Shown: piece after piece, positions 1 through 64,000 of the stretch
Layout: each line of letters starts with the position of its first letter
How positions within the stretch are numbered: the first letter of the stretch is position 1
DNA from: Patescibacteria group bacterium
GTDB lineage: Bacteria; Patescibacteriota; Patescibacteriia; UBA2591; JAQUPP01
Direction of reading: 5' to 3'
DNA length: 64,000 nucleotides
Assembly (NCBI GenBank): GCA_028716665.1
Contig: JAQUPP010000001.1
Span: forward strand, 477,046-541,045
The notes under the pieces: model-generated
Seen by the model: only the letters and a program-made list of their open reading frames with translations
What the model was told of the DNA's origin: nothing
Database searches by the model: none
Position numbers and translations under genes: made by a program

Positions 1-1155
1 ATCGGTATCACGGCTATTATTTTGGTTATGTCTTTGGGAAGGGGAGCGCAAAATTTAATTTTGGGACAGATTCAGAGCATGGGTTCAAAAACAATTGCCA
101 TTGCTCCGGGCCGCCAACCCAGCGGTATGACTGATTCGCTTAACACTTTCACCGATTCGTTGAAAAATAAAGATGTGGAAGATTTGCAAAAAAAATCCAA
201 TGTGCCGCATTTGGCTAAAATTATGCCCATAGTTTTCGGTTCGGAATCGGCCACTCGGGAAAATAAAATTCACCAAACTACGATTTTCGGTGTTAATAAT
301 TTTTTCACTCAAATTTATGATATTTATCCGGAAGAAGGACGCATTTTTACCGACGAAGAAATCGCTTCCAAATCAGCCGTGGTGATTATCGGCTCAAAAA
401 TCAAAGAAAAATTATTTGAAACCGACGAACAAGTTTTAGGCCAAAAAATAAAAGTTAAAAATCAGAATTTGCGCATTATCGGAGTTCTGCCCAAAAAAGG
501 ACAATTTTCTTTTATCAGTTTTGATGATGCTTTAATCGTTCCTTATTCAACCGCTCAGCAATATATTTTCGGCATTAAATATTATAATCGTCTTGTTGTG
601 GAAGTTGACGAAGAAAAGAATGTTGATCGGACAATTGAAGATATTAAAATAACATTGCGCAATAATCACAATATTACCGATCCGGACAAAGACGATTTTT
701 TTCTTGAAACGCAAGCTCAAGTAATGGAAATGGTTGGAACGGTAATGAATACTTTAACTCTTTTCTTGACAGCCATGGCTGCTATTTCTTTGGTTGTCGG
801 CGGGGTCGGGATTATGAATATAATGTTGGTTTCGGTTACGGAAAGAACTCATGAAATTGGTTTGCGAAAAGCATTGGGCGCGACCAATCAGGATATTTTA
901 AGTCAGTTTTTGATAGAATCTATGATGCTGACAATCATCGGTGGAATTATCGGCATTCTTTTGGGAGCGGGTTTTTCGTTTTTGATTTCATTGATTTTGT
1001 CAAAAATAATGGCTTTGAATTGGACTTTCGCTTTTCCTGTTTCCGGCGCTTTACTCGGTTTGGGGGTCTCGGCCTTTGTCGGTTTAGTTTTTGGAATTTA
1101 TCCGGCTCGCCGAGCATCTTTGAAAAATCCGATTGAAGCCCTGCGTTATGAGTAA
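1..1155 (+). CDS. ABC transporter permease, MacB/FtsX family (5' end truncated by window edge)
   Basis: The frame is open from position 1. A periplasmic MacB-like core region is followed by a C-terminal four-TM FtsX-type domain ending ...GIYPARRASLKNPIEALRYE. A terminator follows. Confidence 0.75.
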   Translation: MGITAIILVMSLGRGAQNLILGQIQSMGSKTIAIAPGRQPSGMTDSLNTFTDSLKNKDVEDLQKKSNVPHLAKIMPIVFGSESATRENKIHQTTIFGVNNFFTQIYDIYPEEGRIFTDEEIASKSAVVIIGSKIKEKLFETDEQVLGQKIKVKNQNLRIIGVLPKKGQFSFISFDDALIVPYSTAQQYIFGIKYYNRLVVEVDEEKNVDRTIEDIKITLRNNHNITDPDKDDFFLETQAQVMEMVGTVMNTLTLFLTAMAAISLVVGGVGIMNIMLVSVTERTHEIGLRKALGATNQDILSQFLIESMMLTIIGGIIGILLGAGFSFLISLILSKIMALNWTFAFPVSGALLGLGVSAFVGLVFGIYPARRASLKNPIEALRYE

Positions 1156-1176
1156 ATTTAATGTTTTTTATATTTT

Positions 1177-1210
1177 AAAGAGTAGACAAAAACTACTCTT
1201 TTTTATTTTT
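1177..1210 (+). terminator. Rho-independent terminator after the permease gene
   Basis: Hairpin AGAGTAG-N7-CTACTCT followed by a T-run. Confidence 0.6.
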
Positions 1211-1218
1211 TAAAAATA

Positions 1219-1254
1219 TACACTTATTTCACACGGCCGTGTGAAATAAGTGTA
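1219..1254. promoter_or_regulatory. Perfect 36-bp palindrome (candidate operator or structured element) upstream of the RRM-protein gene
   Basis: tacacttatttcacacgg|ccgtgtgaaataagtgta is a perfect 18+18 inverted repeat with no mismatch and no T-run after it. Confidence 0.5.
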
Positions 1255-1289
1255 CAAATAAATGATGCAAAAGCTGTTAATAACTTTTT

Positions 1290-1318
1290 TGACAATTATC
1301 GAAAAAGGTATATATTGA
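1290..1318 (+). promoter_or_regulatory. Sigma-70-like promoter for the RRM-protein gene, giving a ~130-nt structured 5' UTR
   Basis: TTGACA, then 16–17 nt, then TATATT. Downstream hairpins lie before the ATG at 1455, and there is no SD near the start. Confidence 0.4.
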
Positions 1319-1454
1319 AAAAGTAGCCCTGTAGTTAATATAATTTAATATTACGCATCTATATATGATGCGCGGTCGAGTTCAGGGAAATTAATTTAAA
1401 AGAGTTGCGCTTATAAGTGTTAAAACTTACCCGCGCATAAAATGTTAGAGTTAT

Positions 1455-1808
1455 ATGGAAAAGAAACTTTACATCGGAAATTTATCATATAATCTTACTG
1501 AAGATCAATTGAAAGAAACTTTCGGCCAGGCCGGAACAGTTGTCTCAGCGAGTATTATTACCGATAAATATTCTGGTAGAAGCAAAGGATTCGGTTTTGT
1601 GGAAATGTCCACAGAAGACGAAGCCGCAAAAGCTATCGAAATGTTTAACAATAAAGAAATGGACGGTCGCAGTCTCAAGGTTAGCGAAGCTAGACCAAGA
1701 GAAGAAAGACCAAGAACCAGTGGTGGAAGCAGAGGCGGATATGGTGGTGGAAGCCGCGGTGGATACGGCGGTGGAAGCAGCAGAGGCGGATACGGCAGAG
1801 ACAATTAG
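1455..1808 (+). CDS. RNA-binding protein with an RRM domain and a Gly/Arg-rich (RGG/GYGGG) tail
   Basis: RNP2-like LYIGNLSY and RNP1-like KGFGFVEM motifs. The C-terminal repeats are SRGGYGGG. Confidence 0.85.
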   Translation: MEKKLYIGNLSYNLTEDQLKETFGQAGTVVSASIITDKYSGRSKGFGFVEMSTEDEAAKAIEMFNNKEMDGRSLKVSEARPREERPRTSGGSRGGYGGGSRGGYGGGSSRGGYGRDN

Positions 1809-1834
1809 TCCACAGAACGTAAATTCGTTTAGCA

Positions 1835-1870
1835 AAGAGCGAGTCATAGACTCGCTCTTTGTATTTTTGA
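1835..1870 (+). terminator. Rho-independent terminator
   Basis: AGAGCGAGTC-ata-GACTCGCTCT followed by a T-run. Confidence 0.7.
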
Positions 1871-1909
1871 AAAATTGACTGTTGTTGATTTTTAATGTAA
1901 GATAAAGAC

Positions 1910-2179
1910 ATGGAATCAAAAAAATATATTTCAATTGAAGAAGCCAAACAAATAGGCGAATCATTGGGAATTGATTGGACTAAATTTGATGTTGAGCAAT
2001 TTAGAATGGGAATGGATGTGGAGTTGGAACACGGCTTGCAAGATGATCACACCAATGTGACTAATGATGATTTGTTTACAACCGGTAAAATTGCCTTGGC
2101 GCATTTAAATGAATTTCCAGATTATTACACCAGGTTGGATAAAATGGAAAAAGAAGCAGATGTTTTTTGGGGGAAGTAG
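1910..2179 (+). CDS. Small conserved hypothetical protein with an ELEHG motif (resembles phage-associated DUF-type small proteins)
   Basis: 89-aa ORF with good coding periodicity and the motif MGMDVELEHG. Family assignment is tentative. Confidence 0.45.
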   Translation: MESKKYISIEEAKQIGESLGIDWTKFDVEQFRMGMDVELEHGLQDDHTNVTNDDLFTTGKIALAHLNEFPDYYTRLDKMEKEADVFWGK

Positions 2180-2209
2180 ATAAGTTAATAAGTAGATAAG
2201 CTGATAAGT

Positions 2210-3124
2210 ATGTTCAAAAAAAGATTAATAATATTAAGTCCGTTAATTTTGGTGGTTATTATTTTAATTTTGAGATTTTTAATCGGCGGACCGGAAGATA
2301 ATTGGATTTGTTCAAATGGCGGGTGGGTGAAACACGGAAATCCGTCAGCGTCAATGCCGACTCAATCGTGCGGCGATGCTTTAAAAAATAATCAACAGAC
2401 AGAAAATAAAATTACTGACATAAAAGTGACAAAACCTCAGCCCAATGAAATTATTTCCAGTCCTTTGGAAATTGAAGGCGAGGCGCGGGGAACTTGGTTT
2501 TTTGAAGCAAGTTTTCCAGTCAAACTTTTGGATTCTTCGGGCGCGGAAATTGCCAAAGGAATTGCTCAAGCTAAAAGCGACTGGATGACGGAAGATTTTG
2601 TGCCCTTTACCGCCACCTTACAGTTTAACGTACCTGTTGAAACCAAAGGAATTTTAATTTTGGAAAAAGATAATCCTTCGGGTTTGCCGGAAAATGCCGA
2701 TGAGCTGCGAGTGCCGGTTATTATCGCTTCAACTGAAATGACGACAATCAGAGTTTATTTCAATAATAATAAATTAGATCCGGAAATTTCCTGCAATAAA
2801 GTTTTTTCGGTTGAAAGAAAAATTATTAAAACAGAAGCAATCGGACGCGCTGCTTTGGAAGAATTGTTAAAAGGGGCGACTGAAGAGGAAAAAGCGCAAG
2901 GATTTTTTTCCAGTATCAATTCGGGCGTAAAAATTCAAAAATTAATCATTGATAATGGAACGGCAAAAATTGATTTTGACAAGCAATTGGAATTTCAAGT
3001 TGGCGGTTCTTGTCGGGTATCAGCCATCAGAGCCCAAATTGTTGAAACATTAAAACAATTTCCGACTGTTAAAAACGTGGTTATTTCCATTGACGGCCGA
3101 ATTGAAGACATTTTACAGCCATAA
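2210..3124 (+). CDS. Membrane-anchored Gmad2 (Ig-like) plus GerMN domain protein
   Basis: N-terminal TM helix. The C-terminal region ...AALEELLKGATEEEK...VGGSCRVSAIRAQIVETLKQFPTVKNV is typical of GerMN (spore-germination-like) domains. Confidence 0.55.
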   Translation: MFKKRLIILSPLILVVIILILRFLIGGPEDNWICSNGGWVKHGNPSASMPTQSCGDALKNNQQTENKITDIKVTKPQPNEIISSPLEIEGEARGTWFFEASFPVKLLDSSGAEIAKGIAQAKSDWMTEDFVPFTATLQFNVPVETKGILILEKDNPSGLPENADELRVPVIIASTEMTTIRVYFNNNKLDPEISCNKVFSVERKIIKTEAIGRAALEELLKGATEEEKAQGFFSSINSGVKIQKLIIDNGTAKIDFDKQLEFQVGGSCRVSAIRAQIVETLKQFPTVKNVVISIDGRIEDILQP

Positions 3125-3140
3125 AAATAAAATTAGATAA

Positions 3141-3180
3141 AATTAAAAACCCTGCAATTTTTTTGCAAGGTTTTGTGTTT
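3141..3180. terminator. Bidirectional terminator hairpin, copy 1 of a 40-bp direct repeat
   Basis: aattaaaaaccctgcaatttttttgcaaggttttgtgttt. The stem is AACCCTGCAA/TTGCAAGGTT with A-runs 5' and T-runs 3'. Confidence 0.6.
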
Positions 3181-3184
3181 GCGT

Positions 3185-3427
3185 TTATTTCAAAATAAAC
3201 GAGGTAACAGATGATTTTATGTTTTCTATGCTATGAATCTTCTCCGCTATAAGCTGTCCTATTATCCCTATATTTTCACCTTCAACTTTGGCGATAAAAT
3301 CATAAATGCCACTTGTTAAATGTGCCTCCCTTACTCCCTCGATAAGGCGTAATGCTTTTAATACCTTTTCTTGCGCCTCTTCGGACACCGTTGGCGCCTT
3401 TATCTGGACATAGGCTGATATACCCAT
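3185..3427 (-). CDS. Stand-alone Lrp/AsnC-type ligand-binding (RAM) domain protein
   Basis: 80-aa protein with a beta-alpha-beta-beta-alpha-beta pattern, ...AYVQIKAP...VLKALRLIEGVREAHLTSGIYDFIAKVE..., and no HTH. Confidence 0.55.
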   Translation of the reverse strand: MGISAYVQIKAPTVSEEAQEKVLKALRLIEGVREAHLTSGIYDFIAKVEGENIGIIGQLIAEKIHSIENIKSSVTSFILK

Positions 3428-3537
3428 TTCTCCCTCCTTTTTTAATTTGATAGATTTTTATAATATAAATATTATCATATTATAAATTTTTGTCAAGACT
3501 TTATATTTAGAATTTATAAAATAATTTTTGGCAAATG

Positions 3538-3577
3538 AATTAAAAACCCTGCAATTTTTTTGCAGGGTTTTGTGTTT
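3538..3577. terminator. Bidirectional terminator hairpin, copy 2 of the 40-bp direct repeat (39/40 identical to copy 1)
   Basis: aattaaaaaccctgcaatttttttgcagggttttgtgttt lies immediately after the stop of the 3579..4298(-) gene. Confidence 0.6.
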
Positions 3578-3578
3578 T

Positions 3579-4298
3579 TTAAGAAATTAAGCTTTCAATT
3601 CTTAACATAAGAGCAAAGCAACGTCTATTCATATGGTCGACGTAAAGGAATTCACAGTTTCGGCAATCAGCGCAAAATGAACTGTAGGGAGTGCCACACA
3701 TTCTTACTCCCAGAATCGGCGGATTCATTTTATTCCAGCGACTCATTATTTCTATCATGAATTCCGGTTTAAGCACGTAACAGTGGTTTAGAATATGCTT
3801 ATTCAGTTTGTATTTTTTCAAATCAGGAACATTTTCTTTGTTGTAATAACGCATAAAAGTCATCACTACCGGAATTTGGTGTTTTACCCAATAATATTTA
3901 ACCGCTTCATCGGCCTCTTCCAAATTATTGGTGGCCAAACGAAAACGGACAAACATTATGTTTGGGGGAGGGGAATCAACCAAAATTAATTTATGACCAT
4001 TACAGGTGAAAACAACCGGTCCGGGAAAATCAAATTTAGGAATTGAGGTATTGTAGAATTTATTGGGGAAATCTTTAGTTTTCCTGATAACCAATTCTCT
4101 CTGGATATTGGAATCGTGTCCGGAATTAACGCGGACAAGTTTGAATATTGCCTCTTTTTTCGTCGGTATCAGTGGCGTGTCAAGGGGGCGGTAAAATGCG
4201 CCATTATAAAAACATTCAGGGCATTTATTGGGGCATTTACCGGTTTGGGGAATACATTCAATTAAATTTGAACCAACTAATTTTGGATTAGTATCCAT
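3579..4298 (-). CDS. Cys-rich protein with an N-terminal CX3CX2C motif (radical-SAM-like or Gp37/Gp68-DUF5131-like); function unknown
   Basis: ...IECIPQTGKCPNKCPECFYN... near the N-terminus plus a C-terminal CADCRNCEF cluster. A strong SD (TAGGAGG) lies upstream. Confidence 0.4.
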   Translation of the reverse strand: MDTNPKLVGSNLIECIPQTGKCPNKCPECFYNGAFYRPLDTPLIPTKKEAIFKLVRVNSGHDSNIQRELVIRKTKDFPNKFYNTSIPKFDFPGPVVFTCNGHKLILVDSPPPNIMFVRFRLATNNLEEADEAVKYYWVKHQIPVVMTFMRYYNKENVPDLKKYKLNKHILNHCYVLKPEFMIEIMSRWNKMNPPILGVRMCGTPYSSFCADCRNCEFLYVDHMNRRCFALMLRIESLIS

Positions 4299-4602
4299 TT
4301 TTTCCTCCTATTTTTTTCAAGAACTGTCTTAATAAAAACATATTTTTTGATTTTTGTCAACCCTTTTGAATTTATGATTTTGACTACTCAGAGTTATCCA
4401 CAATTGTCCCCACCCTCTCATTTTTAAAGTGCTATAATAAAAGGACATTAAACTTTATATTTTATTTATTTGGAAAAGCAAATTAATTTTGTTTTTCTTT
4501 CATTCATTTATAAAATAAAACAAGGTTATTTAAATTCAGGGGGAGTTTTACTAATTAGAAATTTTATATATATTTTTATTAAATTTATTTTTTAGAAAAA
4601 CT

Positions 4603-7600
4603 ATGAGCAACACAAAAAAGTTTTTTTCAATTTTCGTGACAGCCACAACCATTTTGTGGTCAATGGGGCTGCCAACATTAGCAGGGGCATTAGTACCCAT
4701 AGCCGTAACCAACATTACGGTCTCAACAACTTCCGCGGAAATTACATTTAACGGACAATTTTCCGCAGAGACAAGTCCATCCTCAACAACTGAATTAGGA
4801 AGTGTAACCAATTACGCGACAGATTTGCGTAATTTTATTTTTGAAACAGGAGCAGGACTGACAGACAGAACATTAAGTCGATTTAGTCCTTATGATATGT
4901 CAACTCAAAATTTTCAGGCGGGTGAAAATGATTATCGTTTGAGAGTTTACGGTTTGGAAAGTTTGAAATTAAGTGAAGGACAAGCTTGGCAGATGACAGC
5001 CGGAGATATTAAAAATTTAGCTGGAACTCAAACTATAGAAGATTTTACGGCCAATAATACTGTCACTGCTTCTATTGATCCGACTATCAATTATATAATA
5101 AATAATGTTACCGCTGATTCTTGTTATAATTATCCTTGCGGCAACGTCGGTGATGAAGTAACAATTATTGGTTCTAATTTTGCCACCTCCACTGATGCGA
5201 CAGAAATTTTTTGGAATTTTAATGGAGGAAGCGTAACATCCACTCCCGCAACCGCTTCAGCTACTGAGCTCACCACTACAATTCCAACCGGGTTAAATGG
5301 TAAAGTGGATATGGTGATTAGCGATTTAAATACGCATCGTTTTTCGGCTGACTCCAGGCCGTTTATGATTTGGAATAATACGCAAGCCGTATTAATCGGC
5401 AATCTTACTTCAGATACATCTACTGACATAGATCGTGTTCAAGTTGAAGCTTTTGTTCCCGGACAAATGGGAAATGTCGTACCGGGCGAAACTCATTCCA
5501 ATGGAAAATATGCCTTGGTTTTAAATACGACAGGAAGTTATAATATACAATTTGGCACACCGGCCGGCGCGACTTATGTGGCGCCATCCAAGTTAAGCAG
5601 TCAAACTGCCACTGTCGGCTCAGTAACGCAATTGACCACTCAAGCTTTTAGAGCCGCCACTCTTTCGGGTACAGTTAAATCTCCCAGTGGCGCAACACTA
5701 TTGGAAGGCGTAGAAGTGGTGGCGCGTCCTTTTACATGGGATTATGAACAAAGAACAACAACCGGTCCAAACGGAACATGGAAACTTTATGTACCAAATG
5801 ATACAAGCAGCCAATGTTATGAAATTGAAGCCAGACCTAAAGATTATCAAGACAGGGTTTTACAATATAAAAGCGTCAGAACTACTCAATGTTTAACTTC
5901 AGGTCAAACAGCAACAGGTATTAATATTAATTTATCTGCTCAAAATGTTAAGGTAACGATTAAAGCTCCGGGTACTTTAGGCGATACTCCTACGGCAAGT
6001 AATCCTCAGCCGGGTTTGCCGGTGCCTTATGCCAGTGTTGGTCTTCATACCATGGATTGGAGTTATCAACAATGGGTTCAAGCTGATGCTGACGGTGTGG
6101 CTTATTTTGGGGGAGCAACTGATAGTACTCATTATATTTTAGAACTTGAGCCGCCATATAGCGGTGATTTCAGAAGTTATCCAAGAACAAGAACTGCGGA
6201 ATTTGCCATTGATGTTACGGATGGACAAATCACTGATTTGGGAGTTAAAACTTTTGCTTTGCCAAATGTTTTTGGAAAAGTAAAATGCGGGGGCGTAGCA
6301 ACAGTCGCTTGGATAAATATGAATAAAGATGGTTCTTGGTATGGTGTAAATACTGATGATAGCGGTAATTTCTCTCTTGGCGGCGTGGCGATTGGTACTT
6401 ACAATCTCCAAATTCAACCGGCAAGCGGCAGTACTTGCGCCAGCGGAAATTTTTCCGTTTCCATTACTTCAACTACATCTAATGATTTGAAAGATCAAGC
6501 TGATACTCTTGATGGTGTTGACGATGACGCGTTTACTTTATCAGCACCCAATGTGACAGGTGTAATTAAAGATCCAACCAATACAACCGGACAAAGCGGA
6601 GTTTGGATTAATTTTTGTCCTCATCAAATACCAGGTATGTGCTATGGCGCCAACACGCAAAGTGACGGAACATTCAGTTCAAACGTTCCATCTGGCAATT
6701 GGGATTTAAATGTTAACATTCAATACGGCAGTCTTTATGCTGCGCCGCAAGGCATGGTAATAACTGTTGCCGGCACTACTATTACTGAGACATCAGATCC
6801 GGGCACTGCTTTAACAATTGCTAACAATAGTTTACTTATTTTATTAAGCGATCCGTCAGTTAATGGTTTAACCGGTCGTGTTTGTAAACCAAAACATGAT
6901 GATAATTCAGCTGTGACTCAAGCCGAATGCGATGATCCAGCTGGTTATCCTGATATTGGCGCAACTAATGTTGGTATTAATATGCGATCACAAGGTTCAA
7001 TGTCAGGTTCTCAATGGTCACAAACAGATGCTAGTGGTAATTATGCTATTGGCGGCGTGGCAGTTGGAACTTATGAAATAGAAGCAAATCCTTGGAATGG
7101 TTGCGGCAGTATTAATTGCGGGAGAAAACTTGTTCAAAATGTTACAGTTACCAGCTCTCAAGCAAGTAGAAGAAAAAATATAATTTTAAGCACTCCGAAT
7201 ATTACCGGTACGGTTGTTATTCCAAATACCAGCACAACAGTGGCTAATGCTTGGATTAATTTTCATATTGAAGGACCAATGCAGGGCGGTACTACCGGTG
7301 GTTGGTATGGCACAAACACTAATCAAAACGGTCAATTCTCTTTTGGCGGTGTAGCTGCCGGAACCTATGCTTTGGAAATTGAAGCTCCTCGTTGGGGTTC
7401 AGCCGAAGAACAGGCTGTTTATCGAAATTATTCAACAAAAAAATATTCTAATATTACAATTTCTTCCGCGGTGGCGGCCGGAACTGATAGTTTAGATTTG
7501 GGCACGACTTATGGAACTGATGGAAAACTTATTCTCGGCACGCCGCAAGTTACAGGAAGAGTAATGAATCCGGGTGCGGACGGTATTGCCGAAACCGCAG

Positions 7601-10600
7601 ATGATCAACCGGTTCAATGGTCTTGGATTATGATTCATGATCAAATGTGGCAAAATCAGGGTGGTTCTTCAACTGATGATCAGGGTTATTTTCGAATCGG
7701 CGGTTTGGATGATGCCACCGGATTATCCATGGAAATTAACTTGCCTTCAGGTGGCGATAAAGCTTGGATCCAACCAAGCGGTTTAACGGTTGATATTGTT
7801 AATGATGTAGGCACGGTCAAATTATCCAACGTGACTCAGGCGAATAATTTAGTTACTTTAACCACTCCGACAAAAACTTTAACCGGTACAGTAACTAAAA
7901 AAGGCAGTGGTGCGGTAGTAGCTAACGCGCGTGTTCAAGCTAACCGCGATATGGGTGGTGGATTTTTTGAAACATTAACTGATGCGAATGGTACATATAC
8001 TTTAAAACTTGCCGGCGGCGGTTGGTGGTTGGGAGTGAATCCGGATTGGAGCATGGGTCAGCCGGATTGGGTTTATAATGAAGCGCAAAAGAAAATTACT
8101 TTTACCGAAGATAGCATCGCAGAATGCCGCGGTACAGAAGCAACTTGTCCGGGAGGCGCAACCATACTTGATGTTGGTTTAGATTTTGAAGTTAAAGTGG
8201 CTGATGCTATTATTACCGGTTTGGTTAAAGATCCAACCGGAGCTACGGCGATTGCCAATTCTTGGGTAATGGCTAATAGCGGCGGCATGATGGGTGGAGG
8301 CAATGGTACTAATACTGATTCTGACGGACGCTTTACTTTTAAAGTTCCGGCAGGCACTTATGATTTAGTGGCAAATCCGAACTGGGGTGAACAGGGCCAA
8401 AGTTATGGCGGTTCCACTCCGGTTAAAATCAAAGCCATCTCCGAACAAACAACTGATGCGGGTACACTTATTTTGACAGCAAAAAATTCACATATTAAGG
8501 GAACTGTCACTGATTCAGCCGGTAATGCGATTGGCAGTGTAATGGTTAATGCTTGGCAGATGAACGGACCGGGCTGGGCTAACACACAAACAGATTCCAA
8601 TACGGGCAGATTTGATTTAATAGTCAGTGAAGGAAATTGGGGTGTAATGATTATGCCAATGTCAACTCAATATATTTATCAAGGCGGTCCGCAACAAGTA
8701 ACAATAACCGCCAATCAAACTTCTGATAATAATGACTTTTTATTAAAAGTAGCTGATGGTTTGCTTAAAATAAATATAGTAGATGCCGAAGATAATCGTA
8801 TTTCTGATATTTGGGGTGGTGTTTGGGTTAAAGATACGGATCCGACAGTTAATGATTTTATTGATTTCGGTGATCCGAAAATGATGCAAGGCGGAAGCGG
8901 CGATGCGGGAGCCGGTGGTACGGCAGGCAGTGGTGGCGGAGCAATGGGAGCTGGTATGGATAAAGGCGGTTTTGCCGGCGGAGGATTAGCCAATGGTTAT
9001 ACTGAAATTAAAGTTCCACTTGGCAGTTATGAACTGGGTTTAAATACACCTCCGGGTTCCAAATATACTTTAACTGCGACCAAGACTGTTGTCGTCGGTG
9101 AAGATGATACTTGTACAGATGAAACAACCGGATGCAAAGAAATTACTTTAGTGGTGGCGCCGAATAATGCCACGATTGAAGGTAAATTTTATCTTGATAC
9201 CAACAGCGACGGTTCTTATACCGCAGGAACAGATACGGTTGTGACCGGAGTTCGTGCTTTTATCAATGGTGATAAAGAAAATGGCGGCTGGTCGCAAACA
9301 GAATTTGCTCCAAATAGCGTTACAGATAAATATTCATTAAAAGTTTCGGCAGGCAGTTGGTACGTTGACGCATTTATTGATCCAATGATGAATTTTGGTG
9401 CAGAGAATGATAAATATAAAATAGTAGCCGAAGATATAAAAACAATCGTTAGCGCTGGAGATGCTGAAGATGACGCAGATCCAATCACTCGAAATTTCCA
9501 ACTTAAAAAACTTGATAAAACAATCAGCGGTACAATTACGGATCCGGATGATGTTGGTATGAGCGGAGTTTGGGTCTATGCTGATTTCGGCGATGAAACA
9601 ACCAAAGATGATTTCAAGGGTCCGGGCGGTTTAGGTGTTGGTACTTTTACGAGCAATGACGGTACTTATACTTTAAATGTTACCAGTGGTACTTTCAAAA
9701 TTGGCGCCGGTATTCCGCCATGGGATGCGAGAGATTTGATTAATCCGCCTTTACTTAGCGTAACGGTTGGTGATACTAATGTAACTGGCAAAGATCTTCA
9801 ATTCAGTTTGTCAGATGCCACTATCACCGGTGAAGTTACTTTAGGTGGTACTAAAGAACAGGCCATGATACAAGCTTGGTCTGATGATAAAGGAACCGGT
9901 ACAATGGCTTCTGATGGCACTTATACTTTAAAGGTTAAGTCCGGTGAAACATGGAATGTAAAAGCCACGGCCAAAATTGAAGGAATTCTTTATGAAAGCG
10001 CCGCGACCGAAGTTGTAACTGTAGTTGGCGCTCAAACTCAGAATTTAATTCTTGTCACTACGGGTGTTGCTGTTCCTGAATCAAAGACTACAACCTTTAG
10101 CGCTACTGACAGTAAAACTATTGAACTTACAAATGGTTTAAAACTTGAAATTCCGGCCGGAGCTTTAGCCAGTAGCGGTACAGTGACCGTAACTATCACA
10201 CCGACTGTTGGCGAGGAAAATCAAACTACGGTATCAGTTAAACCTGATGCTAAAGATAAACCACTTGGCGTTAACTATGATTTTGTGGCCAAAGATTCCA
10301 ACGGTCAAGAAATTACTCAGTTTGACAGCGATGTGAAAATTACTTTCCCTTATGATCCGGAATTGATTACCGATAATGGATATACAGAGGAAGATATTAC
10401 GCCAAAATATTTTGATGATACCACGAATACATGGGAAAATTATAAATCAGTGGTTCGCGATGCGACTAATAATGTAATAATTGTCACAACAAACCACTTT
10501 ACGCCCGGCGGTATTACCGGGGGAAAATTTGTTACGGCCGGCGAGGAGGATGATGGTGGTGACACCCCAACAGGTGGAAGTACGGGAGGCAGCGGTAATG

Positions 10601-11547
10601 CCGGCGTAGTCGGCCCGACGAATTTATCTTTAAAGATAAATAGTGGTGCCGCAAAAACTTCTTCCAGAACGGTTACTTTAAATATTACTGCAACCAATGC
10701 CGCGGAAATGATGGTTAGTAATACAATTGATTTTACAGGTATAAATTGGGAACCATATCAAGCTACCCGTTCTTGGTTGTTAACAATCGGCAAAGGAGAG
10801 AAGTCTGTTTATATGCGTTTCAGAGATAAAGATTTTAATCTTTCTTCAATAATTTCTTCAATAATTATTTCTGAATCAGAAGAAACCGATATCATAACTT
10901 ATAATCTCAAAAATAGAGACTTGGTTATTTGTCCGACTTGCACTGTTCAATCAGGCGCGGTTTATATGATTTTGAATGGCGAGAAACACGTCTTCCCGCA
11001 TCTTAATGTTTATCTCTCTTGGGGCTATCCGTCCAATTTCTCAACGGTCAAAAAAGTCACTCCTGAAGAATTGGCGAAATATTCCGAAGGCGTAGCAATG
11101 ACATTCCGCGACGGTTCATTATTCAGAGGCAAGACCACATCGCTCCATGGTTTAAGCGCTTCAGCGGTATTCATGGTTTCGGATGGTAAATTAAGACCGG
11201 TAAAATCTTCGGCGATTTATCAGAAACTTTTCAATGATCCGAAATGGAAATTGGTGACTTGGGTGCCTGATGATTTATTATCCAAATTCAATTATCCTTT
11301 GGGCAATACGATTGATTCCACAACCAAACATCCTAACGGAACATTGGTTAAATACACGGGTACTAGTCAGATTTATTTGATTCAAGACGGCAAGAAATAT
11401 AAATTATCCACCAAGGCTTTAACCAATAATGGTTACAGCAAAGCGCCGGTAATGATTATTTCCAAGGCTGAAACTTATTCTGACGGCGGAACGATTTCTG
11501 ATTTTGCCGAAAATTTGGTTACGCCGAAATTTTTAGCAATGAAATAA
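4603..11547 (+). CDS. Giant secreted surface protein (2314 aa) with many carboxypeptidase-regulatory-like/Ig-like beta-sandwich repeats and three C-terminal copies of a ~50-aa shared module
   Basis: N-terminal signal/TM. The protein is Thr/Gly/Asn-rich with a recurring ...DGSWYGVNTDDSGNFSLGGVAIGTYNLQIQP... motif. The C-terminal repeats have the form VYMILNGEKHVF / AVFMVSDGKLRPVKS / QIYLIQDGKKYKLS. Confidence 0.8.
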   Translation: MSNTKKFFSIFVTATTILWSMGLPTLAGALVPIAVTNITVSTTSAEITFNGQFSAETSPSSTTELGSVTNYATDLRNFIFETGAGLTDRTLSRFSPYDMSTQNFQAGENDYRLRVYGLESLKLSEGQAWQMTAGDIKNLAGTQTIEDFTANNTVTASIDPTINYIINNVTADSCYNYPCGNVGDEVTIIGSNFATSTDATEIFWNFNGGSVTSTPATASATELTTTIPTGLNGKVDMVISDLNTHRFSADSRPFMIWNNTQAVLIGNLTSDTSTDIDRVQVEAFVPGQMGNVVPGETHSNGKYALVLNTTGSYNIQFGTPAGATYVAPSKLSSQTATVGSVTQLTTQAFRAATLSGTVKSPSGATLLEGVEVVARPFTWDYEQRTTTGPNGTWKLYVPNDTSSQCYEIEARPKDYQDRVLQYKSVRTTQCLTSGQTATGININLSAQNVKVTIKAPGTLGDTPTASNPQPGLPVPYASVGLHTMDWSYQQWVQADADGVAYFGGATDSTHYILELEPPYSGDFRSYPRTRTAEFAIDVTDGQITDLGVKTFALPNVFGKVKCGGVATVAWINMNKDGSWYGVNTDDSGNFSLGGVAIGTYNLQIQPASGSTCASGNFSVSITSTTSNDLKDQADTLDGVDDDAFTLSAPNVTGVIKDPTNTTGQSGVWINFCPHQIPGMCYGANTQSDGTFSSNVPSGNWDLNVNIQYGSLYAAPQGMVITVAGTTITETSDPGTALTIANNSLLILLSDPSVNGLTGRVCKPKHDDNSAVTQAECDDPAGYPDIGATNVGINMRSQGSMSGSQWSQTDASGNYAIGGVAVGTYEIEANPWNGCGSINCGRKLVQNVTVTSSQASRRKNIILSTPNITGTVVIPNTSTTVANAWINFHIEGPMQGGTTGGWYGTNTNQNGQFSFGGVAAGTYALEIEAPRWGSAEEQAVYRNYSTKKYSNITISSAVAAGTDSLDLGTTYGTDGKLILGTPQVTGRVMNPGADGIAETADDQPVQWSWIMIHDQMWQNQGGSSTDDQGYFRIGGLDDATGLSMEINLPSGGDKAWIQPSGLTVDIVNDVGTVKLSNVTQANNLVTLTTPTKTLTGTVTKKGSGAVVANARVQANRDMGGGFFETLTDANGTYTLKLAGGGWWLGVNPDWSMGQPDWVYNEAQKKITFTEDSIAECRGTEATCPGGATILDVGLDFEVKVADAIITGLVKDPTGATAIANSWVMANSGGMMGGGNGTNTDSDGRFTFKVPAGTYDLVANPNWGEQGQSYGGSTPVKIKAISEQTTDAGTLILTAKNSHIKGTVTDSAGNAIGSVMVNAWQMNGPGWANTQTDSNTGRFDLIVSEGNWGVMIMPMSTQYIYQGGPQQVTITANQTSDNNDFLLKVADGLLKINIVDAEDNRISDIWGGVWVKDTDPTVNDFIDFGDPKMMQGGSGDAGAGGTAGSGGGAMGAGMDKGGFAGGGLANGYTEIKVPLGSYELGLNTPPGSKYTLTATKTVVVGEDDTCTDETTGCKEITLVVAPNNATIEGKFYLDTNSDGSYTAGTDTVVTGVRAFINGDKENGGWSQTEFAPNSVTDKYSLKVSAGSWYVDAFIDPMMNFGAENDKYKIVAEDIKTIVSAGDAEDDADPITRNFQLKKLDKTISGTITDPDDVGMSGVWVYADFGDETTKDDFKGPGGLGVGTFTSNDGTYTLNVTSGTFKIGAGIPPWDARDLINPPLLSVTVGDTNVTGKDLQFSLSDATITGEVTLGGTKEQAMIQAWSDDKGTGTMASDGTYTLKVKSGETWNVKATAKIEGILYESAATEVVTVVGAQTQNLILVTTGVAVPESKTTTFSATDSKTIELTNGLKLEIPAGALASSGTVTVTITPTVGEENQTTVSVKPDAKDKPLGVNYDFVAKDSNGQEITQFDSDVKITFPYDPELITDNGYTEEDITPKYFDDTTNTWENYKSVVRDATNNVIIVTTNHFTPGGITGGKFVTAGEEDDGGDTPTGGSTGGSGNAGVVGPTNLSLKINSGAAKTSSRTVTLNITATNAAEMMVSNTIDFTGINWEPYQATRSWLLTIGKGEKSVYMRFRDKDFNLSSIISSIIISESEETDIITYNLKNRDLVICPTCTVQSGAVYMILNGEKHVFPHLNVYLSWGYPSNFSTVKKVTPEELAKYSEGVAMTFRDGSLFRGKTTSLHGLSASAVFMVSDGKLRPVKSSAIYQKLFNDPKWKLVTWVPDDLLSKFNYPLGNTIDSTTKHPNGTLVKYTGTSQIYLIQDGKKYKLSTKALTNNGYSKAPVMIISKAETYSDGGTISDFAENLVTPKFLAMK

Positions 11548-11699
11548 AAGGTTAGAATAGGATATTAATTTTAAAGCCCTGACTTAATTAAAAAGTCAGG
11601 GCTTTAGTCTATTGCCAGTTTACAAGGACATGTTATCATATGTTTAAATGATTTGGTTCTTTTAAAAAAGTCTGCCCCCTCGGCAGACAAGGAGGAAAA

Positions 11700-12326
11700 A
11701 TGCTTACACTACGAATTATAGCAGGTGTATGTTTAGTGGTAGCCATTATTGCATTTATTTATCGGAAGATTGAATTTAGTAATGTTGACGAGGATGACAG
11801 AGACAGTCTCAAAAAAAATTCTTTTATCATAAGATTTTTCGGTATCTTGGCTGTATTGTTTTTGTTTTTTTCATGTTTTCAGGTTGTCCCGGTGGGAAAA
11901 ATCGCAATAAAGGTTAAATTGGGCATGGTTTACAGTGTAGAAAAGAGAGGGGTTATATTCGTTTCGCCACTTACAAGAATTGTTTTTATGGATAATCAAA
12001 TCCAATCTTTCACTGTTTCTTCAAGTGATAAATCTAAAGGATTTATCAATCTCCGGATCATGACAAAAGACAGTCTTATCGAAGATTTTGAAGCAACAAT
12101 TTGGATCAGATTGACTTCGGCGACTCGAGTATATGAAGATTGGGGGTCAAAATATACCAGTCGAATGGTTATCCCTATTATTTCTACTTCAATTAAAGAT
12201 GTAATGAGTCAAATGAAAAGAGAAGATTTCTATTTTTCAAAAAGTAAAGTTCAGATTAAAATTACAGAATTGCTCAATAAGGAATTTAAAGATAAGGGAA
12301 TAGTGGTTGTTAGAGTTTTGCTGTAA
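11700..12326 (+). CDS. Membrane protein with an SPFH/band-7-like domain
   Basis: N-terminal TM segments, then VPVGKIAIKVKLGMVYSVEKRGVIFVSPLTRIV..., consistent with a prohibitin/HflC-type fold. Confidence 0.45.
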   Translation: MLTLRIIAGVCLVVAIIAFIYRKIEFSNVDEDDRDSLKKNSFIIRFFGILAVLFLFFSCFQVVPVGKIAIKVKLGMVYSVEKRGVIFVSPLTRIVFMDNQIQSFTVSSSDKSKGFINLRIMTKDSLIEDFEATIWIRLTSATRVYEDWGSKYTSRMVIPIISTSIKDVMSQMKREDFYFSKSKVQIKITELLNKEFKDKGIVVVRVLL

Positions 12327-12342
12327 TTTGTGGAAGAAATAA

Positions 12343-12378
12343 AAAAGGGCGCGATAAATTCGCGCCCTGATTTTTTTT
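12343..12378 (+). terminator. Rho-independent terminator
   Basis: GGGCGCGataaattCGCGCCC followed by a T-run. Confidence 0.7.
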
Positions 12379-12574
12379 GATGTATTAATAAAGATTTATC
12401 TACTTTGTTAAAAATTTTGATAAAAGAGCGGGAATGAATTATAATTATGGCGAACAAAAAATCGAGATTTTAGTTTTAAAATTAGCCCACCCTTATCCAC
12501 TTGTCAGATGTTATATTTTGGTCTATTATTAAATATAGGAAAGGTTTTTAAATATATTAAATAATAATAAATTT

Positions 12575-13891
12575 ATGAAAATCAACAACAAAGCTTTTGT
12601 TCAAATTCCTTTATTGATCGGCTTGGCCTCAGTGGCCGCCGGAGCGGTTTTAATCAGTCGAACTATTGCTCAAAATTCTGAAATTTTATCGCCCTTACCT
12701 CCAATAAATCAGGAGCAGCAAATGATTATTAATCAACCGATGCAAAATCAGCAAGGACAAATTTTACCGGGAAATGAAAATCAGCAAAATTTTCAGCCAG
12801 GACAACCCATGCCAGGCCAACAAATTAATCAGCCAATGAACGGCACGCAACAGCCGGGAATGAATTTTGATCAAAATGGAAATCAGCCAGGACAGACAAC
12901 ATCAGGAGGCGAAGGTCAGAAAACTTTTCAGCCAGGGCAACCCATGCAAGACCAACAAATGAATCCGCCGATGAACGGCACTCAATCAAATCAAATTAAA
13001 CCGAATCAAACCAAACCAAAACAGGTTCAGATGAATCAAAATCAAGATCAAGATCAGAACGAAGAAGAACAAGATCAAAATGATTTTGTAGACCCCCAAG
13101 AAATCAAAGGAGTGACCAAGCAGATAAAAGATATGAAAAAACAGATTAAAACTTTAACTACTGCTTTAAAAAAATTACCGAATTTAACCGAAGAATCGGC
13201 TAATTTGCAAGAAATAAACAGCCAATTAGATACTTTCACAAAAAATATTAAAACTCCGCCAACAGATATGACTCAGCGCGAAGTAATGCAAGAATTTTAT
13301 GACGCCCAACTTTGGGAAACTCTTAATGAAATAAGGATGAAAATTGAATTTCCGAAAGAAACAAAACAAATAGAAACTCAGCTTAAAAAGACGGAAAAAT
13401 TAGTGGCTAACAAAAATTATCAGTCAATCGGTTTGGATATGGTGAAAATTAAAGCTGATGTTGTTGAAGTTAGAACCGCCTTGACCGAAGCTAATACTAA
13501 ATATAAAGCCGGGGAAATAGAAGATGCGATAGATGCTTTAACACCAATGCGGGAGGGGATGCACCCGGGCGATATTTATTGCGTAGTGACTTCTTTCAGA
13601 GATATTAATAAACAGTTTACAAAAGTAAAAGATCCGGAAATTAAACAATCCATCCAGGATATTATTGACCCGATCAAAGAATCCATTGAAAACCAGGATT
13701 ATCGAGATGCTTGCCAGAGTATCAATGATGTTCGCAATGAATTGAACAAGGTAATGAGTTATGCCACCAAAAACAGAACAAATATAGATCCGGCCATTCA
13801 AACAAAAATAGACAAGCTTAATCAATTGATAGACAAAAAATTCGGCACTCAGAAGACCGATTCGACTACAGACGAAGAAAATGCCCAATAG
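12575..13891 (+). CDS. Secreted or membrane-anchored protein with a Gln/Pro/Asn-rich repeat region and a C-terminal coiled coil
   Basis: Signal/TM at the N-terminus. Two ~25-aa direct repeats (FQPGQPMPGQQINQPMNGTQ...) are followed by a long charged helical region. Confidence 0.55.
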   Translation: MKINNKAFVQIPLLIGLASVAAGAVLISRTIAQNSEILSPLPPINQEQQMIINQPMQNQQGQILPGNENQQNFQPGQPMPGQQINQPMNGTQQPGMNFDQNGNQPGQTTSGGEGQKTFQPGQPMQDQQMNPPMNGTQSNQIKPNQTKPKQVQMNQNQDQDQNEEEQDQNDFVDPQEIKGVTKQIKDMKKQIKTLTTALKKLPNLTEESANLQEINSQLDTFTKNIKTPPTDMTQREVMQEFYDAQLWETLNEIRMKIEFPKETKQIETQLKKTEKLVANKNYQSIGLDMVKIKADVVEVRTALTEANTKYKAGEIEDAIDALTPMREGMHPGDIYCVVTSFRDINKQFTKVKDPEIKQSIQDIIDPIKESIENQDYRDACQSINDVRNELNKVMSYATKNRTNIDPAIQTKIDKLNQLIDKKFGTQKTDSTTDEENAQ

Positions 13892-13963
13892 ATTATTATA
13901 AAGTTTTAAATAAAAGAGTGATTTATTCATTAATAAATCACTCTTTTTGACTTTTGGGGACTC

Positions 13964-13992
13964 TTGACAAAAACATAAAAATTTGCTTAAAT
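13964..13992 (+). promoter_or_regulatory. Sigma-70-like promoter for the sigma-factor gene
   Basis: TTGACA, then 17 nt, then TTAAAT. Confidence 0.4.
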
Positions 13993-14047
13993 AATGACAG
14001 TTCTTGAACAAAAAATCCGTCTATCATTAGTAGACAAGGAGGATAAG

Positions 14048-15376
14048 ATGAAAACTTTAATTTTAGGAGATGAAGTAGAAAAGGAAGAATTTTTATACCC
14101 CGAAGAGATTAGTAATAAACAAAGGACAAATTCGCTTCGTCTGTATCTTAAAGATATAGGGGGAAGTAATAAAACCTTGCTTTCTCAAGAGGAAGAAATT
14201 CAGATTTCCAAAACCATAGAGAATGCCTATTTTGAGATGGCAAAAATTCTTTTTTCTAACGATTTTGGTCTTAGTGAGTTCAGAAAGCTCTTTAAGAAAT
14301 CAAAGATAATTGAGATTGAAAAATTCATTAGAATAGGCACTTCATTTTCCAAAGATGTTATTGTCCAAGGGAAAGAAAAATTAAGGTTAATCATGAAACA
14401 GGTCTATAAGACAAGAGAGCTGAATTTGGAAGAGAGAAATTCTCTTACTCGGCAAATAGTGGAATTTGATTTACAATATCGTTATATTAACGAGATTGAA
14501 GGGAGATTCAGGAAATTAATGGAAATAAAAGAAGACGAAAAAATAATGAGAAAAACCGGTTTAAGCAGAGATGTCCTTCTTGAAAATCTTAGAGAGATTG
14601 ATAATCTTAGACAGATAATCAAAAGTGCCACGGAAATAATGTTAGAGGGCAATCTCAGATTATCCGTTTATATGGCGAAAAAGTATAAAGATAGAGGGGT
14701 TGAACTTTCCGACCTGATTTCCGTTGGGAACAATGGGTTAAGAAGAGCAATAACCACTTTTGACTATAGAAGAAAATTTAAATTTTCTACTTATGCCACT
14801 TGGTGGATTAGACAAGAAATGATAACATTAATCAACCAACAGGGAACCTCATTGTGTTTGCCGGTTAATTTGCAGGTTGATATAAGACATTTCAATCTTA
14901 TCGAGAAAGAATTGAAAAGTAAATTGGGAAGAGACATAGATCCGGTGGGAAGAGATCTCAAAAAGATTGCCAAGATAATGAAGGTTTCTCCTGAAAGAGT
15001 AAAAGAGATAGTAACTTTGATTCATAAGAATATGGTCGTCTCAATAGAGAGTCCAATCGATGGTGAAGGGGCAACTATAGGGGATTTAATTCCGCAAAAG
15101 TATGAAGACGAAAGTATGACTCATCTTCATAATACTTGGGCGGCGGAAAAGGCTATGGAAATACTCGAGAGACTGAGAGAAGAGAAGAAAGTCTCAATGA
15201 TAGAATATAAAACTTTCGTATTAAGGTATCCGCTCGGGAATAAACAGCAGATGACTTTGGACGAAATTGGCGTAATTTTTAATCTCTCCAGAGAGAGAAT
15301 CCGCCAGATTGAAATTAGAGTTAAGGAAAAGCTTTCATATCATAGAAGGGAGATTAGAGCGGCTTATCGTCAATAA
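14048..15376 (+). CDS. rpoD: RNA polymerase sigma factor, sigma-70 (RpoD) family
   Basis: Region 2 (...YMAKKYKDRGVELSDLISVGNNGLRRAITTFDYRRKFKFSTYATWWIRQ...) and region 4 (TLDEIGVIFNLSRERIRQIE) are present. I moved the start to the ATG at 14048, which has an AAGGAGGA SD 5 nt upstream; the tracked ATG at 13994 abuts the -10 box. Confidence 0.8.
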   Translation: MKTLILGDEVEKEEFLYPEEISNKQRTNSLRLYLKDIGGSNKTLLSQEEEIQISKTIENAYFEMAKILFSNDFGLSEFRKLFKKSKIIEIEKFIRIGTSFSKDVIVQGKEKLRLIMKQVYKTRELNLEERNSLTRQIVEFDLQYRYINEIEGRFRKLMEIKEDEKIMRKTGLSRDVLLENLREIDNLRQIIKSATEIMLEGNLRLSVYMAKKYKDRGVELSDLISVGNNGLRRAITTFDYRRKFKFSTYATWWIRQEMITLINQQGTSLCLPVNLQVDIRHFNLIEKELKSKLGRDIDPVGRDLKKIAKIMKVSPERVKEIVTLIHKNMVVSIESPIDGEGATIGDLIPQKYEDESMTHLHNTWAAEKAMEILERLREEKKVSMIEYKTFVLRYPLGNKQQMTLDEIGVIFNLSRERIRQIEIRVKEKLSYHRREIRAAYRQ

Positions 15377-15488
15377 GTCACAAATCAACGGCTATTAAAT
15401 AATTTAATAGCCGTTTTTATATTGACATTTTTTTAAAAATCTTCATACTTTAAATTAGCTATTTTGAATATAAAAAAAGGAGGTTAAA

Positions 15489-15608
15489 ATGTTTGAGCGA
15501 TTTATTCATCTATTGCCGTATGCATTGGCGTATTTTGGCGGAATAATAATTTTGTCATATATTGCGGGCAAAGTATCAAAACATTTTTCAGAAAAAAAGA
15601 GCTCTTAA
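15489..15608 (+). CDS. Small hydrophobic peptide (39 aa, single TM), not in the ORF track
   Basis: AAGGAGGT SD 5 nt upstream of the ATG. Sequence is MFERFIHLLPYALAYFGGIIILSYIAGKVSKHFSEKKSS, followed by a hairpin plus T-run. Confidence 0.4.
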   Translation: MFERFIHLLPYALAYFGGIIILSYIAGKVSKHFSEKKSS

Positions 15609-15635
15609 TCAACGGGCTCTTTTTGCTTTATAATG

Positions 15636-15664
15636 GATTGAACAATTAGATTAATTATTGTATA
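15636..15664 (+). promoter_or_regulatory. Near-consensus promoter abutting the histidine-kinase start
   Basis: TTGAAC, then 17 nt, then TATAAT, then 8 nt to the ATG at 15675. Confidence 0.45.
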
Positions 15665-15674
15665 ATATTAGGAT

Positions 15675-18140
15675 ATGAAAGAGAAATTTAGATTCGGGCT
15701 TAATGTTAAATTGATTTTAATATTTACTCTTTTTGCTTTATTGCCGATTGCTTTGATCGGTTTTATTTCAATTTCCAGAACAACAACGGAGCTGGAGAAT
15801 GAAGCCACTAATCGCTTAAAAAGTCTTTCCCAAAGCGAAGCTGATAAAATCAATTTGTCATTGTCAAAAGTAAGTTCGGCCAGCAAAAATTTGGCTGATT
15901 TTGCCACCAATGTTTTTAATAATCCTGATCTTTTTTATCATCCGGATTATTGGTCAGCCGACAGTTTATTCAGAGGGCCGGAAGGGCAATATGGAAATTC
16001 AGCCAAGGAAGTTTCATCGGTCATTGTTTTTAATTGGTGTTCGCTTGATGATCAAGCAAAAAATGATTTGAATTTATCAGCTGATTTGGATTTTATTTTT
16101 CCGACAATAAAAAATGAAAATCCGAATACTGATAATATTTATATTATCGGCAATAAATATTGTTGGTATCGTCTTTATCCGAACTCCGATCCCAATCCTG
16201 ATAATCAAGGCGGTTTTGCCATGGATGTTTTGCCGGCTGATGCCAATAAAAATGGCGTAGCCGCTCCGTTCTGGGATGATTTAACCGAAATCAATAATCC
16301 TAATAAACTTGCCAAGTGGACACCGCCATATGTTGATATAACAGGACATGGTTTGATGATCTCGGCCTTGGCCCCGGTTTATCAAAATGATAAAATGAAA
16401 ATGTTAACCGGCGTTGATTTAACCCTGGAAGACATAACTAATCGTATTTTGAATATTAAATTATGGAAGACAGGTTATGCTTTTATGATTGACAAAGAAG
16501 CAAGATTAATCAGTTTACCGGTGCGAGCCCAGTCTGATTTGGGGATAGAAGAAGAGCAATTAGGAATTTCTGAAATCAGAAAATCAAGCTTGCTGGAAAC
16601 TTCCAATTCCGATTTGAAATACGCGGTAATGTCCATGATTAAAGGCAAGAACGGCATTGAAACAATTAAATTCAATCAATCGGAGAAATATATTGCTTAT
16701 TATCCAATCAAGGATACGGGCTGGAGTTTGGGATTAGTGGTTCCGGTAAATGAAGTTATCGCCAGCGCTCAGAATACCAAAAATTTTATTTTTATCGTTT
16801 TATTGGTTTTGGCTATCATTTTAATCATTCTGGCTTTTTTAAGTTCCAAAATGGTCAGCGCGCCGATTAAAAAATTAACCAGAGGAGCGGAAGAAATCAG
16901 TAAAGGAAATTTATTCTATCAAATAAAAATTAATACTCATGACGAAATTGAACAATTGGCTGACAGTTTCAATCAAATGACTTTAAAACTGAAAGCTTAT
17001 TATGAAACTTTGGAACAAAAAGTGAAAGAAAGAACCGAAGAATTGAGAATAGCCAAGGCGGAAATCGAACAAGAAAAAAACAGATTGGAAACAATTTTAA
17101 TCAGCATCGGTGACGGAGTTTTCGTGATTGATTCGGAAAAAAGATTGGCTCTTATTAATCCGGCTATTACGCGAATTGCATGTTTTACGGAGAAAGATTG
17201 TTTAGGCAAGCCTTATGATCAGGTTTTTAAAATTATCAAAGAAGAAGATAGAACGGAAAATAAAGATTTTATCAATCAAGCTTTAATAAATGGAAAATTA
17301 ACCGGTTTAGTCGATCCTTCTGTTTTATTAACCGGTGACGGGAAGGAGGTTCCGATTGCCAGTTCAGCCGCGCCTTTAAAAGATGAGAATGGTCAAATTA
17401 TCGGAGGAGTGGTTATTCTACACGACATTACCCGGGAGAGAGAAATTGACAAACTTAAATCTCAATTTATTTCTTTGGCTTCTCATCAACTTAGAACCCC
17501 TGCAACCATTATTAAATGGGGGGCGGAAATTTTACTTCAAAAATTAGGCGGGAAACTGGATGATAAAGAAAAAGAAGAAGTCCAGAGAATTTGTCGCGGA
17601 AGCGAGAGAATGGTGGAATTGGTTAATGACCTGCTTAATGTTTCGCGGCTTGATGCCGGTCGATTGGTTTTTAAAACAGAAACAAAACAATTGGAAGAAT
17701 TACTTGATTCTATTTTTGATGAATATAAGTTATATTTGGAAAAGAAAAATATAAAATTAAATGTGGAAAAACCGCCGATTCTTTTGCCAAAAGTTAATAT
17801 TGATTCAGAAAAAATTCGCCAAGTGATTATTATTTTATTGGATAACGCCATTAAATATTCTCCTGATAATTCGGAAATAAAAATAAAAATTGAACAAAAA
17901 GGAGAAGAAATACTTTATCAAACTTCCGATCAGGGCGTAGGCATACCGAAATCACAGCAAGAGAAAATTTTTTCCAGATTTTTTAGAGCTGATAATGTCA
18001 GTCAAAAACCGGGAACCGGCCTCGGGCTTTATTTGGCCAAAGGTTTAGTGGAAGTAAGCGGCGGAAAAATTTGGTTTGAGAGTGAAGAAAATAAAGGCAC
18101 AACTTTTTATTTCACCTTGCCGATTAGTTCACCCCGTTAG
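15675..18140 (+). CDS. Sensor histidine kinase (extracellular Cache-like domain, TM, HAMP, PAS, HisKA, HATPase_c)
   Basis: H-box SHQLRTPAT. G-boxes GTGLGLYLAKGLVEVSGGKIWFES. Two TM segments flank a ~330-aa periplasmic domain. Confidence 0.85.
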   Translation: MKEKFRFGLNVKLILIFTLFALLPIALIGFISISRTTTELENEATNRLKSLSQSEADKINLSLSKVSSASKNLADFATNVFNNPDLFYHPDYWSADSLFRGPEGQYGNSAKEVSSVIVFNWCSLDDQAKNDLNLSADLDFIFPTIKNENPNTDNIYIIGNKYCWYRLYPNSDPNPDNQGGFAMDVLPADANKNGVAAPFWDDLTEINNPNKLAKWTPPYVDITGHGLMISALAPVYQNDKMKMLTGVDLTLEDITNRILNIKLWKTGYAFMIDKEARLISLPVRAQSDLGIEEEQLGISEIRKSSLLETSNSDLKYAVMSMIKGKNGIETIKFNQSEKYIAYYPIKDTGWSLGLVVPVNEVIASAQNTKNFIFIVLLVLAIILIILAFLSSKMVSAPIKKLTRGAEEISKGNLFYQIKINTHDEIEQLADSFNQMTLKLKAYYETLEQKVKERTEELRIAKAEIEQEKNRLETILISIGDGVFVIDSEKRLALINPAITRIACFTEKDCLGKPYDQVFKIIKEEDRTENKDFINQALINGKLTGLVDPSVLLTGDGKEVPIASSAAPLKDENGQIIGGVVILHDITREREIDKLKSQFISLASHQLRTPATIIKWGAEILLQKLGGKLDDKEKEEVQRICRGSERMVELVNDLLNVSRLDAGRLVFKTETKQLEELLDSIFDEYKLYLEKKNIKLNVEKPPILLPKVNIDSEKIRQVIIILLDNAIKYSPDNSEIKIKIEQKGEEILYQTSDQGVGIPKSQQEKIFSRFFRADNVSQKPGTGLGLYLAKGLVEVSGGKIWFESEENKGTTFYFTLPISSPR

Positions 18141-18245
18141 AAGTTTCTTAAATATAAATTTCAAATAAAATTATTTGATAACATTAATAACCGTTGGAAC
18201 TTCCAACGGGGTAAATAAAATATATTAATTAATTAATTTTAAATT

Positions 18246-18629
18246 ATGACAGAAACAATTAAAAAAATTTTAATTGCCGAAGACGAACCGGACATGCGCG
18301 GCATTTTGGCCAGCATGATTGAAAGCGCCGGTTATAATGTGGTTCAAGCCGAAGACGGCGAGCGAGCGCTCAATTTGGCGATTAAAGAAAAACCGGATTT
18401 AATTTTACTTGACCTTTCAATGCCGAAAATGAACGGTTTTGAAGTTTTAGAAAAATTAAAATATGACCCGGTCGGCAGCACAATTCCGGTAGTTATTCTT
18501 TCCAATCTCGGACAGGATAAAGAAGTGGTCAAGGGTAAATCACTTGGCGCAGTGGATTATTTGATTAAATCCAATGTTCACTTGACCGATATTTTGGATA
18601 AAATCAGCAAATATATTGTTGCAAAATAA
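18246..18629 (+). CDS. Response regulator, stand-alone receiver (CheY-like) domain
   Basis: ILIAEDEPDMR...LILLDLSMPKMNGFEVL... with conserved Asp residues. There is no output domain. Confidence 0.85.
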   Translation: MTETIKKILIAEDEPDMRGILASMIESAGYNVVQAEDGERALNLAIKEKPDLILLDLSMPKMNGFEVLEKLKYDPVGSTIPVVILSNLGQDKEVVKGKSLGAVDYLIKSNVHLTDILDKISKYIVAK

Positions 18630-18637
18630 ATTTTATT

Positions 18638-20239
18638 ATGGCTCAAGAAATCATTTTATTTTTGACGGGTTTAATGTTTGTGTTATTTGGTATGATCCGA
18701 TTAAGTTATCGGATGCAAATGGTTTTTAATTCCAGAATTCGCCAATACATTAAATATCTGTCTCAAAAACCGATTTACGGAGTGGGGCTCGGCGCCATCT
18801 CTACGGCGATTTTTCAATGCAGCGCGACTATTATTTTTATTACCATCGGTTTGGTCAGCGCCGGAGTGATTAATGTCGGAAATTCATTGGGCATAATTTT
18901 AGGCGCCAATATCGGCACGGTCCTTACCGCACAATTAGTTGCTTTTAAAATTATGAATATCGCGCCGATTTTTTTGATTATCGGTATGATACTTTGGCTT
19001 GCCGCGTCTGCGGAAAAATTAAAAAATATCGGTAAAGTGTTTTTTTATTTCGGACTTATATTTTTCGGATTAGGTTTGATTAATAATGCAATTATTCCTT
19101 TAAAAGGAAACCAAGATTTTTTGAATTTTTTTCAAAGCATAAAAAATCCTATTTTAGGCATATTAATCGGATTCGCAGCGACAGTTTTGGTTCAATCAAG
19201 TTCTATTATTACCAGTATTCTTGTTCTTTTGGGACAGCAATCTTTAATAACTCTTGAAGTCGGTTTACCTTTAATTTTGGGCGCCAATATCGGCGCGACA
19301 ATAATTCCATTTTTATTCAGTTTGGGTGGAGGAATAAATGCCAGAAGAACAGGCATCGCCAATATATTTTTCAAATCCATAACCGTTATTATTCTTTTTC
19401 CGTTTCTTGGTTATTACATCAATTTTATAAAACATTCAACTCCCAGTATTGCTCAGCAAATCGTGAACAGCCATTTCTTTTTTAGTATTTTAGTAGCTTG
19501 CTTGTTTATTTTTTTAATAAAACCATTTGCCAAATTATTGGAAAAAATAATTCCCGGCCAAGAAAAAATATTGCCGCTTTGGTCGGAATTTTTAGACAAT
19601 CGATATTTAAAAGAACCATCATTGGCGTTAGGAGCGATTCAAAAAGAATTAAAAAGAGGAGTGCAGTTAACCGAAGAAATGTTTAAAAAAGCTTTTGAAA
19701 TAATTTCTACTTTTAGCGACAGGGGATATAGAAGTTTAAATTATTTGGAATTGGTCATTGATAATCTTCAAAAAGAAGTAATGAATTTTATAGACAGAAT
19801 ACCCAAGAATAAATTAACTCCGAAAAATGCCGCTCAACTGATTCAATGTTCAAGTATGGTTGACGACATAGAAAGAGTCGGCGATCACATTATAAATTTG
19901 GTTGAACTGGCAAAATATCGCGTTCAATGTAATGTAAAATTTTCCAAAGCGGCCAAGCAAGAAATAGAAGATATAAAAATAGTTTTGAATAAAATTATTA
20001 AAGATTTGATTATTTTAATTGAAATGCCCGATCAAGAGTTGGCGGAGAAAATTTTAAAAGGTAATGAAGAAATAAGAGAAATGATAATTACGGCAAAAGA
20101 AAAACATTTGGAGAGATTCTATCAACGGGAGTGCAATGCGGCGGACGGGCCTATTTTCAATGATATTCTGGTTAATCTGGGAGGGGTGTCCACTCATTGC
20201 GCCAATATGGCGAAATATTATCAAAAACATCAGGGATAA
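18638..20239 (+). CDS. Na/Pi-cotransporter family protein with C-terminal PhoU-like domains
   Basis: Duplicated ILGANIGT motifs in a polytopic membrane region, and a C-terminal helical region with PhoU-like repeats. Confidence 0.75.
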   Translation: MAQEIILFLTGLMFVLFGMIRLSYRMQMVFNSRIRQYIKYLSQKPIYGVGLGAISTAIFQCSATIIFITIGLVSAGVINVGNSLGIILGANIGTVLTAQLVAFKIMNIAPIFLIIGMILWLAASAEKLKNIGKVFFYFGLIFFGLGLINNAIIPLKGNQDFLNFFQSIKNPILGILIGFAATVLVQSSSIITSILVLLGQQSLITLEVGLPLILGANIGATIIPFLFSLGGGINARRTGIANIFFKSITVIILFPFLGYYINFIKHSTPSIAQQIVNSHFFFSILVACLFIFLIKPFAKLLEKIIPGQEKILPLWSEFLDNRYLKEPSLALGAIQKELKRGVQLTEEMFKKAFEIISTFSDRGYRSLNYLELVIDNLQKEVMNFIDRIPKNKLTPKNAAQLIQCSSMVDDIERVGDHIINLVELAKYRVQCNVKFSKAAKQEIEDIKIVLNKIIKDLIILIEMPDQELAEKILKGNEEIREMIITAKEKHLERFYQRECNAADGPIFNDILVNLGGVSTHCANMAKYYQKHQG

Positions 20240-20395
20240 AAATGCAAAATGTAAATATCAAAAATCAAAATGACAATTCAAAATGTTAAAATTATTTCTT
20301 TCTATTTTTAATTTTACATTGTCATTTTACATTTTGATTTTTAAATTTTAAATTATTCCCGTTTTATAAAATAACTCATCTTATCTATCAATGTC

Positions 20396-20424
20396 TTGAC
20401 CATATTTAAGCCAAATGTTATAAT
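20396..20424 (+). promoter_or_regulatory. Near-consensus promoter abutting the rpsU start (leaderless)
   Basis: TTGACC, then 17 nt, then TATAAT, then 8 nt to the ATG at 20433. No SD. Confidence 0.5.
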
Positions 20425-20432
20425 AATAATAT

Positions 20433-20651
20433 ATGAGTATTGAACTTAAAAGAAAACCAAATGAATCCTTAAATATCTTTTTAAGAAGATTCAGCGAACG
20501 TATTAAAAGAAGCGGCGTACTTGACCTTGCCAAAAAGGGTCAATTTTATGTTAAACCGCAAAGTAAGCTTCTTCGCAGAGCAAGCGCTTTGTGCAGGAAA
20601 ACGTCTCGCGAGAAAATGGAATATTTAAGAAAACTTGGTAAAATTAAATAA
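20433..20651 (+). CDS. rpsU: 30S ribosomal protein S21
   Basis: 72-aa basic protein. ...FLRRFSERIKRSGVLDLAKKGQFYVKPQSKLLRRASA... matches the S21 pattern. It is followed by yqeY, the classic neighbour. Confidence 0.75.
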   Translation: MSIELKRKPNESLNIFLRRFSERIKRSGVLDLAKKGQFYVKPQSKLLRRASALCRKTSREKMEYLRKLGKIK

Positions 20652-20709
20652 AGAGTTTTGTCAAAACTTTCTCGGTTTCTAAATTTAATTTATTAATTAA
20701 TTTTTTAGT

Positions 20710-21165
20710 ATGCTGTTAGAAAGAATTGAAAAAGATTTTAAACAAGCCTTGCGTGAAGGAGAGGGAGACACGAAGGCTGTTTTGCGTATGTTAAAATCAG
20801 CTTTGGCGTATAAGGCCATTGAGTTGAGACCTAAAAAACAAGAATTGACGGACGAGGTGGCTGTTGATATTGTCGGAGGAGAAATTAAAAAACGCAGAGA
20901 AGCGATAGAATTATACGAAAAAGGTAATCGGCCGGAATTAGCCGCCAAAGAAAAAAAAGAATTGGAAATACTTTTCAAATATATGCCTGAACAATTATCT
21001 GGTGATCAAGTGAAAGAAATGGTTTTAAATGTTATTAAAGAAATTAATGCCGCCGGTCCTTCGGATTTCGGCAAGGTGATGGGTTCAGTGTCTAAACAAA
21101 CCAAGGGAAAAGCGGACGGCAATCAAGTCAGCCAAATAGTCAAAGAACAATTAAACAATATCTAA
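20710..21165 (+). CDS. GatB/YqeY domain protein
   Basis: The full YqeY fold signature (...LKSALAYKAIELR...EIKKRREAIELYEKGNRPELAAKEKKELEIL...) is present. Confidence 0.8.
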   Translation: MLLERIEKDFKQALREGEGDTKAVLRMLKSALAYKAIELRPKKQELTDEVAVDIVGGEIKKRREAIELYEKGNRPELAAKEKKELEILFKYMPEQLSGDQVKEMVLNVIKEINAAGPSDFGKVMGSVSKQTKGKADGNQVSQIVKEQLNNI

Positions 21166-21188
21166 AATTTAAACCTAAAATTTTTTTT

Positions 21189-24100
21189 ATGAAAATTGAA
21201 ATAATTCGCCAAACAGCGAACAAAAAACAATTGAAAAAAAATATATTTTTAGGTTTTTTATGTTTATTGATGGTGTCCGGATTTTTATTTTTTATTTTAA
21301 GTCCGGTCATGACAAAAGCGCAAGAAATGAATAATGGTTTGGAAAATTTCCGCAGTGCGGCAAATTATGCCAATACTGATTTGCCGACGGCGATGGGAAG
21401 AATAATGAAAATTGTTTTGGGTGTACTCGGATTGGCGGCAACAGTTATTGTCATTATGGGTGGTTTTAAATGGATGACTTCGGGCGGAGATGAAAATAAA
21501 ATTTCTGAAGCCAAGAAATTAATGATGGCCGGCATTGTCGGCATTTTAATTATTGTTTTAGCTTACGCTATTTCCAGTTTTATTATCGGCAAACTTATGA
21601 GCGTAACTCCTCCTCCACCTCCTTGTGTGGGAAGTTCTTGTCTTAATAATCCATATAACCCTCTACCGGTAGATGTTTTTAAAGTTAAAAGAATTGAGAG
21701 CACCCACGGCAGTTCTTTGAAGGCAGGCTCTTTGCAGACAGATTATCATCAAGATGTTTATTTATGTTCGGCTGTCCAACCGATGTTTAATAATTGGATT
21801 AATGCGGAGGCAATTAAAGATTTGGCTCAGAATGATTTAAGAGTTGAAACAACAACAGGAGGCAATAAAATAAATGGCGAATGGCAAACCAGGGATGGCA
21901 TTATTATATTCAAGCATCAGGATTTATTTAACGAAAATACCGAATATACAACTTATTTGCCCAAAGCGATTCTGAATACAAGCAGTAAAACCTTGCAAGA
22001 TTGTTTGGCTAGCGGAACGGCTAACGGAAAATGTATAGAGAATGGAAGCTATTTTATTTGGAACTTTACAACCGGTACCACCACGGACAAAGTTGCTCCG
22101 ACCATTACTTCCGTTTATCCGATTTTAGACCAAACAAATAAACATTATCCGGATCAAAATGTCTCCCTTAAGCCGGCGATTGAAGTGAATTTTTCGGAAG
22201 CGATTGACGCCACTACAGTTATAGAAGAAGATAGTGTTAATCCGATTTCAGATAATATTTGGCTGGCTGAAATAGACAAACAAGGTGGCATAATTAAAGA
22301 AACTTTACTCCCCGAAGAATTTACAGTAAATATGAGTGATAATGGATTTAGATTAAATTTAAGCGATGCAAATTTATTAAAACCGTTTACATGGTATAGA
22401 ATTCATGTCAGCGATATTAAAGACCTTTGTTCAAATAAAATGGCCGCGGCAATGGAATGGGAGTTCCAAACCAATGATCGGGCACCCGGAATATCATCTG
22501 TCTATCCGGAAGGTAATAAAGTTTGTCTTGATTCTAATATTAGTATTGTCTTCAATACTCAAATGTATGACAATAATATAGACATAGAAATTAGTGATGG
22601 TGTCGATACTTTTACTACGAATATGACGCCAAGCGTTATCGGGGTGCCATATCAAAAAGTGATTACAGGCGGAATTTTTAAAGTGGACAATCCTAAAGAT
22701 CCGATTGATAACGGATTTAGGATTTTTACTTTTGAGCCGACTAATAATTTAAAAAGCAATACGAAGTATACGATAAAAATTAATACTGATTTGGTAATTG
22801 ACCAAAAAGGCGCTCTTTTAGCTCGCGAATGGAATTTTACGACCGCTACGCCGGAAACTTGTTTGTGTTCTCCTTGGATTTCTTCTTTGAATCCCGAACA
22901 AGGTTCAAATGGCCAATGTTTGACTATTAGCGGCGCCTGTTTTACTGGTACTGATTTACAATCTGCTGATCCGAAAATTGAATTTATCTTAAATAGTGTT
23001 TCTAAACCGGCAACAATTGGCGGAAAAGATAAAAATTATATTACTACCGTTGTCCCCTCAGATTATATAAAAAGCGATCAACCCCAAGTTCAAGTGACAA
23101 TTAAATATAGAACTGGAGGAGAAGAATTAGTTAGCAATCCATCCGAATTTACTGTTGATAGCGATGAAACAGCTACCGGTCCTTGTCTTTGGTCAATTAA
23201 TCCTTCCAGCGGTTATCCAAGTGAAACTTCAGTTAATTTAAGCGGTTTGCGTTTTGGCCCTGCTTCAGGTCAAACCACGCAACAAGTTAAATTTTATAAT
23301 AATCAATCAGCTTCTTTTAAAACTTGGTCAGATAACCTGATAGAAAAAACTTTGGTTCCAACGGATGCTGTGACCGGTAATGTCGCGATTATTAATGATG
23401 CAGGTACCAGTAATGGAATACCCTTTACAGTTTTACCGCATGTCGGATCGGCAGGATCTTTATGTCGAGCCAGCGAGTGTCCTTCTAATCCATTGAATAC
23501 TTGTACGGCTCCATATCAATGTAAAAATGAAAGTACTGACACTTGCCGCTGTTGTTGTGATCCAAAAAATGATTTATGCGCTTCACCACTTCATTGTTTA
23601 GCTGATCAAGGTAGTTGTAACAGCACTAGCGCAATCAATCCACGTGGTCTTTGTTGCGGTTGTACGGGAGATGATCAATGCGGCGCCGGCGCCGGTTGCG
23701 GGATGCTTGACTCAAATCGTTGCTGCTATAATCAGCCAACTGTTAAGATTTCTGCCTGCTCTAATCCTCAAAATCCTTCAAAAAAGATTGGCAACAATAC
23801 GGCTATTTCCATAATTTTCAGTGATCTAATGAATTATGGAAGTTTAAAAGAAGAAAATATTAAAATTTTTGAAGAAACAGCGGGAATTTGCAAACTTGAT
23901 AAAATTTGCGAACAAGAAACAAGTTGTAATTGTCAAGTTAAGAATGCGACAGTATGCACAGTCAATAAAAATAATAAAGAGTGTAATTATGAGCATATTC
24001 CTGTTCAGGGAAGAATTATTAATTCAGATGTTCAGAGAGAAGAAATATGTAAATTGGCTACTTTGAATTGTGATAAAGACAAAGGATGTGACTGCAAAAA

Positions 24101-27100
24101 TGGTAATAAAATAGTTTGCACGGTAAAAAAAGATAAAGATTCTTGTGCTTATTATGTTTCTGATCATACTGAAACTGTTTTTTATCCATCAGAGTGTAGG
24201 CTGGAAGAAGAGACTCTTTATAAAGTGACAATCAGAGGGGGGATTAACGGAAAAGGAATAATAAGCAAATCAGGTGTTTCCATAAAGGACAAGGAATTTA
24301 CGTTTACTACCGGAAATAAATATAATTTTTGCGACGTGGATCAAATTAAGGTTTCACCAGTTTCAACTATAATTAAGAGTTTTAAAGAAATAAAAAAATT
24401 TACTGCTCAGGCCAAAGATACAGAAAATAATTCAATTTGTGTTCCTGGATTTATTTGGGGTTTTCCCGATGATATAAATGTGGCAAATTATATAGAATCA
24501 TGCAGTCCTGCTAATTGTGATTGTATTAATTCTCAAGGACCCAGTTGCGCTAGAAATCTAAAAAAGGTTTTAATGAATCCTGCTATTGAAGCAAACGTTC
24601 AGGCGCAAGCTGAAGGAGCAACCGGAGTTTCTGCGTTTACTGCCGGAAAAAATGGCTTGGCAAATCTTGAAGTTGATTTAATTTCACCGGTGATTACGAG
24701 TATTAGTCCGGAGGAAGGCACTAATAATCCAATTATTCCAACTTATGTGACAATTACCGGAATAAATTTTGGTTCAAGTCAAGGCGAAAGTAAAATAATG
24801 TTTGGTAATGTGACTGCGGATATTGCTTGTCAGAATTGGTCTGACAAGAGTATTGTCGCCATTGTGCCGCCAAGTTTAGATAAAGGGTTAAATCAAGTGA
24901 CAATTTTTCAATCAGATCAGGGAGCGAGTAATCAGGTGGGTTTTAAGGTGCAAGATTCTTTTCATCCGGCGATTTGCAAGCTTCAACCGAATTTCGGTAA
25001 AACGGGCGACATTGTTTCTATAAATGGAAAAAATTTTGGAGATACGATGGCTAATAACGGTAAAATTATTATTGGAGATCCTTTAAATGGGGGAGTAGAA
25101 TTAGTGAAAACGGTAAATAATAAATCTAATCCTAATATTTTATCTTGGTCTAATCAGGAAATAAAAATAAAAATGCCTGAAGTTGCTCAAAATGAAGCTG
25201 AGGTGACTGTCTCGGTTCCTTCGCCGATTGAAGCCGGTAATCCTTTAAAAATTAGCAATCCCGTAACATTTCACAAAGCCCCGATAATTACGAGTATTAC
25301 GCCCGGTGATGGTCCGAAAAAAACATGGATAACAATTCATGGTTATAATTTCGGCTCTGTGAAGGGTGTAGTTTCTTTTAAATATAATAATACTAATTAT
25401 TCAGCTGCTGATTTACCAACTTACTGCGGATCGTCTTGGAGCGATACGCAAATTATAGTTGAAGCGCCGCAAATTTTGCCGGACGTGGCGACTGATCAAG
25501 ATTCTTATAATCTTCAAATTGAGGTTGATACCGATTATGGAATAGCCAGTCAGTCGGTTAAATGGACACTTAATAAAAAATTATTGGGTCCGGCGCTTTG
25601 CTCGATTAATCCGTCCAATGGCTGGCCGGGATTTAGTCCGGTTACGATTCAGGGTGAAAGATTTAATTTAGCCAGTGGCGAATCCGCCCGAAGTCTTGTC
25701 TTTAATAAAGACAAGGAAGCGGCAATTTTAACTTGGTCAACTGATGGCGCGATAAACAATATCGCTGTTCCGCAAGACGCAACCAGCGGCAATGTAGTGG
25801 TCACAAAAACAATTCAGACCAACAGCCGTCAAAAATGTATCGGTATTTCTTTTGGCGGAAAGTGTTTTGGTAAAAAGCAAACGGTTTGGGATGAAATTAA
25901 AATGACCAGTAATCCTCTTCATTTTAATATTGTTCCTTTGGGTGGTTGCGGTATTTTCGGCACTTTGGATACTCGAGACAGGGATCCGATTTTAGTTGGC
26001 GAAAAAGAGAATGAATATCCGCCTGTTAATCCTTTTGACAGCCAAAGTGTAGGAACGCTCGCTACTGACGGAAAATATCTTTACACAAAAAGTTGGTCAG
26101 GTTATGATCAATGGCCAAATGGAGTTTACGGATGTACTAATGGCAGCGGCTGTGAAGATAATATGATTAGTAAAATCGGTACCGGTTATCAAGGAACTGT
26201 GTCCGGTAAAATTTATAAAAAAGATTTGGCAACAGTCAATCACAGTCTTACAATGACTTATTTTCCTGATGATTGGCTTTATAACGGTTATACTAATAAT
26301 GGACATAATTTAGAAAGAGTGAATGTGATCACTGGTGCGGTTGATTATGTTGAGATTCCATCGTCAACGCCTTTAATGAATCGGGAAACCGGACGAGATT
26401 TAACTGAATTATATGAAGATCTTTTAATCACTTCTGACGGGAAATATGTTTATAATTTAGCTCATGGTATTAATGGCTCTTATTATAATGGTTTTAGAGT
26501 TAAAATTTTTGACCCGAATAAAAATTGGCAATTAGTGAAAGAATGGACTTCAATTGGTTCGGGCAGTTATATTCCATCTTTTTATACTGACGGTATTATT
26601 GCTGACGGAGACTATATTTATGCGATTCAATGGGGCACCGCAGGAGGCGGAGGTTATCTGATTAGAAAGATGGAGGCTCTAACCGGTAAAGTAATTGCCG
26701 AGTGGACGAGTGAACAAAAACAACTTAATAATCCGCAAGGTAAAAATACGGATATTATTTCCGGACAATATGATTGGGTTAATAATAAAGTTTGGTTGGG
26801 CGACTTGGTTGACCGTAGGAATGCCGATAATAAGTGCGACCAATGTTCGGGCTATTGTCATTGCACTCCGGCTTATATTTATCGTTATGCTTGCCAGGGA
26901 GCAGGTCAGTTGGGCTTACCTCAAGTAATTGGAGATGCCAATTGCGAAACTAATCTTCCGAGTCCTTCACCGGCTGCGGATCTATCCGCTGTTTGCTCTA
27001 ATGCCGTTATCAGTGCGCGTTTTAATCAAAAAGTGAGCGGTTTGACTCCTTTAAATATTCTAGTTCAAAAATGCAATAATGGTTCAGATAATTTTAACTC

Positions 27101-30100
27101 TCAAAATTGTACTGCCGACGTGGCAGGTAGTATTTCTTTAGACAGTTTTAATAGTCAAGGTTTTATTTTTACGCCAACTAATAATTTAGACGCGAATTAT
27201 TGGTATCAGATTACGTTAAAAAGCGGTTCCACCGGAATTAAAAATCTTAATAATTATTCTTTGGATGGCAATAAAAATAATATTCAAGACGGCGAGGATA
27301 ATTATTTTTGGCATTTTAAAACAGGATCAAATCTTTGTTCGCCCGAGAAAGTTAAAATATCTGAAACAGTACTAGTCGGTGAAAAAGCGGGAATAATTAT
27401 TAAACCAGGAACTAGAAATTATTTTGCTCAAGCTTTTGGTCCAAATTGTCAAATTCTAAAATCCGCCAGTTTTTCATGGACTTGGACCTCGACAAAATCT
27501 GAATTTGCCACAGTCGGCAGTTCGGTTAACAATCAGACAACTGCGACAGGAGTTGATTTGGGAGAAACAGATATAACCGTAACAACAACTCAGCCGGATC
27601 CTTCTGATGCCACTAAAGAAATTAAATTATCAAATAAGACCCATTTGATTGTTGCTACTAGGCCAACAGCAATAAATTATCCAGCGGTTGGCAGTACTAA
27701 TATTTGTCTTAATACTTCAATCTCCGCTACTTTTGACCAATTAATGGATGGATCCACGCTTAATTCAAAGACAATTAAATTTTATAAAGTAGTTCCCGAT
27801 TTGGATGAAGAAGAAGAAGGATCTCCGCTTTCATTTAACCAAAATATTAATAAAAATATTTTGGTTAGATTTTTTAATAATTTAAAAAATGTTTTTCTAA
27901 AGAAAACTGAAGCGGCGGAAAAAATTAATATTTCCGTGGTTGATGATGCAAAACAAACTAAAGTTTATTTAAACATTGATTTATTAGATGAAAAGAGTAC
28001 TTATAAAATAGAAATTCTTGGGGGAGAGAATGGCGTAAAAAGTAAATATGGCATTGGGATGACAGCAGATAAATCTTGGACGTTTATCACCGGCAAGGAA
28101 ATTTGTAAATTGAGTGAGGTAAAAACATCCATAACCGGCAATTCTGAAAAATGTACGGTTGGCGCGGATAAAAAATCGGCAGAATGTTCCAAGGAAAATT
28201 CAACAGTTAATTTTAAAGCTATTGCCAAAAATAATAGAGGAGAAGAAATTCAAAGCGTGACCGGTTATCAGTTGGCTTGGTCATGGAAATCTTCTGATAC
28301 AAATGTGGCGACTATTTCTAACACAGTTAATAATGCTGTTGCTACGGTGAAAAATAAAAATGGTTCAGCCCAAATTACGGCCACGGCTGAAATAACGGGG
28401 GGGAAAGAAAAAATTTCCAATAGTGCGTCAATTAAAGTTTTCCTTTGTGAAGTTCCATGGATTTTTGAAGATAAACTCGGTCAAGCGGAGACGAAAGAGC
28501 CTTATACTAATTTCAGATTGCAATATTGCCAGGGAGATTTAAAGAAAAATTTGGTTTCTAATGGAAGTTTTGAAATAGATAAAACCAAAGATGGCATTCC
28601 CGATAATTGGTTAAATCATGGTAAAGAATATAGTACTGATGGTAAAAATAGTTATTCCGGTAAAGCGGCTATCAAGCCGGGTTATTCATGGTGCCAACCC
28701 AGTGATTCATCTGTTATGCAATATGACATTACTATAAAACCAAATACTTTTTATACGTTTTCAGCTTATGTTAAGGGTGAAAATATATATGCGCCGCGCA
28801 TAGATATAAGATTTTATCATGATATTTCCGAAGATCCTCATCAATTTTCCAATAATTGCGCTTGGTATAATGGTGGAGTAGATAAGGCTGATATAAATTG
28901 CAGTTTTTCCGGTGTTTTGGATAAAGATAGTTACAAACGAATTTATTTTACTTTTAATTCCGGATCGAATGATAAAATTCAATATATATCCCTCCAAGGC
29001 GTGGGAGGCGTTTGCAACCCGGCCCAAGCTTGTAATTGTGGAAATTCTTCAGGAAAACCTTGTGATGCCAGTGCGTGTCCGCGCGTAGTTTGGTTCGATA
29101 ATCTCCAATTGGAAGAAGGTAAACAACCAAGTGAATATCAGGATTTTCCATCCTTACCGTATCTTGTCGCAACCGAGACTACGAAATCAAGCGTAGTTAA
29201 AGAATTTATTTTTACCAATAGTGTTAATAATGACGTGATTGGTCTCAAGGTTTTAAAAAATCCTGATTATCTCACTCCTTTTGAATGGTATAAGAAAAAT
29301 GTACCCAATCCCGGTTCACCGACTTCATTAATTGTTAATGGTTATCAGGCGGTTAAAGAAGGAAGAACGGTTTATGTCGGCGCGACAAATGTTGATAATA
29401 ATGAAATAATTGAAGGTCTGATTTATCTCATCTCATATTCTGATAACGCCAAGCCGGAAACAATTGATATTTTTAATAAATTAGTTGAAGATTGGCAATT
29501 TAATACAAATAAAACTGTTGATAAACAACTGATCCAACGGGATTTGTTCCGACTTTATGATTTAAGAACAATGAGCCAAAAATTGGCGGATTATAAATCA
29601 AATTATGATTATTATCCAAAACTTGAGTCGGGCAGTTTTATGAAAGGAATAACCGATTCCAAATGGCCTTCTTGGAAAAATCCTCAAGGGCAATTTATTT
29701 CCAGTATGCCGAATGATCCGATTAATCAATTCTTAAACCCGACAAGCGGTTATTGCGCCGGTTGCAATAATGCTAGCCAATGCGATGGAACATGTTATAA
29801 TCAAAGTACGAGTAAATACGAGTGTCCGGTCGGTTCGCACGTTTATCAATACATGGTTAAAGATGGAGGGGCGGATTATAGTTTGTATTTGAATTTTGAG
29901 ACAGATTCTTTGAAATGGCAGAAAAGTTGCAGCGGCATGGATCAATCCAACTGTGAAATTCATTATTTATGCGGTTGGGCGGCCAATAAATGTCAGTCAA
30001 AATTATTCGGTTATAGCTCAGATATTTACAAATGTTTTGATTCTGTCTATGGTCCGGTTATTGGGAAAACAATAATAGATTCATATGGATCTATTAGCGG

Positions 30101-30125
30101 AATGAATACTAATTATCAGCAATAA
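21189..30125 (+). CDS. Giant multi-domain extracellular protein (2978 aa) with an N-terminal pilin-like two-TM hairpin, Ig-like/IPT domains, a Cys-rich module, a beta-propeller-like region, BIG2-like domains and a CBM/laminin-G-like domain
   Basis: A single ORF with no SD. The N-terminus is ...IVLGVLGLAATVIVIMGGFKWMTSGGDENKISEAKKLMMAGIVGILIIVLAY. Cys-dense segments include CRCCCDPKNDLCASPLHCL. An IPT-like segment is PVITSISPEEG...ITGINFG. The CBM-like segment runs GSFEIDKTKDGIPDNWLNHG...VWFDNLQLEEG. Confidence 0.8.
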   Translation: MKIEIIRQTANKKQLKKNIFLGFLCLLMVSGFLFFILSPVMTKAQEMNNGLENFRSAANYANTDLPTAMGRIMKIVLGVLGLAATVIVIMGGFKWMTSGGDENKISEAKKLMMAGIVGILIIVLAYAISSFIIGKLMSVTPPPPPCVGSSCLNNPYNPLPVDVFKVKRIESTHGSSLKAGSLQTDYHQDVYLCSAVQPMFNNWINAEAIKDLAQNDLRVETTTGGNKINGEWQTRDGIIIFKHQDLFNENTEYTTYLPKAILNTSSKTLQDCLASGTANGKCIENGSYFIWNFTTGTTTDKVAPTITSVYPILDQTNKHYPDQNVSLKPAIEVNFSEAIDATTVIEEDSVNPISDNIWLAEIDKQGGIIKETLLPEEFTVNMSDNGFRLNLSDANLLKPFTWYRIHVSDIKDLCSNKMAAAMEWEFQTNDRAPGISSVYPEGNKVCLDSNISIVFNTQMYDNNIDIEISDGVDTFTTNMTPSVIGVPYQKVITGGIFKVDNPKDPIDNGFRIFTFEPTNNLKSNTKYTIKINTDLVIDQKGALLAREWNFTTATPETCLCSPWISSLNPEQGSNGQCLTISGACFTGTDLQSADPKIEFILNSVSKPATIGGKDKNYITTVVPSDYIKSDQPQVQVTIKYRTGGEELVSNPSEFTVDSDETATGPCLWSINPSSGYPSETSVNLSGLRFGPASGQTTQQVKFYNNQSASFKTWSDNLIEKTLVPTDAVTGNVAIINDAGTSNGIPFTVLPHVGSAGSLCRASECPSNPLNTCTAPYQCKNESTDTCRCCCDPKNDLCASPLHCLADQGSCNSTSAINPRGLCCGCTGDDQCGAGAGCGMLDSNRCCYNQPTVKISACSNPQNPSKKIGNNTAISIIFSDLMNYGSLKEENIKIFEETAGICKLDKICEQETSCNCQVKNATVCTVNKNNKECNYEHIPVQGRIINSDVQREEICKLATLNCDKDKGCDCKNGNKIVCTVKKDKDSCAYYVSDHTETVFYPSECRLEEETLYKVTIRGGINGKGIISKSGVSIKDKEFTFTTGNKYNFCDVDQIKVSPVSTIIKSFKEIKKFTAQAKDTENNSICVPGFIWGFPDDINVANYIESCSPANCDCINSQGPSCARNLKKVLMNPAIEANVQAQAEGATGVSAFTAGKNGLANLEVDLISPVITSISPEEGTNNPIIPTYVTITGINFGSSQGESKIMFGNVTADIACQNWSDKSIVAIVPPSLDKGLNQVTIFQSDQGASNQVGFKVQDSFHPAICKLQPNFGKTGDIVSINGKNFGDTMANNGKIIIGDPLNGGVELVKTVNNKSNPNILSWSNQEIKIKMPEVAQNEAEVTVSVPSPIEAGNPLKISNPVTFHKAPIITSITPGDGPKKTWITIHGYNFGSVKGVVSFKYNNTNYSAADLPTYCGSSWSDTQIIVEAPQILPDVATDQDSYNLQIEVDTDYGIASQSVKWTLNKKLLGPALCSINPSNGWPGFSPVTIQGERFNLASGESARSLVFNKDKEAAILTWSTDGAINNIAVPQDATSGNVVVTKTIQTNSRQKCIGISFGGKCFGKKQTVWDEIKMTSNPLHFNIVPLGGCGIFGTLDTRDRDPILVGEKENEYPPVNPFDSQSVGTLATDGKYLYTKSWSGYDQWPNGVYGCTNGSGCEDNMISKIGTGYQGTVSGKIYKKDLATVNHSLTMTYFPDDWLYNGYTNNGHNLERVNVITGAVDYVEIPSSTPLMNRETGRDLTELYEDLLITSDGKYVYNLAHGINGSYYNGFRVKIFDPNKNWQLVKEWTSIGSGSYIPSFYTDGIIADGDYIYAIQWGTAGGGGYLIRKMEALTGKVIAEWTSEQKQLNNPQGKNTDIISGQYDWVNNKVWLGDLVDRRNADNKCDQCSGYCHCTPAYIYRYACQGAGQLGLPQVIGDANCETNLPSPSPAADLSAVCSNAVISARFNQKVSGLTPLNILVQKCNNGSDNFNSQNCTADVAGSISLDSFNSQGFIFTPTNNLDANYWYQITLKSGSTGIKNLNNYSLDGNKNNIQDGEDNYFWHFKTGSNLCSPEKVKISETVLVGEKAGIIIKPGTRNYFAQAFGPNCQILKSASFSWTWTSTKSEFATVGSSVNNQTTATGVDLGETDITVTTTQPDPSDATKEIKLSNKTHLIVATRPTAINYPAVGSTNICLNTSISATFDQLMDGSTLNSKTIKFYKVVPDLDEEEEGSPLSFNQNINKNILVRFFNNLKNVFLKKTEAAEKINISVVDDAKQTKVYLNIDLLDEKSTYKIEILGGENGVKSKYGIGMTADKSWTFITGKEICKLSEVKTSITGNSEKCTVGADKKSAECSKENSTVNFKAIAKNNRGEEIQSVTGYQLAWSWKSSDTNVATISNTVNNAVATVKNKNGSAQITATAEITGGKEKISNSASIKVFLCEVPWIFEDKLGQAETKEPYTNFRLQYCQGDLKKNLVSNGSFEIDKTKDGIPDNWLNHGKEYSTDGKNSYSGKAAIKPGYSWCQPSDSSVMQYDITIKPNTFYTFSAYVKGENIYAPRIDIRFYHDISEDPHQFSNNCAWYNGGVDKADINCSFSGVLDKDSYKRIYFTFNSGSNDKIQYISLQGVGGVCNPAQACNCGNSSGKPCDASACPRVVWFDNLQLEEGKQPSEYQDFPSLPYLVATETTKSSVVKEFIFTNSVNNDVIGLKVLKNPDYLTPFEWYKKNVPNPGSPTSLIVNGYQAVKEGRTVYVGATNVDNNEIIEGLIYLISYSDNAKPETIDIFNKLVEDWQFNTNKTVDKQLIQRDLFRLYDLRTMSQKLADYKSNYDYYPKLESGSFMKGITDSKWPSWKNPQGQFISSMPNDPINQFLNPTSGYCAGCNNASQCDGTCYNQSTSKYECPVGSHVYQYMVKDGGADYSLYLNFETDSLKWQKSCSGMDQSNCEIHYLCGWAANKCQSKLFGYSSDIYKCFDSVYGPVIGKTIIDSYGSISGMNTNYQQ

Positions 30126-30154
30126 TAAATTTTATAAATTGATAAAATATAATT

Positions 30155-30760
30155 ATGCCAGATGAAATAAAAAATTTAGATGCGGATTTTGCCAATCAAG
30201 ATGGGGGAGTGGAAGATATTTTTGAGGATGTTGAGCGTAAGAATTTTATTTCTGATGAAAATAAAAATTCCGACAATTCATCGTCAAATCGCAAGAAATT
30301 CAATAAGAATTTTGTCCGTGTTGTTTTTATTATTATCATTATCGCGATTGTCGGGGCGGGAGTTTATTATTACGCTTTGCCGAAAATAAAAAATTTAATG
30401 GAACAGGCAAAAATAAAAAAACTCAATCAGACCGGGCAGCCTCAAGCAAATTCGGAAGACAAGACGGCGCCGATAATCATTATTAAGCCGATTGAAATGG
30501 CTCCTGATGCGGATGGTGACGGCTTGACGGATGAAGAAGAAATCACACTGGGCACTGATAAAAATAAATCTGACACTGATAACGATGGTCTTTCCGACCG
30601 AGAAGAAGTTAAAGTTTATTTAACAAATCCCTTAAAACTTGATACTGACGGAGACGGCATTAAAGACAGTCAGGAAATTAAAAATAATACTGATCCGAAT
30701 AATTCAAACCCAAACGCCAAATTATTGGATTTACAAAAAGAAATTGATAAATTAAAGTAA
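30155..30760 (+). CDS. Single-pass membrane protein with thrombospondin type-3-like Ca-binding Asp repeats
   Basis: Acidic N-terminal cytosolic segment, then a TM helix, then DADGDGLTDEEE...DTDNDGLSDREE...DTDGDGIKDSQE repeats. Confidence 0.6.
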   Translation: MPDEIKNLDADFANQDGGVEDIFEDVERKNFISDENKNSDNSSSNRKKFNKNFVRVVFIIIIIAIVGAGVYYYALPKIKNLMEQAKIKKLNQTGQPQANSEDKTAPIIIIKPIEMAPDADGDGLTDEEEITLGTDKNKSDTDNDGLSDREEVKVYLTNPLKLDTDGDGIKDSQEIKNNTDPNNSNPNAKLLDLQKEIDKLK

Positions 30761-30762
30761 AG

Positions 30763-30945
30763 AGTTTTGTTGAAAATTTAGAGGCTGAAAGCCGAATAAA
30801 TTATCATTACAAAACCTTTACCCCCTCCTTTTGAGTGCTTTTAAATTTATGTATTACGTTCTATTTCATAAAATTACAAAAAAACCATATATTGGTTTTT
30901 CGCAAATCTAAAAAAATAATCAAAAGCATCTAAAAGGAGGGGGTA
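30763..30945. repeat. Structured intergenic repeat element, copy A (outer AGTTTTGT/ACAAAAC arms, inner GNRA hairpin, then a 14-bp CCCCCTCCTTTT/AAAAGGAGGGGG stem closing a ~100-nt loop)
   Basis: The motif taaagagttttgt...acaaaacctttaccccctcctttt ... aaaaggagggggtactcaaa is shared with 61681-61845. Confidence 0.6.
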
Positions 30946-31086
30946 CTCAAATTATTAATAAAATTTTTCGCGTTATTGCCAAGCGAGCGAGGGAAAAGAA
31001 AATTTATTTTCTTTTTCGAGCAAGCGCAGGCAACACAGATTTAATAATCTTTATAAATAACTTAAAAATTTTAAAAAATTTGGTAT

Positions 31087-32673
31087 ATGCCAGAAGAAAC
31101 ACCAATTCAACCGGAACCACAAAAAACAAATACTTCCGCGGTGCAGGATATTTTTTCTAATCCTCCGGCGGCGGCGAAAAGGGAGATTACAGAAGAAGTG
31201 ACTCAATACGGGACTACCGGAGAGATGATTTACGTTATGCCGGAAAAATTTCGTAAAGCTCAGCGCAAGCTATCAAAAAAAGATAAAAATAAATCTCTTA
31301 TTTTAATTTTGTGTCTTTTAATTATTATTATCGGCGGAGGATTGGGATTTTATTTTTGGATAAAAAATTATCATCCGAATATTCCGGTTATCACTCAAAT
31401 TCCGGCCATTACTCAACCGGATGAAAATAATTCTTCTTCTGTCCCGGTCGCAAATACTTCAATTGAACAGACTCTAAAAGCGGAAATAAAAGATCAATCA
31501 GGAGAATCTGTCTCTTGGTTGGAATTCTATTTACCTGCCGGAGCGGTCGATTCAAATTTAAAAATTGAATTAACTTCAGAACCGACAACCAATAATGATA
31601 CATATAATGATTATAAGGTTATTGGAGGAATTTATAAAATTCAATCCACTAATCTTGTTTTGCAAAAATCCGCAACCTTAAGAGCTTTTTATCATAATAA
31701 AATTATTGAAAGCAATTGGGAAAGCGATATTGCCTTGGGTTATTTAAAAGATAATATTTGGACTCCCTTATCAAGCACGCAAGATGCGGAAAATAATTTA
31801 GTCACTGTTCAATTAGACCTTCTGCCCTCCGATACATTTGCTTTGATTGTTTCAAAAAATAAAGCAACGCCTAAAATAGAAACATTTCAAGTGGCTCCGC
31901 AAATTTCTTCCACGATTGATTCTGATCAAGACAGTCTAACCGACACTGAAGAAACGATTTATCGTACGGGTATTAATAATCCTGATACTGATGGCGATGG
32001 CATAAGTGACGGTCAAGAAATAGTTAATTTAACCGATCCGTTGCAAGCGGGGGAGAATAAGCTTTCGGCCGCCGGTTTGGTTAATATTTATACCAACTCC
32101 ACTTTTTCCTACAGTTTTTTCTATCCATCTTCTTGGATAACCAGGGCGATTCCGGAAACTAACAACGAAGAAGTTTTGGTGATTACCAATACCGGAGAAT
32201 TTTTCAGCGCGACGGTGGAAAAAAATCCCGACCAATTGTCTTTGATTGATTGGTATTTAAAACAATCGCCGACAACAGAAAGAAATTTATTGACTAATAT
32301 TACGGTTAATAATCAACCTGCTCTTTGGAGTTCGGATCATTTGACAATTTATATTGCCAAAGATGAAAATGTCTATACGGTTTCATATAATGTCGGCACT
32401 GAAAAAGAGGCGAATTTCAAGGCTACTTTTAAAATGTTAATTAACAGCTTTCAATTCATCATTCCGTCCTCACCCGTTTCATCAAGGCCTGATGGAACTT
32501 TAATAAAATATCCGGACAGCGCCATGGTTTATTTGATTGAAAACGGCAGTAAAAGAGTTTTTAAATCAGGAGAAATTTTTGAAAAATTAGGTTATAAATG
32601 GGAAAATGTGATAGAAATTTCAGCGGATGAAACTTTTTTGGATGGTTCTATCATTGATGAAAATGAATCATAA
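31087..32673 (+). CDS. Single-pass membrane/surface protein with a TSP3-like Asp repeat and the shared C-terminal ~50-aa module
   Basis: TM at about residue 70-95. Repeat is DSDQDSLTDTEE...DTDGDGISDGQE. C-terminus is PDGTLIKYPDSAMVYLIENGSKRVFKSGEIFEKLGYKWENVIEI. No SD; start context is ttaaaaaatttggtatATG. Confidence 0.65.
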   Translation: MPEETPIQPEPQKTNTSAVQDIFSNPPAAAKREITEEVTQYGTTGEMIYVMPEKFRKAQRKLSKKDKNKSLILILCLLIIIIGGGLGFYFWIKNYHPNIPVITQIPAITQPDENNSSSVPVANTSIEQTLKAEIKDQSGESVSWLEFYLPAGAVDSNLKIELTSEPTTNNDTYNDYKVIGGIYKIQSTNLVLQKSATLRAFYHNKIIESNWESDIALGYLKDNIWTPLSSTQDAENNLVTVQLDLLPSDTFALIVSKNKATPKIETFQVAPQISSTIDSDQDSLTDTEETIYRTGINNPDTDGDGISDGQEIVNLTDPLQAGENKLSAAGLVNIYTNSTFSYSFFYPSSWITRAIPETNNEEVLVITNTGEFFSATVEKNPDQLSLIDWYLKQSPTTERNLLTNITVNNQPALWSSDHLTIYIAKDENVYTVSYNVGTEKEANFKATFKMLINSFQFIIPSSPVSSRPDGTLIKYPDSAMVYLIENGSKRVFKSGEIFEKLGYKWENVIEISADETFLDGSIIDENES

Positions 32674-32695
32674 TAATAATCTTTAAATATAATAT

Positions 32696-33499
32696 ATGTC
32701 AACGGCTGATTTAATCATTAAAAAAAGAGTGGTTATTTTTTTTATAGTAATAGTTTTACTTTTTTTTGCTTTTTCCAATGGAGGAAAAAATACTCTATTT
32801 TTTTTATTGAAACCTTTCGAAAAATTATCTTATAAAATTTCGGGTCATCCGAAAAATTATATTGAATGTCAAAATTGGCAAAATGATAAATTGGCGTTGG
32901 AAAAAGAAATAAATAATCTTAAAACCGAAAATACCAAATTTCAAATATATCAAACGGAAAATCAAGTTTTAAAAAATCATTTAAATTTTTTAGAAACCTC
33001 CAAGGATTCATTTGTCATAACTAATGTTATAGGTAAAAGAATAGAAGCAGGTTATACTTGGTTTTTACTTGATAAAGGTAAAAAAGACGGTGTGAATATT
33101 GATCTGGCAGTTGTTGATGAAAATGGAATATTGGTTGGCACGATAATAAAAGTTGAAGATTATATTTCATTTTTACAGCCGGTTTTTGACAGTCATTCGC
33201 AAATTACCGCTGATATTATCATAAAGGGAGAGAGCCCTAATTCTGTCTCAGGGATAGTGCAGGGAGAATACGGCTTGACTATGAAAATGAATTATATCCC
33301 GCTTGATAAACCGATAAAAACCGGAGATATTATCATTACTTCGGGATTGGAAGAAAATATCAGGAGGGGATTGATAATTGGCGAGGTGGCGGAGATTAGC
33401 AAAAAACCAAATGCAGTTTTTCAGGAAGCAACTATTAAATCACCTAAGTCTCTCTTGGATTTAAGAATCGCGTCAATAATTTTAAAAAATACCCCATAA
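32696..33499 (+). CDS. mreC: Rod shape-determining protein MreC
   Basis: N-terminal TM, a coiled-coil and a C-terminal beta domain ending ...GLIIGEVAEISKKPNAVFQEATIKSP. It is followed by mreD and PBP2. Confidence 0.65.
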   Translation: MSTADLIIKKRVVIFFIVIVLLFFAFSNGGKNTLFFLLKPFEKLSYKISGHPKNYIECQNWQNDKLALEKEINNLKTENTKFQIYQTENQVLKNHLNFLETSKDSFVITNVIGKRIEAGYTWFLLDKGKKDGVNIDLAVVDENGILVGTIIKVEDYISFLQPVFDSHSQITADIIIKGESPNSVSGIVQGEYGLTMKMNYIPLDKPIKTGDIIITSGLEENIRRGLIIGEVAEISKKPNAVFQEATIKSPKSLLDLRIASIILKNTP

Positions 33500-33539
33500 A
33501 GTTTTAAAATATAAAAATGATTTTTAAATTTTTAGATTT

Positions 33540-34052
33540 TTGTATTCTAATATGGCCAAATTGAAACTTATATTATTATTTTTTTCAATAATCTGTTTAA
33601 ATATTTTACAGATTTCTTTTTTATTTAAATCTTCGGTTCTAAGGTATTTGAATCTTGCTCTGATTTTAATAATTCTTTTGCTAATTTTTAATAAATTTAA
33701 ATTTGCTATTTTGGCTGTGTTAACGAGCGGTGTTCTATTGGATTTATACTCTATTTTTAAGCCGGGAGTTTTTTTTCTGACATTTTTATTGACTTTGATT
33801 ATCTCTTATAAAATTATCAAAGAATTCAGTCAGATGTCGACGAACAGTGTTTTAATTGTGGCTATTTTAAGTAATATAGTTTATCAAATTATTATTTTAA
33901 TTATTGTTTGGCTTGCTTATTTTTTAAATTTTCAAGATTTTATGGTGGTGACAGACAGATTCTATTGGTTTAATTTTGGCTGGTCTGTTTTAGTAAACAG
34001 CATGGCAATAATCATGGGATATTCAATTATTAAAACTTTACGTCAAAAATAA
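33540..34052 (+). CDS. mreD: Rod shape-determining protein MreD (polytopic membrane protein)
   Basis: 170-aa, highly hydrophobic, five predicted TM segments, in the canonical position between mreC and mrdA. Confidence 0.5.
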   Translation: MYSNMAKLKLILLFFSIICLNILQISFLFKSSVLRYLNLALILIILLLIFNKFKFAILAVLTSGVLLDLYSIFKPGVFFLTFLLTLIISYKIIKEFSQMSTNSVLIVAILSNIVYQIIILIIVWLAYFLNFQDFMVVTDRFYWFNFGWSVLVNSMAIIMGYSIIKTLRQK

Positions 34053-34075
34053 AACAATGATAAGAAATATTTCTT

Positions 34076-36001
34076 ATGGACGATCCATTTAAAATTCAAC
34101 AAGAAGATAAGAATATCAGAGATGGAAATTTAGAAGGATTTAATCAGCGACGATATACGGGAAATTATTGGCCGCCGGAAGAAAATTGGGCCGGGCCGAT
34201 AGTTTTGCCTATGGAGAAAAAATCTCTTAATGTTTTTATTTTTTTAATGATCGCGGTTTTGACGATTGTATTCGGCAGAATTTTTTGGCTTCAAGTTTTT
34301 TCCGGACAGGAATTTAGGAATATGGCCGAGGGCAATAGAATCCGTGTTGAAACGATTAAGGCGGATAGAGGGCTTATCTATGATCGCTATCAGACTCCGC
34401 TTGTTAAAAATATGCCAAATTTTTCTTTAATAATAATACCTGTGGATTTGCCTAAAAATAAAGAAACAAGGATAGAAATTGTTAATAAAATTTCATCTTT
34501 TTTGGGGAAATCATTAGAAGATTCAATTAAAGAGGAATTGTCTAAGCTTACGGCTGATCAGCCCAATCAATCAGTATACCCCGTTGTTTTAAAAGATAGT
34601 TTGAGTTATGAAGAAGCGATGAAGTTAAAATTGGAAGAAATACCAGGCATCTCCGTAATTGTAGAACCAAAAAGGCAATATTTGGATCCTACTTATTTTT
34701 CGCACGTTATCGGTTATATGGGTAAAATTACACCCGAAGAATTGACTGATAATAAAGGATATTCAAGAACAGATTCTCTTGGTAAAACCGGATTGGAATT
34801 AAATTATGAAAATATTTTAAAAGGAGAAAATGGAGAAACAAATATTGAAGTTGATTCGCTTGGAAGAGAAAAAAGAATCGCCAGTCAAAAAACACCTCAA
34901 ACCGGACAAGATTTGATTTTAACCATTGACGCTGGTTTGCAAAAAAAAGTTACTGACGTTTTGAGTCATTATATTAAAGCGGCCGGCGCTCGCGCCGGAT
35001 CAGCCGTAGCAATAGATCCACGAAACGGCGAGATTCTGGCCATTGTCAGTTGGCCGACTTTTGATAATAATATTTTTATTCAAGCAAGCGCCAGTGATTT
35101 TAAAACTTTAATAGAAGATTCTTTCAAACCATTATTCTTCAGGGCAATCAGCGGTCAATATCCGTCAGGTTCAATTTTTAAGCCGATTGAAATAGCTGCC
35201 GCTTTTGCCGAAGGCATTATTAACGAGAAAACAACAATTCTTTCAACCGGAGGAGTGAGAATCGGACAATGGTTTTTCGGTGATTGGAAAACAGAAGGAC
35301 ATGGTATTACTGATTTTAGAAAAGCTTTGGCCGAATCGGTAAATACTTTTTTTTATTATATCGGCGGAGGATTTGGAAATTTTAAAGGCCTTGGACCGGA
35401 AAAAATTATTCAGTATGCCGAACTTTTCGGTTTAAACAGCAAAACAGGGGTTGATTTAAAAGGCGAGTCATCGGGTTTTTTATTAACACCTGCTTACAAA
35501 GAAAATGTTCAAAAACAGCCGTGGTATATCGGTGATACTTATCATTTATCCATCGGCCAGAGCAATATTTTAGTAACGCCGATTCAAGTGGCGAATTATA
35601 CGGCGGCCATTGCCAATGGCAAAACTCTTTTTCAACCTCGTTTGGTCAAGGAAATTGACAATTCGGAAACCGGCCAAAAAATAATAATTCAGCCGCAAAT
35701 TATCAGAGAAAATTTTATTGATCCAAAATATTTGGAATTAGTCAGAGAAGGAATGCGTCAAACAATAACTGTGGGCAGCGCGCGCAGTTTAAATACTTTG
35801 CCGATTCAAGTAGCCGGTAAAACAGGCACAGCCCAGGTGGAAGGAAAAGGCAATCACGCTTGGTTTACTTGTTTCGCGCCTTATGAAAATCCGGAAATAG
35901 CTCTAACTATTTTAGTGGAAAATGGAGGCGAGGGCTCATCTTTTGCCGCGCCGGCAGCCAAAGAAATTTTATCCTGGTGGGCAGAGCAAAAGAAAAAATA
36001 A
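34076..36001 (+). CDS. mrdA: Penicillin-binding protein 2 (peptidoglycan D,D-transpeptidase)
   Basis: PBP dimerisation domain plus transpeptidase motifs: SxxK (SGSIFKP), SxN (SVN) and KTGT (KTGTAQV). Confidence 0.85.
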   Translation: MDDPFKIQQEDKNIRDGNLEGFNQRRYTGNYWPPEENWAGPIVLPMEKKSLNVFIFLMIAVLTIVFGRIFWLQVFSGQEFRNMAEGNRIRVETIKADRGLIYDRYQTPLVKNMPNFSLIIIPVDLPKNKETRIEIVNKISSFLGKSLEDSIKEELSKLTADQPNQSVYPVVLKDSLSYEEAMKLKLEEIPGISVIVEPKRQYLDPTYFSHVIGYMGKITPEELTDNKGYSRTDSLGKTGLELNYENILKGENGETNIEVDSLGREKRIASQKTPQTGQDLILTIDAGLQKKVTDVLSHYIKAAGARAGSAVAIDPRNGEILAIVSWPTFDNNIFIQASASDFKTLIEDSFKPLFFRAISGQYPSGSIFKPIEIAAAFAEGIINEKTTILSTGGVRIGQWFFGDWKTEGHGITDFRKALAESVNTFFYYIGGGFGNFKGLGPEKIIQYAELFGLNSKTGVDLKGESSGFLLTPAYKENVQKQPWYIGDTYHLSIGQSNILVTPIQVANYTAAIANGKTLFQPRLVKEIDNSETGQKIIIQPQIIRENFIDPKYLELVREGMRQTITVGSARSLNTLPIQVAGKTGTAQVEGKGNHAWFTCFAPYENPEIALTILVENGGEGSSFAAPAAKEILSWWAEQKKK

Positions 36002-36036
36002 TATTTTTGTAAAATGTGATATAATTTAAAATAAAT

Positions 36037-36687
36037 ATGGGTTTTGATATTTTATCAAATAAAAATACAAGAGTTCTTCTGTTAGTAGCTCATCCCGATG
36101 ATGAAACTATTTTTTGTGGCGGTACAATGCTTCTTTATCCCTATTGCCAATGGGCGGTGGTTTGTATGACCGATGGACCAGGAAATGCTCCGCGTGAAGA
36201 ATTCGAAAAGGCCATAGAAAAATTTAAAAAATTAGGAGTCAATATTATTTCATACTTATGGCTTGGGCAGGAAAAATTTAAGAAAACAAAAAAGGAAATG
36301 AGCGAAGCAGAAAAAAGGGTTATAGAATCAGGAAACAATACCCTAAGATTAAAATGGAAAACCGAAATTGAACAATGTAATTTTAATCCAGACATTGTAA
36401 TAACTCACAACGAAAGAGGCGAATATGGTCATATAGATCATAAAGAGCTACATTTAATTATAAAAAGTTTATTTTCTAATGTTTGGGATTTTTTTTATCC
36501 TAAGCACAATGAAAATAAAATCACCTACAAAAAAAGAGAAAATATTGAATTAAATAATGCAATATTAAAAATAAAAAGAGATATCATCCACGATATCTAT
36601 AAGTCCCAAGTTGATAATTTAAAAGGTCTTCCGGATTTATGTGACTACGAACTTAATAAGGGACCAGAAATATTTATCTCAAGTTAG
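36037..36687 (+). CDS. PIG-L/LmbE family N-acetylglucosaminyl deacetylase
   Basis: RVLLLVAHPDDETIFCGGTML signature, and HIDHKEL (His-rich metal site). Confidence 0.75.
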   Translation: MGFDILSNKNTRVLLLVAHPDDETIFCGGTMLLYPYCQWAVVCMTDGPGNAPREEFEKAIEKFKKLGVNIISYLWLGQEKFKKTKKEMSEAEKRVIESGNNTLRLKWKTEIEQCNFNPDIVITHNERGEYGHIDHKELHLIIKSLFSNVWDFFYPKHNENKITYKKRENIELNNAILKIKRDIIHDIYKSQVDNLKGLPDLCDYELNKGPEIFISS

Positions 36688-36702
36688 TTTTAATATTTTA
36701 AT

Positions 36703-39129
36703 TTGAATTATATGAAAAAACAATTTAAAATTTTATCAATTCTAGCTATTTGTGTGATATTAAATTTTGTATTAATTAAACAAGCTTGTGCTGAAACTGA
36801 AGTTTCGGGTAATATCACGACGGATACTACTTGGACGTTGGCAAATAGTCCTTATATTGTAACTGCCACTGCGCAGGTTTTGGGAGGCGTTAGGCTTACG
36901 ATTGAACCAGGGGCTACGATTAAGTTTAATGAAGGTACGGGGTTAAATGTTGGCGGAGAGTTAATAGCGAGAGGAACTCAAATAAATATTATTAATTTTA
37001 TGCCCAATCAAAGTCTAAATTGGGGTGGAGTTAAATTTTTAGACTCAAGTATAGACGCTGTTTTTGACGAAAATGGAAATTATAAAAACGGAAGTATTAT
37101 AGAATATAGCAATATAGAAAAAGCAGGATATTATTCTACTGTAGTTGGGAAGAGGTATGCTATTGATATTGATAGTGCTTCCCCCTTTATTAGCAAAAAT
37201 ACAATAGTCGACAATCTCTCTGAAGCTATTTGGGCTATGCATTCTTTTGCTCAAATTACAAATAATGTTATTAGCAATAATACGGCTGGGATAACCATTA
37301 TTTATGATTCGCCCACAATCAAAAATAATAAAATATTTAGCAATAATAACTCAGGAATCCATTTTTATAATGGAGCAAATCCTATTATTACTTCAAACAG
37401 TATATACGACAATAATTATGGGATTTCTACTTGTTTATATCCCAATCCACCAAAGATAAATAATAATAATATTTTTAGCAATAATTATAATATTTTTTTA
37501 CAAAATTGTGGTGTATTCAGCGAGATAGACATGACTAAAAATTGGTGGGGGACAACAGACATTTCTTCTATTAATTCAAAAATTTATGATTATTATGATG
37601 ATATTTCTTTGGGTAAAGTAAATTATGAACCTTATGGCCTATCTGAACTAAAATTCGACGGAACAGATGCATTTAGTTCCGCACCTATAGTCGCTTGTAC
37701 ATCTTTTGTATATAGCGACTGGTCTACTTGCCAATCTAATGGCATACAAACCAGAACCGTAATTTCATCTTCCCCCTCTAGTTGTACAGGCGGTAATCCA
37801 GTGTTGACACAATCCTGCACATATACTTCGCCGACTTGTACTTCTTGGACATACTCAGACTGGAGCACCTGCTCCACTGATGGCCAACAAAGAAGAACAG
37901 TTGTTTCTTCTTTCCCTCTCGACTGTATTGGCGGTAATCCTATATTAACTCAGTCTTGTATTTATATTCCGTCAACCTGTATTTCATGGATTTATTCCGA
38001 TTGGTCTGTTTGTCAATCTAATAATATGCAAAATAGGTCTATAATTTATTCTTCTCCAAGTGGTTGCTCTAATGGAAATCCAATATTGACTCAATCTTGC
38101 ACATATATTTATACTCCACCAACTTGTACTTCGTGGACATATTCTAATTGGAGTGCTTGTATTAATAATCAACAAAGCAGAACAATGATATCGTCACAGC
38201 CTACAAGCTGTATTGGCGGTAATCCTATATTAATACAAACTTGTAGTCTTACACCAGCCTGTTCAGAAAACGACTGGACGTCTATTCTAACTCCAACGGC
38301 CTGTCCAAATAACAGTCAACAAACAAAAACATGGTATAAAATAGGACAATGCCAAGAAGGGGTTACTCATCCATCTACAGAAACAATTAGTTGTAATTAT
38401 CAAGCACTTACTTGTACTGATTTCATATACAATGATTGGAGTGCGTGCGGTTTAAGCGGTGTGCAATCAAGGACAGTATTTTCTTCTTCTCCAGCAAATT
38501 GTATAGGTGGAAATCCCATATTAAATCAAACCTGTACTTATATTCCTACCTGTATAGCTAATAATTGGTCTTGTGGTAATTGGTCTAGTTGTTCTTCAAA
38601 TGGTACTCAAACTAGAATATGCAATAAAATTTTAAATTGCGATGGAGGCGTATTGTCGCCTGCAACTACACAATCATGTATTTATACATCGCCAGAAAAA
38701 CAAGAAAATATCGGTTCACTTTCGGACGGAACATTGGCCAGAATAAAAGGTACGGCCGGTGTTTATTTAATCTATAATAACCAAAAACGCCCCATTAAGA
38801 GCGCTGCGGTATTTCTGGGCAGAGGTTATAAATGGAAAAATATAATTGACGTTGATGCGAATATATTAAATGTTTATCCTACGGGCTCAGAATTAACAAT
38901 TTCAGAAGCAATAAATATAGTGCCAAAAAATCAAGGTATTAAAATAAAGATTAATGTCCCAAGTTTGCGAGTCAGAAGTTTACCTAATGCGAGTGGAAAA
39001 ATTATTACTTCAGTTAAGAGCGGAAAAGAATATCAAGTGATTGAAGAACAAACCGGTTGGTATAAAATAAATTATAGTGTTAATAAAACAGGCTGGATAA
39101 TGAGCCAATATACTAAAATAATTAAATAG
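36703..39129 (+). CDS. Secreted protein with a right-handed beta-helix repeat region, about six TSP1-like Cys/Trp repeats, the shared C-terminal module and a terminal SH3b domain
   Basis: Signal peptide. NN(V/I)xSNN beta-helix repeats. Repeats of the form TCTSWTYSDWSTCSTDGQQRRTVVSS.P..C.GGNPILTQSC. Then DGTLARIKGTAGVYLIYNNQKRPIKS...GYKWKNII, then SLRVRSLPNASGKIITSVKSGKEYQVIEEQTGWYKINY. Confidence 0.75.
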   Translation: MNYMKKQFKILSILAICVILNFVLIKQACAETEVSGNITTDTTWTLANSPYIVTATAQVLGGVRLTIEPGATIKFNEGTGLNVGGELIARGTQINIINFMPNQSLNWGGVKFLDSSIDAVFDENGNYKNGSIIEYSNIEKAGYYSTVVGKRYAIDIDSASPFISKNTIVDNLSEAIWAMHSFAQITNNVISNNTAGITIIYDSPTIKNNKIFSNNNSGIHFYNGANPIITSNSIYDNNYGISTCLYPNPPKINNNNIFSNNYNIFLQNCGVFSEIDMTKNWWGTTDISSINSKIYDYYDDISLGKVNYEPYGLSELKFDGTDAFSSAPIVACTSFVYSDWSTCQSNGIQTRTVISSSPSSCTGGNPVLTQSCTYTSPTCTSWTYSDWSTCSTDGQQRRTVVSSFPLDCIGGNPILTQSCIYIPSTCISWIYSDWSVCQSNNMQNRSIIYSSPSGCSNGNPILTQSCTYIYTPPTCTSWTYSNWSACINNQQSRTMISSQPTSCIGGNPILIQTCSLTPACSENDWTSILTPTACPNNSQQTKTWYKIGQCQEGVTHPSTETISCNYQALTCTDFIYNDWSACGLSGVQSRTVFSSSPANCIGGNPILNQTCTYIPTCIANNWSCGNWSSCSSNGTQTRICNKILNCDGGVLSPATTQSCIYTSPEKQENIGSLSDGTLARIKGTAGVYLIYNNQKRPIKSAAVFLGRGYKWKNIIDVDANILNVYPTGSELTISEAINIVPKNQGIKIKINVPSLRVRSLPNASGKIITSVKSGKEYQVIEEQTGWYKINYSVNKTGWIMSQYTKIIK

Positions 39130-39371
39130 ATAACTATCCGGAATATAAATTTTATCCACGCCTCAAATCCGAAGAGGGTTTGTATAAAAAAATAGTTTAG
39201 TTCACGGAAGCGCCTTCGTTCCTCGACAAGCTCGGGACTTCGGCTTCTTCTAATTTTAAATTGATTTTATTCAGAGATTTGAAGCGGGATTCTCAAGGTT
39301 ATAGCAAAAATTGCTTCATTTTTTTGAACTCGCAATTTTTGATAACCTTGGAAAGTTTTCCACAAGGGGAT

Positions 39372-39399
39372 TTGACTTTTACTAAATACCTGCTACAAT
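39372..39399 (+). promoter_or_regulatory. Sigma-70-like promoter for greA
   Basis: TTGACT, then 16 nt, then TACAAT, about 45 nt upstream of the greA ATG. Confidence 0.5.
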
Positions 39400-39444
39400 G
39401 ATATGAACTAATACCAATTAACTCGGTGTTTTTTTAATTTATTT

Positions 39445-39903
39445 ATGACATTTTTCTTAACGCCTGAAGGGCGAAAAAAAATTGAACAAGAATTGGAAGA
39501 ATTAAGAAGCGTAAGAAGGCCGCAAGTTGCGGACCGGATTCGTGCTGCCAAAGAATTGGGGGATTTAAGTGAAAATGCGGAATATACGACAGCCAAAGAA
39601 GAACAGGGATGGATTGAAAATGAAATAATAAGATTGGAAAATTTATTGAGAAATGTTGAAATTATAGATAACCACCAGAAAAATAAAGATGTGGTCAGAA
39701 TAGGTTCAACGGTTAAAATTAAAATTAAAGATGATTTTAAGACCTTTATGATTGTGGACAGCGAAGAATCTGATCCGGCGCAAGGCAGAATTTCCTATGA
39801 ATCTCCTATGGGACAAGCTCTTTTAAATAAGAGACTTAATGAAAAAATTGAATTTCAGGTTCCAAGCGGTTCTACAACTTTTACGATTATTGAAATTAAA
39901 TAA
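39445..39903 (+). CDS. greA: Transcription elongation factor GreA
   Basis: N-terminal coiled-coil (...ELRSVRRPQVADRIRAAKELGDLSENAEY...) plus a C-terminal FKBP-like domain. Confidence 0.85.
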   Translation: MTFFLTPEGRKKIEQELEELRSVRRPQVADRIRAAKELGDLSENAEYTTAKEEQGWIENEIIRLENLLRNVEIIDNHQKNKDVVRIGSTVKIKIKDDFKTFMIVDSEESDPAQGRISYESPMGQALLNKRLNEKIEFQVPSGSTTFTIIEIK

Positions 39904-39922
39904 AATAATTATTTATCAATAA

Positions 39923-39952
39923 AAAAGACCTTCTCAAAAGGTCTTTTTTAAT
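39923..39952 (+). terminator. Rho-independent terminator
   Basis: AAAAAAGACCTTctcaAAAGGTCTTTTTT. Confidence 0.7.
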
Positions 39953-40011
39953 TGTGGATAACATTTTATAAATATGCTATAATGATATAAGTGATAAAAA
40001 GGAGGTGAAAA

Positions 40012-40272
40012 ATGAAGGAACCATTGAGATTTAATTACTTTTCGAGTATGATAATAATCATATTCGGGGTAACAATATTGATGGGAGTATTTTACCTTAT
40101 CGGTTTTGGACTTTGCCAAATTGCAGTTATCCCAAGCATAGTAACTCAATGTCTCGGATTTGAGATAATGAGTTGTTTTATGCCGATGTTGGTTGGCGAT
40201 TTGGCAGTATGTGTGGTTTTGGCAATCTGGTTTGCTTATTGGTATGTTAACATTTTAATCTGGGGTTCCTAA
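40012..40272 (+). CDS. Small Cys-containing membrane protein (two TM segments)
   Basis: AAAGGAGGTG SD 6 nt upstream. The 86-aa protein is hydrophobic, and a terminator hairpin follows. Confidence 0.5.
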   Translation: MKEPLRFNYFSSMIIIIFGVTILMGVFYLIGFGLCQIAVIPSIVTQCLGFEIMSCFMPMLVGDLAVCVVLAIWFAYWYVNILIWGS

Positions 40273-40381
40273 AATAGGGCTTCTGTAAAAACAGAGCCCT
40301 ATTAATTTAACAACAATATTAGGGGATTGTTTATTTTTAAAATAATGTTATAATTATTTTATTAAATTTAGTCGCAAATCT

Positions 40382-41848
40382 ATGATTAACGAAGAACAAT
40401 CAAGAATAGAAAAATTAGAAAAAATCAAATCAAGCCAAGTCAATCCATATCCGGCTTTATCCGAGAGGTCTCATACTGTAAAACAAGCGATTGATGATTT
40501 TGATAAATTATCGGAAAAAGAAACTTTGGTAATCTTGGTTGGACGTTTGGTTTTATTGCGTCTGCATGGTAAGGCGTGTTTTGCCAATTTGGAAGATGGA
40601 ACGGGCCGTTTTCAGATTTTTTTCGCCCAAGACAATGTTGGAGAAAAAGAATATCAATTCTTTACGGAAAATATTGATGTCGGAGATTTTTTGGAAATAA
40701 AGGGTCATCTTTTTATTACCAAAAGAGGCGAAAAAACCATTAAAGCGACAAGTTGGAAACTTTTATCCAAGGCTCTTCTACCGCTTCCGGAAAAATGGCA
40801 CGGTTTGTCTGATGTGGAAACCAGATATCGCCAAAGATATTTGGATTTAATCGCCAATCAAGAAGTAAAAGATATTTTCGTTAAACGGACAAAAATGATA
40901 AAATTAATCAGAGATTTTTTCAATCTCCGAGATTATATGGAAGTCAGCACGCCTGTTCTCCAAGGAATAGCCGGCGGAGCAATTGCCCGACCGTTTGTCA
41001 CTCATAATCACGCTTTGGATATTGATTTATATTTAAGAATTGCGCCCGAACTTTATTTAAAAAGATTGATTATCGGCGGATTTGAAAGAGTTTATGAAAT
41101 TGCCAAATGTTTTCGCAATGAGGGCATTGATGCTTCTCATAATCCCGAATTTACTCAAATAGAATTTTATCAATCATATGCCGATTATAATGTTCTGATG
41201 AGACTAACCGAAGAATTATTTGAATATTTATTATCAAATTTGGAAGGAAAATTAACCATTGAATATCAAAATAATACTTTGAATTTCAAATCGCCTTATC
41301 CGCGATTGGAATTCAGACAAGCGATTAAAAATGAAACAGGTCTTGATATTGAAGAATATCGAGATTTAAAAGGATTGATTGAACAAGTGAAAAAACTTGG
41401 CATAACAGTTGAAAAATCATGGGATAGAGGCAAAATTTTGGACGAACTTTTTAAAGAGCGCGTCAGGCCAAAACTCATTAATCCAACTTTTTTAATTCAT
41501 CACCCGATTGAACTTTCACCCTTGGCCAAAAAATGTCCGGATAATCCGAATTATGTGGAAAGATTTCAATTATTGGTGGCCGGAATGGAAATTTGCAATG
41601 CTTTTTCCGAATTAAACGATCCTTTGGATCAAGAATCAAGATTTAATGAGCAAGATAAATTACGCGAAAAAGGGGATCAAGAAGCACAAGGTCTTGATGA
41701 AGATTTTGTTAAAGCTTTAAAATACGGCATGCCGCCTACAGCCGGCGAAGGAATTGGCATTGATCGTTTAGCTCTTATTTTAACCAATACTTGCAACATT
41801 CGGGAAGTAATTTTGTTTCCAATTTTGCGACCTAAGTCGGAAAAATAA
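40382..41848 (+). CDS. lysS: Lysine--tRNA ligase (class II)
   Basis: OB-fold anticodon-binding N-terminal domain plus class II motifs (...FRNEGIDASHNPEFTQIEFYQSYADY...). Confidence 0.9.
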   Translation: MINEEQSRIEKLEKIKSSQVNPYPALSERSHTVKQAIDDFDKLSEKETLVILVGRLVLLRLHGKACFANLEDGTGRFQIFFAQDNVGEKEYQFFTENIDVGDFLEIKGHLFITKRGEKTIKATSWKLLSKALLPLPEKWHGLSDVETRYRQRYLDLIANQEVKDIFVKRTKMIKLIRDFFNLRDYMEVSTPVLQGIAGGAIARPFVTHNHALDIDLYLRIAPELYLKRLIIGGFERVYEIAKCFRNEGIDASHNPEFTQIEFYQSYADYNVLMRLTEELFEYLLSNLEGKLTIEYQNNTLNFKSPYPRLEFRQAIKNETGLDIEEYRDLKGLIEQVKKLGITVEKSWDRGKILDELFKERVRPKLINPTFLIHHPIELSPLAKKCPDNPNYVERFQLLVAGMEICNAFSELNDPLDQESRFNEQDKLREKGDQEAQGLDEDFVKALKYGMPPTAGEGIGIDRLALILTNTCNIREVILFPILRPKSEK

Positions 41849-41875
41849 TCCGTTAATTGAGTAATTTAATTCATT

Positions 41876-43204
41876 ATGTTAGATATTAAATTCATCAGAG
41901 AAAATAAAGAAAAAATCAAGCAGAATATTATTAATCGGAAAATGGATCCGCAAAAAGCTGATGTGGATGCGTTATTGGAATTGGACGAAGAATACAGAAA
42001 AAAATTAACAGAAGTGGAAAATATTCGCGCTGAGAGAAATAATTTAACTGCAGGCAAGGATGAGGCGATAAGGGCCAAAGGAAAAGAATTGAAAGAAAAA
42101 TTAAAAACCACCGAAGAATCCCTTGAAGAAATTAAAACTAAAATGGACAAATTGGCTGTTTGGATTCCGAATTTAATGAGTGAAGACACGCCGATCGGCA
42201 AGAGCGAAGACGATAATATTGATGTCAGAGTTTGGACGCCGGAAAAAGGATATTTGGATAAATCTTTACTGGGAAAGGGATTTGAAGTCGCCACCCAGAT
42301 GCCAAAATCTGATTTTCCGGGCAAAGATCATATTGAATTGGGCAAGGATTTGGATATTATTGATGTGGAACAAAGCGCCCTGACTTCAGGTTCAAGATTT
42401 TGTTACTTGAAAAAAGAAGCGGTTATTTTGCAATTCGCGATTATTGATTTGTTATTCAAAGAACTTTTAAGAAGAAATTTTATGCCCATGGTTGTGCCTT
42501 TAATGGTCAGAGAAAGAGTTCTTTTCGGCACCAGTCATTTTCCGGAAGGATATGATCAGGTTTACAAAATCAGCGATGAAAACGTGGAAGATAAAAATAA
42601 ATTATTTTTAGTCGGTTCTTCCGAGCCTTCTCTTTTCGGTTATGGAATGGACAAAAGATTTTCAGAAAAAGATATGCCTTTTAAAATGTGTTCTTTGTCT
42701 TCTTGTTTCAGAAGCGAAGTCGGTTCTTGGGGAAAAGACGTTCGCGGAATAAAAAGAGTCCATCAATTTGATAAATTGGAAATGGATGTTATTTGTCTCC
42801 CCGAACAAGCAGATGAAATTTTTGAAGAATTGGTGTCTATTAACGAATGGCTGTTGCAACAACTTAAAATGCCTTATCGGGTGATTCAGAAATGCACCGG
42901 TGATGCCGGTTATGCGGCCAGCCACAAGCAATATGATGTTGAAACTTGGAGAATAGCGGCTAATGAATTTATGGAAACAATGACTGATACCAATGCGACT
43001 GATTTTCAAGCCAGAAGATTGAATATCCGTTATCAAAAAAATAATAATGAAAAAGGATATTGTTATACTGTTAATGATACGGGCGTGGCCTTGGGAAGAA
43101 TGATTTTGGCCGTTCTGGAAAATTATCAGCAAAAAGACGGATCAATCTTGATCCCCGAAGCTTTGCAAAAATATTGCGGTTTTTCAAAAATTGAAAAAAA
43201 GTAA
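41876..43204 (+). CDS. serS: Serine--tRNA ligase
   Basis: N-terminal coiled-coil arm plus a class II core (...GSRFCYLK..., ...FRSEVGSWGKDVRGIKRVHQFDKLEM...). Confidence 0.9.
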   Translation: MLDIKFIRENKEKIKQNIINRKMDPQKADVDALLELDEEYRKKLTEVENIRAERNNLTAGKDEAIRAKGKELKEKLKTTEESLEEIKTKMDKLAVWIPNLMSEDTPIGKSEDDNIDVRVWTPEKGYLDKSLLGKGFEVATQMPKSDFPGKDHIELGKDLDIIDVEQSALTSGSRFCYLKKEAVILQFAIIDLLFKELLRRNFMPMVVPLMVRERVLFGTSHFPEGYDQVYKISDENVEDKNKLFLVGSSEPSLFGYGMDKRFSEKDMPFKMCSLSSCFRSEVGSWGKDVRGIKRVHQFDKLEMDVICLPEQADEIFEELVSINEWLLQQLKMPYRVIQKCTGDAGYAASHKQYDVETWRIAANEFMETMTDTNATDFQARRLNIRYQKNNNEKGYCYTVNDTGVALGRMILAVLENYQQKDGSILIPEALQKYCGFSKIEKK

Positions 43205-43213
43205 ATATTGTAT

Positions 43214-43262
43214 TTATAGATTTGTTAAATAAAAAAATAAGGTGCCAGTTAAAATTTGAACT
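43214..43262. terminator. Bidirectional terminator hairpin
   Basis: AAAAAAATAAGGTGCCAGTTaaaatttgAACTGGCACTTTATTTTTTT. Confidence 0.7.
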
Positions 43263-43282
43263 GGCACTTTATTTTTTTATCT

Positions 43283-43507
43283 CTAAGGTAATGAAGCCAA
43301 ACTTAAGTAAAATACGACCATACCACAAATGGATACTATATGGCTTATAATTGTGGTTTTGCTTATTGGTATGGGCTTATAATACTGAGGATATTTCTGT
43401 GTCATATAGTCATTATACGAATTACTACAATATGACGAAGCTGCTGTAAGTTGACCAAAAATAAACATTCCAAAGCCAACCCACACCAAAATCAATTTGA
43501 CTTCCAT
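43283..43507 (-). CDS. Small secreted or membrane protein (signal peptide, Tyr-rich middle region, C-terminal TM)
   Basis: AAAGGAGG SD. A consensus promoter lies 50 nt upstream. The 74-aa protein is MEVKLILVWVGFGMFIFGQLTAASS... Confidence 0.55.
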   Translation of the reverse strand: MEVKLILVWVGFGMFIFGQLTAASSYCSNSYNDYMTQKYPQYYKPIPISKTTIISHIVSICGMVVFYLSLASLP

Positions 43508-43560
43508 TTTTTCCTCCTTTGTAAAAAATCACTTTTTTAATGAGTAATCTTTATATTTAA

Positions 43561-43588
43561 ATTATAGCAAAAATTTTATATTTGTCAA
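43561..43588 (-). promoter_or_regulatory. Consensus sigma-70 promoter (minus strand) for the 43283..43507 gene
   Basis: The minus strand reads TTGACA, 16 nt, TATAAT. It sits in one copy of a duplicated ~30-bp block (see 44052-44084). Confidence 0.6.
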
Positions 43589-43637
43589 GTTATTTTTATA
43601 ATTTAAAAAGGACTGATTTTTTATATCAAGTCCTTTT

Positions 43638-44036
43638 TTATTTTTGTTCTTTTGGAGCCGGCAAAGCCTTTATAAAAGGATATCCGATGGTAATTAACAT
43701 TAAGAAATCACCCGGATAAGCCTTAGACATTTGGCGTAGAATTTCGAAACGTATTTTTTCTTCTTCCTTTCTACTCAAAAGTTTATATTTTTTTATATAA
43801 TCTTCCAAGCTCGATTTTAACTCCAGTTTGCATAATCTTCTATCCATTTCATCTACCTCTTTCTTCATGTCATCAATTAATTTACCCAACTGATCCATGG
43901 ATTCACCCAGTTGATCAAAAGGTTTTTTTATACTTGATAACCAATTACTGGAACGCCATAGAAATATGATTATGGCAATCGTAGCAGCTAAAGAAAGAAT
44001 CGGTTGAAGAAATCTAAAAATTTCAAGAACAATCAT
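43638..44036 (-). CDS. Membrane-anchored coiled-coil protein (N-terminal TM, charged helical core, C-terminal hydrophobic segment)
   Basis: AAAGGAGG SD. A consensus promoter lies upstream. The 132-aa protein begins MIVLEIFRFLQPILSLAATIAIIIFLW... Confidence 0.55.
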   Translation of the reverse strand: MIVLEIFRFLQPILSLAATIAIIIFLWRSSNWLSSIKKPFDQLGESMDQLGKLIDDMKKEVDEMDRRLCKLELKSSLEDYIKKYKLLSRKEEEKIRFEILRQMSKAYPGDFLMLITIGYPFIKALPAPKEQK

Positions 44037-44055
44037 TTTTCCTCCTTTTTAATTT

Positions 44056-44084
44056 ATTATATCAAAAATTTTATACTTGTCAAA
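44056..44084 (-). promoter_or_regulatory. Consensus sigma-70 promoter (minus strand) for the 43638..44036 gene
   Basis: The minus strand reads TTGACA, 17 nt, TATAAT. Confidence 0.6.
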
Positions 44085-44104
44085 TCGTTTATTTCTGATA
44101 AAAT
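44077..44104 (+). promoter_or_regulatory. Divergent plus-strand promoter abutting the alr start (leaderless)
   Basis: TTGTCA, 16 nt, TAAAAT, then 7 nt to the ATG at 44112. It overlaps the minus-strand -35 box. Confidence 0.45.
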
Positions 44105-44111
44105 ATACATC

Positions 44112-45305
44112 ATGCTCACTTGGATTGAAATTAAAAAACAAGCGATTAAACATAATCTTGGCCAATTCAGGAAAATTATCGGGCCGAAGGTGAAATTAAT
44201 GGCTGTGGTTAAAAGCAATGCTTACGGCCACGGAATAGTTGAAATAGCCAAAATTGCCTTAAAATCAGGGGCTAATTGGCTGGGGGTGGTTAATTTAGAC
44301 GAAGCGCTGATGCTTAGGCGGGCGAAAATCAAAGCCCCGATTTTTATTTTAAGCTACTGGCCCCTCACTTGCGGGCAAGAGAGAGACTACTGGGAAATGA
44401 TTGACCAAGTAAAAGAGGCGATTAAGCAAAATATTGATTTTCCTGTTTATACTTTTGAGCAAGCTGAATTTTTATCAAAAACCGCTAAAAGCATTAGAAA
44501 AAAAGTTAATATTCATATTAAAATTGATACCGGCGCGACCAGAATAGGCGTCTCAACCGAAGAAGCGGTTAATTTTATAAAAAGTATTAAGAATCTGCCA
44601 AATTTGAATATTGTCGGAATTTTTACTCATTACGCCGAATCAGAATCAAAAGATCAATCTTATACCAATCAACAAACGGAAAAATTTCAAAAAATATTAT
44701 CTTTGTTAAAATTTTTCGGCATTAAAATACCCTTGATTCACAGCGGTTGTTCGGCTTCAACAATTAATAATTCAAAAACATTTTTTAATTTGGTCAGAGT
44801 CGGCCTTGGCATGTACGGCCTTTATCCATCTGATTATACGAAAGTAAATGCTCAAAATAAAAAAAAATCCGCCCGAGGCGGATCGGCCTTGGGTCGAAAA
44901 GTTAAATTTGAACCGGCCTTATCATGGAAAACAAGAATTATTCAAATTAAAAATGTGCCTGCCGGAACTTTTGTCGGATATGACAGAACTTATCAAACAG
45001 ATAAAACGACAAAATTGGCTATTTTGCCAATCGGTTATTTCGACGGTTATGATCGCCATCTTTCAGACTGCGGCCAAGTTTTGATTCGCGGTAAATATTG
45101 CCCGATTCGCGGAAGAATTTGCATGAATTTAATAATGGTTGATGTCAGCAAAATACCTGACATCAAAGAAGGGGAAGAAGTGGTTTTAATCGGTAAACAA
45201 AATAAAAACGAAATTACAGTTGATGATTTGGCCAAGAAAATAGGCACTATCAATTACGAAGTAGTTTGCAGGATTAATTCATTAATTTTAAGAAAATATG
45301 TCTAA
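44112..45305 (+). CDS. alr: Alanine racemase
   Basis: MLTWIEIKKQAIKHNL...AVVKSNAYGHG (the PLP-Lys motif). I moved the start to 44112, because the tracked start at 44004 overlaps the upstream gene. Confidence 0.85.
   Translation: MLTWIEIKKQAIKHNLGQFRKIIGPKVKLMAVVKSNAYGHGIVEIAKIALKSGANWLGVVNLDEALMLRRAKIKAPIFILSYWPLTCGQERDYWEMIDQVKEAIKQNIDFPVYTFEQAEFLSKTAKSIRKKVNIHIKIDTGATRIGVSTEEAVNFIKSIKNLPNLNIVGIFTHYAESESKDQSYTNQQTEKFQKILSLLKFFGIKIPLIHSGCSASTINNSKTFFNLVRVGLGMYGLYPSDYTKVNAQNKKKSARGGSALGRKVKFEPALSWKTRIIQIKNVPAGTFVGYDRTYQTDKTTKLAILPIGYFDGYDRHLSDCGQVLIRGKYCPIRGRICMNLIMVDVSKIPDIKEGEEVVLIGKQNKNEITVDDLAKKIGTINYEVVCRINSLILRKYV
44859..44901. repeat. In-frame GC-rich palindromic insertion element inside alr, copy 1 of 3
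   Basis: aaaaaaaaatccGCCCGAGGCggatcgGCCTTGGGTCgaaaag. It encodes KKKSARGGSALGRK, and the stem CCCGAGGC/GCCTTGGG includes a G-U wobble. Confidence 0.6.
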
Positions 45306-45576
45306 ACAAAATCAAAAATCGCTTAAATTGGAAATCTTGGAAAAATTATCTTCTTTAATTACAGCCGGTTTCGGTTTAGTGGCGGCCTTGGCTTGGAATG
45401 AAGTAATTCAAGATTTTTTTGCTACAATTTTTCCAAAACCAAATATGCTCTTGGGAAAATTTATTTATGCCGTTATTATTACTTTGATTATCGTTATTAT
45501 TACCGTGAAACTGGGCAATATTATAAGCAAGCTTAAAGAGGCGATTAGCGAGGAAGAGAAAAATGAACCCCGCTAG
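45298..45576 (+). CDS. Small membrane protein (two TM segments), translationally coupled to alr
   Basis: The ATG overlaps the alr stop (ATGTCTAA). 92 aa with hydrophobic helices. Confidence 0.5.
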   Translation: MSKQNQKSLKLEILEKLSSLITAGFGLVAALAWNEVIQDFFATIFPKPNMLLGKFIYAVIITLIIVIITVKLGNIISKLKEAISEEEKNEPR

Positions 45577-45626
45577 AAATTTTTGTATTAGTAAGTTATT
45601 TAGCGGGTTATTTATGTAATAAATTT

Positions 45627-47351
45627 ATGGCAATTTCTAACGGGGTGAACAATAAAAAATGGGAGTTATCCCAAAAAATGCCAAATGATTTTAAAGATAA
45701 ATTTCCGGAAATTCATCCGGTGATTTTGCAATTGTTTTACAGTCGCGGACTTAAAACCCAAGAAGTGATTGATGAATTTCTTTTGCCTGATTATTCGCAA
45801 GACTTGCACGATCCTTTTATTTTTCAAGATATGGCCAAAGCGGTAGACAGAATTTATCAGGCCATTGAAAAAAAAGAAAAAATTTTAATTTACGGAGATT
45901 ATGATGCTGACGGAGTCACGTCTTCAGCTGTTCTGTTCAATGCTTTCACAAAATTGGGGACGGAATTTTTAAAAGTGTATATACCAGATCGAGAAAAAGA
46001 AGGATACAGCTTGCATAAAAAAGCGATTGAAAAATTTATTGAAGAGGGAATCAATTTGATTGTTACTTGCGATTGCGGCACTACGAATAAAGAAGAAGTG
46101 GAACAAATAAATCAGGCAAAGATGGATATTATTATCACTGATCATCATCCCACCACTCAAGAACTGCCCCCGGCTTATGCTATTATTAATCCTCAATTGC
46201 CGCGCGAAAAATATCCATTTCGTTCTTTGGCTGGCGTGGGAGTTGCCTTTAAATTGATTCAAGCTTTATTAAAAGATAAAAGATGCTTAATTCCGAATAA
46301 AGAATCTTTTGAAAAATGGATACTTGATTTGGTGGCTATCGGCACTATTTCTGACGTTATGCCGCTTTTGGGCGAGAATAGAACTTTAGTTAAATATGGA
46401 TTGGTTGTTTTGAATAAAACTTCCAATATAGGTTTAAAAGCTTTAATCACTCAGGCAGGCTTGACTTTGGGCGCGCTGGATACTTGGAGTGTTAATTTTC
46501 AAATTGGGCCCAGAATTAATGCCGCGGGCCGAGTCAGTCACGCTAATGATGTTTTAAACTTATTTTTAGAGACAGACCAGGAGAAGGTTAATGATTTAGC
46601 TATACATTTAAATTCTTTGAATACAAAACGGCAAAAGGCGGTGGATAAAATTTTAAAAGATATTAAAAAATCTCTAGGCGAAGAGGTTAAAGATAAAATA
46701 ATTGTGGTTTGCGGTGAAGATTGGCCAGCCGGTCTTCTGGCAATAATTGCCGGAAATTTAATGGATAAATATTTTAGACCGGCAATAGCTATATCAATTC
46801 ATAAGGAAGAAATATCTATGCGAGGTTCGGGCAGATCCATTCATGGTTTTGATTTGGCTAAAGTTTTAGAAAAATTTCATCATTACTTTTCTCATTATGG
46901 CGGCCACGCAAAAGCTTGCGGTTTTACATTGAAAGATAAAAATAATTTGGAAATTTTTATTAAAGAATTGACTCAACTGGCAAATGATAAATTAAAGGAT
47001 GAAGATTTGTGTCCAAGACTTTCAATTGACGCGGAAGTTAGTTTATCCGAAGTTGATTGGAGTTTATATGACGACTTAAAAAAACTTGAACCGTTTGGAC
47101 AGAATAATAATTGCCCTAATTTTTTGGTTTCCAATGTTAAATTGGACAATATTGAATCAGTCGGAAAAACCAGTCAGCATTCCAGATTAATCATTGAGAA
47201 GAGAAAAATGATTTATTTTAACGGCAATCAAAAAATGACTGAATTGAAAATAGGTGATAAAATAGATGTGGTGTTTCAACTAAGTATTAATCAGTGGAAC
47301 GGCCAGCAAGAATTGCAAATGAAAATTGTTGATATTAAAAAAGCTAACTAA
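45627..47351 (+). CDS. recJ: Single-stranded-DNA-specific exonuclease RecJ
   Basis: DHH motifs (ILIYGDYDADGVTSSAV, ...ITDHH...) plus a DHHA1 domain with a GGH motif. Confidence 0.85.
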   Translation: MAISNGVNNKKWELSQKMPNDFKDKFPEIHPVILQLFYSRGLKTQEVIDEFLLPDYSQDLHDPFIFQDMAKAVDRIYQAIEKKEKILIYGDYDADGVTSSAVLFNAFTKLGTEFLKVYIPDREKEGYSLHKKAIEKFIEEGINLIVTCDCGTTNKEEVEQINQAKMDIIITDHHPTTQELPPAYAIINPQLPREKYPFRSLAGVGVAFKLIQALLKDKRCLIPNKESFEKWILDLVAIGTISDVMPLLGENRTLVKYGLVVLNKTSNIGLKALITQAGLTLGALDTWSVNFQIGPRINAAGRVSHANDVLNLFLETDQEKVNDLAIHLNSLNTKRQKAVDKILKDIKKSLGEEVKDKIIVVCGEDWPAGLLAIIAGNLMDKYFRPAIAISIHKEEISMRGSGRSIHGFDLAKVLEKFHHYFSHYGGHAKACGFTLKDKNNLEIFIKELTQLANDKLKDEDLCPRLSIDAEVSLSEVDWSLYDDLKKLEPFGQNNNCPNFLVSNVKLDNIESVGKTSQHSRLIIEKRKMIYFNGNQKMTELKIGDKIDVVFQLSINQWNGQQELQMKIVDIKKAN

Positions 47352-47362
47352 GCTTATATACT

Positions 47363-47767
47363 ATGAAACTTATATTATATACAGATGGAGGCGCGAGAGG
47401 CAATCCCGGTCCGGCCGGCGCGGGGGGTGTAATTTATGATACTGACAAAAAAGTCGTAAAAAAATTTGCCCAATTTTTAGGCAAAGCAACCAATAATCAG
47501 GCTGAATATCAGGCCCTGGTTTTAGGGTTGGAATTGGCCAAAAAATTGTCCGCAAGTGAAGTAGATTGTTATTTGGACAGTTTATTGGTGGTTGAACAGA
47601 TGAATCAAAAATGGAAAATAAAAAATAAAGAATTAAGCGTTTTATTTGTTAAGGTTTGGAATCTTGCACAATCTTTTGAAAAAGTTAATTTTTATCATAT
47701 CCCGCGCGAAAAAAATGAGGAAGCGGATAAACTAGTTAATGAAATTATTGACAAAAATACTCTTTGA
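47363..47767 (+). CDS. rnhA: Ribonuclease HI
   Basis: LYTDGGARGNPGPAGAGGVIYD... with the RNase H type 1 catalytic DEDD pattern. Confidence 0.85.
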   Translation: MKLILYTDGGARGNPGPAGAGGVIYDTDKKVVKKFAQFLGKATNNQAEYQALVLGLELAKKLSASEVDCYLDSLLVVEQMNQKWKIKNKELSVLFVKVWNLAQSFEKVNFYHIPREKNEEADKLVNEIIDKNTL

Positions 47768-47828
47768 TATTGACAAAAATTAAAAATAATTTAAAATTAA
47801 ATGCAAATAGTTCTTTAAGGAGGTAATT

Positions 47829-48128
47829 ATGCAAAAACAAGAATGGTCAATAGAGAAACCATGGTGCGTATGTCTTGGATCATCAGGTCCAATATTTATC
47901 GGTAAAGTGCAAGAAGATGATATTGGAGGTGTTTACGTAAAACGCTCAGAAAAACCAGGATATTACAGGGAACTATGGAATCCGCCGTATGTTTTGAGAT
48001 TTGAAACAATAATTGAGGCAATTATAAAATTTGCCAATCTTTCTCATAAACATTTGAGACAAATAAAAGATAGCGCATTATTCTGTTTTCCATCTGAAGA
48101 AGAACGCATTCAGGAGATTAAATCCTAG
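47829..48128 (+). CDS. Hypothetical protein (99 aa)
   Basis: Strong SD TAAGGAGGT. A perfect terminator hairpin follows at 48150-48182. Confidence 0.5.
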   Translation: MQKQEWSIEKPWCVCLGSSGPIFIGKVQEDDIGGVYVKRSEKPGYYRELWNPPYVLRFETIIEAIIKFANLSHKHLRQIKDSALFCFPSEEERIQEIKS

Positions 48129-48149
48129 GATGCACGGTTTTTGTAAAAG

Positions 48150-48182
48150 AGGGGTATAGGCGCCTACCCCTCTTTTTTATTT
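48150..48182 (+). terminator. Rho-independent terminator
   Basis: AAAGAGGGGTAGGCGCCTACCCCTCTTTTTT. Confidence 0.8.
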
Positions 48183-48198
48183 TTAAAAAACTAGAAGA

Positions 48199-48227
48199 TT
48201 GACAAATACATGATTTTCTGCTATTAT
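48199..48227 (+). promoter_or_regulatory. Near-consensus promoter for rnpB
   Basis: TTGACA, 17 nt, TATTAT. Confidence 0.5.
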
Positions 48228-48235
48228 TTAACAGC

Positions 48236-48628
48236 AGACTGGATAATTGCCCCCCACCACTTTTAGACCTTATTTATGTTTATTTATTATAGAGTCTAAA
48301 AGTGGTGCGGGGAGGAAAGTCCGAACACTTCCCTGGCTTTAGTCAGGGAGCAGGGTAGCGGGTAACGCCCGTCCACAGTAATGTGAGAGGTGCGAACAGT
48401 GACGCCGCAATCCGAAAGGGTTGAGGCTTCCGAACTTGTTCGGAAGAATCCCAAAAGTAATTTTGGGAGTGAAACGGCCAAATCCTTACCTGAGTGAAAG
48501 ACCAAAGGCTTTGTGCTTTGCACAAGGCAAGGTAGGTCGCCAGAACCTTGATGTAAATCAGGGTCCAGATAAATAATTATCGCCTTTCGGGGTACAGAAT
48601 TCGGCTTATAGGTCTACAACAAAAAAAT
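48236..48628 (+). ncRNA. rnpB: RNase P RNA (bacterial type A)
   Basis: The P4 strands GGAGGAAAGTCCGAAC and ACAGAATTCGGCTTA are universally conserved. GGGTAACGCCCGTCC (P10-P12 region). A 15-bp P3 hairpin with an AT-rich loop lies at 48256-48312. A terminator hairpin follows at 48629-48660. The ends are approximate. Confidence 0.8.
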
Positions 48629-48660
48629 GGGCATTCTTGCCCATTTTTTATTTTTTTGAT
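48629..48660 (+). terminator. Rho-independent terminator after rnpB
   Basis: AATGGGCAttctTGCCCATT followed by a T-run. Confidence 0.7.
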
Positions 48661-48679
48661 ATACTAATACTGTATTCTT

Positions 48680-50056
48680 ATGAAAAAATCAGATCTCATA
48701 TTTTCTACAATTTTACTGCCGGTTGATTATTTAATGTTGATTTTATCGGGTATTTTTGTTTATTATTTAAGATTTGCCGCTTTAACCGAGTTGCGGCCGG
48801 TAATTTACGAAATACCGTTTGGCAGATTTTTTATTACCATTATTTTTGTCGCCTTGACTTGGTTGGGAGTTTTTGCTTTAACCGGATTATATGCTTTGGG
48901 AGAAAGAAGGCATTTTTCTCAAGAATTCGGCAAGATTTTTTTGGCTTCCACGGTTGGGATAATGTTGATTGTTCTTTTTATATTTTTTAATGGTATTTAT
49001 TTTTCTTCCCGTTTTATTATTTTGGCCTGTTGGATTATGGCGATTGTTTTTGTCAGTTTGGGCAGAATCTCGGTTCATCTTATACAATTACTTTCTTATC
49101 GGCGCGGTAAAGGATTGGAGCCGATTTTAATTTTTGGAAAAGGAAAAATTGCCGAAGAAATAATGCAAAATATTAAAAATAATTCAGGTTTGGGTTATAA
49201 AATTTTAGACAACCCGTTAACAATTGATGAGCTTTTAATAAAATGGAAAAATCAAGCCAGTAATATTACTCAAATTATTCAGGCAGATCCTAATCTCGAA
49301 CAAGATCAAGCATTAAAATTGATTGATTTTTGCAATGAACATCAAATCACGCTTAAATATATACCTAATGTTTTTGGGACATTATTCAGTAATATAAGAA
49401 CTGAAACTTTTTGCGGTTTGCCGATTATTTCCATTAAAAGAACCGCGTTGGAAGGATGGGGAAGGGTGATAAAAAGATCTATTGATATAATTTTATCAAT
49501 TTTCAGTTTGATAATCCTGTTGCCGTTTTTTTTGATTATCGCAATATTGATTAAATTAAATTCAAAAGGGCCGGTTTTTGTAAAATTAAAAAGAGTGGGA
49601 GGGCGCGGAAAAAAATTCAAACTTTATAAGTTTCGTTCAATGGTTAATAATGCGGAAGTTTTTAAAAAAGATTTAATGAAATATAATGAACGTACCGGAC
49701 CGCTTTTTAAAATAAAAAATGATCCGCGCATTACCAAGGTTGGTAAATTTATTCGCCGTTATTCAATTGACGAATTGCCTCAACTTTTCAATGTTTTAAA
49801 AGGAGAAATGAGTTTGGTGGGGCCTCGGCCGCATGAACCGGAAGAAGTGGAAAGTTATCAAAAACATTATAAGCAACTGTTGATTTTAAAACCGGGCATT
49901 ACCGGTTTGGCGCAAATTTCGGGTCGTTCCGCTTTATCCTTTGAAGAAGAAGCAGAACTGGATATTTATTATATTGAAAATTGGTCTTTAAGCTTAGATC
50001 TGCAAATTTTATTAAAAACAATACCTGTTGTTTTAAGCGCCCGAGATGCCGCATAA
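48680..50056 (+). CDS. Undecaprenyl-phosphate sugar phosphotransferase (WbaP/bacterial sugar transferase family)
   Basis: N-terminal TM block plus a C-terminal domain with ...PGITGLAQISGRS... and ...SLVGPRPHEPEE.... Confidence 0.8.
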   Translation: MKKSDLIFSTILLPVDYLMLILSGIFVYYLRFAALTELRPVIYEIPFGRFFITIIFVALTWLGVFALTGLYALGERRHFSQEFGKIFLASTVGIMLIVLFIFFNGIYFSSRFIILACWIMAIVFVSLGRISVHLIQLLSYRRGKGLEPILIFGKGKIAEEIMQNIKNNSGLGYKILDNPLTIDELLIKWKNQASNITQIIQADPNLEQDQALKLIDFCNEHQITLKYIPNVFGTLFSNIRTETFCGLPIISIKRTALEGWGRVIKRSIDIILSIFSLIILLPFFLIIAILIKLNSKGPVFVKLKRVGGRGKKFKLYKFRSMVNNAEVFKKDLMKYNERTGPLFKIKNDPRITKVGKFIRRYSIDELPQLFNVLKGEMSLVGPRPHEPEEVESYQKHYKQLLILKPGITGLAQISGRSALSFEEEAELDIYYIENWSLSLDLQILLKTIPVVLSARDAA

Positions 50057-50071
50057 TAATTTAATAAAAAA

Positions 50072-51592
50072 ATGAAAAAATTAGAATTAGAAACAATAAT
50101 CGGTTTGGAAATTCATTTGGAAAGCAAAACTCAGAGCAAGCTTTTTTGTTCTTGTTCCAATAATACCAAATTAACCGAACCGAATGTTCAGATTTGCCCG
50201 ATTTGTCTGGGTCAACCCGGCGTATTGCCTGTATTTAATAAAGAAGCTTTAAAAAATGTTTTGATTTTAGGATTGGCATTAAAAGGAAAAATAAATTTAA
50301 TTTCTTGGTTTGACAGAAAAAATTATTTTTATCCAGACTTGCCGAAGGGTTATCAAGTCAGCCAATACAGTTTGCCTTTTATCAAAGGCGGATGCGTTGA
50401 AATTGACAGCGCGGATGGCATCAGAAAAATATCTTTGGAAAGAATTCATCTTGAAGAAGATACGGCCAAACTGATACATTCTTCTGATGATCAATGGAGT
50501 TTGCTTGATTTTAATCGGGCCGGCGTGCCGTTGATGGAGATAGTGACAGAACCGTGTCTAAAATCTCCATTTGAAGCAAAAATATTTTTACAAGAACTTC
50601 GCACCATTGCCAGATATTTGAATATTTCCGAAGCAGATATGGAAAAAGGACAATTTCGCTGCGACGCCAATATTTCATTAAGGCCGCAAGGAGAGAAAAA
50701 ATATTTTCCAAAAACGGAAATTAAAAATTTAAATTCGTTTAAAGCGGTGGAAGATGCCTTGGAATATGAAATAGAAAGACAAACAAAACTTTGGCAAGAA
50801 AAAAAACAACCCAAAATATCGTCTACTCGGGGCTGGAATGAAAAGAAAAAAAATACTTATCCTCAGAGAAGCAAAGAAGATGTCCAAGATTATCGTTATT
50901 TTCCCGAGCCGGATCTTCCCTCAATTGATTTTAATGAACTTAAAAAAGAGGATATAGATTTGGAGCTATTGGAAAAAAATATTATTGAATTACCCGGAAT
51001 TCGCAAGAAACGCCTTATTCAAATGTATAATTTTTCTTCAATTGATGCGAATATTTTAATTGAAAATAAAGGATTGGTTGATTTTATTGAAGAAACACTG
51101 GTTAAATTAAGAGAATGGATTGTTTCTACTGATATAATTGATGGCACGGAAGAGGAAATTTGGGAAACATCCAAACATCAAATTTCAAAAGTAACCGCCA
51201 ATTGGCTGATTAATCGTCTATTACCCTTACTTAAAAAGGCGGGAAAAAATGAAAAAGATATTTCATCGGAAAAATTCGTTGAATTCATTGTTTTGATTTA
51301 TGAAAAAAAGATTTCAAGCACTCTGGCGCAGACGATACTGGAAAGAATGTTTATTAAAGATGAAAATTTGAGCCAAATTATGGATCATCCCAGTGTTAAA
51401 CAAATTGACAGCGAAGATAATTTAATTGATATTGTAAAAGAGGTTATTAAAAATAACCAAGATACGGTTATTAGATATAAACAGGGGAAACACCAGGTTG
51501 TTCAATATCTGATCGGACAAGTAATGAAAAAGACCAACGGGCAGGCAAATCCCAAGTTGGTCCAGGAATTATTTGAGAAAGAATTAAGCTAA
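50072..51592 (+). CDS. gatB: Asp-tRNA(Asn)/Glu-tRNA(Gln) amidotransferase subunit B
   Basis: IIGLEIHLESKTQSKLFCSCS...PGVLPV... plus a C-terminal GatB/YqeY domain. Confidence 0.9.
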   Translation: MKKLELETIIGLEIHLESKTQSKLFCSCSNNTKLTEPNVQICPICLGQPGVLPVFNKEALKNVLILGLALKGKINLISWFDRKNYFYPDLPKGYQVSQYSLPFIKGGCVEIDSADGIRKISLERIHLEEDTAKLIHSSDDQWSLLDFNRAGVPLMEIVTEPCLKSPFEAKIFLQELRTIARYLNISEADMEKGQFRCDANISLRPQGEKKYFPKTEIKNLNSFKAVEDALEYEIERQTKLWQEKKQPKISSTRGWNEKKKNTYPQRSKEDVQDYRYFPEPDLPSIDFNELKKEDIDLELLEKNIIELPGIRKKRLIQMYNFSSIDANILIENKGLVDFIEETLVKLREWIVSTDIIDGTEEEIWETSKHQISKVTANWLINRLLPLLKKAGKNEKDISSEKFVEFIVLIYEKKISSTLAQTILERMFIKDENLSQIMDHPSVKQIDSEDNLIDIVKEVIKNNQDTVIRYKQGKHQVVQYLIGQVMKKTNGQANPKLVQELFEKELS

Positions 51593-52567
51593 AAATTTTT
51601 TAATTAAAATTTGAGCTTGGTTTAATTTTTTAATCCACTTTATACGTTTGTCGCGTTTAAACCATGTAATTTGACGCTTGGCATAATGCCGAGTGTTTTT
51701 TTTAATCAAATCTGTGGCTTCAGGAAGAGTTATTTCATTTCGCAGATAAGAAATAATTTCTTTATAACCGATTCCGCTAAAAGCCCGCGAATGAGCAAGA
51801 CCTGTCTTTGCCAAGGCTCCGGTAGGCAGGTATTTTTTTATCAATTTTTTAACTTCATCTATTAATCCTATATCAATCATTTTATCAACGCGCTGATTGA
51901 TTTTTTGATATAAAGTCTGACGAGGCAAATTGATGCCGATTAAAAGAGTTTTAAAAAGCGGTTCACCTTTTTGACGCGCCTGAGAGAAAGGTTTTTTGGT
52001 TTTTAAACAAACTTCCAGGGCGCGAATAACGCGGCGAATATTTTCTTTTTGAATGAATTTTTTTGCTTCAGGGTCAAGTTTGATTAATTTTTTCCAGAGG
52101 TAATCAGGTCCGTATTGATTAGCCATTTTTTCCAGTTTTTTTCTTAATTTTTCATCAGGCGCGATTGCCGGAATATCAAAATTATCCACCAGAGAGCTGA
52201 TATATAAACCGGTTCCGCCCACTAAAAACGGAGTTTTATTTCTTTTTTGAATATCATCAATGATTTCTATCGCTTTTTGTTTGAATTGCGCTACGGTGAA
52301 TTCTTGATTCGGCTGTATAATATCAATCATGTGATGCTGAATTCCATTAATAATATATCTGTTCCGGGTTTTGGGCACTGCTTTGGCGGTACCAATATCC
52401 ATTCCTTTATAAATTGTCCGGCTGTCGGCGCAAATAATTTCTACGCCATGCCAGCCCGAGGCTGGTCGGCCTTGGGCCGAAATTTTTTTTGCCAATTTTA
52501 AAGCTATATCAGTTTTGCCTGAAGCGGTAGGACCTAAAATAACAATGAGTTTTTTACGATTTGACAT
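51584..52567 (-). CDS. miaA: tRNA dimethylallyltransferase
   Basis: P-loop LIVILGPTASGKT, then ...ICADSRTIYKGMDIGTAK.... It carries a 12-aa in-frame insertion (see the repeat at 52449-52490). Confidence 0.85.
   Translation of the reverse strand: MSNRKKLIVILGPTASGKTDIALKLAKKISAQGRPASGWHGVEIICADSRTIYKGMDIGTAKAVPKTRNRYIINGIQHHMIDIIQPNQEFTVAQFKQKAIEIIDDIQKRNKTPFLVGGTGLYISSLVDNFDIPAIAPDEKLRKKLEKMANQYGPDYLWKKLIKLDPEAKKFIQKENIRRVIRALEVCLKTKKPFSQARQKGEPLFKTLLIGINLPRQTLYQKINQRVDKMIDIGLIDEVKKLIKKYLPTGALAKTGLAHSRAFSGIGYKEIISYLRNEITLPEATDLIKKNTRHYAKRQITWFKRDKRIKWIKKLNQAQILIKKFLA
52449..52490. repeat. In-frame GC-rich palindromic insertion element inside miaA, copy 2 of 3
   Basis: The plus strand reads gccaGCCCGAGGCtggtcgGCCTTGGGCcgaaatttttttt. 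On the minus strand it encodes SAQGRPASGWHG between the P-loop and the ICADS segment. Confidence 0.6.
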
Positions 52568-52607
52568 AACAAATACTTCATTTATACTTAAAGAATCAGT
52601 TAAATTT

Positions 52608-53369
52608 ATGAATATTTTTATAAAAACATTACTTGGCGAAACTCATCCTCTTAATTTATTGTTTTATTTATTGCTTTGCGCCGGCCCGACATTATTATGG
52701 TTCTTCTTTTGTTTAAGATTTGATCGCCGGCAGCCGGAACCAAAACGCGAGATTTTTAAATTTTTCAGTTTGGGGGCGATTATTACCATCCCTTTAATTT
52801 TTATTGCCGGGCCAATAACGAATTGGGTGGAACAAAATTTGTTATTAAATTCAATTTTAATAATTTTTATTTTGTCTTTTTTGGTTGATGGCCTGATTGA
52901 AGAATTGGCTAAATACGTTTTATTAAATTGGAGTCTTTATCGTTGCCGTTATTTTGATGAGATAAAAGACGGTTTTGTTTACGGTATGAGTCTCAGTTTG
53001 GGTTTGGCATTTACGGAAAATATTCTTTATGCTCTTTTTTCTAAAGATTTAGCCAACGGATCTGTGATTTTATTATTCAGGGGTTTCACCACTACTTTTA
53101 TGCATTATTTGTCAGGAGGAATTATCGGTTATCATTTGGCAATGGCTAAATTTTATAAGGGTAAAAGAATGACTCAGAAAATGTTTAAGTTTAGGGGTTT
53201 GATTTTAGCCATTCTGCTCCACGGATTATATAACAGCATTATCAGATTTAATTTTATGTGGGGTTTTATACCTCTGGCGATTATTCTCTGGATTGTATAT
53301 TTTATTATTGTTTACGAAATGAAAGCGACTACAAACAACCTTCTAGGCCCCACGAAGCCGCTTGAGTAA
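52608..53369 (+). CDS. PrsW-family intramembrane protease (CPBP-like)
   Basis: EELAKY (the EExxK motif), FTENxLY, an HxxxN/D-like motif (LLHGLYN) and multiple TM helices. I moved the start to the ATG at 52608 to avoid overlapping miaA. Confidence 0.5.
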   Translation: MNIFIKTLLGETHPLNLLFYLLLCAGPTLLWFFFCLRFDRRQPEPKREIFKFFSLGAIITIPLIFIAGPITNWVEQNLLLNSILIIFILSFLVDGLIEELAKYVLLNWSLYRCRYFDEIKDGFVYGMSLSLGLAFTENILYALFSKDLANGSVILLFRGFTTTFMHYLSGGIIGYHLAMAKFYKGKRMTQKMFKFRGLILAILLHGLYNSIIRFNFMWGFIPLAIILWIVYFIIVYEMKATTNNLLGPTKPLE

Positions 53370-54624
53370 TTTTTACATTGTAAAACTCGTTAATTTTTAT
53401 TAATGAGTTTTCCTGCCCAGGGCCGGTCAGCCTTGGGCTGATATTTTTTAAAAATATTTTAATATGTTTAAAAGTATCAGTCACACCGTAAAGATTATTT
53501 TTTTTATCATAACCGATTATTAACACTTCTATAATTTTTCCGATATATTTTTTATTATTTTCCAAAGCCGTTTTTTTTAAAATTTCATTTAAAATTTCTT
53601 CGCGTTGTTTTTTTTCTTCCTTGGTTACGTTATCTTTAAAAGTTTTGGCCGCCAAGGTTTGAGGACGAGGGGAGTATTGGGCAAGATAAGCCATGTCAAA
53701 TTTTAGAGAGCGCATCAATTTAGCTGTATCGTTAAATTGTTTTTTTGTTTCGCCCGGAAAACCGACAATAATGTCAGTGGAAATGCTGAGATTTTGTATT
53801 TTTCCACGAAGCTTTTTAATCAGATTCTTATAATAAGATACGGTATAATGCCGGTTCATTTTTTTAAGTATTTCGTTATTGCCGGCCTGTATCGGCAAGT
53901 GCATATATGGCCCGACTTTCTTACATTCAGCGATGGTATTAATGAGTTCGTCAGTCAAATCTTTTGGATGATTGGTGATAAATCTTAACCAAAATTTACC
54001 CGGCAAATTATCCACCATTTTTAAAAGTTGGGAAAAATTAACATCGTTTTTTTGATAAGAATTTACGTTTTGTCCCAATAAAATTATTTCTTTATAATTG
54101 TCTTTTAATAATTTTTTAATTTCGGAAATAATGATTTTTGGAGATCTGGAGGTTTCTCGGCCTCGGGTGTAGGGGACGACGCAATAAGCGCAGAAGTTGT
54201 TGCAGCCGGTCATAATCGGCACATAAGCGGTAATAGGCGAAGAAATAACGGGTAAAATGGATAAATAGTCATCGGTTTGTTTGTTCTGTTGTTTGGTTAA
54301 AAATTTTGTTAATTTTGGCAAATCTTTTATATCAAATATCAAATCAAATTTTTCTTTTAATTTATTTTTATCTTTTAAGAGAACGCAGCCGGTTAAAATA
54401 ATTTTAAGATTAGGATTCTGTTTTTTAATTCGATTAAAATTTTTAATCATTCCGTAAACCCGATCTACAGCTTTTTGGCGAACCGAACACATATTAACAA
54501 TAATCAAATCCGCCTCGTTAATTTTTGAGGTTTCTTTATATCCGATATTTTCCAAAACTGCGGCGATTCTTTCTGAATCGCTTTTATTCATTTGGCAACC
54601 GAAAGTGATAAGATTGTATTTCAT
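53329..54624 (-). CDS. miaB: tRNA-i6A37 methylthiotransferase MiaB (radical SAM)
   Basis: MKYNLITFGCQMNKSDSE (MTTase N-terminus), radical SAM CxxxCxxC (CNNFCAYC) and a C-terminal TRAM domain. The start is set at the ATG at 54622-54624; the tracked start is a TTG 30 nt upstream. The 3' end overlaps prsW by 41 nt. Confidence 0.85.
   Translation of the reverse strand: MKYNLITFGCQMNKSDSERIAAVLENIGYKETSKINEADLIIVNMCSVRQKAVDRVYGMIKNFNRIKKQNPNLKIILTGCVLLKDKNKLKEKFDLIFDIKDLPKLTKFLTKQQNKQTDDYLSILPVISSPITAYVPIMTGCNNFCAYCVVPYTRGRETSRSPKIIISEIKKLLKDNYKEIILLGQNVNSYQKNDVNFSQLLKMVDNLPGKFWLRFITNHPKDLTDELINTIAECKKVGPYMHLPIQAGNNEILKKMNRHYTVSYYKNLIKKLRGKIQNLSISTDIIVGFPGETKKQFNDTAKLMRSLKFDMAYLAQYSPRPQTLAAKTFKDNVTKEEKKQREEILNEILKKTALENNKKYIGKIIEVLIIGYDKKNNLYGVTDTFKHIKIFLKNISPRLTGPGQENSLIKINEFYNVKITQAASWGLEGCL
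53411..53449. repeat. In-frame GC-rich palindromic element inside the miaB TRAM-domain region, copy 3 of 3 (diverged)
   Basis: tcctGCCCAGGGCcggtcaGCCTTGGGCtgatatttttt, which encodes ...ISPRLTGPGQ... on the minus strand. Confidence 0.5.
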
Positions 54625-54724
54625 ATGAGTTGATAATAAATTAACGAGCCCCAAAGGGGCCCCGTTGGGGTCAACGAATCTTTTACTCGTTAACTTGCCA
54701 AACTCGTTAATTATTTTGCTTTGA

Positions 54725-56494
54725 TTATTTTTTATCTTTTATTTCTTTCAGCACTTTATCAATAAATTTCTTTTTTGCCATATTTTTAACCACATTGCCG
54801 CGCATTCTGACATTGAGTTTTTTGCTTTTTATTTCTTTGTCCCCGATAATCAAGATATAAGGAATTTTTTGTTTTTCCGCCTTGCGGACTTTATAGCCGA
54901 TAGTTTCATTTGAATCATCAAACAAAACACTGATGCCGGATGATTCCAGCTCTTTGGCTATTTTTTGGCTCGCTTTAAAATGGTTTTTACCGATAGGAGT
55001 GATATAAACTTGAACAGGGGAAAGCCAGACGGGTAAAGCGCCGGCGAAATGTTCCAGTAAAATACCCATAAATCTTTCAAAAGAACCCATAATCGTGCGA
55101 TGAATCATTACCGGAGTTTTTTCTTTTCCGTCTTTATCAATATATTTGCAATTAAATTTCAAAGGCATTTGAAAATCCAATTGAATTGTCGCGCATTGCC
55201 AAGTTCTTCCCAAACTGTCTTTCAATTGAAAATCAATTTTTGGTCCGTAAAAAGCGCCGTCTTTTTCTTTAAGTCCGTAATCATCGCCGTAGACATCTTT
55301 TAAAATTATTTTAAGAGATTTTTCCGCTTTGTCCCAAACTTTAATATCACCCATAAAATCGTCAGGTCTGGTTGACAGATAGGCTTTATATTCCAAACCA
55401 AACGGCTGATATATTTTTTTAACTAATTTGATCACATCTTTTATTTCAGATTCAATTTGATCTTCGGTGATAAACATGTGCGCGTCATCTTGAACGAATT
55501 GTTGGACTCTGAATAAGCCGGCTAATTGTCCTGATTTTTCTTTGCGGGTAATCAATCCCGGTTCGGCGTAACGAATAGGCAAGTCGCGATAAGATTTTAA
55601 AGAATTGTTATAAATTAAAATCGCGCCCGGACAATCCATTGGCCGCAAAGCGAAAGTTTTATTTTCGTCAGCCTTAATAAAGTACATATCATCTTTATAA
55701 TGATCCCAATGACCGGATTGTTTCCAAATGGAAACATCAAGCATTGAAGGGCAAATGACGATGTCATACTTAAATTCTTTCTGCGCTTCCAGCCAAAAAT
55801 TCTTTAATTTGTTGTAAATAATGGCGCCCTTGGGATGGAAAAACGGCATGCCAGGCGCTTCATCATGCATTGAAAATAGATCCAATTCTTTGCCTAATTT
55901 TCGATGATCTCTTCTTTCCGCTTCTTCTTGAAGTTTCAGATAATCGCTTAATTCTTGCTGATTTTCAAAAGCCACCCCGTAAACGCGCTGAAGCATTTTA
56001 TTTTTTTCGTCGCCACGCCAATAAGCACCGGCGATTTTAGTTAATTTAAAAGCGCCTAAACTTTGAGTTGAACTGATATGAGGACCACGGCATAAATCAA
56101 CAAAATTACCAAGCGTATAAATACTGACTTTATTATTGGAAGGTTCTTTTATTTCAGTTTGTTTGTTAACATCAGTGGTCCCGAATTTTTTAATATCATT
56201 TAATAATTCTATCTTATATGGCTGATCAGTTTTTTGAAACAAGGCGATGGCTTCATTAATATCAATTTCCTGACAGACAAACTTTATATTTTTTTTAAGA
56301 ATTTGTCTGGCCACTTTGTCTATTTTCGGAAGATCTTCCGGAGTGAGAGAACGAGGCAAATCAAAGTCATAATAAAAGCCGTTCTCCACGGTCGGTCCAA
56401 CGCCGAATTTGGCATTGGGAAATAATTCCAAAATTGCCGCCGCAATTAAATGCGCGGTAGAATGACGGATAATTTCTATTTTATTTTCTGTCAT
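54725..56494 (-). CDS. thrS: Threonine--tRNA ligase (lacks the N-terminal TGS domain)
   Basis: An editing domain with HSTAHL, a class II catalytic core and an anticodon-binding domain. Confidence 0.9.
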   Translation of the reverse strand: MTENKIEIIRHSTAHLIAAAILELFPNAKFGVGPTVENGFYYDFDLPRSLTPEDLPKIDKVARQILKKNIKFVCQEIDINEAIALFQKTDQPYKIELLNDIKKFGTTDVNKQTEIKEPSNNKVSIYTLGNFVDLCRGPHISSTQSLGAFKLTKIAGAYWRGDEKNKMLQRVYGVAFENQQELSDYLKLQEEAERRDHRKLGKELDLFSMHDEAPGMPFFHPKGAIIYNKLKNFWLEAQKEFKYDIVICPSMLDVSIWKQSGHWDHYKDDMYFIKADENKTFALRPMDCPGAILIYNNSLKSYRDLPIRYAEPGLITRKEKSGQLAGLFRVQQFVQDDAHMFITEDQIESEIKDVIKLVKKIYQPFGLEYKAYLSTRPDDFMGDIKVWDKAEKSLKIILKDVYGDDYGLKEKDGAFYGPKIDFQLKDSLGRTWQCATIQLDFQMPLKFNCKYIDKDGKEKTPVMIHRTIMGSFERFMGILLEHFAGALPVWLSPVQVYITPIGKNHFKASQKIAKELESSGISVLFDDSNETIGYKVRKAEKQKIPYILIIGDKEIKSKKLNVRMRGNVVKNMAKKKFIDKVLKEIKDKK

Positions 56495-56601
56495 AATGTT
56501 AATTTTTTTAGGCGAGGGTTATATCGCGAGAAAAGCGTTTCGCAGGCCGAAGCGGTCCGCCAGCTGGCGGAGTCTTTTTGAGCGATTGTGACCCGAGCCC
56601 G

Positions 56602-57744
56602 TTACTTGATAATTTTTATATTAATTTTATCCAGAGAAGTCGGCGCTTTTTTTAAGAAGGGCGGCCAAAATTTTACTTGGACTTTTTTGATTAAAATGTC
56701 GCCGTCTTTCAAAGAAGAAAAATAATTTTTAATTTCAGTGGAATTTAATCCTCTAAGATGATTTTTTTCCAAGATTTGATTTTCCGAATTAATAACCATG
56801 GATCCGCGCATTTGGATTTGGATATCAGCGGTTTGTTTATTTGTGTCGTAATTAAGCAAACGATAAGACAAACTGGCCGGTTCATAAGATAAAAATTCTT
56901 TTCCTTGAGGAATTTTTTTCTTTAAAGCATTTAAAGCAATATCTAAAACTTTTTTTTCATCAAAAGCCGCTGCGCCTATTTTAATTTTTTCAGAAACAGT
57001 AAATTCGGTTTTTTCTTCATTGGGTTTGGCATCGCAAGATTCTTGCAAAACAGTTGACTTGGTGACAATTTTAAAATCAGATTGAGGAACTTGATTCTCT
57101 ATTTCGATCATTCCTTTCTTGGAAAGTTTATCGCTCAAATCTTGTTTTAAGTCATCAATATCAGAGGCCATTATTATGCCGGCTTTTTTCAGACCGCCGG
57201 TCATCGCTTTTTCGCTTACAACTGATATTTTTTTTATCAGATCAGCGCTTTTTAAATTAGGGACAGTAAACGTGGATGGCCCGATTTCATAAGCCGCGCC
57301 CATTTTATCCGCCCGTACCATGGCTTTCATTTTGCCTTTGGCGGGAATTGAAGTTTGTTTTTCCAATCTAAAAACCAGGCCGTCAGGAGACAAGAAGCGG
57401 GTTGTGGCAATAAAATTTACTGACGAAGCAGTATTATTGGTAATAATCACTTCTCCTTCGGCAAAATCTTCGGCCGAGACCGTAGATTTAGGTTGGCCTT
57501 TTTCTTCTGATTCCTGGGTATTTTCCAGAATGGTCGCCTGAATAGAATCTGAATTAGAAGAAACAGCAGATTGAGCTTTTAAAGTCATATCAAGATCAAT
57601 TTCCTCGGGTTCTGGCGTAAGGGTGATTGTGACTCCATACGAAGCGACAAATAATCCCCAAATTAAACCAATAATCATTAAGGCTACCAAAATGAAAAAT
57701 ATGTAGCTGATTTTTTGATGAGGAGAAATGAAAATTGTTGGCAT
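56602..57744 (-). CDS. Hypothetical membrane-anchored exported protein (380 aa)
   Basis: An N-terminal TM helix and a Lys/Ser/Thr-rich ectodomain. No recognisable family. Confidence 0.5.
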   Translation of the reverse strand: MPTIFISPHQKISYIFFILVALMIIGLIWGLFVASYGVTITLTPEPEEIDLDMTLKAQSAVSSNSDSIQATILENTQESEEKGQPKSTVSAEDFAEGEVIITNNTASSVNFIATTRFLSPDGLVFRLEKQTSIPAKGKMKAMVRADKMGAAYEIGPSTFTVPNLKSADLIKKISVVSEKAMTGGLKKAGIIMASDIDDLKQDLSDKLSKKGMIEIENQVPQSDFKIVTKSTVLQESCDAKPNEEKTEFTVSEKIKIGAAAFDEKKVLDIALNALKKKIPQGKEFLSYEPASLSYRLLNYDTNKQTADIQIQMRGSMVINSENQILEKNHLRGLNSTEIKNYFSSLKDGDILIKKVQVKFWPPFLKKAPTSLDKINIKIIK

Positions 57745-57897
57745 ACTAAAATTATTTAAAAATTAAGTTTGAGCTCTGCGAAAACGCAAAATTTTTAACT
57801 ATAATTTTGTGTACCCGCCCAGATTTTTGGATATTTAATTATTATTTTTTAAGATAACTTGATTTTTTTAATAATCCAAAAACTTGGGCGGGTGAAT

Positions 57898-57933
57898 GTT
57901 TTGTTGTTCCGACTTAACGTCCGGAGACAAAAC
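57898..57933. repeat. Hairpin element (GTTTTGT-TTCCGAC-ttaac-GTCCGGAG-ACAAAAC), an inverted copy of 61681-61717
   Basis: The reverse complement matches agttttgtctccggacgttaagtcgga(g/a)c(t/a)acaaaac at 61681. Confidence 0.6.
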
Positions 57934-57953
57934 TATTCATATTATACCATTTT

Positions 57954-60900
57954 TTACGATTTAAGCAACAACTCGTCCAATTTATGTTTGTTTATTTCTT
58001 TTACTTCTTCAGCGATTAATTTAGGCACTCCGTCTTTATCTGAAACGCGGCCGGTAACGGAAACTATTTTATTTTCTTGCCATAGGTTGGGATTTTCTTT
58101 GTATAGGTTGGGGAAAACAATAACTTCTATATCGCCGGTATGATCTTCCATCTTTACGAAAAGCATCATTTCTTTCTTCGCCGTAATGATTTTTTTAATT
58201 TTACCAACCAAACCGATAATTTTAACGCTTGAATTATTACTTATTTTCCCAATCGGAATTGAATATTTTTTTAAAATTTCGCTGTATTCCTGTAAGGGAT
58301 GCTCGGAAATGAATAATCCCAACAATTCTCTTTCCCAAAGAAGTTTTTGCTGATGTTCGGTGGGCGGCACAGTTTGAAGTTTTAAACCCATTGTTTGTCC
58401 GACTGATGTTGCCCCGAATAAATTTGATTGGCCGTTTTCTTTGTCTTTTTGATTTTGCTTGGCGAATTCCAATATATTTTCCACATTGCCAAGAAGTTGT
58501 CCGCGTTCGCCGAAATAATCCATGGCTCCGCTTTTTATCAAACTTTCTATGGATTTTTTATTCAGATCTTTTGTTTGGACGCGATTTAGAAAGTCTTCCA
58601 AGTTTTGATAGGCGCCGTTTTCTTGAAGTTGTTCAATAATTGTTCTCACTATTCCGGTGCCGATATTTTTAACCGCCAAAAGTCCGAATCTGATTTTATT
58701 TTTATCAGTAACCGTAAAATTTTCAAAACTTTCATTGACATCAGGCGGCAGAATTTCAATTTTCATTTTTTTGGCATCTTCCACCAGAATGGAAATTCTA
58801 TCAGTGTCGTTTTGATCAGAGGTAAGCAAGGCAGCCATAAATTCAGTGGGGTAATTGGCTTTTAAATAAGCGGTTTGATAAGCAATAACGGCATAACAAG
58901 TAGCGTGAGCCAAATTAAAACCATATCCGGCAAAAGGTTCTATAAAAGCGAAAATATTTTCCGCTGTTTCTTTGGGAATTTTATTTTTTACGCATCCGCT
59001 GACAAATTTTTCTTTTTGTTCTTTAAGCAAGGCGGGAATTTTTTTACCAACCGCTTTTCTTAAAACATCAGCTTCTGATAAAGTAAAACCGGCTAAGTCG
59101 CGGGCGATTTGCAATAATTGTTCCTGATATACGGCTACGCCATAAGTTTTTGCCAAAATAGGTTCCAGTTTCGGATGCAAATAAGAAATGGTTTTCAGAC
59201 CGTGTTTTCCGGCAATATAATCTGGGATAAGCTCCATTGGTCCGGGGCGGTACAGGGCCACCATGGCAATAATATCTCTTAAATCAGTCGGTTTTAATTG
59301 TTTTAAATAACGTCGCATTCCGTCACTTTCTAATTGAAAGACGCCGGTACATTCTCCTTTTTTTAATAAAGAAAATGTTTTTTTGTCATCAACGGGAATT
59401 TTATTAATATCAATTTCTTTTTGTTGTGTTTTTTTGATAATTTTAAGCGCAGTTTCAACGACAGTTAAATTTTTTAGACCCAAAAAATCAATTTTTAACA
59501 ATCCAAGATTTTCAATGGCATGCATTTCATATTGAGAAATAACCGTTTTTTCATCACCGGAAATATCATATTGAACTGGAAGATAATGATCTAATGGTTT
59601 TTGTGTGACTACAACGCCGCAGGCATGTTTTGAAGCATGGCGGCAGACGCCTTCCAATTTTATGGCAATGTCAATAATTTTTTTGGCGTCAGCATTGCTG
59701 CTGTAAAAAGATTTTAAATCACTGGCTTTATCCAAGGCATCTTTAAGATTGGTTCCAAAAGGAATCATTTTTGCCAATTGATCGCAGAAAGAATAGGGAA
59801 TATCCAAAACTCGGCCCACATCTCTGATTCCGGCTCGGGCAGCTATGGTTCCAAAAGTAATAATTTGGGCAACATGATCGTGTCCGTATTTTTGTTCAAC
59901 ATAATTAATAACTTCATCGCGTCGCGTATCAGCGAAATCCAAATCAATATCAGGCATGACAATACGATCAGGATTAAGGAAACGCTCAAAAATAAGTTCA
60001 TATTTTATGGGATCAATATCAGTGATGTTTAAAATATAAGAAATAATTGAACCGGGCGCGCTGCCTCGTCCGGGACCGACGATTATTTTATTTTCTTTGG
60101 CCCAATTGACGAAATCTTGAACGATTAAAAAGTAAGAAGCAAAGCCGGTTTTTTCAATAACAGAAAGTTCGTAATTGAATCTTTCCAAAATACTTTTATC
60201 AGGATTCGGATAATGGTGATCCATTCTTTCTTGACATAATTTTTCCAAATATTGATTGGCGGTTTGTCCTTCAGGAATAGGGAAATGGGGGAGCTGGACT
60301 TTTCCGAGTTCAATTTCCACATTGCACGCTTGGACGATTTTTTCGGTATTTTCTACGGCTCCGGGATAATCTTTAAAATCTTCAATCATTTTTTCCGGCG
60401 AACGAAAAGAAAAATCATCGAAAAGCATAGACATCCGATTTTGGTCGGTTTTTTTCTTCTTGGTTTGAATACAAAGCAAAATATCTTGAATTTCCGCGTC
60501 TTCTGATTTCACATAATGCACGTCATTTGTCGCTACCAATGGGACGTCGTATTTTTGCGATAATTTCAAAAGAGTTTTATTGACTTTTTCCTGTTCCGGA
60601 CTATTGGGATGACATTGAACCTCTAAATAAAAATCTCCCGGCGCGAAAATTTCTTTGTATTTTAAAATAATTTGCTCAGCTTTTTCCAGCTGATTGTTAA
60701 GAATTGATTGAGGAATTTCTCCTTGAAGACAAGCAGTCAGGGCAATAAGTCCGGACGAATGTTTAATCAGTGTTTCATGGTCAATTCTCGGTTTATAATA
60801 AAAGCCCTCCAAGTGGGCAATGGTTGTTAGCTTGATTAAATTTTTATATCCTTCCTGATTTTTTGCCAAGAGAACCAAATGATATGGTTTTTCGTCTATT

Positions 60901-61136
60901 CTTGATTTTTTATCCAATCGGCTGTGCGGGGCAACATAAGCTTCTACACCGATAATCGGTTTAAGTCCGGCTTTTTTCGCTTTTTGATAAAATTCAATCA
61001 CGCCGTACATTACGCCGTGATCGGTTAGTGCCAAAGCGGTCATCTCATATTTTTTCGCTTCGGCGATCAGATCATCAATTTTCGGCAAACCGTCCAAAAG
61101 CGAATAATGGCTATGAATGTGCAAATGAGAAAACAT
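57954..61136 (-). CDS. dnaE: DNA polymerase III alpha subunit
   Basis: N-terminal PHP domain (HLHIHSHYSLLDG), polymerase core, HhH and OB domains. Confidence 0.9.
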   Translation of the reverse strand: MFSHLHIHSHYSLLDGLPKIDDLIAEAKKYEMTALALTDHGVMYGVIEFYQKAKKAGLKPIIGVEAYVAPHSRLDKKSRIDEKPYHLVLLAKNQEGYKNLIKLTTIAHLEGFYYKPRIDHETLIKHSSGLIALTACLQGEIPQSILNNQLEKAEQIILKYKEIFAPGDFYLEVQCHPNSPEQEKVNKTLLKLSQKYDVPLVATNDVHYVKSEDAEIQDILLCIQTKKKKTDQNRMSMLFDDFSFRSPEKMIEDFKDYPGAVENTEKIVQACNVEIELGKVQLPHFPIPEGQTANQYLEKLCQERMDHHYPNPDKSILERFNYELSVIEKTGFASYFLIVQDFVNWAKENKIIVGPGRGSAPGSIISYILNITDIDPIKYELIFERFLNPDRIVMPDIDLDFADTRRDEVINYVEQKYGHDHVAQIITFGTIAARAGIRDVGRVLDIPYSFCDQLAKMIPFGTNLKDALDKASDLKSFYSSNADAKKIIDIAIKLEGVCRHASKHACGVVVTQKPLDHYLPVQYDISGDEKTVISQYEMHAIENLGLLKIDFLGLKNLTVVETALKIIKKTQQKEIDINKIPVDDKKTFSLLKKGECTGVFQLESDGMRRYLKQLKPTDLRDIIAMVALYRPGPMELIPDYIAGKHGLKTISYLHPKLEPILAKTYGVAVYQEQLLQIARDLAGFTLSEADVLRKAVGKKIPALLKEQKEKFVSGCVKNKIPKETAENIFAFIEPFAGYGFNLAHATCYAVIAYQTAYLKANYPTEFMAALLTSDQNDTDRISILVEDAKKMKIEILPPDVNESFENFTVTDKNKIRFGLLAVKNIGTGIVRTIIEQLQENGAYQNLEDFLNRVQTKDLNKKSIESLIKSGAMDYFGERGQLLGNVENILEFAKQNQKDKENGQSNLFGATSVGQTMGLKLQTVPPTEHQQKLLWERELLGLFISEHPLQEYSEILKKYSIPIGKISNNSSVKIIGLVGKIKKIITAKKEMMLFVKMEDHTGDIEVIVFPNLYKENPNLWQENKIVSVTGRVSDKDGVPKLIAEEVKEINKHKLDELLLKS

Positions 61137-61202
61137 ATTTTTTATAGTTTATATAGTTTTTAGTTGATAGTTATGGTTATTCAGTTATTAGTTAAAAACC
61201 AA

Positions 61203-61244
61203 CTCCGACGTTTCGGTCGGAGCTCCGACCCATTGGCGTCGGAG
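61203..61244. repeat. Tandem pair of hairpins with an identical CTCCGAC/GTCGGAG stem
   Basis: CTCCGAC-gtttcg-GTCGGAG immediately followed by CTCCGAC-ccattggc-GTCGGAG. Confidence 0.6.
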
Positions 61245-61254
61245 AAACCAAAAA

Positions 61255-61551
61255 CTATTTTTTATTTTCGTTATTTTCGTTATTTTCTTTTTCTTCTTTT
61301 TTTGCTTTAACAAAAGAGAATATTTCTTTTAAGCCTTGAGTAACCAAGCCCATAAAAGCGAGGGAGGTTACTTTCTCTTTTATTTTATCCATGGTATCTT
61401 CGGCTTTTTTGGAAACATTTAAAAATCGGCCGGCGGCTTTAGCGATTCTTATAGCAATAACCACGGCGATAATGCCCAAGAGAATATAAAAAAAAGCTAT
61501 AAAAATAACAGCGACGCTGGTGGTGATATAGAAAAGATTTTGACTGGCCAT
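61255..61551 (-). CDS. Small membrane protein (N-terminal TM, amphipathic/charged C-terminus with ENNENNENK)
   Basis: 98-aa ORF. The 3' end contains a 9-bp x3 tandem repeat (cgttatttt). Confidence 0.5.
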   Translation of the reverse strand: MASQNLFYITTSVAVIFIAFFYILLGIIAVVIAIRIAKAAGRFLNVSKKAEDTMDKIKEKVTSLAFMGLVTQGLKEIFSFVKAKKEEKENNENNENKK

Positions 61552-61680
61552 ATGATTTTTTTTGATTATTATTTTATTAAAATAAACATTATTTGACCTG
61601 TCTTAATTTTAGTCCTTAAATAGAAATTTTGCAATACCCATTGCCATATTTTAGCATATTTGTTAAAATAATTATAAAGA

Positions 61681-61845
61681 GTTTTGTCTCCGGACGTTAA
61701 GTCGGAGCTACAAAACCTTTACCCCCTCCTTTATCCCAACAATAAACTTTTGATAATCATTAGGGTAAAAGGCGAAGCCGCTTCGCTTACATAAGATTAT
61801 AAATCAATAGACCTTCGATGGAGTAAAGGAGGGGGTACTCAAAAT
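61681..61845. repeat. Structured intergenic repeat element, copy B (AGTTTTGT-CTCCGGAC-gtta-AGTCGGAG-ct-ACAAAAC, then a 13-bp CCCCCTCCTTT/AAAGGAGGGGG stem)
   Basis: It shares arms and stem sequences with copy A at 30763-30945. Both lie upstream of SD-less genes with the start context aaaaaattt(t)ggtATG. Confidence 0.6.
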
Positions 61846-61895
61846 TTTAGTAAAAATTTATTCAACTTCGTCTCTAAATTTTAAAAAATTTTGGT

Positions 61896-62750
61896 ATGGG
61901 AGAAAATATTATTTTCAAACAACTTAGGGCCGCTCAATGGTTGCTGGCGCACAAAAAAGATATCCGCAAAGCCAAGGTGATTTTTCTAATTATTTTGAAC
62001 GCGGTTTTTTGGGGGATTGCCATTTGGCAGGGTATAATATATTTTACTTTAACCAAGAGCCATCAAGAAATGTTAGTGGAATTGACCAAAGAAAGAATTG
62101 ATTGGACCAGTATGCATGAGCATTTCAAACCGCAAGACATCGTGATCAGTAATGAAACCGCTATTTTGACTTTGGCCAATGGACAGGAGTCGCAATATGA
62201 TTTTGTGGTTCAAGCGCAAAATTTAAATGAAAAATGGATGATGTCTTCCATTGAATATTATTTTACTTTTAATGGCGGCCAAACGCTTGTGAAAAAAAGT
62301 TTTATTCTTCCTGATGAAAAAAAATATCTTTTTATTTTGGGTCAAAAAAATGCCTCTTCAGAAGATGTTAATTTTCAAATTTCAAAAATCAATTGGCAAA
62401 GAATTCGCCATCCTCGTGAAGCCAATTTGGAGATTTTATCAAAACTGATTATTCATGATCCTCAATTAAATTTAGTTATGACTTCTCAGGGTGTTGAATT
62501 CCCTCAAATTTCATTTACCGCCGAAAATCAATCAGTTTATGATTTTTGGGAAATTAATTTTACAATTGCACTTTATCAAAATTCAAGAATTGTCGGCATC
62601 AATACTATTCCGCTCCAATATTTTAAAAATGAAGAAAAGAAAATTATAGAATTACCTTGGGGGAAAATTGCGCCGCAAGCAACCAGTGTCGATATCAGGC
62701 CGGAAGTCAATGTTTTGGATTTAAGTGTTTTTATGCCGCCTAGTTTTTAA
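61896..62750 (+). CDS. Hypothetical membrane-anchored protein (284 aa)
   Basis: N-terminal TM after a ~25-aa basic segment. No SD. Its 4-bp gap to the SEDS gene suggests an operon. Confidence 0.5.
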   Translation: MGENIIFKQLRAAQWLLAHKKDIRKAKVIFLIILNAVFWGIAIWQGIIYFTLTKSHQEMLVELTKERIDWTSMHEHFKPQDIVISNETAILTLANGQESQYDFVVQAQNLNEKWMMSSIEYYFTFNGGQTLVKKSFILPDEKKYLFILGQKNASSEDVNFQISKINWQRIRHPREANLEILSKLIIHDPQLNLVMTSQGVEFPQISFTAENQSVYDFWEINFTIALYQNSRIVGINTIPLQYFKNEEKKIIELPWGKIAPQATSVDIRPEVNVLDLSVFMPPSF

Positions 62751-62753
62751 ATT

Positions 62754-63863
62754 ATGTTGTTCAGTCGTTTCAAAAATTTTGACAGCACTTTATTTGTTTT
62801 AATGGTTCTTTTAATTATTATCGGTTTAAGTGTTCAATACAGCCTTTCGCTTTCACAAGTAAATTTTAAATCCAGTAATTTTGTCAAACAATCAATTTTT
62901 GCGGTTTTCGGGCTTGTTTTATTTTTTGTCATAGCTTCTCTGGATTTTCGTTTTATTAAAGCGATTAACTTGGTTTTTTATATTTTAGTCGTGTTGTTGC
63001 TTTTGGGCGTCTTGATATTCGGACAAGTTTCCCACGGAGTAAAAGGATGGTTTAACTTGGGCTTTTTTAATTTTCAGCCCATTGAGTTGGCAAAATTGGC
63101 AGCGCTTTTAGCTCTGGCTCAGTTTTGGGGTTTTAGTCGACAACCGATAAGAATTCTTCATATTATTGTCAGTTTTATTATAATTCTTCCGTTGTTATTT
63201 TTAATTATGCGTCAGCCGGATTTCGGTTCAGCGATGATGATAGTAATTTTATGGTTTGGGCTTCTTCTAATGATGGATAGAAACAAAAAGCATATTTTGG
63301 GATTATTATTAATAATAATTTTGATTGGCGCCTTGGGCTGGTCATTTTTTTTAAAAGATTATCAGCAAGATCGTATTTTAACTTATTTGAATCCGCAAAG
63401 CGATCAAGCGGGACGAGGTTATCAAATTACGCAATCGACCATTGCGGTTGGGTCCGGCCAGATTTTCGGCCGAGGATTCGGTCTTGGAACGCAAAGTCAG
63501 CTAAGATTTTTACCGGCCAGTGAGACGGATTTTATTTTCGCGGCATTAACCGAGGAATTCGGATTAATGGGTACTATTTTACTTTTGGGTTTTTATATCG
63601 CTCTTATTTCCCGTCTTGTTAAAATTGCCAAAAGCGCTTACGATAATTTCAGCCAAATTTTTGTTTTGGGAGCGGTAATTTATTTTTTCTCCCAAGCGAT
63701 CATAAATATAGGAATGAATGTCGGGTTATTTCCGATTGTCGGTATTCCACTGCCGTTTATCAGTTATGGCGGAAGTTCTTTATTGGTCAGTATGTTGATT
63801 TTGGCAATTATTGAAAGTATACTTTTATATCAGCCCTTTACCCACACACCAGAACAAAAATAA
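62754..63863 (+). CDS. SEDS-family peptidoglycan glycosyltransferase (FtsW/RodA)
   Basis: Ten-TM profile with ...GWFNLGFFNFQPIELAKLA... and ...LPASETDFIFAAL...GLMGT.... Confidence 0.8.
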   Translation: MLFSRFKNFDSTLFVLMVLLIIIGLSVQYSLSLSQVNFKSSNFVKQSIFAVFGLVLFFVIASLDFRFIKAINLVFYILVVLLLLGVLIFGQVSHGVKGWFNLGFFNFQPIELAKLAALLALAQFWGFSRQPIRILHIIVSFIIILPLLFLIMRQPDFGSAMMIVILWFGLLLMMDRNKKHILGLLLIIILIGALGWSFFLKDYQQDRILTYLNPQSDQAGRGYQITQSTIAVGSGQIFGRGFGLGTQSQLRFLPASETDFIFAALTEEFGLMGTILLLGFYIALISRLVKIAKSAYDNFSQIFVLGAVIYFFSQAIINIGMNVGLFPIVGIPLPFISYGGSSLLVSMLILAIIESILLYQPFTHTPEQK

Positions 63864-64000
63864 TGCTCGCCCCAGTATTTTTTTAAAATTATTTTTTAAT
63901 ATAGCAATAAGTAAATTAAGTATAATTTAATTTGGGGGCTCACATTAAAAAATACATTTTTGTTTGGTGGGGGGTTTACAAAAAAAGGGGAGGTGGTATA

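Follow-up and report, generated by a model that had tools for sequence, protein, structure and literature searches.

Copy B, the 221-nt element that ends at the start codon of the gene at 61896 in the 64,000-nt stretch of Patescibacteria DNA analysed here (the window), is probably a member of a multi-copy, mosaic, palindromic and insertion-polymorphic intergenic repeat of the MITE, BIME or REPIN kind, co-transcribed with its neighbour as a structured leader. Each element is made up of a hairpin module on the left (P1), a long central hairpin whose arms and interior are interchangeable (P2), and a hairpin module on the right (P3). The same architecture was found at about 50 places in some 20 MAGs of Patescibacteria (Parcubacteria group), with the common plan TAAAG-A-GTTTTGT[P1]ACAAAAC-C-TTTA, then CCC[P2]GGG, then T-R-C..[P3]..G-Y-AT(G). 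The genomes of Patescibacteria are tiny and densely packed, and are generally described as repeat-poor. Here, in such compact genomes, strains differ by gain and loss of a structured repeat at gene junctions, placed to the nucleotide beside start codons.

The sequence of copy B, AGTTTTGT-CTCCGGAC-gtta-AGTCGGAG-ct-ACAAAAC-cttt-ACCCCCTCCTTT ... AAAGGAGGGGGT-ACTCAAAA ... ttttggtATG, is as the first-pass annotation had read it, with AGTTTTGT starting at 61680 (61681 had been given) and the ATG at 61896. The GGCGAAGC-cg-CTTCGC hairpin described there is also present, inside the long stem of copy B and in its minimum-free-energy (MFE) fold. Overlooked at that stage were the true start, 5 nt earlier at TAAAG, and the right end, which directly abuts the start codon. 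With R1, a covariance model of the left module, P1 of copy B scores 65.5 bits (E = 1e-14). Folded alone, copy B has an MFE structure of three helices that abut one another (-67.7 kcal/mol, z = -5.2); at the base of P3, a G61835-U61897 pair would compete with P2. The interior of P2 is 80–85% identical to that of non-orthologous copies (L024:6256-6486, L028 and L005). By consensus match, a promoter-like site just upstream has a predicted start at ~61676, in the first bases of the element.

The pattern AGTTTTGT-N8-38-ACAAAAC has three matches in the window, at 30763 (+), 61680 (+) and 57934 (-), against 0.01 expected. Further copies do share the architecture of copy B, as its earlier description as part of a structured repeat family implied, and the genes downstream of the window copies encode three membrane-anchored proteins. 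In copy A (R1 score 71.9 bits), P1 begins with the stop codon of a 201-aa gene, the TAA at 30758-30760. TACCCCCTCCTTT pairs with its complement both here (30819/30945) and in copy B (61720/61837). The first hairpin of copy B was said to recur, reverse-complemented, just downstream of dnaE, and it does, at 57898-57934, with 35 of 37 bases identical. Because the minus strand there follows the plan of copies A and B, this hairpin is P1 of copy C (R1 score 56.4 bits), which reads TGAAT-A-GTTTTGT[CTCCGGAC-gtta-AGTCGGAA]ca-ACAAAAC-A-TTC-ACCCGCCCAAG...CTGGGCGGGT-ACACAAAATTAT...ATAATTTTAGT-ATG. That it is the first of three hairpins in a complete third copy had gone unnoticed. The tandem CTCCGAC-N-GTCGGAG pair at 61203-61244 is likewise real (two matches vs 0.00 expected), and CTCCG(G)AC/GTCGGAG is a genuine recurring hairpin unit; the boundaries of the tandem insertion are ambiguous by a few nt. 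Since dnaE is a minus-strand ORF at 57954-61136, the two hairpin sites were correctly placed just downstream and just upstream of it. Beyond copies A, B and C and a weak remnant at 20646 (Table 1), the window has no convincing R1 match.

Table 1. Elements, modules and associated features in the window.
Feature	Position	Strand	Description
Copy B, whole element, 221 nt	61675..61895	+	From the T of TAAAG to the T preceding the ATG at 61896
Copy B P1	61675..61721	+	Outer helix UAAAG/CUUUA, A bulge, GUUUUGU/ACAAAAC, tip hairpin CUCCGGAC-guua-AGUCGGAG
Copy B P2	61722..61835	+	Long stem CCCCCUCCUUU.../...AAAGGAGGGGG; variable interior including the GGCGAAGC-cg-CUUCGC hairpin; from inverted repeat and fold
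Copy B P3	61836..61897	+	UAC/GUA with the A of AUG, then CAAAAUUUU/AAAAUUUUG, then inner helix; start codon 61896-61898
Promoter-like site TTGCCA-17-TG-T-TAAAAT	61641..61669	+	From consensus scan; 10/12 matches plus TG
Copy C, whole element	57745..57939	-	P1 57939-57893, P2 57893-57813 (inverted repeat arms), P3 57813-57743; ATG of 380-aa gene 57744-57742
Copy A, 329 nt	30758..31086	+	P1 30758-30820, P2 30821-30943, P3 30944-31086; ATG of 528-aa gene at 31087
Tandem CTCCGAC/GTCGGAG hairpins	61199..61247	-	49-nt palindromic insertion after 98-aa ORF; terminator-like; no full element
Miniature or decayed left module TAAAGAGTTTTGTCAAAACTTT	20646..20679	+	Upstream of gene at 20710; weak R1 match (16.2 bits, E = 0.07)

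When one genome per species was scanned for the exact pattern, 44 loci matched, ~37 of them real and nearly all in Patescibacteria MAGs; pattern-positive records include Minisyncoccales, Liptonbacteria, Sungiibacteriota and Paceibacterota. Searching 267 kb of pattern-positive loci with R1 gave 49 sense copies, some of them outside the search pattern. Elements are about 120–340 nt long (121–336 measured; median ~189). Because the sample was collected by sequence pattern, the invariance of P1a and of ACCC is partly built in; no copies without P2 were found in a sample whose pattern required ACCC. Junction sequences are conserved across several candidate phyla. With Rfam 15, the window yielded just RNase P RNA, with nothing better than E = 0.3 in 61560-61960 under permissive settings, and 16 element-bearing loci yielded tRNAs only. 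A tRNA/tmRNA search had no match at the element, and viral contigs gave chance matches only. No description of the element was found in the part of the literature on Patescibacteria and Parcubacteria RNA motifs and repeats that was covered. The three-hairpin repeat is previously uncatalogued.

The proposed structure is well supported by base changes across the family. Among 27 full elements, the 35 core pairs are formed in 97.1% of cells (84% in shuffles, 33–52% in slid controls) and in 20 pairs both partners have changed; not one of 500 shuffles did as well on any measure. The helices P1, P2 and P3 abut without linkers, and conserved positions fall in helices and junctions. P1 consists of UAAAG/CUUUA, a bulged A, GUUUUGU/ACAAAAC and a variable tip; P2 of CCC.../...GGG, with arms that covary across at least five arm types; and P3 of U-R-C/G-Y-A, then CAAAnUUnU/AnAAnUUUG, then a variable interior. 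Compensatory variants of P1 include GAAG/CTTC, GAAT/ATTC and TAAC/GTTA in the outer helix, as well as GTCTCGGC/GCCGAAAC and GATTTTGT/ACAAAATC. R1 copies outside the search pattern also compensate in the otherwise invariant P1 helix (GTTTTCT/AGAAAAC, AATTTTGT/ACAAAAT and again GTCTCGGC/GCCGAAAC). In the RNAalifold consensus, the R after GGGU pairs with the Y before AUG (GC in 13 copies, AU in 12), and the start codon contributes its A and U to pairs with the U and last G of GGGU, of which the G-U pair competes with P2. Covariation thus shows a fold in which a single three-way junction brings together the stop codon (UAAAG/CUUUA) and the start codon, the latter through its A and U (GURC/GYAU). 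An alternative pairing that would free the start codon, GCTCAATG/CATTGAGC, was rejected as it is confined to one P3 subtype (L004, L010, L030 and L040) and is not general.

Comparison of copies shows that the elements occur in one orientation only, with the left end flush with a stop codon, the end of a tRNA or the start site of a promoter, and the right end flush with a start codon. The first triplet of P1 is the upstream stop (TAA or TGA at -5, closing a long ORF) in 27 of 42 copies; in L038 the stop is TGA and is partnered by CTTC. Two copies start flush after a tRNA gene and one ends just before one. At the right end, 31 of 33 copies meet an ORF that has at least 60 codons or runs off the locus, and the other two meet ORFs of 50–52 codons. 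The genes downstream in other genomes are unrelated to one another, and include those for S13 (rpsM), L25, ParA, MurA, QueA, S7, Tmk and L33. No Shine-Dalgarno sequence precedes any associated gene, though other genes in the window have one. Elements also persist at orthologous junctions in diverged MAGs: in L016 and L027, upstream of murA, and in L018 and L021. Given this registration with gene ends, the element would be transcribed in the leader of the downstream gene or as an intercistronic spacer.

Several specific RNA roles were considered and rejected. Pairing of TACCCCCTCCTTT/AAAGGAGGGGGTA as an anti-Shine-Dalgarno device fails since other copies have unrelated P2 arms (CCCTGTTAAAT, CCCGCCCAG, CCCAGCACC), and since no start codon lies at Shine-Dalgarno spacing. 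The resemblance of AGAGTTTTG to the 5' end of 16S rRNA, and on the opposite strand to boxA, was judged coincidental. T-box, retron msr/msd, attC, 6S RNA and omega RNA were set aside for want of the defining partner gene or motif, and a riboswitch or other gene-specific cis-regulatory leader does not fit unrelated downstream genes, one tRNA, and dispensability at the strain level.

This dispensability is apparent from two orthologous loci, L047 and L049, which were found in a metagenome scan with DnaE and are ~91% identical to the window in nucleotide sequence. Both loci keep the gene order of the window (in L047 thrS, a 380-aa gene, dnaE, a 98-aa gene, a 284-aa gene, ftsW), and copies B and C and the tandem CTCCGAC hairpins are all absent from L047. 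In place of the 221-nt copy B, L047 has ...TTGTTAAAATAATTA-C-ATGGGAG, a clean empty site at which no target-site duplication is visible, at a resolution limited by the ~9% strain divergence. The promoter-like site found upstream of copy B, TTGCCA-17-TGtTAAAAT, lies 6 nt from the ATG in L047, and a leaderless mRNA is therefore predicted there. At the copy C site, L047 has a 48-nt spacer and L049 an unrelated one of ~110 nt, and at the copy A site the relatives L128, L129 and L130 have only TAA-ATAATTTTACT(AT)-ATG. Between the 380-aa gene and thrS, where an unrelated 107-nt spacer separates the genes in the window and 5 nt do so in L047, there is a full element in L049; its ends directly adjoin TAA and ATG, and its P1 is compensated (UAAC/GUUA). 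Copies B and C and the tandem hairpins are independent insertions at three sites. Overall, these comparisons show DNA-level gain and loss of elements within the time it takes strains to diverge. For A and C, loss rather than gain is possible, because the empty sites there resemble element ends (TAAATAATTTTACTATG, ATAGTTTTAAAAAC).

Other properties concern the element as DNA. The core helices are almost purely Watson-Crick (8 G-U and 15 A-C among 925 cells), and neither strand folds better than the other. When reverse-complemented, the right module matches R1, the left-module model, at 26–38 bits, and since this match includes the GAG...CGAA motif, the motif is in sense in P1 and in antisense in P3. 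P3 accordingly looks, from its sequence, to be a diverged inverted copy of P1, although the outermost 6–8 nt of the two ends differ (TAAAGAG vs the reverse complement CATRCCAA). The two-hairpin interior of the CCCTGTTAAAT-type P2 is found in both orientations (L043 and L044 vs L015 and L026), and a given P2 arm type is combined with different P1 and P3 types. Small palindromes turn up in several settings: the CTCCGAC hairpin alone at 61203-61244 and as a P1 tip, and the CCGCCAGCTGGCGG hairpin as plain spacer at 56557, in P1 tips and in P3 loops. Together, the Watson-Crick purity, inverted modules, flipping interior and recurring palindromes are signatures of mosaic palindromic repeat DNA rather than of a classical functional RNA.

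The element shares characters with two known classes. Like MITEs it is small, mostly non-coding, multi-copy (3 in 64 kb; 49 in 267 kb) and present or absent between related genomes, and like REP, REPIN and BIME sequences it is a mosaic of short palindromic units in intergenic DNA. It may have been built by nesting of small palindromes (the CTCCGAC hairpin, the CCGCCAGCTGGCGG hairpin and ACCC...GGGT hairpins), and would have arisen mainly as selfish or neutral repeat DNA, akin to MITEs, BIMEs or REPINs. The geometry of its junction would let an insertion occupy a very compact gene junction without uncoupling the neighbours. In the 64-kb window and the 8-kb loci, no transposase, target-site duplication or defined terminal inverted repeat was identified. 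Strict orientation and nucleotide-exact registration with stop and start codons are unexpected of a purely selfish insertion, and point to selection on a role at the RNA or expression level; persistence at orthologous murA junctions and the sharing of junction sequences across candidate phyla also count against a purely selfish repeat.

The same observations can be read as those of a functional cis-acting RNA, a leader or intercistronic element in which the start codon would be held within the junction and tied to the upstream stop codon or 5' end, mobility being secondary. It would control or enable translation without a Shine-Dalgarno sequence, either through coupling as ribosomes unwind P1 or through processing that leaves a leaderless mRNA. 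This fits the fixed orientation and exact registration, and also the covarying pairs of the A and U of AUG, the lack of Shine-Dalgarno sequences before all associated genes, retention at orthologous murA junctions in diverged MAGs, and the position of copy B exactly between the promoter and the ATG of a gene predicted to be leaderless in L047. Set against them are the presence of the same genes in sister strains that do without the element, and the variety of downstream genes (rpsM, L25, parA, murA, queA, S7, tmk, membrane proteins and one tRNA). There is also neither G-U enrichment nor strand asymmetry, the GAG...CGAA loop motif is in sense in P1 and in antisense in P3, and the P2 interior flips orientation. 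An RNA function as the primary explanation is, on balance, rather unlikely.

A combination of the two, in which a mobile insertion is made expression-silent by its RNA fold, is quite unlikely. In one version, the junction would splint the stop codon or 5' end onto the AUG, such that ribosomes re-initiate, or initiate as on a leaderless mRNA, across the ~200-nt insert; in the other, a host nuclease or the insert itself would make a cut beside the AUG that removes the insert, and the mRNA would again be leaderless. If this were true, it would amount to a bacterial counterpart of ribosome shunting, or to a new RNA processing signal, on a transposable repeat.

Still less probable is a portable terminator-plus-promoter cassette, in which P1 and P2 stop upstream transcription and the 3' strand of P3 supplies a -10 box, an A/T-rich TAAAAT/TAANAA 6–8 nt before the ATG, for near-leaderless transcripts. 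The element is flush with the ATG, as this would require, and is also found before a tRNA gene; its right end is similar to the promoter already present at the empty B site (TAAAATAATTAC-ATG vs TAAAAAATTTTGGT-ATG); and the P3 loop has a conserved TGCGTT. However, TGCGTT and the -10-like box lie anywhere between 17 and 25 nt apart, no credible -10 box is present in GC-rich variants, and the GURC/GYAU covariation needs a transcript or single strand that spans all of P3. Consensus scans also found no promoter inside copies B and C and, in 57600-62000, no intrinsic terminator at their P1, P2 or P3. Of these hairpins, only the tandem pair resembles an intrinsic terminator, at 61224-61201 on the minus strand, where it is followed by TTGGTTTTT / GGTTTTTAAC.

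The first-pass annotation had placed an inverted hairpin family on either side of a dnaE segment of ~3.3 kb, which could be read as the limits of a mobile or invertible unit or as a terminator pair, and hairpins at 61688-61707 (+) and 57907-57926 (-) are indeed inverted copies that flank dnaE, but this reading is almost certainly wrong, since each is the P1 tip of a separate full element serving a different gene, the downstream one belonging to copy C and the gene next to it. The comparison of dnaE synteny in related genomes that it had called for gave an identical order without the hairpins in L047, the very result named in advance as telling against the idea, and rearrangement at the hairpins was not borne out, as L047 keeps that order without B, C or the tandem pair. 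Across 80 dnaE loci of relatives (596 kb), R1 had a single match, the L049 copy, which is at another junction; the distribution is patchy. The hairpins therefore have no special relation to dnaE.

Returning to the repeat reading, the closest known systems each match the element in part. BIMEs, REPs and REPINs of Enterobacteria and Pseudomonas are likewise short palindromes in mosaics or inverted pairs, intergenic, multi-copy, co-transcribed with their neighbours and variable between strains; unlike them, the element has three hairpins, distinct ends, a fixed orientation towards the downstream gene, stop and start codons within its terminal helices, and junction sequences common to several candidate phyla, and no RAYT gene was identified in the 64-kb window and 8-kb loci. 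MITEs such as the Neisseria Correia elements, ERIC/IRU, and pneumococcal RUP and BOX share a length of 100–300 nt, an inverted-repeat build, a general lack of ORFs and insertion polymorphism, and give hairpin RNAs on transcription, as the element presumably does. In contrast to these, it was found without identical terminal inverted repeats or target-site duplication, in one orientation only, and at insertion points registered to the nucleotide with start codons. Intercistronic RNA hairpins, such as phage T7 RNase III sites and those of translational coupling, are also long and stable, with a start codon in a helix next to a stop, but are fixed gene-specific signals, whereas the element is a dispersed and dispensable repeat recognized so far in genome sequence.

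The element is a new marker for following how the genomes of uncultured bacteria change at the strain level. It is also likely to cause annotation errors, among them intergenic regions that are long and look “empty”, wrongly called starts and false ncRNA calls, and provides a natural experiment on how much structure is tolerated by a leaderless or Shine-Dalgarno-less start. If the fold truly bridges stop and start codons, it would bear on bacterial re-initiation and leaderless initiation.

As to how the DNA moves, IS200/IS605-derived PATEs (“peel and paste”) are similar in their hairpin-containing ends, orientation bias and lack of obvious target duplication. Unlike PATEs, the element has a T before AAAG in all copies and no conserved TTAC, its hairpins reach the very ends rather than being subterminal, and no Y1 transposase was seen in the 64-kb window or 8-kb loci. 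To the left of the element, the T of TAAAG is all that 42 copies have in common, with no target of the IS200/IS605 type. TTAC does occur at the empty B site (AATTAC/ATG) and at the P1/P2 junction (CTTTAC/CC).

A different lead comes from two copies, L019 and L023, in which the P2 loop holds an ORF of 76–85 aa for a GIY-YIG protein (PF01541; E = 4e-10 and 1e-16). This resembles free-standing or intron-borne GIY-YIG homing cassettes in having a small ORF in a central hairpin loop, and differs from them in that there is no ribozyme core, most copies are ORF-less, and the element is dispersed to unrelated junctions rather than to one allele. A group I intron carrying a GIY-YIG gene was rejected, with no Intron_gpI match in Rfam; because the ORF fills the hairpin loop, there is no room for a ribozyme core in L023 or L113. 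The GIY-YIG nuclease is a candidate for the mobilising enzyme, and the nested genes suggest an unrecognised mobilisation of hairpin DNA. In L113 and L114, a similar hairpin-flanked cassette follows the third codon of dnaE, flanked by ACCCCCCACCACTTTT/AAAAGTGGTGGGGGGT and with TTTAC on both sides; an in-frame internal ATG could restore dnaE translation there.

The three strains compared each have a different junction between the gene for a 380-aa protein and thrS: L047 (7364-7377) has a spacer of only 5 nt, the window (56495-56601) has one of 107 nt that contains a CCGCCAGCTGGCGG hairpin, and L049 (3530-3678) carries a complete three-hairpin element. The L047 and L049 loci are orthologous DNA about 91% identical to the window. 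The CCGCCAGCTGGCGG palindrome recurs at P1 (left hairpin) tips, in P3 (right hairpin) loops and in plain spacers, and looks like a second REP-like unit. A further repeat unit, ...AAACTAARAnTTAATTGTCTAAATAATATAA...AAATTATCTATCGCC... (L006:1717-2019, L025, L036 and L022), lies inside the P3 loop or in the interior of P2, the central hairpin, varying among the elements of a single MAG.

The GIY-YIG cassette of L113 and L114 is inserted in dnaE after codon 3, with TTTAC present at both sides. An in-frame ATG within it (L113 position 2941) could give a DnaE with an N-terminal extension of 20 aa. One cassette arm (L113:2711-2725), CCCCCCACCACTTTT, is also an arm of the P3 hairpin of the window RNase P RNA, which is extended by about 40 nt (region 48250-48312). 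Either a nested palindromic unit or a chance likeness among C-rich P3 stems may explain the shared sequence. The palindrome that closely precedes the gene for this RNA resembles a bidirectional terminator.

Positions of the ORFs, RNA gene and repeats considered here
Feature	Position	Strand	Remarks
Giant ORF	window 4603-11547	+	2314 aa
Giant ORF	window 21189-30125	+	2978 aa; precomputed Pfam: T4SS_pilin (weak), Big_5, TIG
Imperfect long inverted repeat	window 20238-20357		A/T-rich, 47-nt arms
Miniature left module TAAAGAGTTTTGTCAAAACTTT	window 20646-20679		5' of gene at 20710
Palindromes without loop (two)	window 1219-1254, 43229-43280		
Palindrome AAAAGAGGGGTAGGCGCCTACCCCTCTTTTTT	window 48144-48179		directly upstream of RNase P RNA gene
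RNase P RNA, class A	window 48231-48624	+	121 bits
Small palindrome CCGCCAGCTGGCGG	window 56557-56570		perfect; also L006, L019, L022, L025, L026, L036, L037, L051
GIY-YIG ORF cassette in dnaE	L113:2702-3006		also L114; 21-nt inverted repeats around ORF

Among the other inverted repeats of the window, the A/T-rich one lies about 290 nt ahead of the miniature left module. One of the two loop-less palindromes is perfect (18+18 nt, TACACTTATTTCACACGG/CCGTGTGAAATAAGTGTA), and the other has arms of 26+26 nt with 92% complementarity.

The Pfam matches of the larger giant ORF, together with its 3' neighbors (two TSP3-repeat proteins, mreC and a PBP gene), suggest that this region is a cell-surface gene cluster.
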